Shown: positions 1 to 64,000 of the stretch, piece by piece
Layout: the number at the start of each line of letters is the position of its first letter
How positions within the stretch are numbered: the first letter of the stretch is position 1
Source of the DNA: a virus
Length of the DNA: 64,000 bases
Reading direction: 5' to 3' (one strand)
Virus record (IMG/VR): IMGVR_UViG_3300029955_000013
Span: 19,901-83,900 of that record
Position numbers and translations under genes: made by a program
Notes under the pieces: generated by a model
Databases searched by the model: none
The model's input: the letters and a program-made list of their open reading frames with translations, nothing else
What the model was told of the DNA's origin: nothing

Positions 1-2
1 GA

Positions 3-347
3 AACAACCAGCTTGCAATAGGCAGCGGAGGGACGACTTGGATAGGTGGCACCGGAGGGGCTATACAGATCCCCAACCTCGCAGGCTCAGGCTCGAGGGT
101 TGTAGTAGCCGACGCGTCAGGAAACCTAACTGCAACACAGCAGTTATCCAACATGTTCGTAACGGACGCTGACATTGTTGCAGCAATAACTGGGGCGACT
201 TACAACTCTGGAAACAATTTTACAGCAGCGATAACACCAGCAAGTCTTAAGGTGTTCAACCAGGGATTCTGGTACAAAGACCCGGCGTCAGCGTTCCTTT
301 ACTATGCCGTAGCAAACAACGCTTCATTCAGAATAACAGGCAGCTAA
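3..347 (+). CDS. partial CDS (5' end outside window), putative tail/virion protein C-terminus
   Basis: Frame is open from position 3; Gly/Thr/Ala-rich (NQLAIGSGGTTWIGG); stop overlaps next ATG. Confidence 0.6.
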   Translation, partial: NNQLAIGSGGTTWIGGTGGAIQIPNLAGSGSRVVVADASGNLTATQQLSNMFVTDADIVAAITGATYNSGNNFTAAITPASLKVFNQGFWYKDPASAFLYYAVANNASFRITGS

Positions 348-1636
348 TGATACCTTGCACGTCGTTCGTTTTTTCAGCCGGGAATCTCATACCATACATA
401 GACGGGTCATTCGTGCTGCGAATGGTAGGTCTAAGATTCCCGCAAACTGCTTCCACAAGCGTCGTGGGGGCTATATCTTTGACATTCAGCGCCCCTACGA
501 GCGTGTATGTTGACTTTGGAGACGGCAACTCGACTACGTATAACACTACGTCGTTTGGGGGTAATAACGTCTTCTACATGGGTGATAAAGGAATTAATTC
601 CACCCAAACCCTGCCACCGTACGCTACGGCGGTACACGTCTATGCGGACGAAACGTCTTCGCCAAGGATAATTTCGTTTAACTTCGACAACAACCTATTA
701 ACAGGCATAACCGTAGCGCTCATGATACTTTCGCATGGAGACCTGGACTTCGAGTTCGCTAATTACTCAAACTTGAAAACCTTCAATTTTCAGCAGGTCT
801 CTTCTGTAGTAAATTTGAATCTTTTAAACGCGTCATTGTCGAGCCAGTTAACAAGTATATATATAAACAATACTTTTACATCGACGTCTCCGTATTACAA
901 CTACATACCATTGGAATTGCTTAACATGCCACTCATCTCGCTTGGCGTTGGCACTGAGGGGTTCGGTGCATCAAATTTCGAAACTAACAATATGGCAAGC
1001 ATCGTAAATTGCGCCGCCACATTACAAACTCTAATAATACAGGGGGCCAACATAGGAGACGACGATCATGGCGAAGGCGCCCTGCCCGCCAACTTTGTCG
1101 ATTTAGTTAACCTGCGCAGCCTCGGTATATACGGGACCCTACACACGACATTTCCAGCCGTTATAAACAGCATGACCTGGCTAACAAGCCTCAATATGGC
1201 TTATACCGGCCACCTTACTGGTTTTGGCGACTTTTCGGCCCTTACAAACCTTACGGCCCTAAGCACCGCTTCTACCCCAAACCTTTCAGTTACGCTTCCT
1301 TCTTGGCTCAACAGCCTCATAAAATTAAAAAGCTGGAATTGGCTTGCAGTAGGCAGCACGATACCTGGCGCGCTTGACACGTTCGTCGGAAACATCTATT
1401 CTTTCGTGACGACGAACGCACCGATAACTGGCGTAAGCACGGACCCCTTCAGGAACATGTCATTCAACATCTCCCCTTACTATATCGGAGACGGCACCGA
1501 GATACCAAGCGGCACCTTCCAACAGCCAACTGGTTACATACTCGGCTCATCAAACGGATCGCCGGCATCGAGCCTGGAGATGATATGGGTCATGACGAAT
1601 CAGTACAAACACAGCTGGGTTTACAGAACAGTCTAA
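347..1636 (+). CDS. leucine-rich-repeat protein with PKD-like N-terminal motif, putative virion/receptor-binding protein
   Basis: VDFGDGNSTTY motif; LxxLxxLxL-type repeats (LVNLRSLGI, LTNLTALST, LIKLKSW). Confidence 0.6.
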   Translation: MIPCTSFVFSAGNLIPYIDGSFVLRMVGLRFPQTASTSVVGAISLTFSAPTSVYVDFGDGNSTTYNTTSFGGNNVFYMGDKGINSTQTLPPYATAVHVYADETSSPRIISFNFDNNLLTGITVALMILSHGDLDFEFANYSNLKTFNFQQVSSVVNLNLLNASLSSQLTSIYINNTFTSTSPYYNYIPLELLNMPLISLGVGTEGFGASNFETNNMASIVNCAATLQTLIIQGANIGDDDHGEGALPANFVDLVNLRSLGIYGTLHTTFPAVINSMTWLTSLNMAYTGHLTGFGDFSALTNLTALSTASTPNLSVTLPSWLNSLIKLKSWNWLAVGSTIPGALDTFVGNIYSFVTTNAPITGVSTDPFRNMSFNISPYYIGDGTEIPSGTFQQPTGYILGSSNGSPASSLEMIWVMTNQYKHSWVYRTV

Positions 1637-1656
1637 GTATATAAATAAATAAAACA

Positions 1657-2394
1657 ATGTGGAACTCAATTATCAGCTTCATTTTGGGCCTCTTCGGCTC
1701 GAATAAGGCAAACACAAGCCAAACACAACAAACGCCCGTAACGGAGCCCGTAACGCCAACCGCGAGCGTCCCTGCCGCACCTGTCGTAGAATCTCCCGCA
1801 GTTACGACGCCTGTCGCGGTCGCGCCTACCCTTGTCGTCGCGCCGGCTGTAAACTACGACAACCCTAAAATAAAAAACGCATACCCAAACGTACCCGTCA
1901 TACAATACCAGAAAACTTCCGTATCTGACGCTGACACGGTGGCGTACATGCTCGGCCTAAACCAACCACTTAACGTAAAGAGAGCCGCGTACACAATATT
2001 CTACATAGAGAGCGCTGACGGCAAGGACGGCTTGAATAACAACTACGAAGGGATTCAGGCGGACGGCGATAAGCTCGGGGAACCGTGGGACGATCTCGTA
2101 ATAGCTACGATCGTAGAGCCCGAGACGATGACCGGCAACCCGAGAAGGTTCTGCGTCTTCGCCAACTGGTCCGACCCTCTCGACTACCTTATAAACAGGG
2201 TATCAGGAAGGGGCCTTTACATAGGCGGCTACGCGCACCCCTACGCAAACATGAACGTCACCGATCCCACGTCGTTCGGCCTCGCTTACTACCGCGAATG
2301 GGTGGAGGGAGACGGAACGGCGACGCCTTCTGCAAGCGACCTAAACGACATCGTGGAGGTCTACAACAAGTCGGTAACAGTAATAACGAAATAA
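1657..2394 (+). CDS. putative glucosaminidase-like (GH73/lysozyme fold) cell wall hydrolase with Pro/Thr/Val-rich linker
   Basis: IES..G..G.NNNYEGIQA resembles ES.WG...NNLFGIK; TATAAATA at 1640 upstream. Confidence 0.4.
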   Translation: MWNSIISFILGLFGSNKANTSQTQQTPVTEPVTPTASVPAAPVVESPAVTTPVAVAPTLVVAPAVNYDNPKIKNAYPNVPVIQYQKTSVSDADTVAYMLGLNQPLNVKRAAYTIFYIESADGKDGLNNNYEGIQADGDKLGEPWDDLVIATIVEPETMTGNPRRFCVFANWSDPLDYLINRVSGRGLYIGGYAHPYANMNVTDPTSFGLAYYREWVEGDGTATPSASDLNDIVEVYNKSVTVITK

Positions 2395-2417
2395 AAAAGG
2401 GAGCATTTGCTCCCTTT
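2394..2417. terminator. bidirectional intrinsic terminator
   Basis: AAAGGGAGC-ATTT-GCTCCCTTT between convergent genes. Confidence 0.7.
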
Positions 2418-2790
2418 ACTTTTTGCCGAACCAGTCGTTCCAACTAACCCAACCATTACCCTCGTACACCTTGTTTGGCGCCGTCGGTATGTTGTCAGGC
2501 CGCTTGCAAGACTTATAATATCTACGCCATTCGTTGAAGCTCTTTATGTTGACATCGTGTATGAACGACCTCGCTTCAACGAATGGCAAAAACGTCTTCT
2601 TATTGTTTATCCAGTCGTTCCAGTTTACCCAGCCACGACCTTTGTAGAATAAGTAAGGGTTAGCCGGCACGTTAGCAGGGCGTTTCCCAGACTCCACGTA
2701 ATCTATCCAGTCGTTGTGCGTCTTTAGTTTAAGCCCATGGACAAACTCCCTCGCCTCCTCAAATGATAAAAAATCTCTCTTAGTGTTCAT
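2416..2790 (-). CDS. integrase-repeat (INT_rpt-like) protein
   Basis: Two ~60-aa repeats F.EAR.F...L.LK...W...P.N.P..P...Y...GW..W.DW. Confidence 0.7.
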   Translation of the reverse strand: MNTKRDFLSFEEAREFVHGLKLKTHNDWIDYVESGKRPANVPANPYLFYKGRGWVNWNDWINNKKTFLPFVEARSFIHDVNIKSFNEWRRYYKSCKRPDNIPTAPNKVYEGNGWVSWNDWFGKK

Positions 2791-2920
2791 AACTAAATTT
2801 TTACTCCTTCTATGTATGTGAACTTCGTCTTTCTTTCCGGTTTAAAACTTTAAATAAAAAATGTCTCGTATCTTACGAATACGAGACAAATATACAAACA
2901 AATCCCTGGTGTACAGCCGC

Positions 2921-3286
2921 TTACGAACCGTAATCAATTGCAACTATTCGGCCGTTTAGCCATCCGAAGCTGTCGCTCTTGTGCTCGACCGGAATTACAT
3001 AATCGCCCATATTGCAGAACTTCTCAACTTTGAAGTGCTTAAACTCTTCGTTTTTCATCACCGCGGCCCTCCTCATGACGTTCAGCAAGCCGAGTGGCAG
3101 ACTGAATACGATCTGGCAGAATTTATCGATCGGAAACGCACCTTCTTTAGCATACTCATAAGTCTTATACTCGAATACGTTTGAACGTAGGCCTCCGAGG
3201 AAGTCGGTATAACTATGAAGGGATGGCAGCTTAAACGCGTACCTACCTAAGCAAATAACCCACCTTGTTGCGCCTTTTCGTATCAT
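2921..3286 (-). CDS. hypothetical protein (possible degenerate kinase-like fold)
   Basis: GATRWV...AFKLP and C-terminal IDYG. Confidence 0.5.
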   Translation of the reverse strand: MIRKGATRWVICLGRYAFKLPSLHSYTDFLGGLRSNVFEYKTYEYAKEGAFPIDKFCQIVFSLPLGLLNVMRRAAVMKNEEFKHFKVEKFCNMGDYVIPVEHKSDSFGWLNGRIVAIDYGS

Positions 3287-3588
3287 TTTACTTTATAGAA
3301 CCTTACAAATTGATTCGGACTGTAATACGCGGAAACTATATCGTTATCTGGATACACACCTACTGCCTGCTCGACCACGAGAATCTGATCCTTGTCGTAC
3401 TGATCGGTGTTGTAGTTGTAGTGGCTCGAGTAGAAGGCATTATAGCAATATATTTTACTGCCGTCCACCATCTCGACGCAGTAGTGTATCTCGCCTGCCT
3501 TGTAGCTCATTTTATCCTCTGTTATGAGAATAAACATAAACAGCCAGATGAAAGCGATAAGTATAAGAATATCACGTATGAACCTCAT
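3283..3588 (-). CDS. hypothetical membrane-anchored protein
   Basis: N-terminal hydrophobic segment; overlaps both neighbours. Confidence 0.55.
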   Translation of the reverse strand: MRFIRDILILIAFIWLFMFILITEDKMSYKAGEIHYCVEMVDGSKIYCYNAFYSSHYNYNTDQYDKDQILVVEQAVGVYPDNDIVSAYYSPNQFVRFYKVK

Positions 3589-4244
3589 TAGTTGTAGAAG
3601 TTGATTAGCTTGTAACCGAGACGCCCTTCGACGCTATCTTTAGTAAGGTCGAGCCTTATCAGGCTGATGTCGTTCTTGGCGTAAATCTTGTTGGCCGCGA
3701 GGAACTCCTCCTTGTGGCCCTTGTAGACGAGTATCTTGTAGTAGTAGTCCGGTATGCTCAACTTGCCGAGCTTCTTGTCAGAGTAGATACAGCCAGTCGT
3801 AACGAAGACGCTATCGTACTGTAAAGCGACCTTCCTGGTGTAGTTCTCCACCATCCTCCACAAACCGCGGTTAAAACTCTTCACCTGCGGTGCGGCGTTC
3901 GTGTAAAGCATAGACTCGGCCTGTGCGATGCTGTCAAACCTAAAGTCGTCGTCTGGTGCGAGGTGACCGCGATCGTAAATGTCGTTGTACTCACTGCCGT
4001 TGCTCTGCAGCCTCTTAGGCAGTGAAGTATCCATCTTGAACGGCGTCCTGTCGTAAGTGCCTACTTCGTGAGCCTTAGTCAACCAATACTCGGTGTAAAG
4101 TGGAACGAACCTCGTCGTGTCGAAATCGCTAACGTAAAAATGCTTCCTCAAAACCACCGAAGGCGAACCGCCATCGTCGAAAGACAACATCAAGCAGACC
4201 ACAAAGAGATACACACAAGTCAATAAACCAATAATCCTCTTCAT
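3588..4244 (-). CDS. secreted DNA/RNA non-specific endonuclease (NucA/EndoG family)
   Basis: Signal peptide; YDRGHLAP, NAAPQ..SFNRGLW, IPDYYYK. Confidence 0.9.
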   Translation of the reverse strand: MKRIIGLLTCVYLFVVCLMLSFDDGGSPSVVLRKHFYVSDFDTTRFVPLYTEYWLTKAHEVGTYDRTPFKMDTSLPKRLQSNGSEYNDIYDRGHLAPDDDFRFDSIAQAESMLYTNAAPQVKSFNRGLWRMVENYTRKVALQYDSVFVTTGCIYSDKKLGKLSIPDYYYKILVYKGHKEEFLAANKIYAKNDISLIRLDLTKDSVEGRLGYKLINFYN

Positions 4245-4313
4245 TCATAAATTTTTACAAATGTAGTACAAAATCCTTGAATATGTCAAAACTGGAGTTA
4301 CATAACACCACAC

Positions 4314-4370
4314 CTGGAACTTTCTATTATAATATATACAATATATCCGTATATAGTGCGCGGATTTCAC
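4314..4370 (+). repeat. 57-bp inverted repeat, left copy
   Basis: Exact reverse complement of 23074-23130. Confidence 0.95.
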
Positions 4371-4390
4371 GGCCAGTATTTAAAAATAAG

Positions 4391-4846
4391 ATGAAAGCAA
4401 AGAAACTAAAACCTCTTAAGCCGCTGAAAACCATTGCAAAGATCAAAAAAAAGAGGAAAAAGAGGCCAATAACGAAGGAAACAGTAGGAACTTCTAAACT
4501 CGAAAAAAAATTCGGGGAATTCATGAATAGCATCGGGATTGAGTTTGATACACAGTTTCAGCTTTCGTGGAAATTCTACGACTTCATCATAAAGGACACC
4601 AATATAGTTGTAGAAATGGATGGTGACTTCTGGCACTGCAACCCTGCGGTTTACAAAAATGGTCCAATAAACAGCCAACAAAAGAAGGCAAAAAAAAACG
4701 ACAAGCTTAAAAATCACTTGGCGGAAGTGGCCGGCTACGACTTAGTAAGAATATGGGAAAAAGACTTCAAAGACAACCAAGACATGGTTAAAGAACTGTT
4801 ACTTAAAAAGCTCGAAAAGTATCATGAGAAGAAGAAAAATAAGTAA
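4391..4846 (+). CDS. Vsr/DUF559-like PD-(D/E)XK endonuclease
   Basis: FYDF...VVEMDGDFWH...GY.LVRIWE; start moved to ATG 4391 after TATTTAAA. Confidence 0.75.
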   Translation: MKAKKLKPLKPLKTIAKIKKKRKKRPITKETVGTSKLEKKFGEFMNSIGIEFDTQFQLSWKFYDFIIKDTNIVVEMDGDFWHCNPAVYKNGPINSQQKKAKKNDKLKNHLAEVAGYDLVRIWEKDFKDNQDMVKELLLKKLEKYHEKKKNK

Positions 4847-4865
4847 TATTTAAAATAAAAAATCA

Positions 4866-5519
4866 ATGTGTGATATAAACAAAAGCTGTTCTTGCGGTTG
4901 CAAAAAAGATCTTAAAGAGAGCATAGAAACCAAAAAGTTCATGATACTCGCGAAAGATCCTGACGGTTCGCTTGAGAGTATAATGAAGGCATTACAAACG
5001 AGAGGAAACACTGGTCACTCATTCTCTGTGGAAATGGACAAAGATGATGATGATGGCGGGGAAATTTTCGGTTGGGATGGCGACGGTGGAGCATACATAA
5101 AGAGCATCGAGGTGGAAACCATCGACGATAAGAAGAAGAAGAACAAGGAGGAACTCGACGAGGACGTGAAGGCTGACGATGCCGCGTATTACGAGAAGGA
5201 AGCAAAGGCCCTCGCCAAGAACGGCTACAAGAGGGAGGCGGCTAAAGTGAAAAACAAAGCTAAGCTCGCAGCGCAAGGCAAGCTCGTAGACGGTGAGCTC
5301 GTCGAGGCGAAGATGAACCTTAAGATCACGTCGAATACGAAGAGGGAGCTCATCAAGCAGGCCAAGACCGCGCTCGACTCGATATACAACATATACAACA
5401 TTTGCGAGAAGCAAGGCATAACTGTAGCGGCGTTCATGAGGGACCTTGACATGGCTTTCGAGGGGACAAACGAGATGCTGACCGCCTTGGTTATACAGGA
5501 CTCTGTGGAAAAGAAATAA
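4866..5519 (+). CDS. hypothetical late protein
   Basis: Charged 217-aa ORF after TATTTAAA, followed by hairpin terminator. Confidence 0.7.
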   Translation: MCDINKSCSCGCKKDLKESIETKKFMILAKDPDGSLESIMKALQTRGNTGHSFSVEMDKDDDDGGEIFGWDGDGGAYIKSIEVETIDDKKKKNKEELDEDVKADDAAYYEKEAKALAKNGYKREAAKVKNKAKLAAQGKLVDGELVEAKMNLKITSNTKRELIKQAKTALDSIYNIYNICEKQGITVAAFMRDLDMAFEGTNEMLTALVIQDSVEKK

Positions 5520-5633
5520 ATACTGATAAAAATGATTATAAATGACGACAATTAGTCGTCATTTTTTATTTATGATGAAATAAAATAAATTCAAAATAAT
5601 TAAAAAATAGCATATATAACCGGATATAAATAA

Positions 5634-8288
5634 ATGGCAAATAAAAAGAGTAATTTCTTCAACAATATGAGTAATTTCTTCAAAAAGGTCGACGGCAGCG
5701 ATCTGATGAAGTTTACAGACAACGGCATTAAGACGTTCGATACGCCTATCTCAAGGAGAGAACTCGATAAGAAAAGGGAACTCCAGGTGTTCAGGCAGTA
5801 CCTCCAGTCGAAGAACTGGACCCAGAAGCACATAGAGTTGTATGACGAATACAGGAGGATGGACAACACGTTCCCTATAATAAATGCAGCTATAAGGTTG
5901 TACGGCCAAGAGGTATGTTTGACTGGGGATACGATAGTTACCACGCCTGGCGGTGACAAGACCATAAGGGAGTTATACAATACTAAGAAGGACTCATTCT
6001 ACGTGAAGTCATTTGACAAGATGTTCAACAGGGTAGAGTGGAATGAGGCGACCAACATACAGAACAATGGTGTCAAGCCGGTATTCAAGGTTACCGTCGC
6101 GAGGAACATAAGCTACGACTCCGCGGAGTGGGACAACAAGCTCGAGGCGTCGTTCAAGTGCACCGACAACCACGAGATAATGGTCGGGCCTGGGTTGTTC
6201 AAGCAACTCAAGGACCTTAGGGTGGGCGACAAGATATGGTCTATGTATTACTCTGTAGACCCCGCATGTAGTTGTAAGGTGGCAAACTTCAACACTACTG
6301 TGATAGAGAGTATAGAATCGGCCGGCGAGGAGGAAGTATTCGATCTCGTACACGTGGTCCCTAACCACCACTTTATGATTAAGTTGACTGATAGCTTCTA
6401 TGTTAGCGTGCATAACTGTACGAAGGACACGGATGGTAACGTTATCAAGATCATAACGGAGGACAAGAGGATAAAGAAACTGCTCGAAGACTGCTTCTAC
6501 AAAAACCTAAAAATAAATTCAACATCGTATTACCACGTAAGGAGCCTGCTGAAATTCGGCAACCACTATTCCTTCTTGGACACGAGGCAGGGTGTAGGTG
6601 TACTTGATCTAATCCATCTGCCACCAGAGTCGATAAGGATACAACTTCTTGACAATTCAGCGAGCCTCGATGATTTCAAGTACACTTGGTACGGTCATGG
6701 TCTTGAGTTCGAGCCTTGGGAGATAGTTCACTGGAAGAACATAGAGGATCTTGAAACTGAGCCGTACGGCCAGTCGATCTTGAGGTCTATAGTAGACACC
6801 TACAGAAGGATAATACTGATGAGGGAGGCTATGATAATATACAGGATTACTCGTGCACCACAGAGGCTCCTTTTCAAAATAGATACTACTGGTCTTGGTG
6901 CTGACGATGCGCTTAGGTATGCTGCAGAGTTGAAGAAGCAGATGATGAAGAGGCCGCTTGTTAATCCAATGACAGGTGAGCTTGACTACAAGCATAATCC
7001 GATCTCTATTATGGAGAACCTTTACATGCCAACTGTTGAGGGTGATACGTCTGACGTTAGGGTGCTCGAAGGTGCAACTAATATGGGCGACCTCGAGGAC
7101 TACAAGATAATAAAGGACGATTTGTTTGCCGGCCTATTGATACCTAAGAGTTACTTGACGTTTGAGGAGGATTTGTGCCTTAGGGAGAACACAAAGATAC
7201 TTACCACAGACGGCGTCCTAACTATAGGCGAGATTTCGAGGCTCCTGGAGAGCGACGAGCCGAAGAAGATATACTCTTTATCTTCAAACAAGTATGGCAT
7301 CATACTTAGCGGCAAGATACTTTGGTGTAAAAAGACAAAAGTCGTGGATATGCTTTATAGGATAACCATAAATGGTAAGCACATAGTTGAATCGACGGAT
7401 AACCACCCATTCATGCTCGAAAACTTGAGCTACAGGAGGGCGGATGAGCTTAAGATCGGTGATAGGTTAAAAAACATATTTGATGAGGACTATTACGTTT
7501 CAGACATAGAGGTTTTGAATCTCGATGTCGAAGAATACGTGTATGACCTTGAGGTTGATGAGTATCACAACTTTGCTCTTGAGAGTGGTGTATTTGTTCA
7601 CAATAGTAACAAAGCCGCCCTCGCGCAAGAGGATTTGCGTTTCGCTGGTGCGATTAGGCAGTATCAGGGCAACTACATAGAGGGGTTGCTGCACATAGCA
7701 CTTGTCCATCTACACATGAATGGCTGTTCGCAAGAGGAACTCGGGTCGTTCCAGATACAGATGAACATAAACTCAACCCTTGCCGAGAAGACTAAGAATG
7801 AACTGTTGCAGCAGAGAATAGACCTTGTTAAGAGTGCTTGGGATCCTTCTAATCCTGGTCTAAATGTTATGTCTTACACTGATAGTTTGAAGGAGTTGCT
7901 TCACTACACCGACGAGGAGATTGAGAAGACTTTCAAGGACCAGATGATAGAGAAAAAGATAAACTGGAGACTTTCACAGTTGAATGAGAATGGGTTCTAC
8001 GAGGAGCCTGCAAGCGAGCAAAGGAAAGCATCGCTGCTTGGTATGAGCAGTGAGAACAACGTGTTTTCAAACCTTAACTTCGAGGGTGTTGATAGTACAC
8101 CAGATATTAAGAGAATACTAACAGAGAAGCTCAATATGGAAATAAATGCGTTGCTGCACAAGGTGACTGCGTCCCCGTCCTTGAAGATGATAGAGTCTGT
8201 TATAAGCGAGAATTATAATTATACGAGCAAGCTTAGCAAGACGAGGAGGAACGCAATACGTGTCAAGAAGGAATTGGGTCTCGATTAA
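5634..8288 (+). CDS. T4 gp20-like portal protein with two mini-inteins
   Basis: YGQSIL, LMREAMIIYRITRAPQRLLFKID, DLFAGLLIPKSYL, EDLRFA portal motifs. Confidence 0.9.
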   Translation: MANKKSNFFNNMSNFFKKVDGSDLMKFTDNGIKTFDTPISRRELDKKRELQVFRQYLQSKNWTQKHIELYDEYRRMDNTFPIINAAIRLYGQEVCLTGDTIVTTPGGDKTIRELYNTKKDSFYVKSFDKMFNRVEWNEATNIQNNGVKPVFKVTVARNISYDSAEWDNKLEASFKCTDNHEIMVGPGLFKQLKDLRVGDKIWSMYYSVDPACSCKVANFNTTVIESIESAGEEEVFDLVHVVPNHHFMIKLTDSFYVSVHNCTKDTDGNVIKIITEDKRIKKLLEDCFYKNLKINSTSYYHVRSLLKFGNHYSFLDTRQGVGVLDLIHLPPESIRIQLLDNSASLDDFKYTWYGHGLEFEPWEIVHWKNIEDLETEPYGQSILRSIVDTYRRIILMREAMIIYRITRAPQRLLFKIDTTGLGADDALRYAAELKKQMMKRPLVNPMTGELDYKHNPISIMENLYMPTVEGDTSDVRVLEGATNMGDLEDYKIIKDDLFAGLLIPKSYLTFEEDLCLRENTKILTTDGVLTIGEISRLLESDEPKKIYSLSSNKYGIILSGKILWCKKTKVVDMLYRITINGKHIVESTDNHPFMLENLSYRRADELKIGDRLKNIFDEDYYVSDIEVLNLDVEEYVYDLEVDEYHNFALESGVFVHNSNKAALAQEDLRFAGAIRQYQGNYIEGLLHIALVHLHMNGCSQEELGSFQIQMNINSTLAEKTKNELLQQRIDLVKSAWDPSNPGLNVMSYTDSLKELLHYTDEEIEKTFKDQMIEKKINWRLSQLNENGFYEEPASEQRKASLLGMSSENNVFSNLNFEGVDSTPDIKRILTEKLNMEINALLHKVTASPSLKMIESVISENYNYTSKLSKTRRNAIRVKKELGLD
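5916..6416 (+). mobile_element. mini-intein 1 in portal (167 aa, no endonuclease)
   Basis: Starts CLTGDT, block B CTDNH, ends VHN followed by Cys. Confidence 0.9.
7176..7604 (+). mobile_element. mini-intein 2 in portal (143 aa, no endonuclease)
   Basis: Starts CLRENT, block B STDNHPF, VYDLEV, ends VHN followed by Ser. Confidence 0.9.
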
Positions 8289-8348
8289 GTGTGTTCGCGT
8301 AGTTTAAAAAACAACGAGAATACTATTTAAAAAAGAAAATTATTAGTA

Positions 8349-8723
8349 ATGAGCATCTTACTGGACACGGGTATTATACAAGGCCTTGGTAATGATATTT
8401 TGGTATCCATAGGTGCTGCCGCTGCTTCATTGATTGGCGGTTACATACTTATCAGGGAGAGGATCCTGAAGAACGAGTTGAAAACCAACGCTATGTCAGA
8501 GTACATCGACGGGAAGTATCAGTTGCTCGAGAACAAGATAGCGGAACTGCAAAAAGACATATTAGAGTTCAAGCAGCTTAACAAGGAGACGACCAACTCG
8601 CTGATAGAAAATACGGCGGCCATAAGGGAATTAAAGGCTGTTCTCTACATACTAAAGGAACAGCTTGGCGTCAAGGGCGCCAGGAAGGTTCGGAACATGA
8701 TTGAAGATGAAATTGAAAATTAA
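8349..8723 (+). CDS. single-TM coiled-coil protein (possible holin)
   Basis: One hydrophobic helix then coiled coil; late motif upstream, terminator downstream. Confidence 0.45.
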   Translation: MSILLDTGIIQGLGNDILVSIGAAAASLIGGYILIRERILKNELKTNAMSEYIDGKYQLLENKIAELQKDILEFKQLNKETTNSLIENTAAIRELKAVLYILKEQLGVKGARKVRNMIEDEIEN

Positions 8724-8791
8724 TATAAATACGAGGCCACCTTATGGTGGCCTCTTTGTTTACTCTAATTAGTATTTAAAATTAAAATGCA

Positions 8792-9247
8792 ATGAGTCAG
8801 CCATCCGGTTTTAATACTTTTACTACTGATTACGACAAGGTTGATCTTATAGACATAAACACTTGGGCGTACAAGAAGACTTACGATGAGAAGCCTTTCC
8901 TTGTTGTGCCGAATTATAAGTTTAACTTAAAGCTCGGCGACACGATGCCTTGTTTCAGATGCTTCGTAAAGAAACTTGGGGAGCAATTCGGCGACCCAAT
9001 AACGTTGCCGAACTTGGACCAGTACGTTATATACTTGAATGTATTTAACTACAGCGACAACATAATATTCAAGGGCAGGATGAATATAGTTAATCTTTCG
9101 TTGGGTGAGCTTGGCTATCAGATGACGCACCTGGACTTCTCTTGCGCTGGTGTTTATTACGCCGAAGTGGAATTCACAGACCCTAACGGGATGATATTTA
9201 CGCTGCCGGACACGCATATTAAGTATGAAATAATAGTAAGAGAGTAA
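8792..9247 (+). CDS. BppU-N-like baseplate/virion protein
   Basis: KLGDTMP...GELGY...D...AGVYYAEVEF...TLP pattern. Confidence 0.55.
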   Translation: MSQPSGFNTFTTDYDKVDLIDINTWAYKKTYDEKPFLVVPNYKFNLKLGDTMPCFRCFVKKLGEQFGDPITLPNLDQYVIYLNVFNYSDNIIFKGRMNIVNLSLGELGYQMTHLDFSCAGVYYAEVEFTDPNGMIFTLPDTHIKYEIIVRE

Positions 9248-9669
9248 TGTCAAGAGGCCAAACAAACTTTTGGAACAACGGCCAGGTTAAGTGGGTCGAC
9301 AAGACCAACAACACGCCTGCACAAGCTGCCGTGGTGCCTTCGTACAACGACATATTAACGCAGAACCTGATAGGCTGTGATGTTAAGACGGACATCGTAA
9401 ACGTGTCCATGAAGATAGAAAAGAATGGCACCATACTGAAGCTTTTCAACATAGCTGATATAGTTTCTTGGCAGATTGACAACAACATAATAAAGCTGTT
9501 TATGAAGTCTTCGGCTCCTTATTCACTTCTGTTCATATCGGTTGCGCAAGCCGTGAAGGCGGACCTGAGGATGTATCTCATTACAAACGGGAACGACATA
9601 CAAGGCTGCGACGATGACCAGGCTTACGTTTGTGGCTCTATTGGAAACTTAAACGCAATATTTGAATAA
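9247..9669 (+). CDS. hypothetical virion protein
   Basis: Coupled ORF in late operon. Confidence 0.65.
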   Translation: MSRGQTNFWNNGQVKWVDKTNNTPAQAAVVPSYNDILTQNLIGCDVKTDIVNVSMKIEKNGTILKLFNIADIVSWQIDNNIIKLFMKSSAPYSLLFISVAQAVKADLRMYLITNGNDIQGCDDDQAYVCGSIGNLNAIFE

Positions 9670-10034
9670 TGCTTACAGGATCAGATTTTTTCTCGGATGG
9701 CAGCCCGATGTGGAGCCCGGTGTACAACAGCTCAAAGGCGGTTACAATAATTCCCGTTTCGCAGGGCCAGAACAACGTCCTGGAGGGGCTCGTGTGTAAC
9801 GACGTGGAGGTGGACAGCAACACGGCTTGTTTCACTGTTAATAAAAACACACAGTTCATATTCGTGGAGAGGGCGCAGATAAACGTCATACAGGTACAGG
9901 GGTCCATGCTGACGGTAAATACGATGGACAACGTGCCGTACGTCATGGTGTTCGTTGACTCCGCCAATATGAATTCGGCATTGACGAGAATAACCGCGAT
10001 GATGAATGGCGAATTTGATCCAGGTTGTGCATAA
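9669..10034 (+). CDS. hypothetical virion protein, probable paralog of upstream gene
   Basis: Similar layout (N.L..L.C.DV; PY.L.F). Confidence 0.6.
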   Translation: MLTGSDFFSDGSPMWSPVYNSSKAVTIIPVSQGQNNVLEGLVCNDVEVDSNTACFTVNKNTQFIFVERAQINVIQVQGSMLTVNTMDNVPYVMVFVDSANMNSALTRITAMMNGEFDPGCA

Positions 10035-10063
10035 TAGTTAATATTTAAAAAACAAATTAATAA

Positions 10064-10777
10064 ATGAGCTTATATTCAGCGAAACAGATTAATAAAATAA
10101 TCACCGCGCCTATTAAAATAACAAACCTTTCGGTGGGCTCCGGTTCGCTGAGTGTGTCTGTCACCTCCGCCCTTACGTCCGCACTGGCTATAGCCGGAAA
10201 CAACGGTGTATCAGTGCCCGTGCAGGTAAGCACTGACGTGTTTACTACTGGCATCATCACGTCTTCGCCTCTCAACAAGGCCGAGGTATTCGATTCCACG
10301 AGCAAGGAGAAACTGTCTACTAATACGAACAATGAAGTGTACGGTAGAATAACCTACTCATCGGGCTACGTGCTTAGTTTCTATTACCTCGACAGTTCTG
10401 GCATAGAGCAGACTTACACGTTTTCCGCCACGCAGAACGTTGATTTCGATTTCGTCTACAGGTTTACTTTCGCGACGCTACCGACAGATGCACTGGTCTC
10501 TTCCGTTTCGAGAAACATAAACCAGGATCCGGTCGGGGCGAGTTCTATACCAAAGACGGAATTGTTGACCGTGACGGCTCTAAATGTTGTGTCCAACCTC
10601 TCTCTGACACCTAACAACGCAGCCAATGTTACTCTTATCGTTAATGGGAAGACGGAGTTTGCTGTTGGGTCGGGCCCTTCGTTCGGCGTCGCCTCTACTA
10701 CGATAACTTGGAACTCATCCAACGCCGGGTACAATCTCGAGACGACGGATATTGTTTACGCACAATACTACATTTAA
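10064..10777 (+). CDS. putative virion structural protein
   Basis: Ser/Thr-rich; C-terminal L.VNG...D.V.A.Y module. Confidence 0.6.
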   Translation: MSLYSAKQINKIITAPIKITNLSVGSGSLSVSVTSALTSALAIAGNNGVSVPVQVSTDVFTTGIITSSPLNKAEVFDSTSKEKLSTNTNNEVYGRITYSSGYVLSFYYLDSSGIEQTYTFSATQNVDFDFVYRFTFATLPTDALVSSVSRNINQDPVGASSIPKTELLTVTALNVVSNLSLTPNNAANVTLIVNGKTEFAVGSGPSFGVASTTITWNSSNAGYNLETTDIVYAQYYI

Positions 10778-11124
10778 TGGCAGGATACAAGGCTAAACAG
10801 TTAGATATTAGTGACGTGTCCAATGGTATTGGAGCGGCTGTTCAAGATTCCCAAACGCTTAGGAATATGTACAACTACAGCCAGTATTCTGCTTACTTCT
10901 TGCAGTCGGCAGCACAGCTAACTGTGGGCCAGGTTAACGTGGATGTCATATATGGTGGTGGCACACCGGCATATTATTTTCTTTTCAGGAACGGCTTGAA
11001 ACTAATAGATACCGTGGATTTTACAGTCACCGTGGCGGATGGATTTAACAACCCGAGATTTGTATTAACAAACCCAATAAATAACAGCGGGACGGAAACG
11101 GTCGAGGCCATTCTGTTCACATAA
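10777..11124 (+). CDS. putative virion structural protein
   Basis: ATG overlaps previous stop; FRNGLKL...DF module. Confidence 0.6.
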   Translation: MAGYKAKQLDISDVSNGIGAAVQDSQTLRNMYNYSQYSAYFLQSAAQLTVGQVNVDVIYGGGTPAYYFLFRNGLKLIDTVDFTVTVADGFNNPRFVLTNPINNSGTETVEAILFT

Positions 11125-11134
11125 TAAACAATAA

Positions 11135-11683
11135 ATGTCTACAGCAAACCTATCTTGGGATCCAGCCAGTGGAGCGGTCGATTATAAAGTTGAGTATAAG
11201 CTAAGCTCCGATTCCTCATACACGTTGTTCAATGCTCACAATTCGACTACGTCTTGTGTAATCACAGGCTTGTCGGAGGGTAATTCCTATGACTTCAGGG
11301 TGACGACGAACTGTTCATCAGGAAGCGCGTCTGGGGTCGTATACACGGCATCAACACCTTGTCTCGACGTTACCGATTACGTAGCATCTTTCTCTGGCAC
11401 TACGGCCAATTTGCAGTGGGACAAAAAACCGACGGCAATATCTTACGCCATAAGTTACAAGCTGCACTCGGATTCGGTCTACACGACTGCATCCGGCTCG
11501 CCACTGTCAAACACAGGTGCGCCAGACCCGGTCCTTTTCTCGATAAGCGGGCTGACATCAGGCGCCGCCTATGACTTCATGGTCGTTGTAAACTGTATAG
11601 ACAGCGCATCATCTGCTGGAGAGGTTGTGTCCGCCACATCTACTTGTCCGAATGTTACTACCTTAACGGCTACTTTTTCTTAA
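11135..11683 (+). CDS. fibronectin type III domain protein (two FN3)
   Basis: LSW...Y.VEY...ITGL...YDFRV repeated. Confidence 0.85.
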   Translation: MSTANLSWDPASGAVDYKVEYKLSSDSSYTLFNAHNSTTSCVITGLSEGNSYDFRVTTNCSSGSASGVVYTASTPCLDVTDYVASFSGTTANLQWDKKPTAISYAISYKLHSDSVYTTASGSPLSNTGAPDPVLFSISGLTSGAAYDFMVVVNCIDSASSAGEVVSATSTCPNVTTLTATFS

Positions 11684-11700
11684 TAGCTAAATAAGAATAG

Positions 11701-11964
11701 ATGACAAAAGAAATGGTGAACCTTTACCTCAGGAAGACCATGGGTGTTCCCATAGAATTCAAAGCTGAAGAAGAGGTGCTTTACATAAAATTCGACTTCC
11801 TGCCTTATAGGGTGAGATCGTTCATACACGCCAAACCAGACTACGATCCATCTAAAATGAAGAAGATGGAGAGGGAGTGTGCTTGTGGGCAAGCTTATTT
11901 CTATGAGGCGGATAGCTTTTACAATTACTTAACAGATTACGAGGATCCAAAATTCACACCATAA
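11701..11964 (+). CDS. hypothetical protein
   Basis: 87-aa ORF between FN3 genes. Confidence 0.55.
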   Translation: MTKEMVNLYLRKTMGVPIEFKAEEEVLYIKFDFLPYRVRSFIHAKPDYDPSKMKKMERECACGQAYFYEADSFYNYLTDYEDPKFTP

Positions 11965-11967
11965 CAA

Positions 11968-13422
11968 ATGTCAACTGTAAACTTATCTTGGGACGCGGCA
12001 AGCGGAGCGGTAGGCTACCAGGTTGACTACCGGATAACCGGTGCTGGCGCCTGGACAAACTCCACTCCAAACGAGCCGAACACTACTTGGAGTATTTCAG
12101 GCCTAACTGACAATACGGATTACGACTTTAGGGTCATAACTATTTGTGCATCCGGTACTTCTACCGGAACGGTCATTGGCAGTGTCATAACGCCAAACTA
12201 CGTGTGGATAGAAGACACCTACGTCTGCGAGCAGGAAGAGGTGTTCGATCTGATTAACTATTGGACAGGCTTTAGTTCGCCGGCATATCTTTTTTATGAT
12301 AGCACGAGCGGCTTGATATATTGCATTGATGAGGATGACGCGACGAGTAACGTGTTTAGTTTCGACCCGGCCGTTCTATCTGCGATTAGCTCCCACTCCG
12401 GTGGATTCAGCAGCGTGACTCATAGGATAGGCCTGACGGATTATATATACGCCGCCAAAATTGATCCTGACAATAGAAGGCTTTATATGGTTGGTAAAAA
12501 TACCGGCGGCTTGGCTGTGTACGACATCAATTCGGATTCTTTTATTCTGCCCTCCTCAAATGCAAATCTCGCCTATGGTTGGGATGTGAACACACACACC
12601 TCAACCGGCAATGGGTTTAACAGATTAAGCTTGTCTTTGTTCAGCACCCAAATAATAGCATACGACGATTATTCTGTTACCTTAACGGTATTTGACAGGG
12701 TGTCGCTTACTAAGACGCTTGATAATGTTGCAATATCGACCATAACAGATGGCTCATCCTATATAGACGGCGGCACTCTGTATTTCGAGGTAAACGGAAA
12801 GGCATGGGTTTTGGTGAATGAATCTTCTGCGGCCGGTCATGATTACATCGCCATATACAACCTCGACTTCTCCGGGACCCCTTCGACTATTAACATCGGT
12901 GCATATAGAGCAGTTGCTTTTTACGGCTCTCAGTATTGGTGTTCTGGTTTTTTTGACAGCTATTACCAAAAGCTTTACATATTCGACTTCGGTTCTAACA
13001 TGATGTTTGTTGTTGATACCGACTCCACGTCTGGTACATACCAGACGGTTGTATACAGTTATACCTTTAACAACAGGCAGGGAAAAAGCAACATATCGTT
13101 TGGCATAATCCAGGACCCTATAACCGGAGAGCTATTTGTATCTGGCAATTACTCTGAAGGCAATCCTGGTGCGGACGGATCACCAATATCCGTTACGTAC
13201 AAAATACAGCGAGATCCGTCCGCACCGGACGCTTACAAAATACAGGAATTATATGCTAACACTGTTTTTTCCACATTGACCCAGGTTGGTGGTACGAACA
13301 CGCTTTTCGGCGCTGCACCAGGGGCACCAAAGTGGTCATACGCAACGAGCTGGGGAACAGTAGATACTGCCTCCTCATCGGTGTGGTCGACCGACGGTCA
13401 AATATCACAATATTCGAGATAA
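11968..13422 (+). CDS. FN3 plus beta-propeller-like virion protein
   Basis: N-terminal FN3; repeated D...RLY/KLY blade motifs. Confidence 0.7.
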   Translation: MSTVNLSWDAASGAVGYQVDYRITGAGAWTNSTPNEPNTTWSISGLTDNTDYDFRVITICASGTSTGTVIGSVITPNYVWIEDTYVCEQEEVFDLINYWTGFSSPAYLFYDSTSGLIYCIDEDDATSNVFSFDPAVLSAISSHSGGFSSVTHRIGLTDYIYAAKIDPDNRRLYMVGKNTGGLAVYDINSDSFILPSSNANLAYGWDVNTHTSTGNGFNRLSLSLFSTQIIAYDDYSVTLTVFDRVSLTKTLDNVAISTITDGSSYIDGGTLYFEVNGKAWVLVNESSAAGHDYIAIYNLDFSGTPSTINIGAYRAVAFYGSQYWCSGFFDSYYQKLYIFDFGSNMMFVVDTDSTSGTYQTVVYSYTFNNRQGKSNISFGIIQDPITGELFVSGNYSEGNPGADGSPISVTYKIQRDPSAPDAYKIQELYANTVFSTLTQVGGTNTLFGAAPGAPKWSYATSWGTVDTASSSVWSTDGQISQYSR

Positions 13423-13865
13423 TGGCAAACACAGGAAATAAAATAGTCTTATTGCTTAAGCAGGTCGACAGTAATCACGGGGACACGCCTACCGGACTAA
13501 CGGAGGCGAACACGGTAGACGTCGCGGGTAGCGATTATATCCCGCCGTACCAGAACCTGACCGAGTGCCCTCTGTCATCGCCAACTACCGATTGCCCTAT
13601 TCCTGTGTATGTGACGAATACGTCGAGCACTACCGTGTTCAATTTTGAGTTCTCACTCAACAGCACGACGTTTACAAACTCTAATATAGCGAAGATAACC
13701 GCTACGATAACCGCATCAGGTCACCCTACATACTCGGTTGACTTTACAATGCCTATGACGAACAACTACTTTTCGGGTTCGTTTACCGGGCTGTCTAACG
13801 CGAGTCTGTACACTCTCGTATTGACATATTACGACGCGAGCAACACACTACTACAAACATGCTAA
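13422..13865 (+). CDS. putative virion structural protein
   Basis: ATG 13422 overlaps previous stop; Thr/Ser-rich. Confidence 0.6.
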   Translation: MANTGNKIVLLLKQVDSNHGDTPTGLTEANTVDVAGSDYIPPYQNLTECPLSSPTTDCPIPVYVTNTSSTTVFNFEFSLNSTTFTNSNIAKITATITASGHPTYSVDFTMPMTNNYFSGSFTGLSNASLYTLVLTYYDASNTLLQTC

Positions 13866-13991
13866 TGAAACAAGCATTAATAAAGTTATTTATAAGGACC
13901 GTAAACCTTATATTTAAGTCCAACCTTTTCTACTTGTACTCTGACGATAACTTCAAGGAGTTAAGGTACAAACACAAAACTGAAGTTGGTA

Positions 13992-14186
13992 ATGGATAAA
14001 GATATTAATACTGAGTTGGCGGAAGTGTTCGACGAGTTACAGAGCAGTAAATCATTCATAATAAATACCGTGAAGTGTTTTGACGGCAACACGGCTTACA
14101 TAGGTATGCAATTAGGGCTTCTGTTGTGCCAACTGACGGATCTCCAGAATAAAATTAAGTCTATAGTAAAAAAGGACGATGAGTAA
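13992..14186 (+). CDS. hypothetical protein
   Basis: Short ORF overlapping glycosyltransferase start. Confidence 0.5.
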   Translation: MDKDINTELAEVFDELQSSKSFIINTVKCFDGNTAYIGMQLGLLLCQLTDLQNKIKSIVKKDDE

Positions 14187-15267
14187 AACAAGCATGCACT
14201 TCGTATCAGAGATGGCTGGATCCATAGGAGAAGTAACCGGTGATCTGTCCGAGTGTTTCGAAAAGGAATTCGAGCTTACAAAAGAATGGGAAAAACAGCA
14301 GCCTTCGAATAAAGAACTGCTGTTTTGTCATTTTATACAGCCAGAGTTTGTCAAGAGCGAAGACTTCCAAGGCTATGACGTCAAAGTGATCATTCAGCCG
14401 ATCGACGGCACCTCAATAAAGGATGATGTGGTAGACATGCTCAACATGTTCGACCTGATAATCACACCAGGCACCGCAGGTAGGTCCATAATGCTCCAGA
14501 ACGGAGTTTTAAAGCCCATTGTGGTCATACCAAACTTTTTTAAGCCTAACATACTGCGTGCGGAAACAAGCCAAGAATTCAAGTCCTATGTCGACCGTGA
14601 GGTAGGCGATAGAACCGTCATATACCACGAGTCGACGTTTCACCCAAGAAAGGGGATAGAAATACTTTACGAGTCTTACATAAAGGCGTTTTCAGACAAG
14701 GTGTATACCAAAGACGTCGTACTGCTGCTCAAAGACTCCAAGCTAAGCCCTGGGACGATTCTAAACAACGAGAGCATGAAGATGAATGCGGTGAGACTAC
14801 AGAGGAAGTACAAACACCCGGCGAAGATATTGAAGATTTCCTGCAACCTGGAAGAAGACGAGCTCGCATACCTGTGGGACCGGTGCGATATATACGCCTC
14901 CTTCTCGAAGATGGAGGGGTTTGGCATCCCGTTGATGAGGATGATGGTGATGGGAAAACCCATTATAACGCTCAATAGCGAAAATAACGGATATATGGAT
15001 TATTTAAACAATGATAACGCGATACTCGTCCCAACAAAAGACGTCGTTGCGAAGGAGGAGTTCATGTGGCTTTACAAGGAAGACACCAAGTGGTCCGTCC
15101 CGAACATAGACGATTGCGTATCAGGATTCGAAAAAATCTATAGTTCTTTAAAGGAAGTAGACTACATAAAAACAAGTAAGGAAGTTTATAGATTCAGCTT
15201 CGAGAATGTTTGCAATATGTACGTCAGCACATTGAAAAGTCTTATAAAATCAAAAAAAATTAAATGA
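14179..15267 (+). CDS. GT-B glycosyltransferase (GT4/Glycos_transf_1)
   Basis: HPRKGIEIL, EGFGIPL, GKPII motifs. Confidence 0.85.
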   Translation: MSKTSMHFVSEMAGSIGEVTGDLSECFEKEFELTKEWEKQQPSNKELLFCHFIQPEFVKSEDFQGYDVKVIIQPIDGTSIKDDVVDMLNMFDLIITPGTAGRSIMLQNGVLKPIVVIPNFFKPNILRAETSQEFKSYVDREVGDRTVIYHESTFHPRKGIEILYESYIKAFSDKVYTKDVVLLLKDSKLSPGTILNNESMKMNAVRLQRKYKHPAKILKISCNLEEDELAYLWDRCDIYASFSKMEGFGIPLMRMMVMGKPIITLNSENNGYMDYLNNDNAILVPTKDVVAKEEFMWLYKEDTKWSVPNIDDCVSGFEKIYSSLKEVDYIKTSKEVYRFSFENVCNMYVSTLKSLIKSKKIK

Positions 15268-15899
15268 GCGAAAAGTTTTTTGCGGAGAAGTTGAAGTATT
15301 CTTCGGAATTCGGCGTTAGGTTCGACAGCAGGGTTATACATGTGTTCGGTGAGCTCACAGAGGACATAGGCTCGATACTCAGGATAAAGTATGAACTAAT
15401 AAAACAGTGGTGGAAAGTAGTAGAGAACAAAGATTTTAACGACATAACGCTCGACATATCGAGCTGCGGCGGCTCGATATATTCTATATCGGCCGCGCTT
15501 GATTTTTACGACGAGCTGAAGAGGGAGGACGGTGTAATAGTTAACACTAAAGCGCAGGGTATATGCATGAGCGCGGCCACTATATTGCTCGCCGGCGGAA
15601 CGGGTGTGAGGTCCGCTACAAAGAGGTGTAAGTTCATGTTACACGACATGCAGATTGAGGGTGTCGGCGGCACAGCGAATCAGGTACAGAACACTGTAAA
15701 AAACATATCTGACGAGCAGCTCGAGTTGTTTGCGCTGTACGCTCACTACTCGCGAAAGGGCCAAGAGGACCTTTCCGAAAAGGAACTCGTAAAAGAGGCG
15801 AAGAAATGGCTCAAGCAGTACACCAAAGACGGGTTCGATCATTACGTCAGCGCGGAGGAAGTACTCGGTCTGAATCTTATAGATAAGATTTTAGTTTAA
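15264..15899 (+). CDS. clpP: ClpP-like serine protease
   Basis: ISSCGGS, GICMSAAT (catalytic Ser), FMLH (His), AEE...LNLIDKI. Confidence 0.85.
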   Translation: MSEKFFAEKLKYSSEFGVRFDSRVIHVFGELTEDIGSILRIKYELIKQWWKVVENKDFNDITLDISSCGGSIYSISAALDFYDELKREDGVIVNTKAQGICMSAATILLAGGTGVRSATKRCKFMLHDMQIEGVGGTANQVQNTVKNISDEQLELFALYAHYSRKGQEDLSEKELVKEAKKWLKQYTKDGFDHYVSAEEVLGLNLIDKILV

Positions 15900-15925
15900 T
15901 ATAACTATGTATCATATTTGTATTT

Positions 15926-16471
15926 ATGGAGAAAGAAAAAATGTCTAACAAAAAAGAATCGGTATTCGAAAACATACCAGAAAGAACAATAGCGCCGGAA
16001 ATGAAGGCACCCATACAACAGGGTGCCTTCGCTGGCGCAGAACTCGAGGTTGTCAACAAGCAGAATAAAATATATTCCATCATGTCCGGCAAGGATGAAG
16101 GCGAGTATTACTCGTTCAACCTGCCAACGTTCGCCGACGGCGAGCTAATAGTGCACGAATACTTCAAAAAGGGTGTCATATCTCAGAAGATACTTAACGA
16201 GAACATAGAGGAGTACTATTGCGACTGGCCAGATGACGAGGACATGAAAATGAGTCTCGACTTCGGCATATTCATGCAGGCATACGAGATCGACAGTATA
16301 TATTGGCTAAACAACACGGTCGTGACGGCGAATCAGAGTCTGCAAGCGAAGGTTATAGAGAAGTACCAAGCGATCGTCCCCAATCTGATTCAGAGGATAA
16401 CAAACCTCGAGAGCCAGCCGGCACACAATAACGTAAAACAAAGGCAGCAGAGCAACCTAATAGAACTTTAA
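15926..16471 (+). CDS. hypothetical protein
   Basis: 181-aa ORF in operon. Confidence 0.65.
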   Translation: MEKEKMSNKKESVFENIPERTIAPEMKAPIQQGAFAGAELEVVNKQNKIYSIMSGKDEGEYYSFNLPTFADGELIVHEYFKKGVISQKILNENIEEYYCDWPDDEDMKMSLDFGIFMQAYEIDSIYWLNNTVVTANQSLQAKVIEKYQAIVPNLIQRITNLESQPAHNNVKQRQQSNLIEL

Positions 16472-16689
16472 TGACTCGTGAAACGGAGATAGAGAAGATA
16501 CTTGATATATGCGAGCTGCTCGCAGAAGTGTGCGCGATGATACCTGACAACCCTGGCGTAACACTGCTTGCGGAGGTGGAGGCGAAAATAGCCGCGATGC
16601 GATTGGTCGAGCTTACTGTGATAGCCAGGCAGGACCTTGCCGCTCTTGATTCTAATCAGATCATAAAGAAAATAAACGATATAAAATGA
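16471..16689 (+). CDS. hypothetical protein
   Basis: Coupled ORF. Confidence 0.55.
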   Translation: MTRETEIEKILDICELLAEVCAMIPDNPGVTLLAEVEAKIAAMRLVELTVIARQDLAALDSNQIIKKINDIK

Positions 16690-17048
16690 TAATGATAAAA
16701 CAAAAGGCAAAGAAGAAGAAGATGCTGGATTATTTTGTATCGTTTAGGAAGAAACAAAATTTTATGGAGACTGACGATTCGTCAATATATTCCATAATAC
16801 CTATAGGTACGGCGCTTAAGTTTAACGTGCTAATAAAGGACTTCTTGCTTCACTCACTTCTTGTCAAGAAGAGGAAATTCTACGAGGATATTGAATTTAT
16901 AACTACTAAGAAAGAGCTTATTGAAATAATAACTAAGGTGCTTGATCTGGAGCTCGTAAAGGAGCCTGGTAAGAGCGAGATGAGCGACGATGCAATCAAC
17001 GAACTCGTCGCGGCGCATACAAGATTAACTAAGAAAAAAGCTAAGTAA
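16686..17048 (+). CDS. hypothetical protein
   Basis: Coupled ORF. Confidence 0.6.
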   Translation: MIMIKQKAKKKKMLDYFVSFRKKQNFMETDDSSIYSIIPIGTALKFNVLIKDFLLHSLLVKKRKFYEDIEFITTKKELIEIITKVLDLELVKEPGKSEMSDDAINELVAAHTRLTKKKAK

Positions 17049-17503
17049 TGGTGAACCAGTATATGTTTGAGGTGGTAGACCAGGTTATCATATTCTCACA
17101 GCAGTTTGCGGCCGAGATAAGGCGGGAAGCGGATGGTCTCGCCAAGTATTACAACAACAACAGGAGCGGTCTTATAGACTCTATGCTGGAGATAAAGAGC
17201 GTCGACGACCAAGACGACTACTACACCAACTACTTTCAGGATGCCGCCGGTAAGGTCATAGAGAACATTGGCAATAATAAATTCAGCTTCAAGGATGAAT
17301 ACCTCATAGACAGCTACGATAAGATACTAAAGCAGATAAACAAAATACCGATAGCCCACAGGCTCGAGAACCCGGTCGTGAAGGTTTTCTTCTACGACCT
17401 GCTCGAGAGCCCAGCAGAGGACACAAACCTGAAGATAATATTGTCCTCTATGTCAATACAGTGGGTCATGTTCCTCGACTTCTATCAAAGGAAGCTTAAT
17501 TAG
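17048..17503 (+). CDS. hypothetical protein
   Basis: Coupled ORF. Confidence 0.6.
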   Translation: MVNQYMFEVVDQVIIFSQQFAAEIRREADGLAKYYNNNRSGLIDSMLEIKSVDDQDDYYTNYFQDAAGKVIENIGNNKFSFKDEYLIDSYDKILKQINKIPIAHRLENPVVKVFFYDLLESPAEDTNLKIILSSMSIQWVMFLDFYQRKLN

Positions 17504-17523
17504 TTGTCGCCACAATTATAATC

Positions 17524-20250
17524 TTAGAAGGCTGGCTGGAAATCATTGTAATCGCTAATCGGTTGAGCGATGTTTGTGTTTGCGTTTTCTTGCGCATAGT
17601 ATGCTGCCTTCTTCTGGCTGTTCAGCAGTGAATTGTAATCTTCTGTACCTATTGATTTCACGCAGCTTATTTCGGAAATAAATTTTCCATCTTCACTTAG
17701 TATGTGTTTAACCGTAGAGATCACATACTGTCCGTCGAATAATCCGGTCCCTTTCATAAAGGCAGGATCCCCAACACTCAGCCAAGGGTGGGCAATTGCT
17801 TTTATGTCAGCGTTTCTAAGAGTAGTTAAATAATAATTCTGTTCTGTTCTTTTCTGTTCGAACGTTATAGCGCCTGTAGTCGGCACATCCGGCGGGTTAA
17901 TCACGTCTTTGTTTATGTTGTTCGCCGCGTTCTGCGCGCCCTGTATCCCTGGACCAGTAGGAGTCGGATTGCCTTTTATTTTTATATCCTCCACAAGCGA
18001 CCCCATAAATCTGAATGAAAACACATCGTCCGGTATGACGAGCCTGTTGGTGCCGGTGACACCTATAAACTGTGTTTGTGAAGTGGATAATATGCTGCTT
18101 TGTTTTATAACGGATTCGTCTGTTAGCTGGACAGGGTCGTCCCATATAATAAAGAACCTTCCGTTAGGATTTGCCAGGTCAGAGTCGCCAGGCCCGCTTA
18201 CTGTCATGTGGTTGTTAGACAACACTGTTTGCACCCAAGTCAACAGAAGTGTGTCGCTGTTTTTGGCATTTATGTTAGTTGTCAAAAACTTCACATCATC
18301 GCCAGTTATATTTATGTGTATGTCGTGCGGCGGCGTTGTTATATTTTGGTGGTTCACCCTCCTAACCTGTAACCACGACGAATCATAAACAGCTGTCGGC
18401 CTTTGATTGTGAGCATAACTCGTATTGATGCCATTAGGATTAGTGTAGGCAGATGAATTTGGATTTATAGCGTTGTTAGAGTACTGACTATAGTTTTGGT
18501 CTTGCTTTAAAAATGCAAAGTTATCGTTTAGGAATGCACTTATAAAGTCGAGCAAGTTTGTAGTCAGACCGTTTTTATCATTTGCAAGCTTATGCATGTT
18601 CATTGCAAGATTTATAGGGCAGAAGCAGTTTGCAAAAGTATTATTGTAACGATAGTGGACGTCTGCGCTAAGCGATCCATCTTGTGAATTAACCGTTATG
18701 TCTGAAGACAGTATAGAAATCAATCCATAGTGTTCTATAGTCAATTGCCTATCTATCTGAAAGACGGCTATGTCGTCAACAGTTTTAATCGTATACCCGG
18801 GGTACCAAAGCGAGTTTATGGAATTTGACTGCGTAAGCGATATTGTATAATCGTTAGCCGCCGCCTTGTTCATTATGTCTTGCTTCAAGGTGCCATTGTC
18901 AAAAAGTATCCAGCCAGGGTGATTCCAGAACTTATAGGCAGAGCTGTTTATGTCCTTATCATCCTTCGGTATCCTTAGCTGCCATCCGTACCTGAAATAG
19001 AAATCGCCGGCCTGCTTCGGCGGGTTTATAAGGAAAGACCACGGTGAAGCTATGTCAAAGAATTTGTTTCCCTGTACGTCAAGAAGTTTTAGGGTTATTA
19101 AAGAGAGGCCCTTGCCGAGCTGCAAGCCGGCTTGTACCTCTATCGACTTAAAGCCAATAGCTCCAGCTTTAGATGTAGAGCCGACGTTTGCCGAAGGGCT
19201 CATGACCAAGCTGCCTAAAATTCTATAGCCGAACCCTCTGCCTGTTGACGTGCTCTTTAATGCCGTGTTCGCGGCGTTGTCCATGTATAACCCGGTAGAG
19301 TAATCTTGAAACGGGTCGAGCGTCATTAAATCTATGCCGCCGTTAGCCTGTATACCACTACTTCCGTCAGCGCCTATCAAAGAAGTCCTCATTGCATTAA
19401 ACCTGCTAATGTCATTTGTATTTAGATCTGTTTCAAGAGCACTCATCCCGGCGTTAGACGCCTGTGGCTGGTCTATGAAAAACACAGGTATCAACTCCAC
19501 AAACGGTATAAACGATTGCGGGTAATACCTTGACGCAAGATACATTATGAACTGCCTCAAACCAATCCAGTCAGAACTTTCGCCCTTATCGGACCGCGAG
19601 CCCCATGTAACATAAGAATTATCGTTCTCTATGTTACTAATGTTTGCATTGAGGTTTGCCAGTTCGTTTAACAACGACAAGTCGTTCGGTGGAGCAATCG
19701 AAGGCGCACTGTAAGGTTTTAAGAAATCTGAAGCATAGTTTACATTCGTTACATCCGATGCAGTGTTAGATAACGGTCCCAGCCCTTTATTCCTGTAATA
19801 GTTAGAACTTACACCACTCAAGTAGTCGGCAGTCTTCCCTGCCACATCTTCCCCAGGTGTGCCATTCAAGAAATAAGAATTCTTAGCGAGTGCGTTTACA
19901 TAACTTGTCGGATCTGTAACGGTAGAAAAATCCGAGTAATGGCGATTCAAGTATCTACCTATTTCCGCCCCTGAGTCAGTAACGTTCGGATAAGCGGCAT
20001 AATAACCGCCACCAGGCTGCGGCCGCCCTTGTGTTATACCGCCAGTCGTCTGACCCACATAGTTATAACCGAACACGTTGTTATCACTCGAGGTGGCCTC
20101 TATCGAATTCCAGTTCTGTCCGCTCTCTTGCTGCGATTGTGCCACGGCAAGGTTAGCGAGCAGGGTCGCCTGATCTGTTGTGTATGGTCCGAATGGCGGC
20201 GCTAATTGTGAATATACGCCATTGTATATCTGATTACCGTAGTCTGGCAT
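17524..20250 (-). CDS. baseplate hub-like protein with N-terminal glucosaminidase/lysozyme-like domain
   Basis: N-term QESG...NNVFG...YAAY; C-term GLFDGQYVISTVKH...F.SEI. Confidence 0.6.
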   Translation of the reverse strand: MPDYGNQIYNGVYSQLAPPFGPYTTDQATLLANLAVAQSQQESGQNWNSIEATSSDNNVFGYNYVGQTTGGITQGRPQPGGGYYAAYPNVTDSGAEIGRYLNRHYSDFSTVTDPTSYVNALAKNSYFLNGTPGEDVAGKTADYLSGVSSNYYRNKGLGPLSNTASDVTNVNYASDFLKPYSAPSIAPPNDLSLLNELANLNANISNIENDNSYVTWGSRSDKGESSDWIGLRQFIMYLASRYYPQSFIPFVELIPVFFIDQPQASNAGMSALETDLNTNDISRFNAMRTSLIGADGSSGIQANGGIDLMTLDPFQDYSTGLYMDNAANTALKSTSTGRGFGYRILGSLVMSPSANVGSTSKAGAIGFKSIEVQAGLQLGKGLSLITLKLLDVQGNKFFDIASPWSFLINPPKQAGDFYFRYGWQLRIPKDDKDINSSAYKFWNHPGWILFDNGTLKQDIMNKAAANDYTISLTQSNSINSLWYPGYTIKTVDDIAVFQIDRQLTIEHYGLISILSSDITVNSQDGSLSADVHYRYNNTFANCFCPINLAMNMHKLANDKNGLTTNLLDFISAFLNDNFAFLKQDQNYSQYSNNAINPNSSAYTNPNGINTSYAHNQRPTAVYDSSWLQVRRVNHQNITTPPHDIHINITGDDVKFLTTNINAKNSDTLLLTWVQTVLSNNHMTVSGPGDSDLANPNGRFFIIWDDPVQLTDESVIKQSSILSTSQTQFIGVTGTNRLVIPDDVFSFRFMGSLVEDIKIKGNPTPTGPGIQGAQNAANNINKDVINPPDVPTTGAITFEQKRTEQNYYLTTLRNADIKAIAHPWLSVGDPAFMKGTGLFDGQYVISTVKHILSEDGKFISEISCVKSIGTEDYNSLLNSQKKAAYYAQENANTNIAQPISDYNDFQPAF

Positions 20251-20255
20251 TCCTG

Positions 20256-20528
20256 TTATATGTCTTTATTGATTAACCATGTCGATGTCACTCTCGTTAG
20301 AGGGTACGGTATCCTTAAAACTGCGTTTATCGGTACCTCGAACTCGTTGTCGAACTGAGGGTTGCCGTACATTATTATCCACGACAAACCAGGGTCGAGG
20401 TAATACACATTAGCAAGATTATCAAGCCTCTCGCCCATCTTGAGCGTATGAAATAGGTCCGTGTTCGCCGGCAATATCTGCCTGATCGGCTGCGGCACGT
20501 CTGTACTTAAGTCATATCTATTAATCAT
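20256..20528 (-). CDS. LysM/tail-X-like baseplate protein
   Basis: GERLDNLANVYY.D..L.WII...NP...LRIP. Confidence 0.8.
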   Translation of the reverse strand: MINRYDLSTDVPQPIRQILPANTDLFHTLKMGERLDNLANVYYLDPGLSWIIMYGNPQFDNEFEVPINAVLRIPYPLTRVTSTWLINKDI

Positions 20529-20558
20529 TGTTGTTAAGATTAAAAATACGTAAAAAAA

Positions 20559-23024
20559 TTAACCAACGTTACTCCCAATATAACTACCAGTGTTAACAAT
20601 ATCGCCTGCCTGACTCGCAGGCGGAATGGCGTTGCTTATAGGTGTTAACTGCGTGCTCGGTGCCGAAGGCGTTGTCTTGACGCTCTTGTTTATTATGTCC
20701 TGCAGTGTTTGAGGCTGGGATACGAGAGGGGCGGTAGTCGATATGTTGTTCGCAGACTTAGGTATCACCACCGGGCTTCCATTTATTATCAAGTCCGTGT
20801 TCGTTATATCTTGGTTACTCGCGCTGCTGCTGTATTGTTTGCTCTGCGTGGTAGTACTGTTGCTGTTCTGAGGGATGGACGCGCCGCCTATGACGGAAAC
20901 ACTGTTGCTACCGATGCCCATTTGCGCGGCTATCTGGTTGGCCACGTAAGCCACCCTTATGTATGCGTTCATAGCATCCTGCGCCGCCTGTTTTGCGGCC
21001 AAAGAGCTCGTTGTATTTTGCGTCACAGTCGTTAAGTTGTTGTAAGAGCTTTTATATGAGCTCAATTGGTTATTGTAATTAGCCGTGCCGTTCTGCAACA
21101 CAGAAGGGTTCGCGCTGGTGCCGTTAACCGGATTCGTCGTAGAGGACCCGGAAGAGTTGTTGTTGTCTATACTCAACAACCCCACACCAGTCTGCCTGCT
21201 TATTTCGCCGTTGTCGAACTCCCTTCTGTTATAGAAACCGAAATAGTTCGACGAAGGCTCGTCGTCGTGTATTACCTGGAGGTTCATATTGACTTTAACG
21301 GCCATTGGTACGTGGCCTATATACGATGGATTCAAGTCGATCATGTTGCTGAAATCGTTGAAGTCGAGTGTATAGTCTTTTATGGTGCAAACGAGGTCGA
21401 ACATGTCGGTTACCCTCAGTCTGATCAGCGGCTGCTCTTTCATTTTGCCGTCAGTTCTGTAGTAAGGATACACGCACTGGGCCAAGAAGTTCAACTTGAG
21501 CCACAACGTGTTAGGTGTGTCCGAATACTTGCCGGGTATGTGGTTTCCTACCTGGCCATCATATTTCTGTATTGGTGGTATCATGTAGCCGTTTCCCCAG
21601 TCGAGCTTTGCGTCCTGTATTGCTTGTATTTGATCGACAACATTCGTCGAGTTGGCGATCGCTTGATTCAATTGCTGCATAGCAGCGAAGTAGTCGAGCG
21701 AGAAGTCTGCGATTATAGAAAAGGATATGCTCATTGACCTCGTAGTGTTCTTATACATGGAAACACTCTCCCCCCTTCCAAGGAAATTGTACTCAGACTT
21801 CTGAGAAGAAAACTGGTCAGAAAACCCATCTATGTAGGCGGAGAAAACCATCCTGTTGCTCAAGTTGTTGTTGCCTGTTATGCCGAGCTGTGACGCAATA
21901 GGGTTCTTCTTATAAGGGTCACCATTGTCGTACCTTCCGTGCAGTTTTTCTATAAAAAATCTGTAGGCTCCTGGAGGGGTGTCGATGCTTGCCTTGCCGT
22001 ACATTTGCTGTATGGAATCGTTTATCTCCTGGCTGAATGGCGTGTCCTTCGTGCTCATCTTGGCCGCGTCTGGTATAAATTTCTTGCCCTTAGGCGTCGT
22101 CCTGCTGGCCCAACCCTTGAATAGCGTTGGGTCGTTTTGAGTGCTTGATGCGCCGTAAAACTGTACGTGTTGCGGGTTGAAGTCCTGATTATTAGCGTTG
22201 AAATCCGATATGTTCTGCATCAGATTGTTATACACGTAATCTTTACCATGTATGGGATAGTTGTCGAGCGGTTGAAATGTATCGACCGTTTTATTGGTCC
22301 CAGAATGAGATATGTCCATGGACCCTGGCGTCTGCTCAAGGTCAAAGCCAACGTTGGTGACGCCTGGAGTGTTAATGTATATTTTTTTGTTGTCTTGTTG
22401 TGATGTAGTGGCTGCGTCTTTGTTTATGTTATAACTATCAGTTGTGTTTCTATTTATAAGTTCAGTATGTACGTGATCGGACACCGCGAGCCAAAGCGGC
22501 TGGATGTCACCGTTGTTGAAGTCTGTGTTTATGTACTGGCTCGTATCAATCGTCTTGTCGTACTTTAACGGGTTCTGAACCGACGGGTCTGGAGCCTGTG
22601 TTATGCTATCAATGTTGTATACGAGCACATCATCAGAAATGTCGCTGGTGTTTGCCAGGTAGTTACTTATGTCACTATTCTGAGAGTTCATCGCATCAAA
22701 TACGTTCGAGTACTGGCTGTCAGCAAGCATCTGGCCGGCCACACCAGCGATTTCGACGTCTTGTACCGCTATTTGAATTCTGCTGTCGGCGTAGTATGCG
22801 AGAGTTGTGGCCTCTATTTCTGTCAGAACCTTAATGTAGTTCTCGTCCATCGTATCGGTAGGGCTGAACAGGCTCGCGCTCGTCTGGTTTATGAGCGCGA
22901 GCAATGCTCCATAAGTCGGGTCAACTCCCGTAACTGCATCCGTCACCGGCAATAGGGCGTTCGTCACGACCGAAGGCACACTGACTGGTATCGATAAGGG
23001 AAGACCTGGAATGTTTATAGGCAT
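20559..23024 (-). CDS. baseplate/tail-tube initiator-like protein
   Basis: GRGESV.MYKNTTRS.SISF, QCVYPYY, PLIRLR; upstream of LysM gene. Confidence 0.55.
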   Translation of the reverse strand: MPINIPGLPLSIPVSVPSVVTNALLPVTDAVTGVDPTYGALLALINQTSASLFSPTDTMDENYIKVLTEIEATTLAYYADSRIQIAVQDVEIAGVAGQMLADSQYSNVFDAMNSQNSDISNYLANTSDISDDVLVYNIDSITQAPDPSVQNPLKYDKTIDTSQYINTDFNNGDIQPLWLAVSDHVHTELINRNTTDSYNINKDAATTSQQDNKKIYINTPGVTNVGFDLEQTPGSMDISHSGTNKTVDTFQPLDNYPIHGKDYVYNNLMQNISDFNANNQDFNPQHVQFYGASSTQNDPTLFKGWASRTTPKGKKFIPDAAKMSTKDTPFSQEINDSIQQMYGKASIDTPPGAYRFFIEKLHGRYDNGDPYKKNPIASQLGITGNNNLSNRMVFSAYIDGFSDQFSSQKSEYNFLGRGESVSMYKNTTRSMSISFSIIADFSLDYFAAMQQLNQAIANSTNVVDQIQAIQDAKLDWGNGYMIPPIQKYDGQVGNHIPGKYSDTPNTLWLKLNFLAQCVYPYYRTDGKMKEQPLIRLRVTDMFDLVCTIKDYTLDFNDFSNMIDLNPSYIGHVPMAVKVNMNLQVIHDDEPSSNYFGFYNRREFDNGEISRQTGVGLLSIDNNNSSGSSTTNPVNGTSANPSVLQNGTANYNNQLSSYKSSYNNLTTVTQNTTSSLAAKQAAQDAMNAYIRVAYVANQIAAQMGIGSNSVSVIGGASIPQNSNSTTTQSKQYSSSASNQDITNTDLIINGSPVVIPKSANNISTTAPLVSQPQTLQDIINKSVKTTPSAPSTQLTPISNAIPPASQAGDIVNTGSYIGSNVG

Positions 23025-23073
23025 TAACTATTTTTATTTTAAATAAGACAGAAGGCTCGTTTTTTACGTTTTT

Positions 23074-23130
23074 GTGAAATCCGCGCACTATATACGGATA
23101 TATTGTATATATTATAATAGAAAGTTCCAG
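23074..23130 (-). repeat. 57-bp inverted repeat, right copy
   Basis: Exact reverse complement of 4314-4370. Confidence 0.95.
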
Positions 23131-23200
23131 AAAATATGGAGCTGTGGTGTGTTCTTCTATCTTATTTGTGCTTTTTGAAACTTATGTACATATTTGCTCT

Positions 23201-23410
23201 ATGAAAAGGAATAGCAAAACATACTTGATTTTCGTAGCGTTAATGCTCGTTTGTATTTTATTGGAAGATTTTTTTTGTCGGCTCGCTTTCGGCACTTGGC
23301 GCGTACAGGAATACCCCGTGTTCGGCATTGTCATTTGGCTATTCAGTTTGATCTGGATCGGGCGAGAGTGTGCAGACCTGAGCATAATTCTTACTGAAAA
23401 CGAAAAATAA
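23201..23410 (+). CDS. small two-TM membrane protein
   Basis: Two hydrophobic segments. Confidence 0.5.
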   Translation: MKRNSKTYLIFVALMLVCILLEDFFCRLAFGTWRVQEYPVFGIVIWLFSLIWIGRECADLSIILTENEK

Positions 23411-23484
23411 ATTTTTTTATTTCGGAATTACCCATATCTTTGTCTTCTAATTGGGTATTTAAAGTATTAGTTCTTTTACATTAT

Positions 23485-23899
23485 GGGGCCAAACAGGTTA
23501 TCGACTTAACGGTGTATGAGTCAGTAGTCATGCAGGGACAATTCGAATTGAGTTCCTCTAATAAATACATTCGATGCTATAAACGCAAAAAACAAAAGAA
23601 TCGCTGAAGGCGGCGCAATTCTAAGAAACATTTTCAGCAAGTCCGAAGCACCTTGTGCTATCGCAGCCTAATAAGCTTGCTGGAGAGTGCGCAAACTACT
23701 AAGTGTTTGCCAAGTGTGGTCGGGTAAATGTGGTTTCGCTTTTCTGCCATTGAGCGTAACTGCAGCACTTAGCAAAATGCTGTTATACCGAGATATAAAT
23801 GCAATCTGATATTCTCCTGGAAGAAACCAGCGATAAGCATGTGAGTTCCTACAGAACGTAAACGTTAAACACGAGGGTTCGACTCCCTCTGGCTCCACC
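23485..23899 (+). ncRNA. ssrA: transfer-messenger RNA
   Basis: 5' GGGGCCA...TCGAC; 3' T-arm GAGGGTTCGACTCCCTC then TGGCTCCACC; G3:U70; tag ORF 23585-23671 ending AIAA TAA TAA. Confidence 0.93.
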
Positions 23900-23938
23900 G
23901 AACCTAAATTTAATAGTATTTAAAGTGTAAAGTTTTGA

Positions 23939-24862
23939 ATGAATTTGAATTTAGGTAAACAGAAATTTTTTGTGATCTATCAGATTACCAATTTATTGAA
24001 TGGTAAGATTTATGTCGGTGCACATTGTACTTATGATGTGAATGATAAGTACATGGGTAGCTCCAAACACCTCAAAAAAGATATTAAAGAGTTAGGCCGA
24101 CAGAATTTTGCGAAGGAGATTTTACATGTCTTTGACAATAAAGAAGACATGATGGCAAAAGAGGCAGAAATTGTTGATCAAGAGTTCTGTCATCGAACTG
24201 ATACTTACAATCGTATGATTGGCGGGATAACAGAAATGTTATGGAATAATATGGTTTCGGTTCGAGATAAGGATGGAAACTATTTGAAAGTGTATAATGA
24301 TGATCCGCGTTATCTTTCCGGAGAATTTGTTGGTTGTACTAATGGTTTTGTTCCAGTAAAAGATGTTGAAGGAAATTTTTTACAAGTTGCTAAAGATGAC
24401 CCACGTTATTTGTCTGGTGAATTAGTTAGTTCTGCAAAAGGAATTTTTAACGCCAAGGATAAAGACGGTAATGTTTATCAAATCAGTAATAAAGATATAA
24501 GGTGGTTATCTGGAGAGTTGGTTGGATTAACTGCTGGTTTACATGGCAATTGTGCGTTCAGTGGTAAAAAACATTCAGAAGAAACAAAAGCCAAGATCGG
24601 AAAGAAAAATTCTTTAGCTCAAAGTGGAAGTGGTAATTCAATGTTTGGTAAAAAGCAAACAAAAGAATCTAACGATAAACGGCTTGATAAGATGGGTAAA
24701 AGTTTTTTTGTATTTGATACTGATGGCAATTTTATTTCGCAAGAATTTGGAATAAATCAATATGCGAATAAAAATAACTTAACTGCCACAAGCATTGTTC
24801 AGTGTTTGAAAGGTAAACAAATAAGTCATAAAGGTTTTAAGTTTTTATACGAAAATATTTGA
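23939..24862 (+). CDS. GIY-YIG homing endonuclease (Seg-like) with NUMOD3
   Basis: IYQITNLLNGKIYVG; GKKHSEETKAKIG; three DKDGN..DPRYLSGE-type repeats; more AT-rich than flanks. Confidence 0.85.
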   Translation: MNLNLGKQKFFVIYQITNLLNGKIYVGAHCTYDVNDKYMGSSKHLKKDIKELGRQNFAKEILHVFDNKEDMMAKEAEIVDQEFCHRTDTYNRMIGGITEMLWNNMVSVRDKDGNYLKVYNDDPRYLSGEFVGCTNGFVPVKDVEGNFLQVAKDDPRYLSGELVSSAKGIFNAKDKDGNVYQISNKDIRWLSGELVGLTAGLHGNCAFSGKKHSEETKAKIGKKNSLAQSGSGNSMFGKKQTKESNDKRLDKMGKSFFVFDTDGNFISQEFGINQYANKNNLTATSIVQCLKGKQISHKGFKFLYENI

Positions 24863-24866
24863 GATT

Positions 24867-25115
24867 ATGGGTAGTTTCAGGATTGAGATTAATGCAGTCG
24901 GTGGTCATGGTGTCGATAGGGATGTAAAGGATGGAGAAATTGTAAACTTCTTTAAGGAGGGAAGTACTACTCCAGATGCGATTGCAAAGTCGATTGTTTT
25001 GATCTTACAGCACCACGGCGTTATGGTTGACACTGCTACTCTAACACACTGGCCGGGCCAGGAAGGAGAAGTCCAGGACAATCTGATAACCGGCAAGCGA
25101 AAAGGAAATTTTTAA
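24867..25115 (+). CDS. hypothetical protein
   Basis: 82-aa ORF. Confidence 0.6.
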   Translation: MGSFRIEINAVGGHGVDRDVKDGEIVNFFKEGSTTPDAIAKSIVLILQHHGVMVDTATLTHWPGQEGEVQDNLITGKRKGNF

Positions 25116-25171
25116 TTTGAAGCCCAACCTCATCGGAATTGGACTGATGTTTGGGTTTTTTAATTTTATTA

Positions 25172-25351
25172 ATGTATGTAGTTATATTCATTTTTACGGT
25201 AGGAATGCTTTTGGTAATTGAACGGTTAATAAAGCGAACACTCGAGGTCAAGCAACATTTGTTTGGTCTCAGGGATGAATTCAAAAAATTAACCGACGAT
25301 ATGATTAAAAGTGATTTTGCTATGAATGAAAAGGCTGCTCTACAAGATTAA
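25172..25351 (+). CDS. small membrane protein
   Basis: N-terminal TM. Confidence 0.45.
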   Translation: MYVVIFIFTVGMLLVIERLIKRTLEVKQHLFGLRDEFKKLTDDMIKSDFAMNEKAALQD

Positions 25352-25539
25352 ATGTGAATGGTTTAAAGTCCACACCTTTAAACGTGATTCTATTTATTTT
25401 TTTAGAGGCAATTTGATCAGGAGGTACAGGTGCATACATTGCGGCGAGACGGTTATAGTGGAGAAGAAATAAAGCAAACGGACACATTTTTGTGTCCTTT
25501 TCTATTTATAACTCTAATATTTAAAATATAAATACTTAA

Positions 25540-27033
25540 ATGGCCAGTAGGGAATTTGCTGAACAATTACAGACAAGACGTTTTGAAGAGGTAAAGGCGC
25601 TTTTCGCGAGTGTTATCAAAAAGGCGAGAATACTTCAGAAAGGCCTTGACAAGGAAAAGAGGTCTACGGACGACTTTGCATACATGATCGGCGAGCTGCT
25701 TGAGATACAGGAGCACTTCCAGAATTACAGCAAGGAAAAAACTGTTGCCGCACCGAGGGAGAACAACTTCGAGTACTTTAAGGCACTTGCCCGCAACGTA
25801 ATGGTCAGCGTTTCAAATCTTTACAAAGAGCTTGTCAAAGGCGGCTATACCACCGACGATCTCGGCTACGTCAAAGGCATCCTCAGGGACCTTAACAATA
25901 GGCTTTCCGGGTATGACACTATAAAGGAGGGCAGGACGCCGGTTGTTCGCACGAACAGGGTTAGGAGTATTATAAACAAGTTCTCTGGCAACATACTTAC
26001 GATAGAGGACGTCGAGGCTTTCTTCGCCGCGCTTACCAACCAACTTGGTATAGATTTTCACCCAGAAGACAGCTTCTATGATTACATAGACAATAACGGC
26101 CACATGACATTCTCGCCTGCGGACGCAACAGACCTCGACGAGATCATGTCCAATTGCGATGATGTTTGTTCGAGTAAAGGCTTGGATGTAAACCAGGTGG
26201 CGCTCGATACGGTCAATAATAACAAAAGCAACCCGCCTGCGGATGATGACGCCTCACAAGTAGAGGACGAGCAGCCGCTTGAGGAAGAGGACGAGCCGGA
26301 TTATAGCGACGAGGACAACGAGCATGAAAATTCACAGCAGGTCGATGACTTCATTTACAACCTTAAGACGGCCGCAGCGGGTAACCCTAACGCCCTCATC
26401 AAGAAGGCGCAAGAGCTTTCACAGAATTTCAGTTTGGATTTCATGGAATACCTAATAGACGTGCTCGAGCAGAATAATTACAGGGCTGCGGCGGCTGGCG
26501 TAAAGCAGAGCTTCGAGCAGAGGAGCAAAAGCGAGGAGTATAATCACTTCAAGGACAAGATTGATATGAACAGTCGCCTGAATTCTTCTAACTTCAACGA
26601 GAGCGAGTTTGATGATTTCGATACACAGCAACAACCTGAGGAGCAGGATGTCGAGGACTATGGCGACATGGACCAAGAGCCAGTATCGCAGGACGTGATT
26701 GACGAGCTTGAGCACTTCATCAAGCAGGTGAAGATAAACGCGTTGAGGAACCAAAATAATATAAACGACGAGGCTGGCGCCGCGTTCGCCCAATCTTCAG
26801 GTTATAGCAAAGAGGAGCTTGCTGAGTTTTTAAAGGTCCTGAAAGATCACGGAGGTTTCGACCAGATTGTCAAAGGCATAACTGAGGCGATGAGCGACGA
26901 CGGTAGCAACGATGAGGCGCCTATGTGTCATGCATGCAACGGTACTGGAGAGGGGCCTGCGAGCGGTACTTCCTGCCGTTCATGTGGAGGAAGCGGCGTG
27001 GAAGATGTAAGAAATACCTACCAGGACTATTAA
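25540..27033 (+). CDS. acidic late protein with C-terminal DnaJ-type zinc finger
   Basis: CHACNGTG...CRSCGGSG; TATTTAAA and TATAAATA upstream. Confidence 0.7.
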   Translation: MASREFAEQLQTRRFEEVKALFASVIKKARILQKGLDKEKRSTDDFAYMIGELLEIQEHFQNYSKEKTVAAPRENNFEYFKALARNVMVSVSNLYKELVKGGYTTDDLGYVKGILRDLNNRLSGYDTIKEGRTPVVRTNRVRSIINKFSGNILTIEDVEAFFAALTNQLGIDFHPEDSFYDYIDNNGHMTFSPADATDLDEIMSNCDDVCSSKGLDVNQVALDTVNNNKSNPPADDDASQVEDEQPLEEEDEPDYSDEDNEHENSQQVDDFIYNLKTAAAGNPNALIKKAQELSQNFSLDFMEYLIDVLEQNNYRAAAAGVKQSFEQRSKSEEYNHFKDKIDMNSRLNSSNFNESEFDDFDTQQQPEEQDVEDYGDMDQEPVSQDVIDELEHFIKQVKINALRNQNNINDEAGAAFAQSSGYSKEELAEFLKVLKDHGGFDQIVKGITEAMSDDGSNDEAPMCHACNGTGEGPASGTSCRSCGGSGVEDVRNTYQDY

Positions 27034-27102
27034 GGAAAACGGGTTTCTGGGAAAAAAACAAGAAAATTTTTGAAAAAATTTTTTTATTCTGGAAAAGTAC
27101 CG

Positions 27103-27110
27103 TACATTTG
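27103..27110 (+). promoter_or_regulatory. Bacteroidota sigma-70 -7 element for tRNA block 1
   Basis: TACATTTG matches TAnnTTTG. Confidence 0.75.
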
Positions 27111-27155
27111 TACTCTAAATAGCAAATAAGCAAATTTAAAGTATATAAAATATAT

Positions 27156-27248
27156 ATGAACAACAAGGTAAACATATTGATATTAGGCACCGAAGGCACA
27201 ACAGAGATTCTCGAAGGAATCCACTGGCTCCCAGCTCTATGTTCGTAA
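27156..27248 (+). CDS. attenuator leader peptide 1, MNNKVNILILGTEGTTEILEGIHWLPALCS
   Basis: 30-codon ORF between promoter and terminator; codons 7-22 are all I/L/G/T/E. Confidence 0.8.
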   Translation: MNNKVNILILGTEGTTEILEGIHWLPALCS

Positions 27249-27270
27249 GTTTACATTATGAATAAATTCG

Positions 27271-27305
27271 AAGCCTGGGAATAATCACCCAGGCTTTTTT
27301 ATTTT
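27271..27305 (+). terminator. attenuator terminator 1
   Basis: AAGCCTGGG/CCCAGGCTT plus U-tract; 5' arm can instead pair with TCCCAG (27229-27234). Confidence 0.85.
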
Positions 27306-27308
27306 AAC

Positions 27309-27384
27309 GGGAAAATCGCATAGTCAGGTCTATTGCCTCTGCCTTCCAAGCAGGTGTTCGTCGGTTCGAATCCGTCTTTTCCCT
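27309..27384 (+). tRNA. tRNA-Gly(TCC)
   Basis: GGGAAAA/TTTTCCC; loop CT-TCC-AA. Confidence 0.85.
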
Positions 27385-27441
27385 CACACGGGGCTCAGAT
27401 ACAAAGGTATCGTCTGCCCATGTTCTTTGACATATTATTAA

Positions 27442-27520
27442 GCCATGGTGGCACAGTGGTCGACTGCACCGGTCTTGTAAACCGGAATACAACACGTGGG
27501 TTCGAATCCCACCCATGGCT
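27442..27520 (+). tRNA. tRNA-Thr(TGT)
   Basis: GCCATGG/CCATGGC; CCGGT-CTTGTAA-ACCGG. Confidence 0.9.
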
Positions 27521-27526
27521 CATTAT

Positions 27527-27598
27527 CATCCTGTAGTCTAACGGTTAGGACGTCAGATTTTCACTCTGGAGATGGGGGTTCGATTCTCCCCAGGATGG
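27527..27598 (+). tRNA. tRNA-Glu(TTC)
   Basis: CATCCTG/CAGGATG; loop TT-TTC-AC. Confidence 0.9.
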
Positions 27599-27631
27599 CG
27601 ATTTTTAAAAGCTAATTTATAAATTCGTTTT

Positions 27632-28351
27632 ATGGAAAATCTTTATGACATTAACGGCCTCGTTTTCTGGAGCAAGAGGGAGATACAGTTTAGGAGGTAT
27701 GCGCAGGAATTTTTTTCGAGGGAGATAAGTGACCTGCTCATATTTGAGAACAAGAGCTGGTCTTTCCATGAGACTGAAGGCCCGCTGCTCATTCCTAAGT
27801 CCTTAATCAACGCCGATTATACCAACGAGGACATTTGGGTACAGGAAGTAATTGGCGACGATAACGAGCTCGTATTGAGGCCTGAGACTACTCCAAGCTC
27901 TTTCCGGTATGCGGTTTCTTTGATAAATAACTATGTTTCGCTCCCACCTATGGTTGTGGAGCAGACCGGCAAGTCATTCAGGCGGGAGCAGGATCAGGTC
28001 TCAAAGAACATGAGGCTCAAGGAATTCTACCAGCAGGAGTTCCAGTGCATTTATGCGGCGGACACCTTTAATGATTATCAGTCTAAGATATTGCCCGGCT
28101 TGGTGGCGGTTTTCCAAAAGCTGATTGGTAAGCCTTGCAGGATGGTAGATAGCGACAGGCTGCCTTCTTACAGCTTAAGGACTGTCGATGTGGAGGTGAA
28201 TAATGGTAACAAGTGGATGGAGGTTTGTTCTGTTTCAAAACGTACGGATTTTCCTATTCAAGTTAAGTTTGGTTCCAAGGAACCGAAGCCTATGCTGGTT
28301 CTCGAGATCGCGATAGGCCTTGACAGGTGCGTTTACAATTACTTTTTATAA
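27632..28351 (+). CDS. minimal class II aminoacyl-tRNA synthetase catalytic domain (GlyRS alpha2-like)
   Basis: LRPET, motif 2 GKSFRRE...EFYQQE, motif 3 EIAIGLDR; ends right after motif 3. Confidence 0.8.
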   Translation: MENLYDINGLVFWSKREIQFRRYAQEFFSREISDLLIFENKSWSFHETEGPLLIPKSLINADYTNEDIWVQEVIGDDNELVLRPETTPSSFRYAVSLINNYVSLPPMVVEQTGKSFRREQDQVSKNMRLKEFYQQEFQCIYAADTFNDYQSKILPGLVAVFQKLIGKPCRMVDSDRLPSYSLRTVDVEVNNGNKWMEVCSVSKRTDFPIQVKFGSKEPKPMLVLEIAIGLDRCVYNYFL

Positions 28352-28368
28352 TATTTTGCGGCCGAAAA

Positions 28369-28439
28369 GCATTTGTAGTTCAGTGATAGAACATGCCTCT
28401 CGTAAAGGTAAAACAGCAGTTTGATTCTGCTCTAATGCT
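28369..28439 (+). tRNA. tRNA-Thr(CGT), degenerate
   Basis: TGCCT-CTCGTAA-AGGTA; T-loop TTTGATT and D-loop lacking GG. Confidence 0.65.
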
Positions 28440-28496
28440 CATAAAGTTTTATTACTCTGGGGATTTCGATGTACATTTGCTTTGAAACATTATTCT

Positions 28497-29015
28497 ATGT
28501 ACAACATAAACAAGCGAGCGTTGGATATAAGGAAGATGTTTGGTGAGATTGCAGACATGAACAGTCCTTATGCTGGAACTCTGGATCTCGTTGTTAGGGA
28601 GGAAAAGATTTTCTGCATACTTGCCGAGTCGGTTAGCCAAACGCAGGCGAACTTCATGGTTCAAGAAATCTCAATGTCTTTCTTCCAGGACACGAAGAAC
28701 ATGTTGCTGTCGCAGGCCAAACTGATGCAGAATTTCATAGACACTTATTCTTCGTACGGTCCTGAGTTTAAGATAATAGAAGGGCAGCGAATGGCGTACC
28801 AGAATATGCTTAATTCAATAAATGGTTTGATCGAAGATGTTGACTCACATATAGAATTGTACACTCAATATATTGCGACCAACAACATAATAAAGAAAAG
28901 TATGAAGAAGACTATGAGGGAATGGAAGAAGAACGGTTTTCCTGATCGTTTTGCCGACTCGAGAGATATTCAGATAGTTCCAGACATAATGGGTAATGGT
29001 ACCACACCACCATAA
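28497..29015 (+). CDS. hypothetical protein
   Basis: Preceded by TACATTTG at 28472. Confidence 0.6.
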   Translation: MYNINKRALDIRKMFGEIADMNSPYAGTLDLVVREEKIFCILAESVSQTQANFMVQEISMSFFQDTKNMLLSQAKLMQNFIDTYSSYGPEFKIIEGQRMAYQNMLNSINGLIEDVDSHIELYTQYIATNNIIKKSMKKTMREWKKNGFPDRFADSRDIQIVPDIMGNGTTPP

Positions 29016-29023
29016 ATTAAAAT

Positions 29024-29095
29024 GCTCCGCTCTTCTAACGGTTAGGATGTGACCCTCTCACGGTTACGATACGGGTTCGATTCCCGTGCGGAGTA
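29024..29095 (+). tRNA. tRNA-Glu(CTC)
   Basis: GCTCCGC/GCGGAGT; loop CT-CTC-AC. Confidence 0.9.
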
Positions 29096-29110
29096 CAAAA
29101 AATAATTGAA

Positions 29111-29308
29111 ATGGGTTGGAAATGTACGCAGATTTTGACGAGACAGGAGGCGATAAATTTGATTGTTAGGTTGTCTGATGTGAGCATCTTGGAGAGCCTT
29201 TCTGACGACGATTTGTCAAACGTGGTTGACGGATTTTGTGGAGATAACATGGATATGCCTTATTATGGCTGCAACTTCATGGTCTCCGATGTTATAGATA
29301 ATGATTAA
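29111..29308 (+). CDS. hypothetical protein
   Basis: Small ORF between tRNAs. Confidence 0.55.
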   Translation: MGWKCTQILTRQEAINLIVRLSDVSILESLSDDDLSNVVDGFCGDNMDMPYYGCNFMVSDVIDND

Positions 29309-29312
29309 ATAA

Positions 29313-29384
29313 GCAGGAATAGCACAATGGCCAGTGTACGGGTTTGCCAAATCTGATATGGGAGTTCGATTCTCCCCTCCTGCT
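29313..29384 (+). tRNA. tRNA-Gly(GCC)
   Basis: GCAGGAA/CTCCTGC; loop TT-GCC-AA. Confidence 0.85.
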
Positions 29385-29465
29385 CTGTGTGTGCAAATAA
29401 AGTTCGAATCTTTACCTTATGTACCGGTTAGGGTAGGGTTAGTTCAATTGGTAGAACGGCACAGT
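29385..29465 (+). ncRNA. circularly permuted tRNA-like element (T-arm, closed acceptor stem, D-arm)
   Basis: TGTGC...AAAG-TTCGAAT-CTTT, ACCTTAT/GTAGGGT, GTTC-AATTGGTA-GAAC, GCACA. Confidence 0.65.
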
Positions 29466-29468
29466 GTC

Positions 29469-29541
29469 GGGCATGTAACTCAGCGGTTAGAGTAGTTCGC
29501 TCATAACGAAAAGGTCGTAGGTTCGATTCCTACCTCGCCCA
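29469..29541 (+). tRNA. tRNA with CAT anticodon, probably Ile2 (lysidine type)
   Basis: GGGC acceptor start, loop CT-CAT-AA, A73; two acceptor mismatches. Confidence 0.7.
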
Positions 29542-29561
29542 CCTTAAAAGCAAGAATACGA

Positions 29562-29771
29562 ATGGATAAAAATGAGTTAAAGAAGGTTATTTACAAGACA
29601 CAACCGATTGCGATTTTGCTTAATGTCAGGAAAGACGGATTGTCTTATGCTGCGAGTGTCGATAACAAGATAGTAAAGTTCTTTATACCATACGATGAGA
29701 TTGGTGAAGTGGTTTGGTTTGCAGAGATGCCGGCAAAGTTGCTGATAAGGTATTTGATAGATGTTGATTAA
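29562..29771 (+). CDS. hypothetical protein
   Basis: 69-aa ORF. Confidence 0.6.
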   Translation: MDKNELKKVIYKTQPIAILLNVRKDGLSYAASVDNKIVKFFIPYDEIGEVVWFAEMPAKLLIRYLIDVD

Positions 29772-29780
29772 ATATTTTTT

Positions 29781-30062
29781 ATGGAAGCCAAAGAGAAAAG
29801 ATTTCAGGGCCCTAATGGCGAGTTCGTACCGAGTAAACCGCTCAAGAAAGGCTACCTTTCTATAAAGCAAGCTGATGAAATATGTGAGTGGGTTTATTGT
29901 CACGACTCGTTTAGCGACGAAGAGAAGTTAAAAATGATACTTGGGGTGGAGACGCTGATCGGGGACATAATATCTGAGAACCTTGGAGACTTCAATGTGG
30001 CTTATGTTCCAACCTGGTCAACAAAGTTTAATGACAAAACGCCAATATCGTCTAACGGTTAG
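29781..30062 (+). CDS. hypothetical protein
   Basis: 3' end overlaps the next tRNA. Confidence 0.5.
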   Translation: MEAKEKRFQGPNGEFVPSKPLKKGYLSIKQADEICEWVYCHDSFSDEEKLKMILGVETLIGDIISENLGDFNVAYVPTWSTKFNDKTPISSNG

Positions 30063-30113
30063 GATTGCTCGTTTTCAGCGAGAAAGATGTCGGTTCGAAT
30101 CCGTCTATTGGTT
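30041..30113 (+). tRNA. tRNA-Glu(TTC), second copy
   Basis: GCCAATA/TATTGGT; CTCG-TTTTCAG-CGAG; U discriminator. Confidence 0.75.
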
Positions 30114-30198
30114 CAAAACTTGGAGGAATCTGGGTCTATCCTGAATTAATAAAGTGCGAGCAAGTGTACATATCTCGCCGCAATAAAGTAAGAGGGAT

Positions 30199-30270
30199 CG
30201 TGGATTAGCTCAGTGGTAGAGTAGCAGGCTGATGGACTGTTGGTCGGTGGTTCAAATCCACCATCCACAA
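30199..30270 (+). tRNA. atypical tRNA, GAT anticodon with C1:A72 mismatch
   Basis: CGTGGAT/ATCCACA; loop CT-GAT-GG; T-loop TTCAAAT. Confidence 0.7.
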
Positions 30271-30352
30271 CAAACCAGATAGGAATGTCTGGTGTGCTCT
30301 GGTAATGAGAGTGTGAATAAGCGCGAATAAAACACACTGGTAAGAAACAGAG

Positions 30353-30424
30353 TGTACTATAGGGTAGTGGTAGCCCGTCGGCATCAACAGCCGAAGATCT
30401 CAGGTTCGATTCCTGGTAGTGCAA
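30353..30424 (+). tRNA. atypical tRNA, CAA anticodon with short variable loop
   Basis: TGTACTA/TAGTGCA; TCGGC-ATCAACA-GCCGA. Confidence 0.7.
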
Positions 30425-30430
30425 CAATTT

Positions 30431-30769
30431 ATGGCTGAATATTATCATATAACTAATAGTAAAAACCTTAGTAATATCCTTACGGAAGGCCTGATACCAA
30501 ACAAGGGATATGGCATGAGCCGTAGGTTAATAAAGCATAACAAAAACTTTATTACGGATAATATTGCCTACATAATTCATAAGCAGATAGGCTTCAAAAG
30601 GTTTATTACAAAAGATTATGTAGTTCTTAATATCGAGCCATACGGTTTAAATATCAAAGAACACACTTATTGGGATCATATAAACCATAAACATGAAGTT
30701 GCAAAGCATGAGTTTGTTTGTTTTGACGTAATATTACCGAACAAAATTAGTGTAATGCAGAACAATTAA
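30431..30769 (+). CDS. ART-fold protein (Tpt1/KptA C-terminal-like)
   Basis: YHIT...L.NIL.EGL.P motif. Confidence 0.5.
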   Translation: MAEYYHITNSKNLSNILTEGLIPNKGYGMSRRLIKHNKNFITDNIAYIIHKQIGFKRFITKDYVVLNIEPYGLNIKEHTYWDHINHKHEVAKHEFVCFDVILPNKISVMQNN

Positions 30770-30778
30770 AATAATTTT

Positions 30779-31651
30779 ATGAACACACGTATTGCGCCTT
30801 CCCCAACAGGCTTTTTTCATCTGGGGACTGCACGGACAGCTTATCACAACTGGCTTGTGGCTCGCGCAACGGGTGGCTTGTTCACCCTGAGGATCGACGA
30901 CACCGACGACGACAGGAACGATGAGGGTCATGTACAGATGATCTACGACTGCATGGACTGGCTTGGTCTCGATTATGACGATACTTTCAGGCAGAGCGAC
31001 CGGAACAAGATTTATGTTGATTACGCTCAGTTCCTTTTGGACATTGATTATGCTACTGTTGCCGACAATGGTGCTATAATGTTTAGATTTCGTGATGAAG
31101 ATTTAATTCACTTTTTTAACGACACTATCGCCGGCAAGATAGAAACTAAGCAGGATGACATCGACAATCTTAGGAGCCTTGTTCTTATGAAGTCTGATGG
31201 TAACCCTACTTATAACTTCTGTTCCATTGTCGACGACTACCTAAGCAAGATAGACTGGATAATTCGTGGCGCCGATCACATAAAGAATACGATAAAACAG
31301 CTACATGTCATAGAGGCAGTTCAGTCTTTGGATAATCCGGTTAATTATTGGAAACCAAAGTTCACCCATGTGGGCCTTATACACGACATGAGCAACAAGA
31401 AGCTGTCCAAGAGGACCGGTGCGAAAAGCGTGCTCGACTACAAGAACGAAGGCGTAAAGCCGGGTGCTCTGCTCAACACGCTGCTTAGGATTGGCTGGGC
31501 GCCTACCGACCCGAACTTCGACTCGAAGCATAAGATCGTGACGAAGGACATGGCGGTGGACATGATACTCAAGGAAGGTAACTTCAGGTCTGCTCCCGGT
31601 AAGTTCGATCCGATGAAACTCGCATACTACAATAAAAAGCATAGTAATTAA
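30779..31651 (+). CDS. minimal glutamyl-tRNA synthetase catalytic domain (GluRS/GluQRS-like)
   Basis: TRIAPSPTG.HLGT, LRIDDTD, IRGADH, KLSKR; 290 aa, no anticodon-binding domain. Confidence 0.9.
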   Translation: MNTRIAPSPTGFFHLGTARTAYHNWLVARATGGLFTLRIDDTDDDRNDEGHVQMIYDCMDWLGLDYDDTFRQSDRNKIYVDYAQFLLDIDYATVADNGAIMFRFRDEDLIHFFNDTIAGKIETKQDDIDNLRSLVLMKSDGNPTYNFCSIVDDYLSKIDWIIRGADHIKNTIKQLHVIEAVQSLDNPVNYWKPKFTHVGLIHDMSNKKLSKRTGAKSVLDYKNEGVKPGALLNTLLRIGWAPTDPNFDSKHKIVTKDMAVDMILKEGNFRSAPGKFDPMKLAYYNKKHSN

Positions 31652-31679
31652 AAAAATGTCGCACATCAGTGCGACACTC

Positions 31680-31750
31680 GCCCGTATAATTTAATGGAAG
31701 ACTAATCCTTTGGTATGGGATATGCATCAGTTCGATTCTGATTATGGGCT
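31680..31750 (+). tRNA. tRNA-Thr(GGT)
   Basis: GCCCGTA/TATGGGC; ATCCT-TTGGTAT-GGGAT; weak D-arm. Confidence 0.75.
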
Positions 31751-31766
31751 CATAAAATTTCAATTA

Positions 31767-31937
31767 ATGCAGTTATCGTTTGGTATTGGTGATACGGTTT
31801 ACGCGAACGTTGGTGGCCAGGAGATGAAAATATTGGATGTCTCTGGCAACACGTATATTTGTCAGGTAATTGTTGACGGTAAGACGGAAAAGGTTAACTT
31901 CGAAAAGGGAACAGTACACAAGAAAATAAGGAAATAA
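31767..31937 (+). CDS. small YodC-like hypothetical protein
   Basis: F.IGD.V....GG..M pattern. Confidence 0.45.
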   Translation: MQLSFGIGDTVYANVGGQEMKILDVSGNTYICQVIVDGKTEKVNFEKGTVHKKIRK

Positions 31938-31991
31938 TTTATAAATGGAAAACATTCACGTCTCGTCTGGATAGCTCATCATTGATCAACA

Positions 31992-32195
31992 ATGATGACT
32001 ACAATTACAAGAACTCGATTTTGGAGAGTCGAGTGGATCCATAGAAATGGATACCGTGCACCACATTCGTTTGTGGAAGCAAAAAACAAGAAAGAGGCTG
32101 TGAAAATAGCCCAAGATAATTCCAGGTTTACTGATTTTCCCAAGACTTGGTCCTTTAATCTTGTCCGCTTAGTGGAGAAGGGAGAGGAAGAATAA
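31992..32195 (+). CDS. hypothetical protein
   Basis: VEAKNKKEAVKIA phage-type motif. Confidence 0.55.
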   Translation: MMTTITRTRFWRVEWIHRNGYRAPHSFVEAKNKKEAVKIAQDNSRFTDFPKTWSFNLVRLVEKGEEE

Positions 32196-32313
32196 ATGAC
32201 TTAAAACCGAACGGGTTTGTGGACAAGCAACAACCTGCTCCTGGCCAGCAATGGTATATGGAAAAACCACTTTAAATATGTTGTCGTGAAAGGGGGCGGT
32301 GACCCTTTCAAAT

Positions 32314-32384
32314 GCGGGAGTAGCACAATGGTAGTGCACGGGCTTGCCAAGTCTGATACGAGGGTTCGATTCCCTTCTCCCGCT
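32314..32384 (+). tRNA. tRNA-Gly(GCC), second copy
   Basis: GCGGGAG/CTCCCGC; loop TT-GCC-AA. Confidence 0.92.
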
Positions 32385-32419
32385 CAGGGTTAAAAAGAGT
32401 TTAAAATAAAAACAATTCT

Positions 32420-32692
32420 ATGAGTAATTTAAAGATACCTTCTTTTGAAGAGGTATTAGCGAATGATGGCAAGGCTGAAGACCTTGAGCTTATTAAGATA
32501 GAAAAGCAATCTCAGCTTGACACCCAGGTCAGGACCATAGAGGTTAAGATAGCAAGGGCACGCAAGCTTTTTGCGAAGTCTGTGATCGACCCGAAGATTG
32601 ACACTTTGGCGATTGCCTCAGAACTAAAGATATTGACTGCGGAACTCGAGCTTGCGAAGGAAATAAGAGAGGCGGTTTTCCCAAAAAATTAA
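32420..32692 (+). CDS. hypothetical coiled-coil protein
   Basis: 90-aa ORF. Confidence 0.6.
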   Translation: MSNLKIPSFEEVLANDGKAEDLELIKIEKQSQLDTQVRTIEVKIARARKLFAKSVIDPKIDTLAIASELKILTAELELAKEIREAVFPKN

Positions 32693-32696
32693 TTTG

Positions 32697-33476
32697 ATGA
32701 GCGTTATTGATGAACTTTGGAAACCTCAGCAAGAATCCGTTCACGATTATGACGACACTGTAAAAGAACTGCATCCGTACAAGGATTATATCCAGGAGAA
32801 GTATCGGCCGGAGCCTTGCGATTACAACAATTCGCCGCCTCGTTTTTATTATGGTTATGGCAACAGTTCTATTTTAATCACCAAGCAGCGTGGAAGGCGT
32901 AGGCATCTTGGGAAGCATATCATCATCAAAAAGACGCTTAAAAGCACCTATCTCGATTTTGAGCTTCCTGACAAACTTTACGTTACTGTAGAGGGTTTGA
33001 TCGTACATGAAAGCGATTTCTATTGTACTGATGACTCGTTCATGGAGGCGGAATACTTTACTAACAAGTCCATTTACCTGCAGTTTAAAGACGTTAGTTG
33101 CGACATCAACTTAATAGCTTATTTCTTGACCAATAAGGAGTATGATGATTACGAGAAGGAAGACTATCGGTATAGGAGCATGGGCATGATGAGTCCTGTG
33201 CTGGAAATTTACAAGTATCTGCACGAGGGTCGTTCGAAGATAGAGATCGTTTACTGCAATACCTTCTTTGATGATCCGAACAAGCATGTCATAAATAACA
33301 TGTTAAATACGAGTAAGTTTTTGATAGACCCGGTGGCCCCAATCGTACAAAGTGTTTGTGATCTCGGCCGGCATCTGTTCGTCAGCTCTAATGGTTACAT
33401 CTGTCACTGGAAGTTTTATACCAGATTAGATACAGACTTACTGATAAGACATGCTAAAAAACTTGTATTTCTATGA
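32697..33476 (+). CDS. hypothetical protein
   Basis: ~259-aa ORF. Confidence 0.6.
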   Translation: MSVIDELWKPQQESVHDYDDTVKELHPYKDYIQEKYRPEPCDYNNSPPRFYYGYGNSSILITKQRGRRRHLGKHIIIKKTLKSTYLDFELPDKLYVTVEGLIVHESDFYCTDDSFMEAEYFTNKSIYLQFKDVSCDINLIAYFLTNKEYDDYEKEDYRYRSMGMMSPVLEIYKYLHEGRSKIEIVYCNTFFDDPNKHVINNMLNTSKFLIDPVAPIVQSVCDLGRHLFVSSNGYICHWKFYTRLDTDLLIRHAKKLVFL

Positions 33477-33964
33477 ACATATTTGTGCTCGGCGGTACCA
33501 AGTCCGGTAAATCCACCATTGCGAAGTATATTGCTGATACGTATGGCTTCAAACTCATACAGATGTCCAAGCCGCTGAAAGATAGGTTCGAGCGTGGGGA
33601 TCTGAACATAGACGTTTACACGAACATGTTGGTTAAGACCACGCTTAGTTACATAGGTTCCAAAGAGAGGCGTAAATCTGAGTATTTCTTGAATTACGCT
33701 TTGCTGGAAATGGGGCCTAATAATGTGTTCGACGGTGTGCGGAACCCTCGTGACTTCATGAGGCTTTTCAATCACTTCGAGGACATGGTTATAAAGATGC
33801 CTGGCGAAGGCATAAATGCTTTTGAGGTGGATGGCTTAAGAGCTATATTCGGCTGCCACAGGTATATGTACAAGTACATGAGCGCAAAGCCGCTGATCAA
33901 GTACCATTACGATCTGGAGCTATCCATAGAGGAGAATTTCCAGAACAACAAAATAGTCATTTAA
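33473..33964 (+). CDS. P-loop nucleotide kinase-like protein
   Basis: GGTKSGKST, FDGVRN. Confidence 0.7.
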   Translation: MNIFVLGGTKSGKSTIAKYIADTYGFKLIQMSKPLKDRFERGDLNIDVYTNMLVKTTLSYIGSKERRKSEYFLNYALLEMGPNNVFDGVRNPRDFMRLFNHFEDMVIKMPGEGINAFEVDGLRAIFGCHRYMYKYMSAKPLIKYHYDLELSIEENFQNNKIVI

Positions 33965-33973
33965 AAGTAGCTT

Positions 33974-35185
33974 ATGGTTTCTAAATTCGCAATGGACGAC
34001 GCTTATGCTGTACAGGCAGACATTATAGAAGGTTGGTACACGAAGTACAAGTCCATGGATTTGCCTAACGGCTTCAAGAGGGTGTTGTATAGCTTTTCTA
34101 AAAGCGGCGTATCTGTTGCTCTCGGCAGGAATGAAAAATACGGGTATTTCATCTGCGCTTACGGTCAGGGCGAATATTCTTTCGTGATGACAGAAGCTGA
34201 TAGCGAGAACATTCCTGCCGAGGAAGTCTTTGACGTTAAAACTAAGGAAGGATTTATAAAGCATTTCGAGAGGTTTTGCAGGGAGTATAATTACTTGGAT
34301 TTCGAGGTAGTCGATAATGTAAGAGCCTATGATGACACGACGCTTTTCTGCCCGGCCGGGATGCAGAAGTATAAGAACGTGTTTAAGGCGGAGTGCCCAG
34401 AGGATGCTGACAAGGCCGTAAGGCGTCAGTACATGAAGCTAAATGAGAGTGTTATAGCAAATATTCAACCTTGCATAAGGATGAACGATTTGGATGATAT
34501 TGGTGACGGCACGCATTTGCTTTACTTCAACATGATGGGCCTTTTTGCATTTAGGACTCCTGGCTTTGGTGTTAGGCATGCTGTAAAATTTTGGCTTGAT
34601 TTCCTTGAGACGATCGGCTTGAAACCGGATCTTGTTACTGTCCACCCAGACAAGCAAGATTGGATATTTTATTACCAAGATGAAACGGTAGAGCAGAAAT
34701 ATGTAGACGATTTTCTTCAGTATAACGGGCCTGATTTCCTGCTCGATCCAGATTGCACGTGGACTGATGGCGAGATTGGAGGTTACTGTACGGAGTTCTA
34801 CATAAAGGACGTGGAGATAGGCAACATTGTGAATCCGCTTGGTAACTGCATAGATTGCGGCTTTGGCCTCGAGAGGATTCTGTATATACTCAATAATGAG
34901 TTGACTATCGCAACCGATTTGGACACGCTTAAGGAAACCATACTTAAGATATTAGACAGCGGTTACACGCCATCTAATCTCAAACAGGGCTATGTTTTAA
35001 GGAAGCTGTTGAGGGAGTTCGTCAAGAAGGGCGGCGAGATGGATCACGAGGTGTTTCTCGACGAGAAGGATAGGCAGCGAAAAATATATGACAGGTGGCT
35101 GCTGCTCAAGGATAAGCACAAGGACAAGAGCCCTGAATGGTGGTATGATACGCACGGGATTGATTTGAAAATGATAAACGGTTAA
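33974..35185 (+). CDS. minimal alanyl-tRNA synthetase (aminoacylation domain only) with N-terminal extension
   Basis: TLFCPAGMQ, QPCIRMND, H..YFNMMG.F, IDCGFGLERI, GYVLRKLLR, YDTHG. Confidence 0.88.
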   Translation: MVSKFAMDDAYAVQADIIEGWYTKYKSMDLPNGFKRVLYSFSKSGVSVALGRNEKYGYFICAYGQGEYSFVMTEADSENIPAEEVFDVKTKEGFIKHFERFCREYNYLDFEVVDNVRAYDDTTLFCPAGMQKYKNVFKAECPEDADKAVRRQYMKLNESVIANIQPCIRMNDLDDIGDGTHLLYFNMMGLFAFRTPGFGVRHAVKFWLDFLETIGLKPDLVTVHPDKQDWIFYYQDETVEQKYVDDFLQYNGPDFLLDPDCTWTDGEIGGYCTEFYIKDVEIGNIVNPLGNCIDCGFGLERILYILNNELTIATDLDTLKETILKILDSGYTPSNLKQGYVLRKLLREFVKKGGEMDHEVFLDEKDRQRKIYDRWLLLKDKHKDKSPEWWYDTHGIDLKMING

Positions 35186-35188
35186 TTT

Positions 35189-35506
35189 ATGACCAAAGCG
35201 CCTTTTGACGTCTTCTTTACTTTTGATATAAGTTTGAATATTGTGTCTTATGATTCGGATAGTGATACAATGAATTGGTTTAGCCGGTCTGTTCGTAATC
35301 AGATTAAGCTTCACGAGGAAGTTGGAAAGAAGATGGAAGACAGAGGCTATCTTTATGGCTGGTATGAAATATTGGAGACTGATTTTAACTTTCTCACACC
35401 GGCTAAAGAGTCGATCCAGGATAAAAAGGTAAAAGTAAAAGTCGGCGCCTATAAGGATGAACAGTTTATGTATTCTAAGAAAGAATTGGAAAAAATGGTA
35501 AGTTGA
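35189..35506 (+). CDS. hypothetical protein
   Basis: 105-aa ORF. Confidence 0.55.
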   Translation: MTKAPFDVFFTFDISLNIVSYDSDSDTMNWFSRSVRNQIKLHEEVGKKMEDRGYLYGWYEILETDFNFLTPAKESIQDKKVKVKVGAYKDEQFMYSKKELEKMVS

Positions 35507-35516
35507 TAAGTAAGAT

Positions 35517-35592
35517 GGGCGATTACTCCCTCACCCTTATAAGGTGTTGAAAGGATAGTTGGTACAGTTCGGTTCGATCCCGAAATCGCCTA
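35517..35592 (+). tRNA. non-canonical D-armless tRNA with TAT (Ile) anticodon
   Basis: GGGCGAT/ATCGCCT; CACC-CTTATAA-GGTG; TTCGG-TTCGATC-CCGAA. Confidence 0.7.
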
Positions 35593-35594
35593 CA

Positions 35595-36071
35595 ATGATT
35601 TACGATGAATTGTGTGGAGAGATTTATGACGAGGTGATAAAGTTTAATATTTTTAAACAGTACCTCGAGAATTACGATGTAGATTTGCCTAAGTTAAGAG
35701 TTGAGACGCTCGATTTTTGTTCACAGACAGTCGATGGCAGGGATGCGGATTATATGGCCAGGATTGCCGCGGCAAAGCCGAAGATTTATTTCGCTACTCT
35801 TATAAAGAGCAAGATACTTGGCGAGCTCGTTAAAATCAAGAAACGTCAAGATTTACTCGAGAAATGGCAGGCATCAGGCATATTGGATGGCTTACACCAG
35901 GGAGTTAACACTAATATTGTTGCATTGATGGAAAGCCAGTCGGAGCAGAGTATTACTGAAAACAGGAGCGCTGAGTTCTATTGGGACACAGTAAGGCTTC
36001 CGCTCGTAAGGAGTGTGTTAATTGATTCTTTAATCAAAGAAGCAGAGCATGACCAGGAAGAAAAGGTATGA
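35595..36071 (+). CDS. hypothetical protein with segment resembling T4-like major capsid N-terminus
   Basis: LLEKW..SG.LDGL...NI..LMESQ...LPLVR.V. Confidence 0.55.
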   Translation: MIYDELCGEIYDEVIKFNIFKQYLENYDVDLPKLRVETLDFCSQTVDGRDADYMARIAAAKPKIYFATLIKSKILGELVKIKKRQDLLEKWQASGILDGLHQGVNTNIVALMESQSEQSITENRSAEFYWDTVRLPLVRSVLIDSLIKEAEHDQEEKV

Positions 36072-36429
36072 ACTTACGAAATCGTCTGCCGATAAATTGA
36101 CAGACGCCATTGGGTGCAAGATAGATTTTAAGATAAAAGAGCTTGTAGTTTATCTTAACTTAAATAAGTTCGTTACATTTGCATCTTGTCAGGGACATAG
36201 GAGTCACGGCTTGCGTTACCCTTGGATTGATTTCGACATAAAGTCATACAATGGTTTATTCGATTTTATAAAGAGGCACAAAATCGTCGGCCTTGAAATA
36301 AAGCTCTTGGAAAGCGGTGATGGTTTCGTTATGAGGCTACAACCGGTAGACAAGACCAGGATAAAGGCGGCGAGGGATATTTTTCACATGCTTGAGAAGA
36401 AGTTAAGTAAAAGTTTTTGGAATAAATAA
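36049..36429 (+). CDS. hypothetical protein (T.ASC.GH motif)
   Basis: FVTFASCQGH...PWIDF. Confidence 0.55.
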   Translation: MTRKKRYELTKSSADKLTDAIGCKIDFKIKELVVYLNLNKFVTFASCQGHRSHGLRYPWIDFDIKSYNGLFDFIKRHKIVGLEIKLLESGDGFVMRLQPVDKTRIKAARDIFHMLEKKLSKSFWNK

Positions 36430-36480
36430 GTGATTCTTAGTTTCATCGCTGTAGGGATTCTATTAATCAAAACAGTTAAA

Positions 36481-36834
36481 ATGAAAGATCTAAGAATGGC
36501 CTTTGAGGGTTTGAGGAAAAACCCAGTATTCGTTGAAAATTTCTCTTGTGTAGAAGACGTCTTTAATGGTTTTGTCACATCGGAAGAACAAGAGCAGGGA
36601 GTAGAGATACTATATGCTGCTTACCATAGACCAGATTGGGAAGGCTATGCTACAGTTTACTTCTACAATGCGATCTCCGGAAAGTATTACGAGGTACACG
36701 GCTCACACTGTTCCTGCTACGGCTTGGAAGGTCAATGGGTCCCAGAGGAATTATCGTTAGAGGGATTGCAATACATCCTCGACAATGGTAATTCACACGA
36801 GTATGACGACTTTAGAGAAATCTTGGGAAGTTAA
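36481..36834 (+). CDS. hypothetical phage protein
   Basis: GSHCSCYGLEGQW.PE motif. Confidence 0.7.
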   Translation: MKDLRMAFEGLRKNPVFVENFSCVEDVFNGFVTSEEQEQGVEILYAAYHRPDWEGYATVYFYNAISGKYYEVHGSHCSCYGLEGQWVPEELSLEGLQYILDNGNSHEYDDFREILGS

Positions 36835-36887
36835 AAAAATGGTATCAAAGTATTGGGTGAGATTCCCAGTATTCCCTGATACCAAAC

Positions 36888-36960
36888 AGGCCTGTATATC
36901 ATCGGTTAGATAGCCATGCTGATAACATGGAAGCAGTTGGTTCGACTCCAACCTGGCCTA
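36888..36960 (+). tRNA. tRNA-Ile(GAT)
   Basis: CCATG-CTGATAA-CATGG. Confidence 0.88.
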
Positions 36961-36975
36961 CACTAAAAGAATTTT

Positions 36976-38142
36976 ATGAAAGTAGATGTTAACCAGTTCA
37001 AGGAGATACCTTCTCCTCACGGAGTTGGATTGTGTGTCTACGGCGGCATGAGCGATGAAATCAAGGCATGGACCGAGTATCACGATATAAAGACAGAATT
37101 CCACGGAAGATTTACTAATTTTCTGTTTGACGGCCAGGATCTCGATAATTGTTTCAACGAGGGGAAGGTGTACGATTACGTGGATGGTTTTTCGCCGAAT
37201 CTTAATAAGCATTTGCACCTCGGTCATGCGTCTAATTTTGTAATAGCGAAAGCGTTGCAGAACATGGGAATTGGCAAGAAGTACATTGCGAACCTTGGTG
37301 ATACTGTTACTGGAGCTGTTGATAAGTTCGAGGCGCTCGAGGCTTTGAGTGACCTTTGGGACAAGTTTGATTACAAGGTCGATAAGATTTACTTCGCTAC
37401 ACAATTGGTAGGCGATGTTGAGATGGAGGATGGTACTGGCGATTATGTCGGCACGAAGGTTTTCGACGTGAACGGTCAGAAGATAGTTGGCCAGAAGAGC
37501 AACGGTAATTATAGTTACTTTTACCATGACGTCGTTCTCGCGAGCAAGTTGAAAGGCGAGACTCTGTATATGACCGGTTTCGAGCAGAAGGAGCACTTTG
37601 AGAGCTTGAAGTGTCTTTACCCCGGCACTAACCACCTGATGCTTGGCCTCGTGACGATCGACGGCAGGAAGATGTCGAGTAGCGAGGGTAACGTGATTAT
37701 GTTGGCGGACGTCATGGACACGCTCAGGACCGAATTTGGAGACGATCACCTTGCTTGGAATGTTTTGAGTGGTTATATACTCAAGTCAGACGTGGACTCG
37801 GTTAAGGACATCAATATGGCCAACATAGACAACCCACGACAGTCTCTCGGTTTGTACTTCAGTTACACGCTCGCAAAGTTGAAGAGCGCCGGCATGAATG
37901 TGGAGCTGAAGGAAAAGTTTAATTCTTTTCGGATGCAGTACAAGTTCTTGAAGGCAAAGACGAACCTGCAGCCGAGAATATTGTTCGACGGCATTTTCGA
38001 TGTTGCAAAGAAGATTAGTACTCTATACGTAAACCACCACATAGCAGGCAACAAGAAAAACCAGGAGCTGTACCAGCCTTTGATGGAGGATTTGCTGCTC
38101 GGCATGGTAAAGCTTGGCATGTTTGACGTAGATAAGGTTTAA
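36976..38142 (+). CDS. compact arginyl-tRNA synthetase-like protein
   Basis: SPNLNKHLHLGH, EQ.EHF, KMSSSEGNVI, LYFSYTLAKLKS, LG..KLG; 388 aa. Confidence 0.85.
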   Translation: MKVDVNQFKEIPSPHGVGLCVYGGMSDEIKAWTEYHDIKTEFHGRFTNFLFDGQDLDNCFNEGKVYDYVDGFSPNLNKHLHLGHASNFVIAKALQNMGIGKKYIANLGDTVTGAVDKFEALEALSDLWDKFDYKVDKIYFATQLVGDVEMEDGTGDYVGTKVFDVNGQKIVGQKSNGNYSYFYHDVVLASKLKGETLYMTGFEQKEHFESLKCLYPGTNHLMLGLVTIDGRKMSSSEGNVIMLADVMDTLRTEFGDDHLAWNVLSGYILKSDVDSVKDINMANIDNPRQSLGLYFSYTLAKLKSAGMNVELKEKFNSFRMQYKFLKAKTNLQPRILFDGIFDVAKKISTLYVNHHIAGNKKNQELYQPLMEDLLLGMVKLGMFDVDKV

Positions 38143-38249
38143 AGATAGTGCACCGGGATGGGATACCGGAACAGAATGCGATCCTCAAAGAATATAGCAA
38201 TTAGGCCGCCTGTGGCTATGTGTTAAATGGTATGAGGCATCCCAACAAT

Positions 38250-38323
38250 GGGGAGGTGGCCAAATGGTGAAGGCACTTGACTGATAATCAAGAGATGTGT
38301 GAGTTCGAGCCTCACTCTCCCCA
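38250..38323 (+). tRNA. tRNA-Ile(GAT)
   Basis: GGGGAGG/TCTCCCC; CTTGA-CTGATAA-TCAAG. Confidence 0.88.
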
Positions 38324-38468
38324 CGAGGCAATAGCAGGTAGCTCATGTACGTACCCTTCTGCAGACGTGGTCAAATCGTGAGCGAAGCATCAATCGTACC
38401 TGTCCACTGTAACGTGCAGTAGTAGCTGACTAAAAATACGAGACAAGTTGCGGAGAGACGCAACAAAC

Positions 38469-38547
38469 GGTGAGGTGATGGAATTGGCAGACATTGGGGA
38501 TAGGATTCCCCTGCGCAAGCGTGGAGGTTCGAGTCCTCCCCTTACCA
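38469..38547 (+). tRNA. Leu-type tRNA body with 6-nt anticodon loop (pseudo or non-canonical)
   Basis: GGTGAGG/CCTTACC; GGAATTGGCAGAC; GGGGA-TAGGAT-TCCCC. Confidence 0.65.
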
Positions 38548-38562
38548 CTTAAATTTAACGTT

Positions 38563-38829
38563 ATGACAAGTTTATTGAAGTTTAACAAGTCTGTTACCGA
38601 CAGGTTTACGCCTGCCGAGATCGGTGACATGTTGGTTGGCGAAAAGAAGTATGCCTTAGAGGTTGAGGGTGGTAACCGCGAGCCTACGGGCATCTTTAAG
38701 GACGAGGATGGCGACCTGTATGTTACCATACATGGTTACAAGGTTGGCCGCACAGACCTCGAGGTAGAGTTCGTGGTATTTCCACAATATGACAATCACA
38801 CAATTTTTCAAGCGAGGGTACAGATTTAA
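38563..38829 (+). CDS. hypothetical protein
   Basis: ATG after tRNA. Confidence 0.55.
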   Translation: MTSLLKFNKSVTDRFTPAEIGDMLVGEKKYALEVEGGNREPTGIFKDEDGDLYVTIHGYKVGRTDLEVEFVVFPQYDNHTIFQARVQI

Positions 38830-38911
38830 TGGTAAAGAAGATATTGAGATTTTTCGGTTTGTGTAAACCAGAGAGCGTAGAAGATTTTAAACAGCGTATA
38901 TCCAATAGGTA

Positions 38912-39334
38912 ATGGCAAACTATTTCACGGTTCGGGATCTTATTGAGTTCATAACGAATAACAACATCCCAATGGATGCAAGGATTTATATGCAGCGTGT
39001 GGAAGACGTCTATTTCAACGGAGTGGATATTGGTGGGTGTGGCGGCTATGTGGACGATAACGGTGTTCGCAGTTGTTTTCCGCCTGGTTCTAAAGCTGAT
39101 GGGTGGAAGACTGTCAAGAAAGAGGGTTATGCTTATCGTAAGGCTTTGGAGTTGAACAGAAGGGTAGATGCTGGAGATTTTCACAACAAGGAAGATTTCC
39201 CGGATCTGGAAGACCCTGAGGTTTTAAGGTCGAGCGAGGAAAGGCTCGAGGAGCTCAAGGAACAGTATTATCCTTGCTTCTCTCCGGTTTACTATGCTGA
39301 TCAGAAGGATTTGTTTTTGGATGCACACTATTAA
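38912..39334 (+). CDS. hypothetical protein
   Basis: 140-aa ORF. Confidence 0.65.
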   Translation: MANYFTVRDLIEFITNNNIPMDARIYMQRVEDVYFNGVDIGGCGGYVDDNGVRSCFPPGSKADGWKTVKKEGYAYRKALELNRRVDAGDFHNKEDFPDLEDPEVLRSSEERLEELKEQYYPCFSPVYYADQKDLFLDAHY

Positions 39335-39345
39335 ATAAAAATTAT

Positions 39346-39564
39346 ATGGGATTGGTAGTTAACGTTACTTCTAAAGAGATTATTAGTGGCAAGTTTATGA
39401 AAACGCTCATGAAGTTGCAGGGTTATATTCAGGAAGCCAAGGGTGACATTGAGGTTAGCCAGAGTTACAGTGCTAAAGCTGTGCACTCACGGATGGAGCG
39501 GATCATGGAACTTATGGAAGAAGACATGACCGCATTGGCAAACTCGATACAATTACCAGAATGA
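39346..39564 (+). CDS. hypothetical protein
   Basis: 72-aa ORF. Confidence 0.55.
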   Translation: MGLVVNVTSKEIISGKFMKTLMKLQGYIQEAKGDIEVSQSYSAKAVHSRMERIMELMEEDMTALANSIQLPE

Positions 39565-39806
39565 ACAAGTTTCTGCAAGAGGATTTTAAGGAAATTATTG
39601 ATCAGTTGTCAGAAAAGCTTGATCCAGGTAGCAAAAAAGTATTGCAAGAGGTGATAATGGATAATCTTGTCGAAATAAAAGAGAAATATCGTCTTTACAA
39701 GAATTCAGGCTCTGGCAGGATTAGCCTTAATTATACCCGTATTGCTATTGATTACTGGAGCCAAGTGCCTCATTTGATTGAGTTTCTTGAAAAATTTTTA
39801 GAGTAA
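39561..39806 (+). CDS. hypothetical protein
   Basis: Coupled ORF. Confidence 0.55.
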   Translation: MNKFLQEDFKEIIDQLSEKLDPGSKKVLQEVIMDNLVEIKEKYRLYKNSGSGRISLNYTRIAIDYWSQVPHLIEFLEKFLE

Positions 39807-39807
39807 T

Positions 39808-39880
39808 GGCACTGTAGACCAACGGGAGAGTCAACGGCTTTAAACCCCGTCAAGTGTCGGTTCGAGTCCGACCAGTGCTA
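39808..39880 (+). tRNA. tRNA-Leu(TAA), short variable loop
   Basis: GGCACTG/CAGTGCT; loop TT-TAA-AC. Confidence 0.8.
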
Positions 39881-39894
39881 CAAAAAATAAAAGC

Positions 39895-40428
39895 ATGCCG
39901 CAATCTACGATTGAGTTAAGGGATAAGTTTTGGCACAGGGACGAAGATGGTGTTCCAACGTCGGATGGGATAGAGGAGTGTGAGGACATACTAAGGAAGT
40001 ATGGCGTTACATTTGCTCGTGGGTACATAAGTACCACCGGAATCGATGTTGACATATCTGAAGAACTTAACGATGCCATCGAGTTCTTGGTTTATGAGTG
40101 GGACTATGCTTTCGACGGTTACGTCCAGGACAGGAGTCCGGAGAAAGAGACAGTATCAATATCCAAGGAACTTGCGATAGAGATCATAAAGGTCATAACT
40201 GATAAGACGGATAACGGTTATGAGTGGCGCAATCTCGCAGGCATAGAGTATGAGTTGTTCAAGTTCATGTTCATAGAGGAGATGCCTTATAACTCATACA
40301 AGGACCTAAGCGACGACGAGCTGCGTAAAGCAGTTCACATCTATGCGAAGGACAATCAGTACAGGTGGTATGGTCAGCCCATAGATCAAATAGAAGACGT
40401 GGAAGTAAATGCGGAGGATTTTGGTTAA
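39895..40428 (+). CDS. hypothetical protein
   Basis: 177-aa ORF. Confidence 0.65.
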   Translation: MPQSTIELRDKFWHRDEDGVPTSDGIEECEDILRKYGVTFARGYISTTGIDVDISEELNDAIEFLVYEWDYAFDGYVQDRSPEKETVSISKELAIEIIKVITDKTDNGYEWRNLAGIEYELFKFMFIEEMPYNSYKDLSDDELRKAVHIYAKDNQYRWYGQPIDQIEDVEVNAEDFG

Positions 40429-40534
40429 TAAAGTCGGTGGCATTGTTTGACTTGTGATTTTTTAGTGTAATAAAGTCGGTGCGAATTCTGGATTCGAGTT
40501 GTAAACCGAATAATAAAAACTAAAATTGAAGCAA

Positions 40535-40891
40535 ATGTTTAAGTATGTGTCTATTGACGAGTTAGTTGGTAAGGTCTTTAAAGAAGTAACTGCAAGTGTT
40601 GACGAAATGTATTTTATCGCGGAGACGGGAGAGAGATACACGTTCTATCACGACCAGGACTGTTGTGAGTGTGTTAGCATAGAGGATATTGATGGAGACA
40701 TCAGTGATCTTGTTTGCACTCCGATCACGATGGCTGAGGAGACTGTAATGGCAGCAACGGAAGAAGAGTGTAGTGAAAGTGGCACCTGGACTTACTACCG
40801 TTTTGCGACTGTAAGAGGTTACGTTACGGTTAGGTGGTTTGGTTCTTCTAACGGCTATTATTCTGAGGGCGTTTCGTTCGTGAAGTGTTAA
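40535..40891 (+). CDS. conserved hypothetical phage protein
   Basis: HDQDCCE.V, TWTYY.FAT..G.VT.RW.G.SNGYYSE. Confidence 0.75.
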   Translation: MFKYVSIDELVGKVFKEVTASVDEMYFIAETGERYTFYHDQDCCECVSIEDIDGDISDLVCTPITMAEETVMAATEEECSESGTWTYYRFATVRGYVTVRWFGSSNGYYSEGVSFVKC

Positions 40892-40920
40892 GATGTTTGG
40901 GGTGAAACTCCCCATAAATT

Positions 40921-40993
40921 GGTCCTGTAGCCCAATGGCAGAGGCGATAGGCTTAGAACCTATTTAGTGTCAGTTCGAGTCTGACCAGGACTA
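40921..40993 (+). tRNA. tRNA-Leu(TAG), short variable loop
   Basis: GGTCCTG/CAGGACT; ATAGG-CTTAGAA-CCTAT. Confidence 0.88.
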
Positions 40994-41195
40994 CTTTAAA
41001 ATGAGCAAATGGGTGTTGTAATTTTCTTTGCGTTATTGTTAGCAGCTTTTTTGATCGCTATGGTTATCGTTGCTTATGATTTTTACTGCGAGAGGAAGGA
41101 GAAAGATGGCAACTTGACATGGAAGCAATATTTTGATAACAAGAAACCTGATATGGGTGACTATTAACGTTTAATATTGCTCTATAAATAATTTT

Positions 41196-41657
41196 ATGAA
41201 AGATTTTGTTAAGAAGATCGACTCTATAGATCAGTTTCCGCCAGAATGTCTTGCGGAATGTTTGCCTGATTTTTTAAAGAAGTCTCGTTCGAAAGATAAT
41301 GAGCTTGAGTTGGACGATCTGATAGAGGTCATAGTTTGTTATGGCGATCGCGAGGAGTCAATCGAATCGCTTTACGTTAATTTCACTTATAGCTACACAA
41401 CAAAGAACTGGTTGTTCCAAGCTTTCGGTAGCCAGTATCGTAAGGGTGATTTGCTTTGTGATGAGGAAAATGAAAACTACATAACGGTTACAGACATTGC
41501 TGCGAAGAATAAGTACAATGAAGAGCGGCATGATAAGAAGAAGGAGGCTCGCATAAGGCAGTGGGGTGATTTGTTTTCGAGGCACACGAAAGAAGAGTTA
41601 CTTGTAGTGCTGAGCCAAATTGATTTCCCTAAAAGCATTATCGGCAAGATAAGATAG
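41196..41657 (+). CDS. hypothetical protein
   Basis: 153-aa ORF. Confidence 0.6.
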   Translation: MKDFVKKIDSIDQFPPECLAECLPDFLKKSRSKDNELELDDLIEVIVCYGDREESIESLYVNFTYSYTTKNWLFQAFGSQYRKGDLLCDEENENYITVTDIAAKNKYNEERHDKKKEARIRQWGDLFSRHTKEELLVVLSQIDFPKSIIGKIR

Positions 41658-41670
41658 TTATAAAAATGTT

Positions 41671-41742
41671 AATCGAGTACCTCAGAGGCCAGAGGCCAGA
41701 GGGATCGACGGAAAGTCGGTGGTTCGACTCCACTCTCGATTT
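41671..41742 (+). pseudogene. tRNA-like element lacking a proper anticodon arm
   Basis: AATCGAG/CTCGATT acceptor and GGTGG-TTCGACT-CCACT intact; AGAGGCC tandem duplication in D region. Confidence 0.6.
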
Positions 41743-41757
41743 CAATAAATTATTCAC

Positions 41758-42066
41758 ATGATAGTCAAGAAGAGATTTCCAAGTTTTTTCAGCGGCTACG
41801 AGGCCGACAAGACGATACACGAGGTATCTACGCATGATGAGCTGATGGAAATAAATTGGGTAAAGGACAAGGTTAAAATTCCAGGTCACATTGGGATTTT
41901 CTACTCGAAGATTCACTTGAACGATACGCCTTATTATCTCATGGCTCTTTCCAAAAGTGATAAAGAAATTATTTATTCTGTTATAGGATACGTGTACGGT
42001 GATGCGGCCCTTTTAGGTTTGACCGACTATACAGACTATATCAAGAAATACAACAGTACCAAGTGA
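41758..42066 (+). CDS. hypothetical protein
   Basis: 102-aa ORF. Confidence 0.6.
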   Translation: MIVKKRFPSFFSGYEADKTIHEVSTHDELMEINWVKDKVKIPGHIGIFYSKIHLNDTPYYLMALSKSDKEIIYSVIGYVYGDAALLGLTDYTDYIKKYNSTK

Positions 42067-42112
42067 AATTAGCTGTACCGCTTCAAGAGATAGTGGAGTT
42101 TGCGGTACGAAT

Positions 42113-42214
42113 GCCCGGTTGGCGAAACTGGTAGACGCACTGCCTTGTACTTTTAACGAGGAACAAGGTGGCAGCGCCCGAAAGGGTGTGGGAGTTCGAA
42201 TCTCCCATCGGGTA
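42113..42214 (+). tRNA. tRNA-Leu(GAG) with 18-nt insertion (42148-42165) inside the anticodon
   Basis: Removing the insert gives CTGCC-TTGAGGT-GGCAG; Leu D-loop and long variable arm intact. Confidence 0.8.
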
Positions 42215-42284
42215 GGAGTATAAAGTTAATACCTGCACGTGGTATGCTCTGCACACAGATTTATTCTGTGACTAAATTTAACTT

Positions 42285-42521
42285 ATGATCGCGGAATTTA
42301 CTGACGACCTGGTTGATTTCGTCGATCACCATGATTGTTCCATGCACCTCGACATGTTCGACAGCGCCAAGGATAAGGTTTTTAAGTTCGGCGACTGGAA
42401 GCTTAGGTTTGTCCACGACGAAATTGCTGATTGTGATGTTTTTTACGTTTCTTTGATCTCAGATTTAAAGAGACTGAACAATGAGTACAAGCCATACCCG
42501 AATTCCGGAAAGCCTCGATGA
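42285..42521 (+). CDS. hypothetical protein
   Basis: 78-aa ORF. Confidence 0.5.
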   Translation: MIAEFTDDLVDFVDHHDCSMHLDMFDSAKDKVFKFGDWKLRFVHDEIADCDVFYVSLISDLKRLNNEYKPYPNSGKPR

Positions 42522-42885
42522 GGCGGTAGACATAATAGTATCAAGCACCTCGCCGGAGGTGATAGAGAAATACAAGACCCTCACTGAAAAAGAGATCCTC
42601 AGCGGATCGCACCACTCGCTCGGCATGAGCATTAGGAACAACTGGCACCTATGGTGGGAGGAAAGTCATACTTACGATGAGTGGCCAAAAGAAAAACCAA
42701 AGTTAGTAGAAGAGTTTAATGCGCTCGGCATATACCATGCAGACGACATGAGCGGCATCATATTGTCTTCCGCCATAAGGCGGATACAGGACAAGCCACG
42801 TAAGCTCAATGAGGAAGTTGCGAAGTACAAGAAGTTCTGGGCGAAGCAGGGCTTCGAGGATGGGATATTTAAACCTAAAAAATAA
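42481..42885 (+). CDS. conserved hypothetical protein
   Basis: H.SLGM.IRN.W.LW...GI.HADDMS.II. Confidence 0.7.
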   Translation: MSTSHTRIPESLDEAVDIIVSSTSPEVIEKYKTLTEKEILSGSHHSLGMSIRNNWHLWWEESHTYDEWPKEKPKLVEEFNALGIYHADDMSGIILSSAIRRIQDKPRKLNEEVAKYKKFWAKQGFEDGIFKPKK

Positions 42886-42900
42886 TTATATTTTACATAA

Positions 42901-44037
42901 ATGTTTGGACAGATTAACACAAGGAAGGACTTGCCGCACTATGGTTACCCTTCGATCGAGCAGTTTAGGACGGTGATACACAATGTGAACCACAAGGCTC
43001 ACTACGTTGGCCAGGACGAGAACGGAGATGCCATATACGATCAGACGAGACAGAAGCCGACGCTAAAATTCATCGGTACCACGAAGCTGCATGGCACTAA
43101 CTGCGCGGTGGTAATTGACATCAAGAACGAGATAGTTTACTTCCAGTCGAGAGATAACGTGATAACGCCGGCTGAGGACAATGCGGGAGCAGCTACTTAC
43201 CTCGCCTCTATACAGCAGGACATTGTGAATATGGTTAAGGAGGTGATCCAGGAAGAATTCTACGCAAACGAAGTGTATAATTTCACGATACTCGAGACTA
43301 TGCACAAAGAGGACAAGAACAAGTTCGATACGATAGTTATTTACGGCGAGTGGTGCGGCGGCAGCATTCAGAAGGGAGTGGCTTTGAACGGGCTTGACAA
43401 GATGTTCGTAGTGTTCGACGTCGCCTTCATAGACAGCACCGCCGAGATAAAGCACAAGCGCTGGAAGTCTTACGATTTCGTGCAGAGGATCAAGTTGCCA
43501 AGCAAGAGGGTTTACAACATACTCGACTACAAGGTTTGGGACATCGACATCGATTTTAAGGCGCCTACGTTGTCGCAAAATGATTTGATTGACATAACTA
43601 CTGAGGTTGAGGCTCACTGTCCCGTTGGGCTTGCTTTTGGCAAGGATGGCATAGGAGAGGGAGTTGTTTGGAAGTGCATTACGCCGCCCTACGACGGTGA
43701 TTCGGGCTACTGGATGAAGGTCAAGGGGGAGAAACACTCTTCCTCGAAGGTGAAGACAATTGCGGCAGTCGATGTTGAGAAAGTAAGGAACGTGATTGAG
43801 TTCGTCGACAACGTCGTGACGGAGAGCAGGTGTCTGCAGTCGATCGACAAATTGAGGGAGGCTGGCAAGCCGCTGACGAGAGCGAGCCTCGGCGATTACC
43901 TCAGGTGGATATTCAACGACATCGTAAAGGAGGAGACCGACACGATGGTCGCGAACGGCATAGAGGCCAAGGCTGTTGGCGGTGCGATTTCCAACAAGGC
44001 GAGGGAGTGGTTCTTCGCGAACGAGTTGAATTTTTAA
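42901..44037 (+). CDS. RNA ligase, Rnl2 family
   Basis: Motif I KLHGTN, YGEW.G, FVVFD, GEGVV, KVK. Confidence 0.85.
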   Translation: MFGQINTRKDLPHYGYPSIEQFRTVIHNVNHKAHYVGQDENGDAIYDQTRQKPTLKFIGTTKLHGTNCAVVIDIKNEIVYFQSRDNVITPAEDNAGAATYLASIQQDIVNMVKEVIQEEFYANEVYNFTILETMHKEDKNKFDTIVIYGEWCGGSIQKGVALNGLDKMFVVFDVAFIDSTAEIKHKRWKSYDFVQRIKLPSKRVYNILDYKVWDIDIDFKAPTLSQNDLIDITTEVEAHCPVGLAFGKDGIGEGVVWKCITPPYDGDSGYWMKVKGEKHSSSKVKTIAAVDVEKVRNVIEFVDNVVTESRCLQSIDKLREAGKPLTRASLGDYLRWIFNDIVKEETDTMVANGIEAKAVGGAISNKAREWFFANELNF

Positions 44038-44084
44038 ACATAATAAATGGGAGGAGGCATAAAGGCTTCCTTCCTCTTTTAAGC

Positions 44085-44537
44085 ATGAAACCTATACTGG
44101 AGATAAAGAGCAAAACAGGCGTGTTGCATTTCAGGCGTTGGAAGCTGTTCGGTACGGCCTGGTTCAGCGTTTTCCTGCACGGTATCTATGAGAGCGACAA
44201 AGACAAACACATGCACAACCATCCGTGGTCCTATTGCTCGATAATAGTCAAGGGTGAGTATGTTGAGGAGTATCTCGATGGATCGGACACGAAGATTAGG
44301 TTCAGAAATTCGAGGCCTTTGAGGAACTTTTACAATCCAAAGTACTGGCCTCAACTGTTCAAGTTTCAGCCATCGACGAGGTTCCACAAGATTCTAAAAC
44401 TGGTTACGCCGGTTGTTTACTCAATCGTAATCGCGAGGACGAACGACACGAGGCTTTGGGGATATAACGTTGACGGCAAATTCATCGACAACATTACTTA
44501 CAGGGAATTGAAGAATAATGGGAAACTTGAAGATTGA
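44085..44537 (+). CDS. hypothetical cupin-like protein
   Basis: HNHPW...G.Y.E...FH motif. Confidence 0.6.
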   Translation: MKPILEIKSKTGVLHFRRWKLFGTAWFSVFLHGIYESDKDKHMHNHPWSYCSIIVKGEYVEEYLDGSDTKIRFRNSRPLRNFYNPKYWPQLFKFQPSTRFHKILKLVTPVVYSIVIARTNDTRLWGYNVDGKFIDNITYRELKNNGKLED

Positions 44538-44585
44538 TATAACCACCGGTTTCAGTTAAAATGTTTTTATTAAATTTTAAGTAGA

Positions 44586-44846
44586 ATGACGAGGCTTGAG
44601 AAGATAAATGGTTTCCTGTCAGATCCTGTATTTATGGCCAAGGCGAAGCCTGAGGTTATAGAAAAGTTCAAGAAAGAGGCTGCTTACCTTGATGGGGTGG
44701 TATTCGATACGATCGTATTGCCGGTTGTGGAGTGGCTCAAGAGCACAAAAGTGAAAGTTAATTTCGACCCCGAGAATAAGTTCGTACATTTGAAGTTCAG
44801 AAGCGACATAAAAAACCACGTAATACATGAGATACACTTCTCTTAA
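44586..44846 (+). CDS. small protein resembling ValRS C-terminal coiled-coil arm
   Basis: L.DP.FMAKA..EVIEK. Confidence 0.5.
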   Translation: MTRLEKINGFLSDPVFMAKAKPEVIEKFKKEAAYLDGVVFDTIVLPVVEWLKSTKVKVNFDPENKFVHLKFRSDIKNHVIHEIHFS

Positions 44847-44855
44847 AACAATTTT

Positions 44856-45053
44856 ATGAAGATAGTAGACACTTTTCTGGTATACGATGCTGACGATCGC
44901 TATTACAAGACCTTTAAGAAGATACATTTGCTTGTAAATGGCAGTTACGTAGAGGAGATTCCGGGCATGAAGGACACGGATTATAAGGTAGTGTCGAAGG
45001 AAGACTTCGACCGTTGGTCCGCAATGATGTCCGAGAAATTAAAAGTTAGTTAG
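44856..45053 (+). CDS. hypothetical protein
   Basis: 65-aa ORF. Confidence 0.5.
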   Translation: MKIVDTFLVYDADDRYYKTFKKIHLLVNGSYVEEIPGMKDTDYKVVSKEDFDRWSAMMSEKLKVS

Positions 45054-45134
45054 CCCCTTGCTGTAATTGGTTAGCCAGGTTGGTCTCAAAAACCAGCGCA
45101 GAAATGCATGAGGGTTCGATTCCCTCAGGGGTTA
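45052..45134 (+). tRNA. tRNA-Leu(CAA)
   Basis: AGCCCCT/AGGGGTT; TTGGT-CTCAAAA-ACCAG; variable arm GCA-GAAA-TGC. Confidence 0.85.
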
Positions 45135-45225
45135 CGCAGTCTTTTCTGTGGTCGTAAAAATATAATTTTGGACTTAATTTTTTTTTCATTTACTCCGTTG
45201 TATTTAAAGAAAAAACGGGGTAAAA

Positions 45226-46056
45226 ATGAAACTGGAAGCAGTGGTAGTGTCTATAAATTATAGCGATTTTCTCAAACACACTCTATCTCAGAACAAGCAG
45301 TTCTTCGACAAAATTGTCGTTGTTACTGATGATAAGGACTTGGATACCAAGAAGGTGTGTGATTTTTACGGCGTCGAGTGTGTTTGCACCGGCCTCGTTT
45401 ACGAGGGTGACAGTAAGGTTCCCAACAAGGGGATTGCTATTAACGAGGGCCTGAAGAGGCTCGATTTGGACGGATGGGTCATTCAGCTCGATGCTGATAT
45501 ATGGTTGCCAAAGCTTACCAGGGAGTTGCTCGACAGGTTCCCGCTCCAGAAAGACCACATTTACGGCGTTGACAGGTTCATGTGTAACTCTTATGAGGAT
45601 TGGATGAAGTTCTTAAATGAGAACAAGAAACCAATGCACGAGAGCTGGATCTACATGCACACCGATTTCTTCCCAATAGGGACGAGGCTCGTTCAGTACA
45701 AAGGTGAGGGATATTGGCCGATAGGATTCTTCCAACTTTGGAATCCGAACGGGAGTGGTGTAAAGACTTACCCTACTCATAAGGTTGGTTTCGACAGGAC
45801 CGACGTTCTTCACCTGAAGCAGTTCAAGAAGGGGAAGAGGTCTTTCATACCGGACTTCATTTGCGTTCACCTTGCGAGCCAATCACACGCACAGGGCCAA
45901 AACTGGAGGGGAAGGAGCACGGCTAAATTCGGTCCTAAGGACGATAGCCTTACGGAGGTGCCTAAGAAGTCTATTTGGAAAAAAATATTTGACATATTAA
46001 CCTTTGTATTGGATTTGTTCCTAAATTTGTTTAGGAAAGGATACAAATCAGAATAA
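45226..46056 (+). CDS. GT-A glycosyltransferase (GT2-like)
   Basis: NKG.AIN.G, LDADI (DxD), GFFQL; late motif upstream. Confidence 0.8.
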   Translation: MKLEAVVVSINYSDFLKHTLSQNKQFFDKIVVVTDDKDLDTKKVCDFYGVECVCTGLVYEGDSKVPNKGIAINEGLKRLDLDGWVIQLDADIWLPKLTRELLDRFPLQKDHIYGVDRFMCNSYEDWMKFLNENKKPMHESWIYMHTDFFPIGTRLVQYKGEGYWPIGFFQLWNPNGSGVKTYPTHKVGFDRTDVLHLKQFKKGKRSFIPDFICVHLASQSHAQGQNWRGRSTAKFGPKDDSLTEVPKKSIWKKIFDILTFVLDLFLNLFRKGYKSE

Positions 46057-46062
46057 AAATTT

Positions 46063-46473
46063 ATGAACCAGTTAGGCAAGCTTCTGTTCGATATACATAC
46101 TCATGCAGAAATCGTGAGTGACGAGAACTCGGACCAGATCGTTTACAGGGAGAAGGATGTGATAGAGCTACTGATAGACCTTGGACATGATAAGCCTGAT
46201 TTTTCGCTGTCTACAGCGGAATTGGTACGCATACCACAAGAAGTGGTTGCTAAGGTTGACAATAGTTTTGAGGCCAAACTTCAGAATGATCTTGGTGGTG
46301 ATTATAAGAGGGTGTGGATAGGAAGGGGGAGATACAGTCTTATAGTTACGCTTTTTTCGAATGCGGGTGATTACAAGATACTGGTCTTCAAGGAAGTGTT
46401 CCATGGTTTAAGCCAGGAACTTGTTTATGAAGATGTGTTGAAATTAGTTTTAGATAAAGTGAAGGAGCCTTAA
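46063..46473 (+). CDS. hypothetical protein
   Basis: 136-aa ORF. Confidence 0.6.
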   Translation: MNQLGKLLFDIHTHAEIVSDENSDQIVYREKDVIELLIDLGHDKPDFSLSTAELVRIPQEVVAKVDNSFEAKLQNDLGGDYKRVWIGRGRYSLIVTLFSNAGDYKILVFKEVFHGLSQELVYEDVLKLVLDKVKEP

Positions 46474-46487
46474 CTGGCTCCTCAAAT

Positions 46488-46561
46488 GGCGGTTAACCTA
46501 TGTGGCGTGGGAGCAGTCTGCAAAACTGTGTGAGTTGGTTCGAATCCAACAGCCGCTTCCA
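46488..46561 (+). tRNA. tRNA-Cys(GCA)
   Basis: GCAGT-CTGCAAA-ACTGT; U73 and encoded CCA. Confidence 0.85.
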
Positions 46562-46576
46562 ACTTAGCAGGAGGCA

Positions 46577-46606
46577 AAGGGAATTCAGAAATGAGTTCCT
46601 TTTTTT
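46577..46606 (+). terminator. intrinsic terminator ending tRNA block 1
   Basis: GGGAATTCA-GAAA-TGAGTTCCT plus U-tract. Confidence 0.75.
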
Positions 46607-46636
46607 ATTTCGGGGATTCGGTGCTACATTTGTTCT

Positions 46637-46900
46637 ATGAAATATCTGATAGTAATTTTCGCTTTTGCGACGTTAGGTTGTGACTGGTCATGGAATGTGC
46701 CAGTTTATAAGAGATACAATGGAATAGTAGTGGACAAACTGATTGTTCCACAAGACAGAGCTCTAACTGAGTATTACGTAGTTTTCAAGGCAGACTCACT
46801 CAGCAAGAACATTTCTGTTGAAATGGAATGGAAAAGGTATATAAATACCAAAGTTGGCCAGAGAATATCCTTTAATTTAACCGAAAGCGACATAAAATGA
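46637..46900 (+). CDS. small lipoprotein (paralog 1)
   Basis: Lipobox TLGC; TACATTTG at 46625. Confidence 0.7.
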   Translation: MKYLIVIFAFATLGCDWSWNVPVYKRYNGIVVDKLIVPQDRALTEYYVVFKADSLSKNISVEMEWKRYINTKVGQRISFNLTESDIK

Positions 46901-47172
46901 GATACATAATATTGACAGCTGCAATATTTTTAGCATCTTGTAATTCGGATTACACTGAGGTGAAGATGCATACTGGCATAATAGTAGACAAATTCATGAG
47001 ATCATCTGGGGACGATAATGGAGGTTCAACTCCAGTAATCGTAATGAGGGACGATTCTATTGTTAGAAACATACCAGTATACGTTAATCTTGGAATCTAT
47101 ACGAACGTGTGGGTTGGAAAAAAAGTGACACTATACTTATCGCAAGAAGCTATTGATACTTACTCGAGATAA
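46897..47172 (+). CDS. small lipoprotein (paralog 2)
   Basis: Lipobox LASC; G.IVDK...DS...Y.N..VG. Confidence 0.7.
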   Translation: MRYIILTAAIFLASCNSDYTEVKMHTGIIVDKFMRSSGDDNGGSTPVIVMRDDSIVRNIPVYVNLGIYTNVWVGKKVTLYLSQEAIDTYSR

Positions 47173-47185
47173 ATAAATTTGCAAA

Positions 47186-47482
47186 ATGAGAAGGAATAAT
47201 TGGAGTATAATCGTGTGTGCATTCATAGGCATGTTTCTGTTTGGCATTGCAGTTGGTTGTAAGCCTGGTCGGACGTACCATATTGCCGGCAAGGTGACCT
47301 CAAAGTTTACTCTTGCACGTGGTAAGAGTGATGATGATTTGTTTATAGTCGTTTACAGCGACTCTATGCACCAGAAGGTGCCGATCGAAGTTACCATGTC
47401 GACCTACATCAACCATGACGTGGGTGAATACATCGAGTTCGATCTCGACCAGTTCGACATAGATCGGGCGTTGAACTACTGA
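47186..47482 (+). CDS. small lipoprotein (paralog 3)
   Basis: Lipobox AVGC; DS...YIN..VG..I.F.L. Confidence 0.7.
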   Translation: MRRNNWSIIVCAFIGMFLFGIAVGCKPGRTYHIAGKVTSKFTLARGKSDDDLFIVVYSDSMHQKVPIEVTMSTYINHDVGEYIEFDLDQFDIDRALNY

Positions 47483-47579
47483 TTTCTGGAACGCCGGCAA
47501 AATAACTGCCCGGTTTGTTTGTTGTGGTAATATTGCCTATTTTTATGTCGATATATTGTATCACATATAAATAAAAGTA

Positions 47580-47738
47580 ATGATTATTATCTTGATTTTG
47601 ACGCACATAGGTGCATTTGCTGCCGGCGCATTGGTGTTCCGTAATAACTCGTCAAAGATTGAAACTACCGTGGACGCTGTGACAGCAACGGAGAAGACTG
47701 TTGTAGCCGACGTAAAAGATGTCGCCGCAAAAGTTTAA
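47580..47738 (+). CDS. 52-aa single-TM late protein (not in ORF track)
   Basis: MIIILILTHIGAFAAGALVFRNN...; TATAAATA at 47566. Confidence 0.55.
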   Translation: MIIILILTHIGAFAAGALVFRNNSSKIETTVDAVTATEKTVVADVKDVAAKV

Positions 47739-47767
47739 AAAAATTTTTTTTAGTATTTAAAATATTG

Positions 47768-47775
47768 TATATTTG
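47768..47775 (+). promoter_or_regulatory. Bacteroidota sigma-70 -7 element for tRNA block 2
   Basis: TATATTTG matches TAnnTTTG. Confidence 0.75.
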
Positions 47776-47793
47776 CATCGTAATAATAAAGCA

Positions 47794-47871
47794 ATGAAAA
47801 ATTTATCATCATACAGCTCAAGTTGGTCTTGGTCCTCTAAAAGGGATGAGAGCGGAACTGTATTGTGGTAA
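47794..47871 (+). CDS. attenuator leader peptide 2, MKNLSSYSSSWSWSSKRDESGTVLW
   Basis: 25 codons with 9 Ser and 3 Trp, between promoter and terminator. Confidence 0.82.
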   Translation: MKNLSSYSSSWSWSSKRDESGTVLW

Positions 47872-47894
47872 GTGAAATACTTTAAATACATTTG

Positions 47895-47927
47895 AGCCTC
47901 GTCCTAAACAGACGAGGTTTTTTATTT
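47895..47927 (+). terminator. attenuator terminator 2
   Basis: AGCCTCGTC/GACGAGGTT plus U-tract; 5' arm can instead pair with GGATGAG (47844-47850). Confidence 0.85.
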
Positions 47928-47930
47928 ACA

Positions 47931-48004
47931 TACGTCGTAGCATAATGGTATGCACCCGGTCTCCAAAACCGTGGATAGACAGAGTTCGATTCTCTGACGG
48001 CGTG
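47931..48004 (+). tRNA. tRNA-Trp(CCA)
   Basis: CGGT-CTCCAAA-ACCG; CAGAG-TTCGATT-CTCTG. Confidence 0.8.
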
Positions 48005-48019
48005 CTTTAAAAAGTGATA

Positions 48020-48277
48020 ATGAAGGCAAGTGAGTTGATTGTGAAGTTGCAGAAGGCTGTGAGCGAGCATGGAGACATGTTGGTGTTGGTCCAGGAAAAC
48101 GGTTTCGGTGGTTACTCCATGAAGATAGCGGAATCGGATGAGGGCGACTTGATGTACTTAGGTGACAAAGAACTCGAGAATCTCGACGATGACGAAATTA
48201 AAGAGCACGGCATCAAGGTGAATGAGGACAATTTTGTGTTTACGATCAACAGCCATACGACTTTGTTTTCGACTTAA
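48020..48277 (+). CDS. hypothetical protein
   Basis: MKASELI.KLQ...HGD phage-type start. Confidence 0.6.
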   Translation: MKASELIVKLQKAVSEHGDMLVLVQENGFGGYSMKIAESDEGDLMYLGDKELENLDDDEIKEHGIKVNEDNFVFTINSHTTLFST

Positions 48278-48287
48278 CAAAATATAC

Positions 48288-48358
48288 ACGGGTGTAGTTC
48301 AATGGTAGAATAAGAGTCTCCAAAACTCCAGATGTGGGTTCGAATCCGTCCATCCGTG
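48288..48358 (+). tRNA. tRNA-Trp(CCA), second copy
   Basis: ACGGGTG/CATCCGT; GAGT-CTCCAAA-ACTC. Confidence 0.88.
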
Positions 48359-48385
48359 CTTTTTTCAAATGCTAAGTATTGTGCA

Positions 48386-48583
48386 ATGGATATGTTGAAA
48401 TGTAGAAAAGGAAGCCATATTGCGGTTAAAGTGCCCATGATAGGGCTGGAGACGTTCGCCAAGGACGAGCGGGACGTCCCGGTTGCGATTTCGGAGGCCG
48501 TGGTCGCGTTCTGTATCGCGGCCGAGAAGTTTGGCCGCGGGATCGAGGTGGAGCTGGCGGAGGCGATCGAAAACGAGTTATAG
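48386..48583 (+). CDS. HicB-like small protein
   Basis: P.IGLETFA.DE.D...AI.EA...F. Confidence 0.4.
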   Translation: MDMLKCRKGSHIAVKVPMIGLETFAKDERDVPVAISEAVVAFCIAAEKFGRGIEVELAEAIENEL

Positions 48584-48678
48584 CGTGGACTAAAAATTTA
48601 GATCTTTGACATTGTGGAGGCTAATAAATGATTGTATTAGTCAGTATTATCTGTTATATTCGTGTAACAAATAAGTTA

Positions 48679-49629
48679 ATGGATAGGAAGGATGTTTATG
48701 CCGTGATAGACGGCGAGAGGAATTACCAGGATAACAAGTGGGGCCCGCAGGCTAATTCAAACAAACCGGTTGAGAGCTACATAGTTTACATGCAGGCTTA
48801 CTTGGCCGATGCCATACAGGCGATCTCCAAGAACGCCGGTACAAAGCTCGCTCTCGACGAGCTGAGGAAAGTGGTTGCTCTCGGCGTGTCTTGTTTTGAA
48901 GTCAACGGCGTCCCTAATAGAAAAGCAACGGTAGAGAATGAAGATGGACTTACGACGCCGGAAAAGTTTATCGAGTTCATTTCCGAAAATTGGATCAGGA
49001 GCGGCCTTTACAAGGAAAATCAGTTTTATAAGAGCTTTTACGCTATTGAGCCGATCTCTTTCGAAGAAAAAGAGGTGAAGTCTAAGTTCAATTTTGGCAC
49101 GGAGCTGTTCCAGTCTATTTGTTCCAGCTATACTTGTACGCCTAAAGAAGATTTGCTTTCCGAGTTGTACGGGATGTTCATGGAGCAGCTGTGTATGGAA
49201 GCTTTGACTGCTACTGTTAAAATGCTTGATGTTGAAGTTAAGGACATGACTTTCGTTAAGTCTGTTGATTCCATTCCTTTCGTCGGAAACATGATGATGG
49301 GTCCAGAGATGTTGGCTAATTTGTATCATGATTATAAATGCACGCCTAACAATATTAGCGATTTTTCCCCGCTTTTTATGGGGGCTGAGAGGTGTGCGAA
49401 GTTCAAAGACAAGAATGTATACGTTAATCCTTTTTTACCGGAAGACGTATTTCTGTTGTTCAATGAGGGCTTCATGAACTTCGATATTCTGTTCGATCCA
49501 AGGAAATCTGATTATGGCTATTACATGTTCAATTTGAAGATAAGGGTGAATAAGAATAACGTCAGGAGGTATAAAATTTCCGACGCACCGAGGTGGGAAC
49601 ACCCGGCATATTGTAACATTTTTAAATAG
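48679..49629 (+). CDS. protein with N-terminal MazG-like helical domain
   Basis: I..ER.YQD.KWG...ELRKV.AL.V.C.E. Confidence 0.5.
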   Translation: MDRKDVYAVIDGERNYQDNKWGPQANSNKPVESYIVYMQAYLADAIQAISKNAGTKLALDELRKVVALGVSCFEVNGVPNRKATVENEDGLTTPEKFIEFISENWIRSGLYKENQFYKSFYAIEPISFEEKEVKSKFNFGTELFQSICSSYTCTPKEDLLSELYGMFMEQLCMEALTATVKMLDVEVKDMTFVKSVDSIPFVGNMMMGPEMLANLYHDYKCTPNNISDFSPLFMGAERCAKFKDKNVYVNPFLPEDVFLLFNEGFMNFDILFDPRKSDYGYYMFNLKIRVNKNNVRRYKISDAPRWEHPAYCNIFK

Positions 49630-49637
49630 GTTGTAAT

Positions 49638-49952
49638 ATGTTTGAACACATTGGTTTCTATTTCAGCAAGGACACGTACGGCGGCAACTGTTGGAAAAGC
49701 TTCGAGACCGTTGATGAGCTGAAGAGGTATAAGACTGAGTACGAGATGTTGTATGCAAATATACAGCAATGCGTCTCGACCGTGCCTACGCCGAGATTCA
49801 AAATAAAGCTTAACGTGAGGGGTACTTTTTATGTAGCAGACATGCAATACGTCAACGTAAGGGATACAATAGTTAAGACGGCAGAGGATGCGATCGAACT
49901 TATAAAAAACTGGAGAGAATATGACCCCGTTGAAACACAAGATTTATCTTGA
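49638..49952 (+). CDS. hypothetical protein
   Basis: 104-aa ORF. Confidence 0.55.
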   Translation: MFEHIGFYFSKDTYGGNCWKSFETVDELKRYKTEYEMLYANIQQCVSTVPTPRFKIKLNVRGTFYVADMQYVNVRDTIVKTAEDAIELIKNWREYDPVETQDLS

Positions 49953-50580
49953 CAAGATTCCGGCCCAAGGCCGTTTCGGCGCCATAAGGAAGCATGACAT
50001 CCACACTGGCGTTGACCTACACTGTCCTGAGTTTGCACTCGTGTATGCGATGGAGACTGGCACCGTAGTGAACATCTGTCCTTTCACTGGGGATGACGCA
50101 GGATCACCCTGGTGGAATGACACGTCAGCCGTTCTAATCAAGGGAAGATCCGGCATTGTTTTGTACGGCGAGGTTGGCCTCATAAAAGTAAAGGTAGGCG
50201 ACAGAGTCACAAAGGGCGATAACTTTGCTTGCGTATTCAAGGTTTTGAAGAACGATAAAGGCCTGCCTACGAGCATGCTTCACGTAGAGCTATATCATAA
50301 GGACTATATCGGGGATGGCGAGTGGTGGAAGCACGACGAGCCGCAGCCGAGACACCTGAAGAATGTAGAGGCAATGCTTAAGAGGGTTGACGAGAGGAAC
50401 GATCCTTATCTACAGATGAAGAAGCGAGGGCTTACAGATGCGGAGATCGCTGATGGAACAGTATTCGATGCTTCGTATTACATGGAGCCGCTCGAGGCGG
50501 AAAGGTCGGGGAAGGAAATAATGGAAGAGTTTAGGAAGCACAGACAAAAAATGAAAAATGAAATTGAAGCTGGTAATTGA
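49921..50580 (+). CDS. M23 family peptidase
   Basis: HTGVDL, VKVGDRV.KG, LH.E. Confidence 0.8.
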   Translation: MTPLKHKIYLDKIPAQGRFGAIRKHDIHTGVDLHCPEFALVYAMETGTVVNICPFTGDDAGSPWWNDTSAVLIKGRSGIVLYGEVGLIKVKVGDRVTKGDNFACVFKVLKNDKGLPTSMLHVELYHKDYIGDGEWWKHDEPQPRHLKNVEAMLKRVDERNDPYLQMKKRGLTDAEIADGTVFDASYYMEPLEAERSGKEIMEEFRKHRQKMKNEIEAGN

Positions 50581-50785
50581 ATATTGTGATACGATAGCGT
50601 TGGAGGATCCAAGCGCAGCATACATTGGGTATTTTGATGATTTCCCGATATGCGTCGTCGGAAGCAGCCCGGAGCATGTCTTCGAGGAAGTGATGACCTC
50701 TATAAAGATAAAGATTGCGCACGACTCTGGTTTATCACATTTAATTCTGAAAGGCAATGACAAGAAAGAGCAGCTTACAGCTTAA
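50558..50785 (+). CDS. HicB-like small protein
   Basis: YIGYF.DFP.CVV.G.SPE....E. Confidence 0.45.
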   Translation: MKLKLVIEYCDTIALEDPSAAYIGYFDDFPICVVGSSPEHVFEEVMTSIKIKIAHDSGLSHLILKGNDKKEQLTA

Positions 50786-50969
50786 GAGCCTGTTCGATTC
50801 GAAGGGTGCATTGTCTATCTGGGTGAAGAGTGCCCCGGAGCCGTATTTTAAGAACTTAAAACCTGGCAGCATAGAGATGGACGACGCAGGGAATCTTTGG
50901 ATCGACCAGGGCACAACGGTGTGCTACGTACCGGAGCACAACATCGCGCAAATTGTGTTCAAACCGTAG
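50757..50969 (+). CDS. hypothetical protein
   Basis: 70-aa ORF. Confidence 0.5.
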   Translation: MTRKSSLQLKSLFDSKGALSIWVKSAPEPYFKNLKPGSIEMDDAGNLWIDQGTTVCYVPEHNIAQIVFKP

Positions 50970-50985
50970 GAATATTGTAATATAA

Positions 50986-51077
50986 GGAAGGTTGGGCGAG
51001 TGGTTTATGCCGTTAGTTTTGAAAACTAAAGATCGTGTGATGAGCATGATCCGTCGGTTCGAATCCGACATCTTCCT
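50986..51077 (+). tRNA. tRNA-Ser(TGA)
   Basis: TTAGT-TTTGAAA-ACTAA; long variable arm. Confidence 0.9.
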
Positions 51078-51089
51078 CAAAATATAATT

Positions 51090-51440
51090 ATGGAATTTGA
51101 GCTTTTCACAGTCATCAGTATAGACGACAGCAATTGCATCGTTTTTATAAATAACTACGAGCGTCCTGATGCCGTTTTGGTTGATTTGCAAGACCAGCTT
51201 CGTACGCTCGATTTCAACGGCGAGGTTTATTTTGATCTGCTTCTTCCGAACGGCCCAAGTCAAAGGTTCTTTTCAATGAACTTCGACGGCTACGTATTTG
51301 AGCTGAATACGATGAAAGCATTGGAGTTTGTGCCGGACGATGTGTTTGGTGTATCGAGTAAGTACTTCAAGGAGAACAAGCATTTGTTGGGACGAGGCGT
51401 TTTGCTGAAGTATCAGATTGAAGAGTTTATGAATGCTTAA
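51090..51440 (+). CDS. RnlB-family antitoxin
   Basis: E.P...L...GEVYFDLLLPNGP..RF resembles the RnlB core GEILFDLL..NGP..RF; similar length. Confidence 0.75.
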   Translation: MEFELFTVISIDDSNCIVFINNYERPDAVLVDLQDQLRTLDFNGEVYFDLLLPNGPSQRFFSMNFDGYVFELNTMKALEFVPDDVFGVSSKYFKENKHLLGRGVLLKYQIEEFMNA

Positions 51441-51451
51441 CTGCATTACAA

Positions 51452-51536
51452 GGAGAGGTGTCAGAGTGGTCTATCGTAACAGTTTGCTAAACTGTTGACT
51501 GTAACAGGTCCAGGGGTTCGAATCCCCTCCTCTCCT
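51452..51536 (+). tRNA. tRNA-Ser(GCT)
   Basis: GGAGAGG/CCTCTCC; ACAGT-TTGCTAA-ACTGT. Confidence 0.9.
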
Positions 51537-51565
51537 CTGAAAAACAAAATGACAAATACATTTAC

Positions 51566-51922
51566 ATGCCACTACTTACGGATTATTTTATGGGTATTGA
51601 TATTGGGGATGGCACCATAGATAACTTATCATGTTTGGTGGTTATGAATAGCGATAAACTTGTTATATATCAAACTCTTATATGTGATAAAAAGCAGTTT
51701 AAAGAGGAGGTTAACAGGGTAAAAAAGTTTTATAATATCCCAAGTGAAAATATTTTAATTGTTAAACATAACATAAATAAAAGGAGTGTCTACACTACCG
51801 ATTTTCATGCAGAATTATTGGAGGGTTGGCAGAGCGGTCGAATGCGGCAGTCTCGAAAACTGTTGGCTGTAACAGGTCCGGGAGTTCGAATCTCCCACCC
51901 TCCTCCGGGTATTAATGTCTAA
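51566..51922 (+). CDS. hypothetical AT-rich ORF with RNase H-like start; reads through tRNA-Ser(CGA)
   Basis: YFMGIDIG motif; real 3' end doubtful. Confidence 0.4.
   Translation: MPLLTDYFMGIDIGDGTIDNLSCLVVMNSDKLVIYQTLICDKKQFKEEVNRVKKFYNIPSENILIVKHNINKRSVYTTDFHAELLEGWQSGRMRQSRKLLAVTGPGVRISHPPPGINV
51820..51904 (+). tRNA. tRNA-Ser(CGA)
   Basis: GGAGGGT/ACCCTCC; GCAGT-CTCGAAA-ACTGT. Confidence 0.92.
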
Positions 51923-51932
51923 GTTCGTGGTC

Positions 51933-52019
51933 AAGAAGTGAACCGGCTGGATCAGGAGCCAGTTGTGAAAGGCTGGTGGGCTCTAACAGGCCTTGGGAGT
52001 TCGAGTCTCCTCACTTATT
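51933..52019 (+). tRNA. non-canonical Ser-type tRNA (8/4- or 9/4-like fold, irregular anticodon loop)
   Basis: AAGTGA/TCACTT; GGAG-TTCGAGT-CTCC; CCAGT-TGTGAAAG-GCTGG; variable arm like neighbouring Ser tRNAs. Confidence 0.6.
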
Positions 52020-52087
52020 CTTTGGTTTAAACCATTATTAATTCGTTGTATTCTTTTGGGTTTGTATTTAAAGTATAAACGTTATTA

Positions 52088-52660
52088 ATGTCGTACAACG
52101 TGTTTGATATATACTTTATAACTATCGTCCTAATCGTTGCTGTACTTTGGTTTGTGAAGACTTACCTCAATACCTCTCGCATTGGGTTCTTCAGGAACCA
52201 AGAGCAGAAGATACAGGACTCGGAGGAAATATCGAGCACGCTTGGCAAGATAGTTATGGATTTTGGTGCGTTCAGGGCGTTCATCTTCAAGTGTTTTGGC
52301 GATCCGGACCCGAAGTACGGCAACGATTGGTTTTTGAAGATATTGTTTCAGCAGGGGTACACCGAAGGCATGCTGCCTAAGTACGACTGGAGGACCCTTG
52401 ACCACGTGTATTTGGGCATGATTGCAAAGACCGCTAAGGACGGCATTAATGCTTTCTACATTGAAGACCTTCCGGAGTGTCTTACGAAGAGGTTGTATAA
52501 GGAGCTTAATGTTGATTATGCTGTTATGTACTACCTGCAGGGTGACTCGCACAATATAATATATTCGAGCATTAGTTTCAAGAGGGCGCAAGACTTTTTT
52601 GACAACAAGGATGACATCATGAAGATGTTTAAGAGGCTTGGTAAGCTTTACAAAAAATAA
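52088..52660 (+). CDS. N-terminal TM protein with GAF-like soluble domain (possible T4 T-like holin)
   Basis: One TM, then globular domain; TATTTAAA upstream. Confidence 0.4.
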   Translation: MSYNVFDIYFITIVLIVAVLWFVKTYLNTSRIGFFRNQEQKIQDSEEISSTLGKIVMDFGAFRAFIFKCFGDPDPKYGNDWFLKILFQQGYTEGMLPKYDWRTLDHVYLGMIAKTAKDGINAFYIEDLPECLTKRLYKELNVDYAVMYYLQGDSHNIIYSSISFKRAQDFFDNKDDIMKMFKRLGKLYKK

Positions 52661-52714
52661 TTTATGAGTTGATCGTTCTACGAATCCCACTTATTTATGT
52701 TATAAAAATATTTT

Positions 52715-53086
52715 ATGGTAGGTATATTCGACGAGCCTATGCCGCTCGATAGGGTTAATGAGTTTCTGCAGAAGCCTACAAACATAGGCGTCGAGGCCTT
52801 CCACAAGCTGCTGTGGTGCCTCAGCATCGGGACTATAAAGTTCTTCGATAGGCTTTTAGTTGAAGGTTCGTTGTTCGAATGCATCGTCAACATAGGCTTC
52901 ATGGAGTCCAAGGGCGACATACGCAGGATGATGAAGAACAACGGCCTGAAGGTGTCGGGCAAGATGCTGACGGAGAAGTTCGTCGTGTCGGAAGATTGCT
53001 GGTTTGATGTTGAAGGTTCAAAGATAAAGTTTCTCGTGTTGCAGAAGGGCAGGAAAAGTTTTGACTTACTATTTAAAGTTATATAA
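52715..53086 (+). CDS. stand-alone S4 domain resembling TyrRS C-terminus
   Basis: G..ESKGDIRR.....GLKV.G...LVLQKGRK.F. Confidence 0.7.
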   Translation: MVGIFDEPMPLDRVNEFLQKPTNIGVEAFHKLLWCLSIGTIKFFDRLLVEGSLFECIVNIGFMESKGDIRRMMKNNGLKVSGKMLTEKFVVSEDCWFDVEGSKIKFLVLQKGRKSFDLLFKVI

Positions 53087-53093
53087 ATTTTGA

Positions 53094-53621
53094 ATGAAAG
53101 CGAACAAATTAGACGAGTTGAACACTACATCTTACGCGAAAGCTATGGACAGCACTGAAAACTTCCCCTTTGCGCAGATGCTTGCGGGCGACAACAAGGA
53201 TTTTAAGAATCGTGCCGACAAAATGGCAAACGTCAACAGCCTTGCGAAAAGAGGCTTCGAGGCGAGCTGGAATAAGGAGTTCAAGGGTACGCCCATAACC
53301 TTCATAGGCAAGAAGACGAACAAGGCTTATACCTACCCTGTTTTTGGCTTGAAGTTCAACGCGAACTACACGAACTTCGACATACTTTTGTCTACGGACG
53401 GCGATCTCGGCAGGTCCTTGATTTGGGTCAAGAATCCTTTGTACATAGACCAGCACGGCATGGAAAAAATCGCTCCCGAGCCAGTGACGTTGGACCCGAA
53501 GTCGAGGGAAATGTTCAAGAAGATGTTCTCGTTTGGTTTCAGTGCGGATCATGCCAGCAGGGGTCAGATAGGTGAGAGCATTGTGGAAAAGATAATGAAA
53601 GAAGCTGTAAGCAGCAAATAA
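53094..53621 (+). CDS. hypothetical late protein
   Basis: TATTTAAA at 53070; LDEL...Y start. Confidence 0.65.
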   Translation: MKANKLDELNTTSYAKAMDSTENFPFAQMLAGDNKDFKNRADKMANVNSLAKRGFEASWNKEFKGTPITFIGKKTNKAYTYPVFGLKFNANYTNFDILLSTDGDLGRSLIWVKNPLYIDQHGMEKIAPEPVTLDPKSREMFKKMFSFGFSADHASRGQIGESIVEKIMKEAVSSK

Positions 53622-53710
53622 GGAGAGGTGCCCGAGTGGTTGATGGGGCTCGCCTGGAAAGCGTGTTGTCGGGTCAAACTGGCACAAGGGTTCGAATCCC
53701 TTCCTCTCCT
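53622..53710 (+). tRNA. tRNA-Ser(GGA)
   Basis: GGAGAGG/CCTCTCC; loop CT-GGA-AA; long variable arm. Confidence 0.92.
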
Positions 53711-53791
53711 CCGAATTTAATTTTCGATTAGTGTTTGTTTGGTTTTCTATGATATTTTTTATACGAATATTTAAAAACCAAACAGCCCTGA

Positions 53792-55486
53792 ATGAATCTA
53801 CACGATCTAAACATATACTTACAACAGGTCAAAAATGCTAATAGGCCGCTCGTGTTAGATCCGAGAATAAAGCTTTCAATACCGCAGCAGGAGGCCATAG
53901 AAATTGGCGGTGGTGGAGGCATAGTAGAAATCGCTCTCGCGGACATTACAACTCTCATAAGTACTTCTTCTTTATCGCCAGGCACTTACTACGTTATTAG
54001 TGGCGTCGACGTCGGTTTATACGGAGGCACGACGATAATACTGCAAGCTATTACGGCTTCATACATGGCGCAGTCCGGCTTCGGACAGTTCCAGAACCCT
54101 TTGTATTCATCGTATTCGATGTGGGATCCAGGCAACTCATACGAGACCGGCATGTACGCGATATGGGGCGGCAAGGTTTGGGTGAGCAGCAACGGCGAGA
54201 CAGGCAGCTCTATAGACCGCTTTAACCTTGATGATAACTGGACGGTAGTCAACGACCAATCTTTCTACAATACGGTTTGGGACCAGATAACTTATTCTTT
54301 TCAGTTTGATTTCATTACATCAAGGTTTGACGTAAACGTGAACAATTATGTCGCATGCGATTACGTCTCCAATGAGTGGTTCGAGGAAGGAACTCGTTCT
54401 ATAGCCGTGTTCAAATGGGGTTACTATTCGAATTTCGAGCAGGTAGTTTCTGATTGCTTCATAGAGAACTCTTACATAGATTGTTTGAACGTGCTTGGCT
54501 CGATCCAGAACTTGAACATGACAAACTACAGCTACGTTTCTGGCCTATACCTCGACGCCGACTCCATATTCGGCGTGGCGAACATAGAGAATTTTTGCTA
54601 CATAACGGGGATAACGATAACAGGCTCTGAGGTTTATAATTTGCATTTGAACAACGCGAGCTATATGTCGAGTGTTACTTTTGCCAATGCTTCTGTTTTA
54701 AACCTTGATATGTTCAACGAGTCCTCAATTAGCGACAGCACGATTACTTCTGGTGCTTTTGAGGACGTTTTATTGTCGAACACCTCTATTTGGACTAATA
54801 ATAATCTGACGAGTAGCACTGTAAACGGGTGTGTCTTCGTTAATAATTCTTACTTGGGTTCGAACACGTTAAACAGTTCTGAGATGAACAACGTGAACCT
54901 TGACGGCTCTTCTATTGGCTCTTTGAATTTGACGGAATCTTACATAAACTTTTTGTACATGAGGGATGGAGAGTTTGGCAACTTTACCACCACTTCTTCT
55001 ACTCTGAACAATGTGTTTATTGATGCTTTTACTGTTTATCCGGCATCTGTAGACGGAATAATTTGGGGCGTTGCGAGGTTCATAGTTAACACGATCAATT
55101 ACCAGTTTGGCTTAAGCTTTAGCGGTGATGATGGCGCAGGTGGCATAGGAGCCATAACGTTGCCTTATATGATGGTGCCTGGCGGCTTCTACATCGAGAG
55201 GGTTATAATAAGCCAGCAGAACATGGCTGGAGATCCAGGGGCTGTCATCAACCTCGGCATATCAAACGGGACCGGTACGGAAGGAATCAACAACACCACT
55301 GGCTTGAAGTCAAACCTCGACAACAAGATTTCCTATTTCGACATGTCTAACGGCTTGGTGTCCGGCCTGCCGTCCGGAGGTATGAGTACTATAGTCGCGT
55401 CAGTCCAGAATGACGTAATATCTGAAGGCACCTGGGAGGTTGAGATAGTCTTAAAAAATATTAATTATGTTTCAACAAACGAATAA
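53792..55486 (+). CDS. beta-helix-like putative virion protein
   Basis: Asn/Ser-rich short repeats; L.PGTYY.I motif; late motif upstream. Confidence 0.6.
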   Translation: MNLHDLNIYLQQVKNANRPLVLDPRIKLSIPQQEAIEIGGGGGIVEIALADITTLISTSSLSPGTYYVISGVDVGLYGGTTIILQAITASYMAQSGFGQFQNPLYSSYSMWDPGNSYETGMYAIWGGKVWVSSNGETGSSIDRFNLDDNWTVVNDQSFYNTVWDQITYSFQFDFITSRFDVNVNNYVACDYVSNEWFEEGTRSIAVFKWGYYSNFEQVVSDCFIENSYIDCLNVLGSIQNLNMTNYSYVSGLYLDADSIFGVANIENFCYITGITITGSEVYNLHLNNASYMSSVTFANASVLNLDMFNESSISDSTITSGAFEDVLLSNTSIWTNNNLTSSTVNGCVFVNNSYLGSNTLNSSEMNNVNLDGSSIGSLNLTESYINFLYMRDGEFGNFTTTSSTLNNVFIDAFTVYPASVDGIIWGVARFIVNTINYQFGLSFSGDDGAGGIGAITLPYMMVPGGFYIERVIISQQNMAGDPGAVINLGISNGTGTEGINNTTGLKSNLDNKISYFDMSNGLVSGLPSGGMSTIVASVQNDVISEGTWEVEIVLKNINYVSTNE

Positions 55487-55788
55487 TGGGCAAACACAAA
55501 GATCTTATTAACGCTGTTAAGAAGGACAGCTTCGATAAAAACAAAAAATTGCTCGTGCAGCCGAACGAAAAAACCATGAAGATAGCTGTCGCCGACTTTA
55601 TCACGTTCGTGTCTAAGGTCTACAAGAGCACTTCGGCCCAAGCTATGAACGCAATAACGAATGGCGACGTATCAGTTAACGGCGAGATAGTGAGCGTGAC
55701 TACATACATAGTTAAGGCTGGTGATGTGGTTAGGGTGGACATAGGCCACTACCTAAGGAATTCTGGGTACATGGCTGTGGCCGAGTAA
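55486..55788 (+). CDS. S4 RNA-binding domain protein
   Basis: S..QA..AI..G.V.VNG......VK.GD.V. Confidence 0.7.
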   Translation: MGKHKDLINAVKKDSFDKNKKLLVQPNEKTMKIAVADFITFVSKVYKSTSAQAMNAITNGDVSVNGEIVSVTTYIVKAGDVVRVDIGHYLRNSGYMAVAE

Positions 55789-55831
55789 ATATTTTTACGT
55801 TCCGTGGATTATCTATAATATTGTGTTATAA

Positions 55832-56287
55832 ATGGAAGCGAGAACAATAAAATCTACCAAGAGGATAGCCCTCGTAGCACACGACAACAAGAAAGCCGAC
55901 CTGGTCGACTGGGCGGTCTTCAACAAGACGACGCTTTCTAAGCACGAAATATATGCCACTGGCACTACTGGCAAGCTGCTCGAGGATAATCTCGGCATAG
56001 AGGTTGTAAAGCTAATGAGCGGGCCTTACGGTGGCGACCAGCAGATAGGATCTATGATCGCAGAGGGAAACCTCGACATGCTTATCTTCTTCTGGGATCC
56101 TCTCGAGGCTCAGCCGCATGATAGCGATGTTAAGGCGCTGCTTAGGCTTGGCGTTCTGTGGAACATACCGATAGCGTGCTGCAGGTCTACTGCCGATTTT
56201 ATTCTAACATCGAAGCTGATGGACCAGGATTATGAGCCTTTCCTTCCGGATTATGGCACTTACCTTTCGAGGGATGATAAAAATTAA
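55832..56287 (+). CDS. mgsA: methylglyoxal synthase
   Basis: IALVAHD.KK, ATGTTG, SGP.GGDQQIG, FFWDPL..QPHD.DVKALLR. Confidence 0.95.
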
Positions 56288-56290
56288 TAT

Positions 56291-56734
56291 ATGAGGCGAA
56301 TTTACGTGGACATGGATGACACACTCTGCAAGTTTATGCAGAGGTACCAGGAGATGATGCAAAAGAACCCGTCTATACGCTACCCCCAGTCGCAATACGG
56401 CTTCTTTACGGACCTCGAGCCGATAGACGACGCAATATCAAGCATGCACACGTTGCGCGAGGTGTATGACGTCTGGATACTCACCAGGCCGTCCTACATG
56501 AATCCGCTGTGCTACACCGAGAAGAGGGTTTGGGTGGAGAAGCACTTAGGCATCAATTTTTGCAAGAAGCTGATACTTTGCCCGGATAAGTCTTTATTGA
56601 AGGGTGATTACCTCATTGACGACATAAAGTGGCCTGGTTTCGAGGGTGAGCAGATACTTTTCGGGTCTGAGAAGTATAGGAATTGGAAAGCTGTAATAGA
56701 TTACTTATATTGGGATAAATACTGGGAGAGGTAA
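56291..56734 (+). CDS. 5'(3')-deoxyribonucleotidase (NT5C, HAD)
   Basis: YVDMDDTL, EK..W...H, GDYLIDD. Confidence 0.85.
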   Translation: MRRIYVDMDDTLCKFMQRYQEMMQKNPSIRYPQSQYGFFTDLEPIDDAISSMHTLREVYDVWILTRPSYMNPLCYTEKRVWVEKHLGINFCKKLILCPDKSLLKGDYLIDDIKWPGFEGEQILFGSEKYRNWKAVIDYLYWDKYWER

Positions 56735-56925
56735 TGGAAAAATACAAGGGTTATACCGAGGAGGATGGCATAGTGTACGTGCAGGATCCGGTATCCGGCC
56801 ACTACACTGTTTTCCTCGCAAGAAGGCCTTACGTCATTGCTGAGGATGAAACAAAAGAGAAGGCGAAAGATCGACTTATGAACTTACTTGATATATTTGT
56901 AGACATGGAGGGACTGAACAGATGA
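56734..56925 (+). CDS. HicB-like small protein
   Basis: G.YTVF....P.VIAE.ETKE.A. Confidence 0.45.
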   Translation: MEKYKGYTEEDGIVYVQDPVSGHYTVFLARRPYVIAEDETKEKAKDRLMNLLDIFVDMEGLNR

Positions 56926-57182
56926 TAGCTAATTGGATGGTGCTTTGTTATAAGGATAACGGGCCTGTGGAAGACGGCAGGAACATAATCGTAAAGCACA
57001 CTTGTGTGTATGAGGACGAGCCGAACGATAATGACATAACAAGTCTCATTAACGAGCTTAGCACTGTTGCAGACTTCGGTATGGTTGGTGACGAGGATTA
57101 CGATATGGCCAAGTTCAATCGCAATACTGAAATGGGTCAGTTCTGGTTTAAGCAGATGAATATACCAGAGGGGATAATTTAA
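56922..57182 (+). CDS. hypothetical protein
   Basis: 86-aa ORF. Confidence 0.55.
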   Translation: MIANWMVLCYKDNGPVEDGRNIIVKHTCVYEDEPNDNDITSLINELSTVADFGMVGDEDYDMAKFNRNTEMGQFWFKQMNIPEGII

Positions 57183-57190
57183 AAGATTTA

Positions 57191-57586
57191 ATGGCAAGAA
57201 TATTTTTGGGCGGAACATGTAACAATTCTACATGGAGAGATGATTTGATTAAGAAGTTGGAAGTAGATTACTTTAATCCAGTAGTACCAGACTGGACGGA
57301 GGAGGCTTACCAACAGGAGTTGGCAGAGCGAGAAACTTGTGACAAGTGTTTGTATGTGATAACGCCTAAGATGACAGGCGTTTATTCGATAGCTGAAGTA
57401 GTTGATGATTCGAATAAGAGGCCTGAAAAGACCGTGTTTTGTTTCATTGGATTCGATCAGGGGTTGGCCTTCGACAAGGGACAGGCCAAGAGCCTCGACA
57501 AGGTTGGCGTGATGGTCGAAAGCAATGGCGGCAAGTACTTAAAGACGCTTGATCAGGTTGCCAATTATCTCAACAGCAGTATATAA
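57191..57586 (+). CDS. nucleoside 2-deoxyribosyltransferase-like protein
   Basis: IFLGGTC..S.WR, YFNPVV..W, SIAE. Confidence 0.75.
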   Translation: MARIFLGGTCNNSTWRDDLIKKLEVDYFNPVVPDWTEEAYQQELAERETCDKCLYVITPKMTGVYSIAEVVDDSNKRPEKTVFCFIGFDQGLAFDKGQAKSLDKVGVMVESNGGKYLKTLDQVANYLNSSI

Positions 57587-57596
57587 TATTATACAT

Positions 57597-57668
57597 GGCG
57601 TATTCGTATAATGGCAAGTACAAAGCTCTCATAAAGCTTCGGAGGTGGTTCGATTCCACTATACGCTA
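57597..57668 (+). tRNA. tRNA-Met(CAT), probably elongator
   Basis: GGCGTAT/ATACGCT; AAGCT-CTCATAA-AGCTT. Confidence 0.85.
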
Positions 57669-57750
57669 CTTTTTTCAAATGGTAAAGTACCTTTGGTTTG
57701 TAACCTATAAGGCCTTGTTCATTGGGCCAGCTAACCAACGAATTTTTTGA

Positions 57751-57969
57751 ATGGAAGTAACCAGTGTTGTTGTGAGCGATTTATTTTATGTCGGCGATGG
57801 TTTTTCACCGAGGAAAGAGGCGGTAATAACATTCAATTACGATCCTGAAATAATACAGGATCTTTATGGATTAAATACTTTTGACTTAGAGGAGCAGCTT
57901 GCGGAGATTTATGGAAAAAAATTGATAAGAGCTCTTGTAGATTACAAGGTTTGCACAACTGAGAAATAA
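57751..57969 (+). CDS. hypothetical protein
   Basis: TACCTTTG at 57688 upstream. Confidence 0.5.
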   Translation: MEVTSVVVSDLFYVGDGFSPRKEAVITFNYDPEIIQDLYGLNTFDLEEQLAEIYGKKLIRALVDYKVCTTEK

Positions 57970-57971
57970 TA

Positions 57972-58044
57972 TGCAGGTTAGAGCAGTGGTAGCTCGCCAG
58001 GTTCATTTCCTGGAGGTCATGGCGTTCGAATCCCATACCCGCAA
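57972..58044 (+). tRNA. initiator-like tRNA-Met(CAT), degenerate
   Basis: GAGCAGTGGTAGCTCG D-arm; CCAGG-TTCATTT-CCTGG. Confidence 0.7.
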
Positions 58045-58164
58045 CAGAGTTTAAATAATACAACGCTCCGTGCGTCTGAAGGTAGGGCCGAAAGGTTAGC
58101 ACCGTTCCCGTATTATTAAAGTGCGATTTTCAACTCACCCCGCCTGGGATAGCATCCCAGGTCC

Positions 58165-58197
58165 GACCATCCTCACGAGGGATGGTTTCTTTTTTTT
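58165..58197 (+). terminator. intrinsic terminator
   Basis: ACCATCCT...GGGATGGT plus U-tract. Confidence 0.75.
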
Positions 58198-58246
58198 ACG
58201 TATGCTTTGGGGAATCGCTTGTATATTCGTATCAAATTGAAAAGTA

Positions 58247-58825
58247 ATGGACAAGCCGTCTCTGATATTCGCCACGAACAACCAGGACAAGATAAGGGAA
58301 GTTGTTTCATACTTGGGCGACACGTTCGACGTGATAACGCTCAAGCAGGCCAACATCGACATAGACATCCCGGAACCGTACGACACAATACAGGAAAACG
58401 CTTTTATCAAGGCGAAGACTATCTACAACATGACCGGCAATAACTGCTTTAGCGAAGACACCGGCTTCTTCGTTGACGCATTGTACGGCAAACCCGGCGT
58501 TAAGGCGGCAAGGTATGCCGGCGAAAAGGCCACGTACCAGCAGAATATCGACAAGATGCTTTCAGAAATGCAAGGAAAGGCTAACAGGAGGGCCTATTTC
58601 AGGACGTGCATGATACTGCTGGTTAATGGTGTTCAGTATTCATTCGAAGGCGATTGTTTCGGCACCATAACCGAAGAACGACACGGCACCGGCTTTGGCT
58701 ACGATCCAATTTTTATACCTGATGGCGCCGATAAGACCTTCTCTGAAATGGACGTGAGCGAAAAAGCCCTGTACAGCCATAGGATTAGTGCGCTTAAGAA
58801 AATGATTAGTTTTCTCGGTAGGTAA
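58247..58825 (+). CDS. rdgB: RdgB/HAM1 non-canonical purine NTP pyrophosphatase
   Basis: FATNN..K, ENA..KA, EDTG, GFGYDPIF, SHR. Confidence 0.92.
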   Translation: MDKPSLIFATNNQDKIREVVSYLGDTFDVITLKQANIDIDIPEPYDTIQENAFIKAKTIYNMTGNNCFSEDTGFFVDALYGKPGVKAARYAGEKATYQQNIDKMLSEMQGKANRRAYFRTCMILLVNGVQYSFEGDCFGTITEERHGTGFGYDPIFIPDGADKTFSEMDVSEKALYSHRISALKKMISFLGR

Positions 58826-59021
58826 GTATATAAATCATAATAGAACTCAATGAGCCTCTCCACGATGCGCAACTACACAGAACTGAATTAACAGTTATCG
58901 CGCTTGGTCAATCATGATACACGGCCAGCGAGTGAGTCATTTTATTAGAATGCAGGATGATGCCTCTGTCGGGCGTTTTTCCTGCATTCTTGTTTTGCAT
59001 ATATTCATGCAAAGTAAATGA

Positions 59022-59270
59022 ATGTTAGAGGAAAGCGGTTTTATAAATGGAACTGATTTGGTGTTTACGGATATATCATCCGAGGATTTCAGGGTGTATG
59101 AGTTCGAGGCGATGAATCTCGTCAGGATAGAAAAGCCTTTGAGGTTGCACGTTAGCGCAAGCGGCGGCCACAGAATATTTGACGCACAGGGATTCAGCCA
59201 TTACATACCGTCTGGATGGCGCCGGCTTATGTGGAAGGCTAAGCCTGGCCAACCGAACTTCGTGAAATAA
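59022..59270 (+). CDS. hypothetical phage protein
   Basis: DISSE..R.YEF...VS.SGGHR. Confidence 0.65.
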   Translation: MLEESGFINGTDLVFTDISSEDFRVYEFEAMNLVRIEKPLRLHVSASGGHRIFDAQGFSHYIPSGWRRLMWKAKPGQPNFVK

Positions 59271-59324
59271 TTTATGGCACCTCTGGTGCTTTTTTTATGT
59301 CCTATTTTAATATTTAAAACTGTA

Positions 59325-59930
59325 ATGAAGAACTTACAAGATATAACACTTGACGACGTCAAGACGCTATTGGTCTCGAAATCTTATAAAACATTTACGG
59401 ACGGCAAGCCTAACATAGTCGGCATAAGGAACGCTTCGCCGGACGCCGATGATTCATTCAACGACCTGTGTTGGGTGTGGTGGACGGATGGCGGCCAGGA
59501 GGTGTCTCACAGCTATACGATTACGACCCACCCGGGCTTCACCTACCTGCAGAATCCGATCGCGGGCACTACTGGGACTGCGATTCTCGTTCCGGGCCAG
59601 TATTTTGACACATGGGAGCTCGGGATGCATAAAGGCAAGCAGTTCGCGTTATGTCAGAATGATGGGCCTGTAAAGGTCTACAGGGACAATAATAAGGACA
59701 CCATACTTACTTGCGATCCTAAAACGATAGAGTCGGGGTACTTCGGGATTGATTTGCACCACGGTTCTATAAACGACACGAACGTGATAGGCCCTTGGTC
59801 CGCCGGCTGCCAGGTCTGGCGCTTTAGCGGGCCGCACGAGGACCTGATGCAGGATTTAAAGGCGTTGTCTGCGAAGTACGGCTACAGCTCTTTTTCTTAT
59901 ACGTTGGTTAACCAGGAAGACTTCGCCTAA
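59325..59930 (+). CDS. putative L,D-peptidase-like cell wall enzyme
   Basis: GI..H...WSAGCQ (His/Cys); late motif at 59311. Confidence 0.5.
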   Translation: MKNLQDITLDDVKTLLVSKSYKTFTDGKPNIVGIRNASPDADDSFNDLCWVWWTDGGQEVSHSYTITTHPGFTYLQNPIAGTTGTAILVPGQYFDTWELGMHKGKQFALCQNDGPVKVYRDNNKDTILTCDPKTIESGYFGIDLHHGSINDTNVIGPWSAGCQVWRFSGPHEDLMQDLKALSAKYGYSSFSYTLVNQEDFA

Positions 59931-59946
59931 TATTTAAAAAATAAAA

Positions 59947-61305
59947 ATGTTTGCTTACAATACATTTATCGCCGCTTATGGTAGCAACGACCGTACTATT
60001 AGGGTGCTTGATACGACAGGTGCTGTTGCCTATACTTTAAATGTGTGTAACTACCAGAAGAGTTCTGTCAACGGCTCGAGCCTTAACATATCCATGCAGG
60101 ACAACTCAACCGAGTACTCCCTGCCGTTCTCATCCAACAACGAGGCCAAGCTCGCCATAGTTGCCTTCAAGGTTGCCATAGATACGCTCAGGGTGAATTG
60201 CAATCCTTCTTCCGGGTCCTCTTCGAGTCCGTCAACTGCTATAGCGGTAAGTTATTTGCAATACAAAGCCATGGCTTCAGTGGCTGGGCTTACTGAACTC
60301 CAGTGGTACGACGTGACGGATTCTACGAATCTGCTTTTTCAAGATGCCACCTATACGATGAGGCTGTTTGCTAAGACGAACAACGACAAGCATCCGAGGG
60401 GGCAGCTTAACGCTAATCAGGCTTATGTTTCGATAGATGTGGCGAACAACAAGGTGCTGAGCTACGAGTACGCCGCGAACAGCATTTACATATTGAACAG
60501 CGTGCTGTATTCAACGTTCAGCGGTAGCAGTAACATCAGCGTTATAAACAACAGCCGTGTGCAAGCCACAAACACCTCTTACGTCGTTGTTGAGAACAAT
60601 TCCATAGCCGTGTTGGACACGTGCTCTAATCTAAAGATAAGCAACTCTTCTAACGTGACTGTTAGCAATGCCAGTAATTGCACGATAGACAATATACAAC
60701 AGGATTTGACCACCATGGGTTTCAACTTGAGTAACGTAGCAATTGACAGGAATTTAAGCGTTGGCCTCGCCGGCTCGAATCTAAATGTTAATTCTGGAAG
60801 CTTCGGCCTACTCGCCTATAGGGATAAGACCGATCAGATTATAAATTTCACGAACAGCCATAACAATATCTCTATTACGTTGGATAACCAGATAGTGCAG
60901 GCCAACGCGGTTTTTAGGTTGAAATATGTCGGGTCTGGATCTAACAACACTATACAAATACTGGACGCCTCAGGCGATGTATTGTTTACGATAGTAGATG
61001 GTTACAAGAACTGCGTTGCGTTGTTTGCGTTCAATGTCGGCAACGGCCAATTTGAGTTTAAAGAAATCGAGCTCGACATGTCTAACAAGTTGACTATCAA
61101 CACATTCACGCCTACCAATAACCAGACGGTTTTCGCTTTGACTGTCGCTCCGGTTGACTCATCTAAGCTTGAGATGTTCATAAATGGCCAGAAGCAACTG
61201 ATCTCTTTGGACTTCACTTACAACGGTTCAAACAACACGGTAGTATATACAAATAGGAATTTCTCCCTTTCCACTACGGATGAGATGGAAATAAGAATAT
61301 ACTAA
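59947..61305 (+). CDS. putative virion structural protein
   Basis: Beta-helix-like repeats; C-terminal FINGQKQ module. Confidence 0.6.
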   Translation: MFAYNTFIAAYGSNDRTIRVLDTTGAVAYTLNVCNYQKSSVNGSSLNISMQDNSTEYSLPFSSNNEAKLAIVAFKVAIDTLRVNCNPSSGSSSSPSTAIAVSYLQYKAMASVAGLTELQWYDVTDSTNLLFQDATYTMRLFAKTNNDKHPRGQLNANQAYVSIDVANNKVLSYEYAANSIYILNSVLYSTFSGSSNISVINNSRVQATNTSYVVVENNSIAVLDTCSNLKISNSSNVTVSNASNCTIDNIQQDLTTMGFNLSNVAIDRNLSVGLAGSNLNVNSGSFGLLAYRDKTDQIINFTNSHNNISITLDNQIVQANAVFRLKYVGSGSNNTIQILDASGDVLFTIVDGYKNCVALFAFNVGNGQFEFKEIELDMSNKLTINTFTPTNNQTVFALTVAPVDSSKLEMFINGQKQLISLDFTYNGSNNTVVYTNRNFSLSTTDEMEIRIY

Positions 61306-61351
61306 TTCTAAAAACATAACTTTTTATTTATATTTAAGGATAAAGAGTTAA

Positions 61352-62668
61352 ATGTATTACAGGCTATATCCGTGCAAAAACAATACCATATTTAAGTATA
61401 CGCAGTCAGATGGCGTATCAGACGTTGCATGGTCTACCAGCATCAATACTGGCCAGAGCTCGATAATGGAGATGCAGGACGGTGCCGGCCAGAGTCGTTT
61501 ACTGTTCGGTTTCGACATACCGGCTTGGCTGAGCAGTAAGCTGACTGACTATAGCTTTACGGCTAACTTGAAGCTTTTCGATGCTGGCGCGTTGTACAAC
61601 AGCCTTGCTGCGCTGAAGAATGTTACATTAAATTTATTTTACAACGATTTCAGCGAGGGTGACGGCTGGTCTTTCCTACAACCAACTGCGATCTCCGAAA
61701 CCTCAAACTGGGGTTTCAGTCAGGACGGTATCGCTTGGGACTTCACTACCTTCCAGAAGATAACGGATTACTTCCCCAACAGTTTCCATGAGGATTTTGT
61801 TTTCGACGTTAGCGCCGCTTTTGCTCAGGCTGTGTCGTTAAACGATTCGCCTAATTTTTCCTTAAACATAACGGATCACGCTTATGCAGCAAACGTGCAA
61901 GCCAAGTTCATATACAGCAAGTATACGAGGACGGTTTTCCAGCCTTATGTAGAGTTTTTTATAAATGACGAGATTATAGATGGGTGCTTTAATATGACTG
62001 CTGGGTTGTCTAATAAGATATTCTTTGTGAATGAGAACGGCATGGACTTCTCTGGCGTCATAACAGCAACCGCAATACTTAACAGCAATACGATCGTTAA
62101 TCTATCCTCCACCAAGGTTTCAACTGGTGTTTATTACGTAGAAGTAATACCTGCCGAGCCAATGTACTCTAACAAGAAGGAGTACGTCATATTGACATGG
62201 CAGATTGGTGGCGTTGACTACTACAAGCAGACTATACAGGTACAGCCGCAGAACAAGCTGTCCACTGGCCCTAACCTGGCGAATCTGTTCTTCTATCCGG
62301 CCACTCCATACTCACACAACATCGTTAGGCAGGGTGACATAATGCCGTTCGAAGTCGTTTCGCAGATAAGAGGTTCTGGCAATATAGTAGACACTGATTA
62401 TCAGTTCAAAGTGGTCACTATGGATGGCTTCGAGATGATACCTTGGATGCCGGTTAGTACGTACAGGGAGAAGATGTACTTTTTCATCGACACTTCCTTC
62501 TTTTTCCCGGAGCAGACATACGAGGTGATAACGAGGAACGTGAAACCTAACTTCACAATATCCTCTAATCTGACTTATAAATTCCAGCTGGTGCAAGACG
62601 CGCAGAGTCAATTGAGGGAGCTCAACGCGAGCCCTTACTATGCCAGGGATTCATTCTTTTCAAAATAA
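61352..62668 (+). CDS. putative virion structural protein
   Basis: 438-aa late ORF; NTG...E...SR.L..FD and F.S..T.T...P motifs. Confidence 0.6.
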   Translation: MYYRLYPCKNNTIFKYTQSDGVSDVAWSTSINTGQSSIMEMQDGAGQSRLLFGFDIPAWLSSKLTDYSFTANLKLFDAGALYNSLAALKNVTLNLFYNDFSEGDGWSFLQPTAISETSNWGFSQDGIAWDFTTFQKITDYFPNSFHEDFVFDVSAAFAQAVSLNDSPNFSLNITDHAYAANVQAKFIYSKYTRTVFQPYVEFFINDEIIDGCFNMTAGLSNKIFFVNENGMDFSGVITATAILNSNTIVNLSSTKVSTGVYYVEVIPAEPMYSNKKEYVILTWQIGGVDYYKQTIQVQPQNKLSTGPNLANLFFYPATPYSHNIVRQGDIMPFEVVSQIRGSGNIVDTDYQFKVVTMDGFEMIPWMPVSTYREKMYFFIDTSFFFPEQTYEVITRNVKPNFTISSNLTYKFQLVQDAQSQLRELNASPYYARDSFFSK

Positions 62669-62673
62669 CAAAA

Positions 62674-63822
62674 ATGCAGAATCAATTACTTAAGTACATC
62701 ATAACAGACAACACCGTTGACAATAACTATGCTATAAATCCTACTAAGCAACAGTTGTTTTACGTACCGAAGGAAGAGAGCCAGATGATAACCGGGAAGA
62801 CGTTTAGTTTTACCGGCACGAGGCCGGTCGGCTACAACAACGACCCGCTTAACGAGACTGTAAACAGGGACTCTACCGTAGCTAATGGAATTACGGCGAA
62901 CACCTCCTTTACCGATACTGATTACGTGGGGTTGTCTGTATACGACGTGCCTACATTTCTCGTGGAGGGTTATTACGATTTCACGATTATAGACCTCATA
63001 AGGACGAGGAATATGATAGTGAACACGACCAATAACTATTTGACCAACGTAGCAAATGGCATACAGTTAATAAGGGTGCCTTCTGGTTTGTTAAATGTGG
63101 TGCTGACTGACGCGACGGCTATAGCAGCGAACAACGGCAGCACTCTGAAAAAATACTACGGCGATTACTACTTTACCATAACGCCTAAGTTCTTTACGAC
63201 TTCCGTTATCGCCGTGGATAGCAGGGGTCAGTATGACACTAACAATTTGAACGATGATGTTAATAGTACGGATCCTGATAACATAGTTCCTACATACAAG
63301 AGGAGAACCGTCTACGAGTGCAACAAGACAGATGGTCTTGGACTATTGTGGAACTTTGAGCAGAATGGTTTGCAGTCGGGCAGGCTGATAGGCTCTGTTG
63401 TCGAAGTGTGGGACTCTTCGCAAACCGTGTTGAAGCAAGTGAAGGTGATAAACGAAAGCGAGTTTAATTTCACAGACGTCTCGAAGAACTTTAATATCGT
63501 TATGAGTCCCGACACTGTAGGGTATGATTCGCCCGTTCAGGCAGTTGGTGTCGGTGACGTGCTTAAGATATACCCGAGAGAAACGAGCTTTAACCAATTG
63601 ACGATACTGCTGTCTTACCAGAACCAATCAACGCAAACTTCGAGCGCGCTATCATTTTTGATGAATGACGTTGCGAGGGACATGACCACCGGTGTGTATG
63701 AAATATACGACAGCAACGGTATTACTATAGACTCGAGCGGTAATTTCAACGGCAATGTAATTCAGCAGTACCAAATAACGCAAGTAAACGGTTACGAGAT
63801 AAGAAAGAGAATAAATGGCTAA
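62674..63822 (+). CDS. putative virion structural protein
   Basis: Asn/Thr-rich late ORF. Confidence 0.6.
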   Translation: MQNQLLKYIITDNTVDNNYAINPTKQQLFYVPKEESQMITGKTFSFTGTRPVGYNNDPLNETVNRDSTVANGITANTSFTDTDYVGLSVYDVPTFLVEGYYDFTIIDLIRTRNMIVNTTNNYLTNVANGIQLIRVPSGLLNVVLTDATAIAANNGSTLKKYYGDYYFTITPKFFTTSVIAVDSRGQYDTNNLNDDVNSTDPDNIVPTYKRRTVYECNKTDGLGLLWNFEQNGLQSGRLIGSVVEVWDSSQTVLKQVKVINESEFNFTDVSKNFNIVMSPDTVGYDSPVQAVGVGDVLKIYPRETSFNQLTILLSYQNQSTQTSSALSFLMNDVARDMTTGVYEIYDSNGITIDSSGNFNGNVIQQYQITQVNGYEIRKRING

Positions 63823-64000
63823 TCTAATTAACAACAATCCTCTTGGTGCGGATTCGATCAAGGGCGGTATATTTTTTGGTTCAAACTTAACACCGAATGG
63901 TACGTTTCCTAATGTGCCATCTTTTTATACGCCAGCCCAGATAACCCAGCAGGAGCCTGCTCTTATGCTTACGCTGCAGAAGGTGAAGGAGTCGCTCGCG
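63815..64000 (+). CDS. partial CDS running off the window end
   Basis: MANLINNNPLG..., open to the end. Confidence 0.55.
   Translation, partial: MANLINNNPLGADSIKGGIFFGSNLTPNGTFPNVPSFYTPAQITQQEPALMLTLQKVKESLA

Follow-up and report, generated by a model that had tools for sequence, protein, structure and literature searches.

A probable leader-peptide attenuator with serine and tryptophan codons upstream of tRNA genes in a peat phage

We found that a 25-codon open reading frame (ORF) with a run of serine and tryptophan codons, Leader 2, precedes the tRNA-Trp and tRNA-Ser genes of an uncultured peat phage and probably acts as a ribosome-mediated (leader-peptide) transcription attenuator that gates phage tRNA genes. 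The sequence-only reading of this DNA had proposed such an attenuator, and our analysis supports it: a promoter-like box is followed by a short ORF with its regulatory codons in region 1, by a 2:3 antiterminator, and by a terminator that ends ~5 nt before tRNA-Trp. Leader 2 has the parts by which an attenuator is recognized, i.e. a short ORF, a run of cognate codons, an intrinsic terminator, and both an antiterminator and an anti-antiterminator. The anatomy is that of a multivalent leader-peptide attenuator of the thr and ilv kind; what is new is the target, phage tRNA genes, and the arrangement is apparently unpublished.

Why phages carry tRNA genes is debated, with codon bias, host tRNA degradation, and escape from tRNA-cleaving defenses as the proposed reasons. 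To our knowledge, the regulation of phage tRNA genes is essentially unknown, and we know of no earlier case of classical attenuation controlling tRNA genes.

Results

The window, i.e. the whole 64,000-nt stretch of DNA that was analyzed, comprises bases 19901-83900 of an 83.9-kb viral contig (IMGVR_UViG_3300029955_000013) with a G+C content of 44%; positions below are those of the window. Identical copies of this DNA are carried by many peat metagenome runs, and in contigs from four such runs, compared over 47000-49000, Leader 2 is identical wherever it is covered. The portal protein of the phage is a distant T4-type portal (26-31% identity to the portals of Flavobacterium and Microcystis phages). 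A Shine-Dalgarno-like motif is present at 4 of the 74 long ORFs in the contig, and A makes up ~60% of positions -12 to -8 ahead of the starts, which is the Bacteroidota style of starting translation.

In the window, ARAGORN and Rfam found one tmRNA and 27 tRNA genes, with every tRNA gene on the + strand and the genes sorted by amino acid. Each of the two tRNA units of this island is bounded by a strong terminator, at 46576-46603 for the unit behind Leader 1 and at 58165-58187 for that behind Leader 2. A search for further cassettes before the Ile, Pro, Leu, Cys, and Met tRNAs of the island found none, so the island has two cassettes in total.

Several other features of the island were observed. 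The phage-encoded tmRNA (23485-23899), whose tag peptide ends in AIAA, adjoins a GIY-YIG/SegE-like homing endonuclease gene (23939-24862). Within the tRNA island, an RNA ligase family gene (PF09414) at 42901-44037 fits a tRNA-repair role, judged by its family and position. The tRNA-Pro at 38469-38548 has the anticodon AGG, and an A at position 34 is unusual among bacterial-type Pro tRNAs. Between the two tRNA units (46637-47482) lie three tandem small paralogous ORFs of 87, 91, and 98 aa, which have signal-peptide-like N-termini and a lipobox-like Cys (TLGC, LASC, and AVGC) and are preceded by a TACATTTG box at 46625.

Leader 2 occupies 47794-47871 on the + strand (ATG at 47794, 25 codons, TAA at 47869-47871) and is the one sizeable ATG ORF in the 193-nt gap that holds it. 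Its regulatory codons 5-15, i.e. region 1 (47806-47838, + strand), are TCA TCA TAC AGC TCA AGT TGG TCT TGG TCC TCT, which encode SSYSSSWSWSS (8 Ser, 2 Trp, and 1 Tyr). The sequence-only reading had described this run as Ser or Trp at 10 of 11 codons with five of the six Ser codons in use, and both statements match the letters exactly, TCG being the Ser codon that is missing. Among the ~168,000 windows of 11 codons in the six frames of the entire 83.9-kb contig, the Leader 2 run alone has 10 Ser/Trp. Taken as a whole peptide, Leader 2 matches the tRNA set of its own unit (binomial P = 5e-6) and does not match that of the Leader 1 unit; for the single Tyr codon of the run, the window has no clear cognate tRNA gene.

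The start context of Leader 2 is A-rich and lacks a Shine-Dalgarno motif, as do 70 of the 74 long ORFs of the contig, and we infer that the ORF is translated and that ribosomes would stall at the run. No orthologue of Leader 2 was found when IMG/VR, a 5.8-billion-protein set, and metagenome contigs were searched with the neighboring 333-aa and 85-aa ORFs, nor in searches with a synonymous-degenerate DNA pattern of Leader 2 and a 20-mer of the first tRNA-Trp; these queries returned only the phage itself or one unrelated partial match.

Ahead of the ORF, a promoter-like region (47739-47775, + strand) consists of the A/T tract AAAAATTTTTTTT, 16 nt, and the -7 box TATATTTG (47768-47775). This box fits the Bacteroidota -7 box TAnnTTTG. 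We found that the composite A5T6-N(8-24)-TAnnTTTG occurs exactly twice in the 64 kb, each time just 5' of a leader (0.00 expected from shuffles), and hence Leader 1 and Leader 2 have this promoter layout in common. Since TAnnTTTG alone occurs at chance frequency in the window, the promoter of Leader 2 is a putative one.

The leader RNA is predicted to form three mutually exclusive hairpins, each far stabler than shuffled sequence. Hairpin 1:2 (47801-47873, + strand), the anti-antiterminator or pause hairpin, has -23.9 kcal/mol (z = -3.14 vs shuffles), and its 5' arm is the Ser/Trp codon run. Antiterminator 2:3 (47843-47905, + strand) has -21.6 kcal/mol (z = -4.55 vs shuffles); in it, inner stems separate GGGAUGAG (47843-47850) from its pairing partner CUCGUCCU (47898-47905). 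The intrinsic terminator 3:4 with its T-run (47894-47926, + strand) is a hairpin at 47894-47920 with a 10-bp stem and a 7-nt loop (-14.2 kcal/mol, z = -5.67). Two pairings named in the earlier reading recur in the predicted antiterminator: GGATGAG (47844-47850) with CTCGTCC (47898-47904), which overlaps the terminator 5' arm, and the inner stem of TGTATT (47859-47864) with AATACA (47885-47890).

The unconstrained fold of 47782-47931 is the long hairpin 47801-47873 plus the terminator (z = -4.15). When region 1 is masked to mimic a ribosome with Trp codon 11 in its A site, the minimum-energy fold becomes the antiterminator, even with the full terminator sequence included. A ribosome placed at the stop codon covers region 2 and leaves the terminator free. 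Because stalls at codons 13-15 would cover the base of the antiterminator, only stalls at codons 5-12 look productive. The energy ranking of these structures resembles that of the trp leader.

Behind Leader 2, the first gated gene would be tRNA-Trp(CCA) at 47932-48005 (ARAGORN; Rfam 32 bits, just above the cut-off), followed by a second tRNA-Trp(CCA) at 48288-48359 and by tRNA-Ser(TGA) at 50986-51078, tRNA-Ser(GCT) at 51452-51537, tRNA-Ser(CGA) at 51820-51906, and tRNA-Ser(GGA) at 53622-53712, all on the + strand. Hence, the two tRNA-Trp(CCA) and four tRNA-Ser genes that had been listed from the letters were all found by both ARAGORN and Rfam. The odd Ser-like tRNA listed with them lies at 51934-52020 and is tRNA-like, its variable arm being long and its anticodon loop 8 nt in length. 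It was recovered by ARAGORN only once the threshold was relaxed, as 'tgtg' or as His-GTG with a 3-nt insert, and Rfam at E<1 gave no match; this sequence may be a pseudo-tRNA or else an unusual decoder.

The tRNA-Ser genes sit 3-6 kb downstream of Leader 2, past at least 7 protein ORFs, and we found neither terminator-like sites on the + strand nor obvious promoters between Leader 2 and these genes. On the strength of this uninterrupted stretch they are probably co-transcribed with Leader 2, a reading that is kept conditional because ~19 protein ORFs lie scattered between the tRNAs of the unit. The next strong terminator, at 58165-58187 on the + strand, likely ends the Leader 2 transcription unit. 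Directly before tRNA-Met (57597), at 57558-57587, is the region's best match to a sigma-70-type promoter (TTGCCA-18-TATAAT, 11/12), so the two terminal Met tRNAs may have their own promoter.

The protein genes of the 10-kb Leader 2 unit encode an M23 peptidase, MGS-like and Ham1-like proteins, and unknowns; no Ser or Trp metabolic or synthetase domains were found among them. Their Ser+Trp content is 7.9%, vs 7.2% for the proteins of the Leader 1 unit, and this near equality rules out that the leader mirrors the codon demand of the downstream proteins. Hence, the leaders mirror the tRNA genes rather than protein demand.

Leader 1 is a sister cassette at 27074-27297 (+ strand), with a promoter-like motif (27074-27110), an ORF (27156-27248), and a terminator (27270-27297). 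Codons 7-22 of this ORF read ILILGTEGTTEILEGI, which is Ile, Leu, Gly, Thr, or Glu at 16 of 16 positions and is the only such 16/16 window of the contig in a six-frame scan. The terminator abuts the genes for tRNA Gly, Thr, and Glu, with those for Ile and Leu further on. Leader 1 matches the tRNA set of its own unit (P = 2.5e-3) and not that of the Leader 2 unit. Its predicted antiterminator (-15.3 kcal/mol) forms only before the terminator 3' arm is made, i.e. kinetically; as in the trp leader, the terminator is the stabler structure.

A CAT-anticodon tRNA at 29469-29543, one of three, sits in the Leader 1 unit, and Leader 1 has two ATA (Ile) codons; this tRNA may be a lysidine-type tRNA-Ile rather than a tRNA-Met. 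Four protein genes among the tRNAs behind Leader 1 have synthetase-like matches, all of them below the family cut-offs: a GlyRS-like class II core of 239 aa (27632-28351), a GluRS catalytic domain of 290 aa without the anticodon-binding part (30779-31651), an AlaRS-like core in a 403-aa protein (33974-35185), and a protein of 388 aa that weakly matches class I (Arg/Leu/Ile) synthetases (36976-38142). Since the Gly and Glu synthetase-like matches fit the codons of Leader 1, its attenuator may gate enzymes besides tRNAs.

The 239-aa GlyRS-like core has 79 metagenome relatives (L043-L121). Several are on contigs of 375 kb to 1.9 Mb (e.g. L055, L066, L070, L075, L085, L087, L093, and L095), and in a few loci (L048, L052, and L054) the gene directly follows tRNA-Gly or tRNA-Ala genes. 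At eight loci (L058-L060, L066, L071, L072, L074, and L085), a tRNA with the anticodon CTA (ARAGORN 'Pyl') is found ~0.4-1.1 kb upstream of the GlyRS-like gene; it may be an amber-suppressor tRNA of TAG-recoding phages. A search of the 79 loci for cassettes of a terminator plus tRNA genes gave no informative case, the flanks being short, the tRNAs few, and some of the contigs ending at a tRNA.

Similar cassettes were found in other phages; related viral contigs were reached via the portal protein, and the cultured Cellulophaga phage phi38:1 via a weak tRNA match. A distantly related 137-kb viral contig (portal 52% identical) has 34 tRNAs in three clusters; ahead of each cluster lie a promoter-like stretch that recurs, a single small ORF, and a terminator. 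The leader with the core SLLSHLHLLSSS is followed by His, Leu, Ser, Leu, and Leu tRNAs, and that with the core IQIPQQPRR by Pro, Gln, Pro, Ile(TAT), Gln, Arg(ACG), and Pro tRNAs. The third leader, of 28 codons, precedes an 18-tRNA cluster; it contains each of the 15 amino acids of that cluster plus a single further one. In a 29-kb relative, a comparable cassette stands before Tyr, Asn, Arg, Trp, and additional tRNAs. In all four of these cassettes (three in the 137-kb contig and one in the 29-kb relative), a segment that lies within the ORF or directly behind it is predicted to pair with the terminator 5' arm if the fold is computed without the 3' arm.

In phage phi38:1 (NC_021796.1, region 31282-43367), we found three cassettes with the box TTGTATATTT(G/A), located near 35.25-35.45, 36.71-36.95, and 37.95-38.15 kb of the record. 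The leader cores are KTIMNIATDIRTKGVK, upstream of Lys, Ile, Gly, Met, Asp, Thr, Val, and Arg tRNAs; YNNFSWYSNCSFSSYN, upstream of Tyr, Ser, Ser, Asn, Trp, and Phe tRNAs; and LLHQEPLEQLRLP, upstream of Pro, Glu, Gln, His, Leu, and Arg tRNAs. In the first of these cassettes, a segment pairs with the terminator 5' arm. The tRNA-Tyr(GTA) and tRNA-Trp(CCA) genes of phi38:1 are unannotated; ARAGORN found them (5650-5732 and 6007-6079 of the region) once its threshold was relaxed. In the published record, the leaders are parts of the hypothetical proteins gp066 and gp070 or are missed or overlapped by the minus-strand calls gp067 and gp068. The available main text of the phi38:1 RNA-seq paper (PMC5335546) does not mention phage tRNA regulation.

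The tRNA blocks behind the cassettes of phi38:1 and of the 137-kb contig are compact, interrupted by few protein genes or none, and the amino acid set of each leader there is that of its tRNAs. When leaders were assigned to clusters in every possible way within each of the three genomes (eight cassettes in all), the true assignment always had the best score, and the whole-peptide binomial tests give a Fisher's combined P = 4.6e-21. The cassettes of the 137-kb contig and phi38:1 are analogous to Leader 2 and not homologues of it.

Discussion

If Leader 2 works as an attenuator, host RNA polymerase would start a few bases past the TATATTTG box, and the 25-codon ORF would be translated by a ribosome while the polymerase advances. 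With Ser- and Trp-tRNAs plentiful, the ribosome would reach the stop codon and cover region 2, the 3:4 terminator would form, and transcription would stop ~5 nt before tRNA-Trp. With slow decoding of the Ser and Trp codons (47806-47838), a stalled ribosome would hold region 1, and region 2 (47843-47873), freed by the stall, would pair with the terminator 5' arm (47898-47905). Once this antiterminator formed, the polymerase would enter the two tRNA-Trp genes and probably also the four tRNA-Ser genes. As the new tRNAs built up, the leader would be read faster and the switch would close, i.e. supply on demand with negative feedback. The promoter, the translation of the ORF, the stalling, the read-through, and the extent of the transcription unit are here predicted from the DNA.

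An unlikely alternative, which does not exclude the attenuator model, is that the translated leader acts by another route: it would shield the nascent tRNA transcript from Rho or RNases, set its stability, or work in trans as a leader RNA or peptide. In its favor, the terminated Leader 2 product would be a stable, structured RNA of ~130-140 nt, and trans-acting attenuator RNAs and leader peptides are reported, as with rnTrpL/peTrpL of Sinorhizobium (PMC6614838, PMC7298713). However, action by such a route leaves unexplained the complementarity of region 2 to the terminator 5' arm in the cassettes that were folded as well as the constant placing of the regulatory codons in region 1.

We consider it very unlikely that the cassette is a coincidence, i.e. 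an ordinary promoter/terminator boundary between units with a chance Ser/Trp-rich small ORF that is neither translated nor sensed. Small ORFs are common in any sequence and the TAnnTTTG box alone is at chance frequency, but the richest Ser/Trp window of ~168,000 falls within 100 nt of the first Trp tRNA, and the 2:3 pairing, with its z of -4.55, overlaps the terminator arm. The sequence-only reading had argued that a second independent instance makes coincidence unlikely, and the argument holds: Leader 1 and six more cassettes in two other phage lineages match their own tRNA sets (the combined P of 4.6e-21). We give hardly any credence to the idea that the attenuator chiefly controls the protein genes of the 10-kb unit under Ser/Trp starvation with the tRNA genes as passengers; for all that the tRNAs are interspersed with ~19 protein ORFs and that classical attenuators respond to amino-acid supply, the proteins of the unit are not Ser/Trp-rich and have no Ser or Trp metabolic or synthetase domain, and compact tRNA blocks follow the cassettes of phi38:1 and the 137-kb contig, where leader and tRNA sets match as well.

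Leader-peptide attenuation of tRNA genes, the reading that we favor, has its closest anatomical relatives in the enterobacterial leader-peptide attenuators, which include trpL, hisL, pheL, and leuL and the multivalent thrL and ilvGMEDA leaders. Like these, Leader 2 has a short ORF, regulatory codons in region 1, 1:2, 2:3, and 3:4 hairpins, and a terminator before the first gene, and like the thr and ilv leaders it would sense several amino acids in one leader. Unlike them, it has a Bacteroidota-type promoter, no Shine-Dalgarno motif, and no sequence homology, and its targets are phage tRNA genes rather than biosynthetic enzymes. Because the targets are tRNA genes, it is the adaptor itself that would be restored and not the amino acid. 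In E. coli, pheST with its pheM leader is a case of leader-peptide attenuation of a translation-apparatus gene that senses its own aminoacyl-tRNA; it differs from Leader 2 in that its target is a synthetase, the system is cellular, and one amino acid is sensed, and in this comparison the Leader 1 unit carries synthetase-core-like genes.

T-box riboswitches bind uncharged tRNA directly via a specifier codon, without a ribosome or ORF; as would Leader 2, they use transcription antitermination to report the state of a specific tRNA. We rejected Leader 2 as a T-box, as there was no match to RF00230 even at E up to 10, and none of the leader, T-box, and sRNA families of Rfam fits it. The best leader-family match, RF01692 (Bacteroid-trp), is at chance level (19.1 bits vs a gathering score of 49, E = 9.6). 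This element, which shows that control of this type occurs in the presumed host phylum, is like Leader 2 in being a leader-peptide element with Trp codons in Bacteroidota-type genomes and unlike it in preceding trp biosynthesis genes rather than tRNAs. Hence, with that score and with tRNAs as the downstream genes, Leader 2 was also rejected as a classical amino-acid-operon leader.

The nearest published control of a tRNA array that we found is the trn operon of Anabaena sp. PCC 7120, an array that is silent until translation is impaired and with which the RNA-repair ligase gene rtcB is co-regulated (PMC8421152; PMC10272220). Like the island of the peat phage, it is an accessory tRNA array, and the phage island also has an RNA ligase and a tmRNA. 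Its control is at the promoter, via direct repeats and the repressor TrcR (PMC8421152; PMC10272220), and unlike Leader 2 it is without codon-specific sensing; the terms 'attenuat', 'leader', and 'terminator' are absent from the main texts of these two papers. Our search found no published account of leader-peptide attenuation of tRNA genes, although its coverage of the literature was incomplete and absence is therefore unproven.

It is possible, and we suggest it tentatively, that codon-matched leader-peptide attenuators are a general, unreported control of phage tRNA islands, at least of those with Bacteroidota-type signals, phi38:1 included. Because phi38:1 is a cultured phage with the same layout, the proposal can be tested at the bench now. 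A leader of this kind predicts the content and extent of its tRNA operon, which would aid annotation, and codon-matched leaders would offer synthetic biology compact codon-specific sensors.

If the model is true, each tRNA block would be switched on by stalling at the codons that the block serves, and the phage could detect and repair the loss of particular tRNAs, whether through host shut-off, codon mismatch, or a host anticodon-nuclease defense. Along with the nearby tmRNA, RNA ligase, and synthetase-like genes, the leaders would then form a self-regulating translation-rescue island. Hence, the phage would gauge decoding speed codon by codon and make tRNAs on demand, and the question of why phages carry tRNAs would become a testable circuit.
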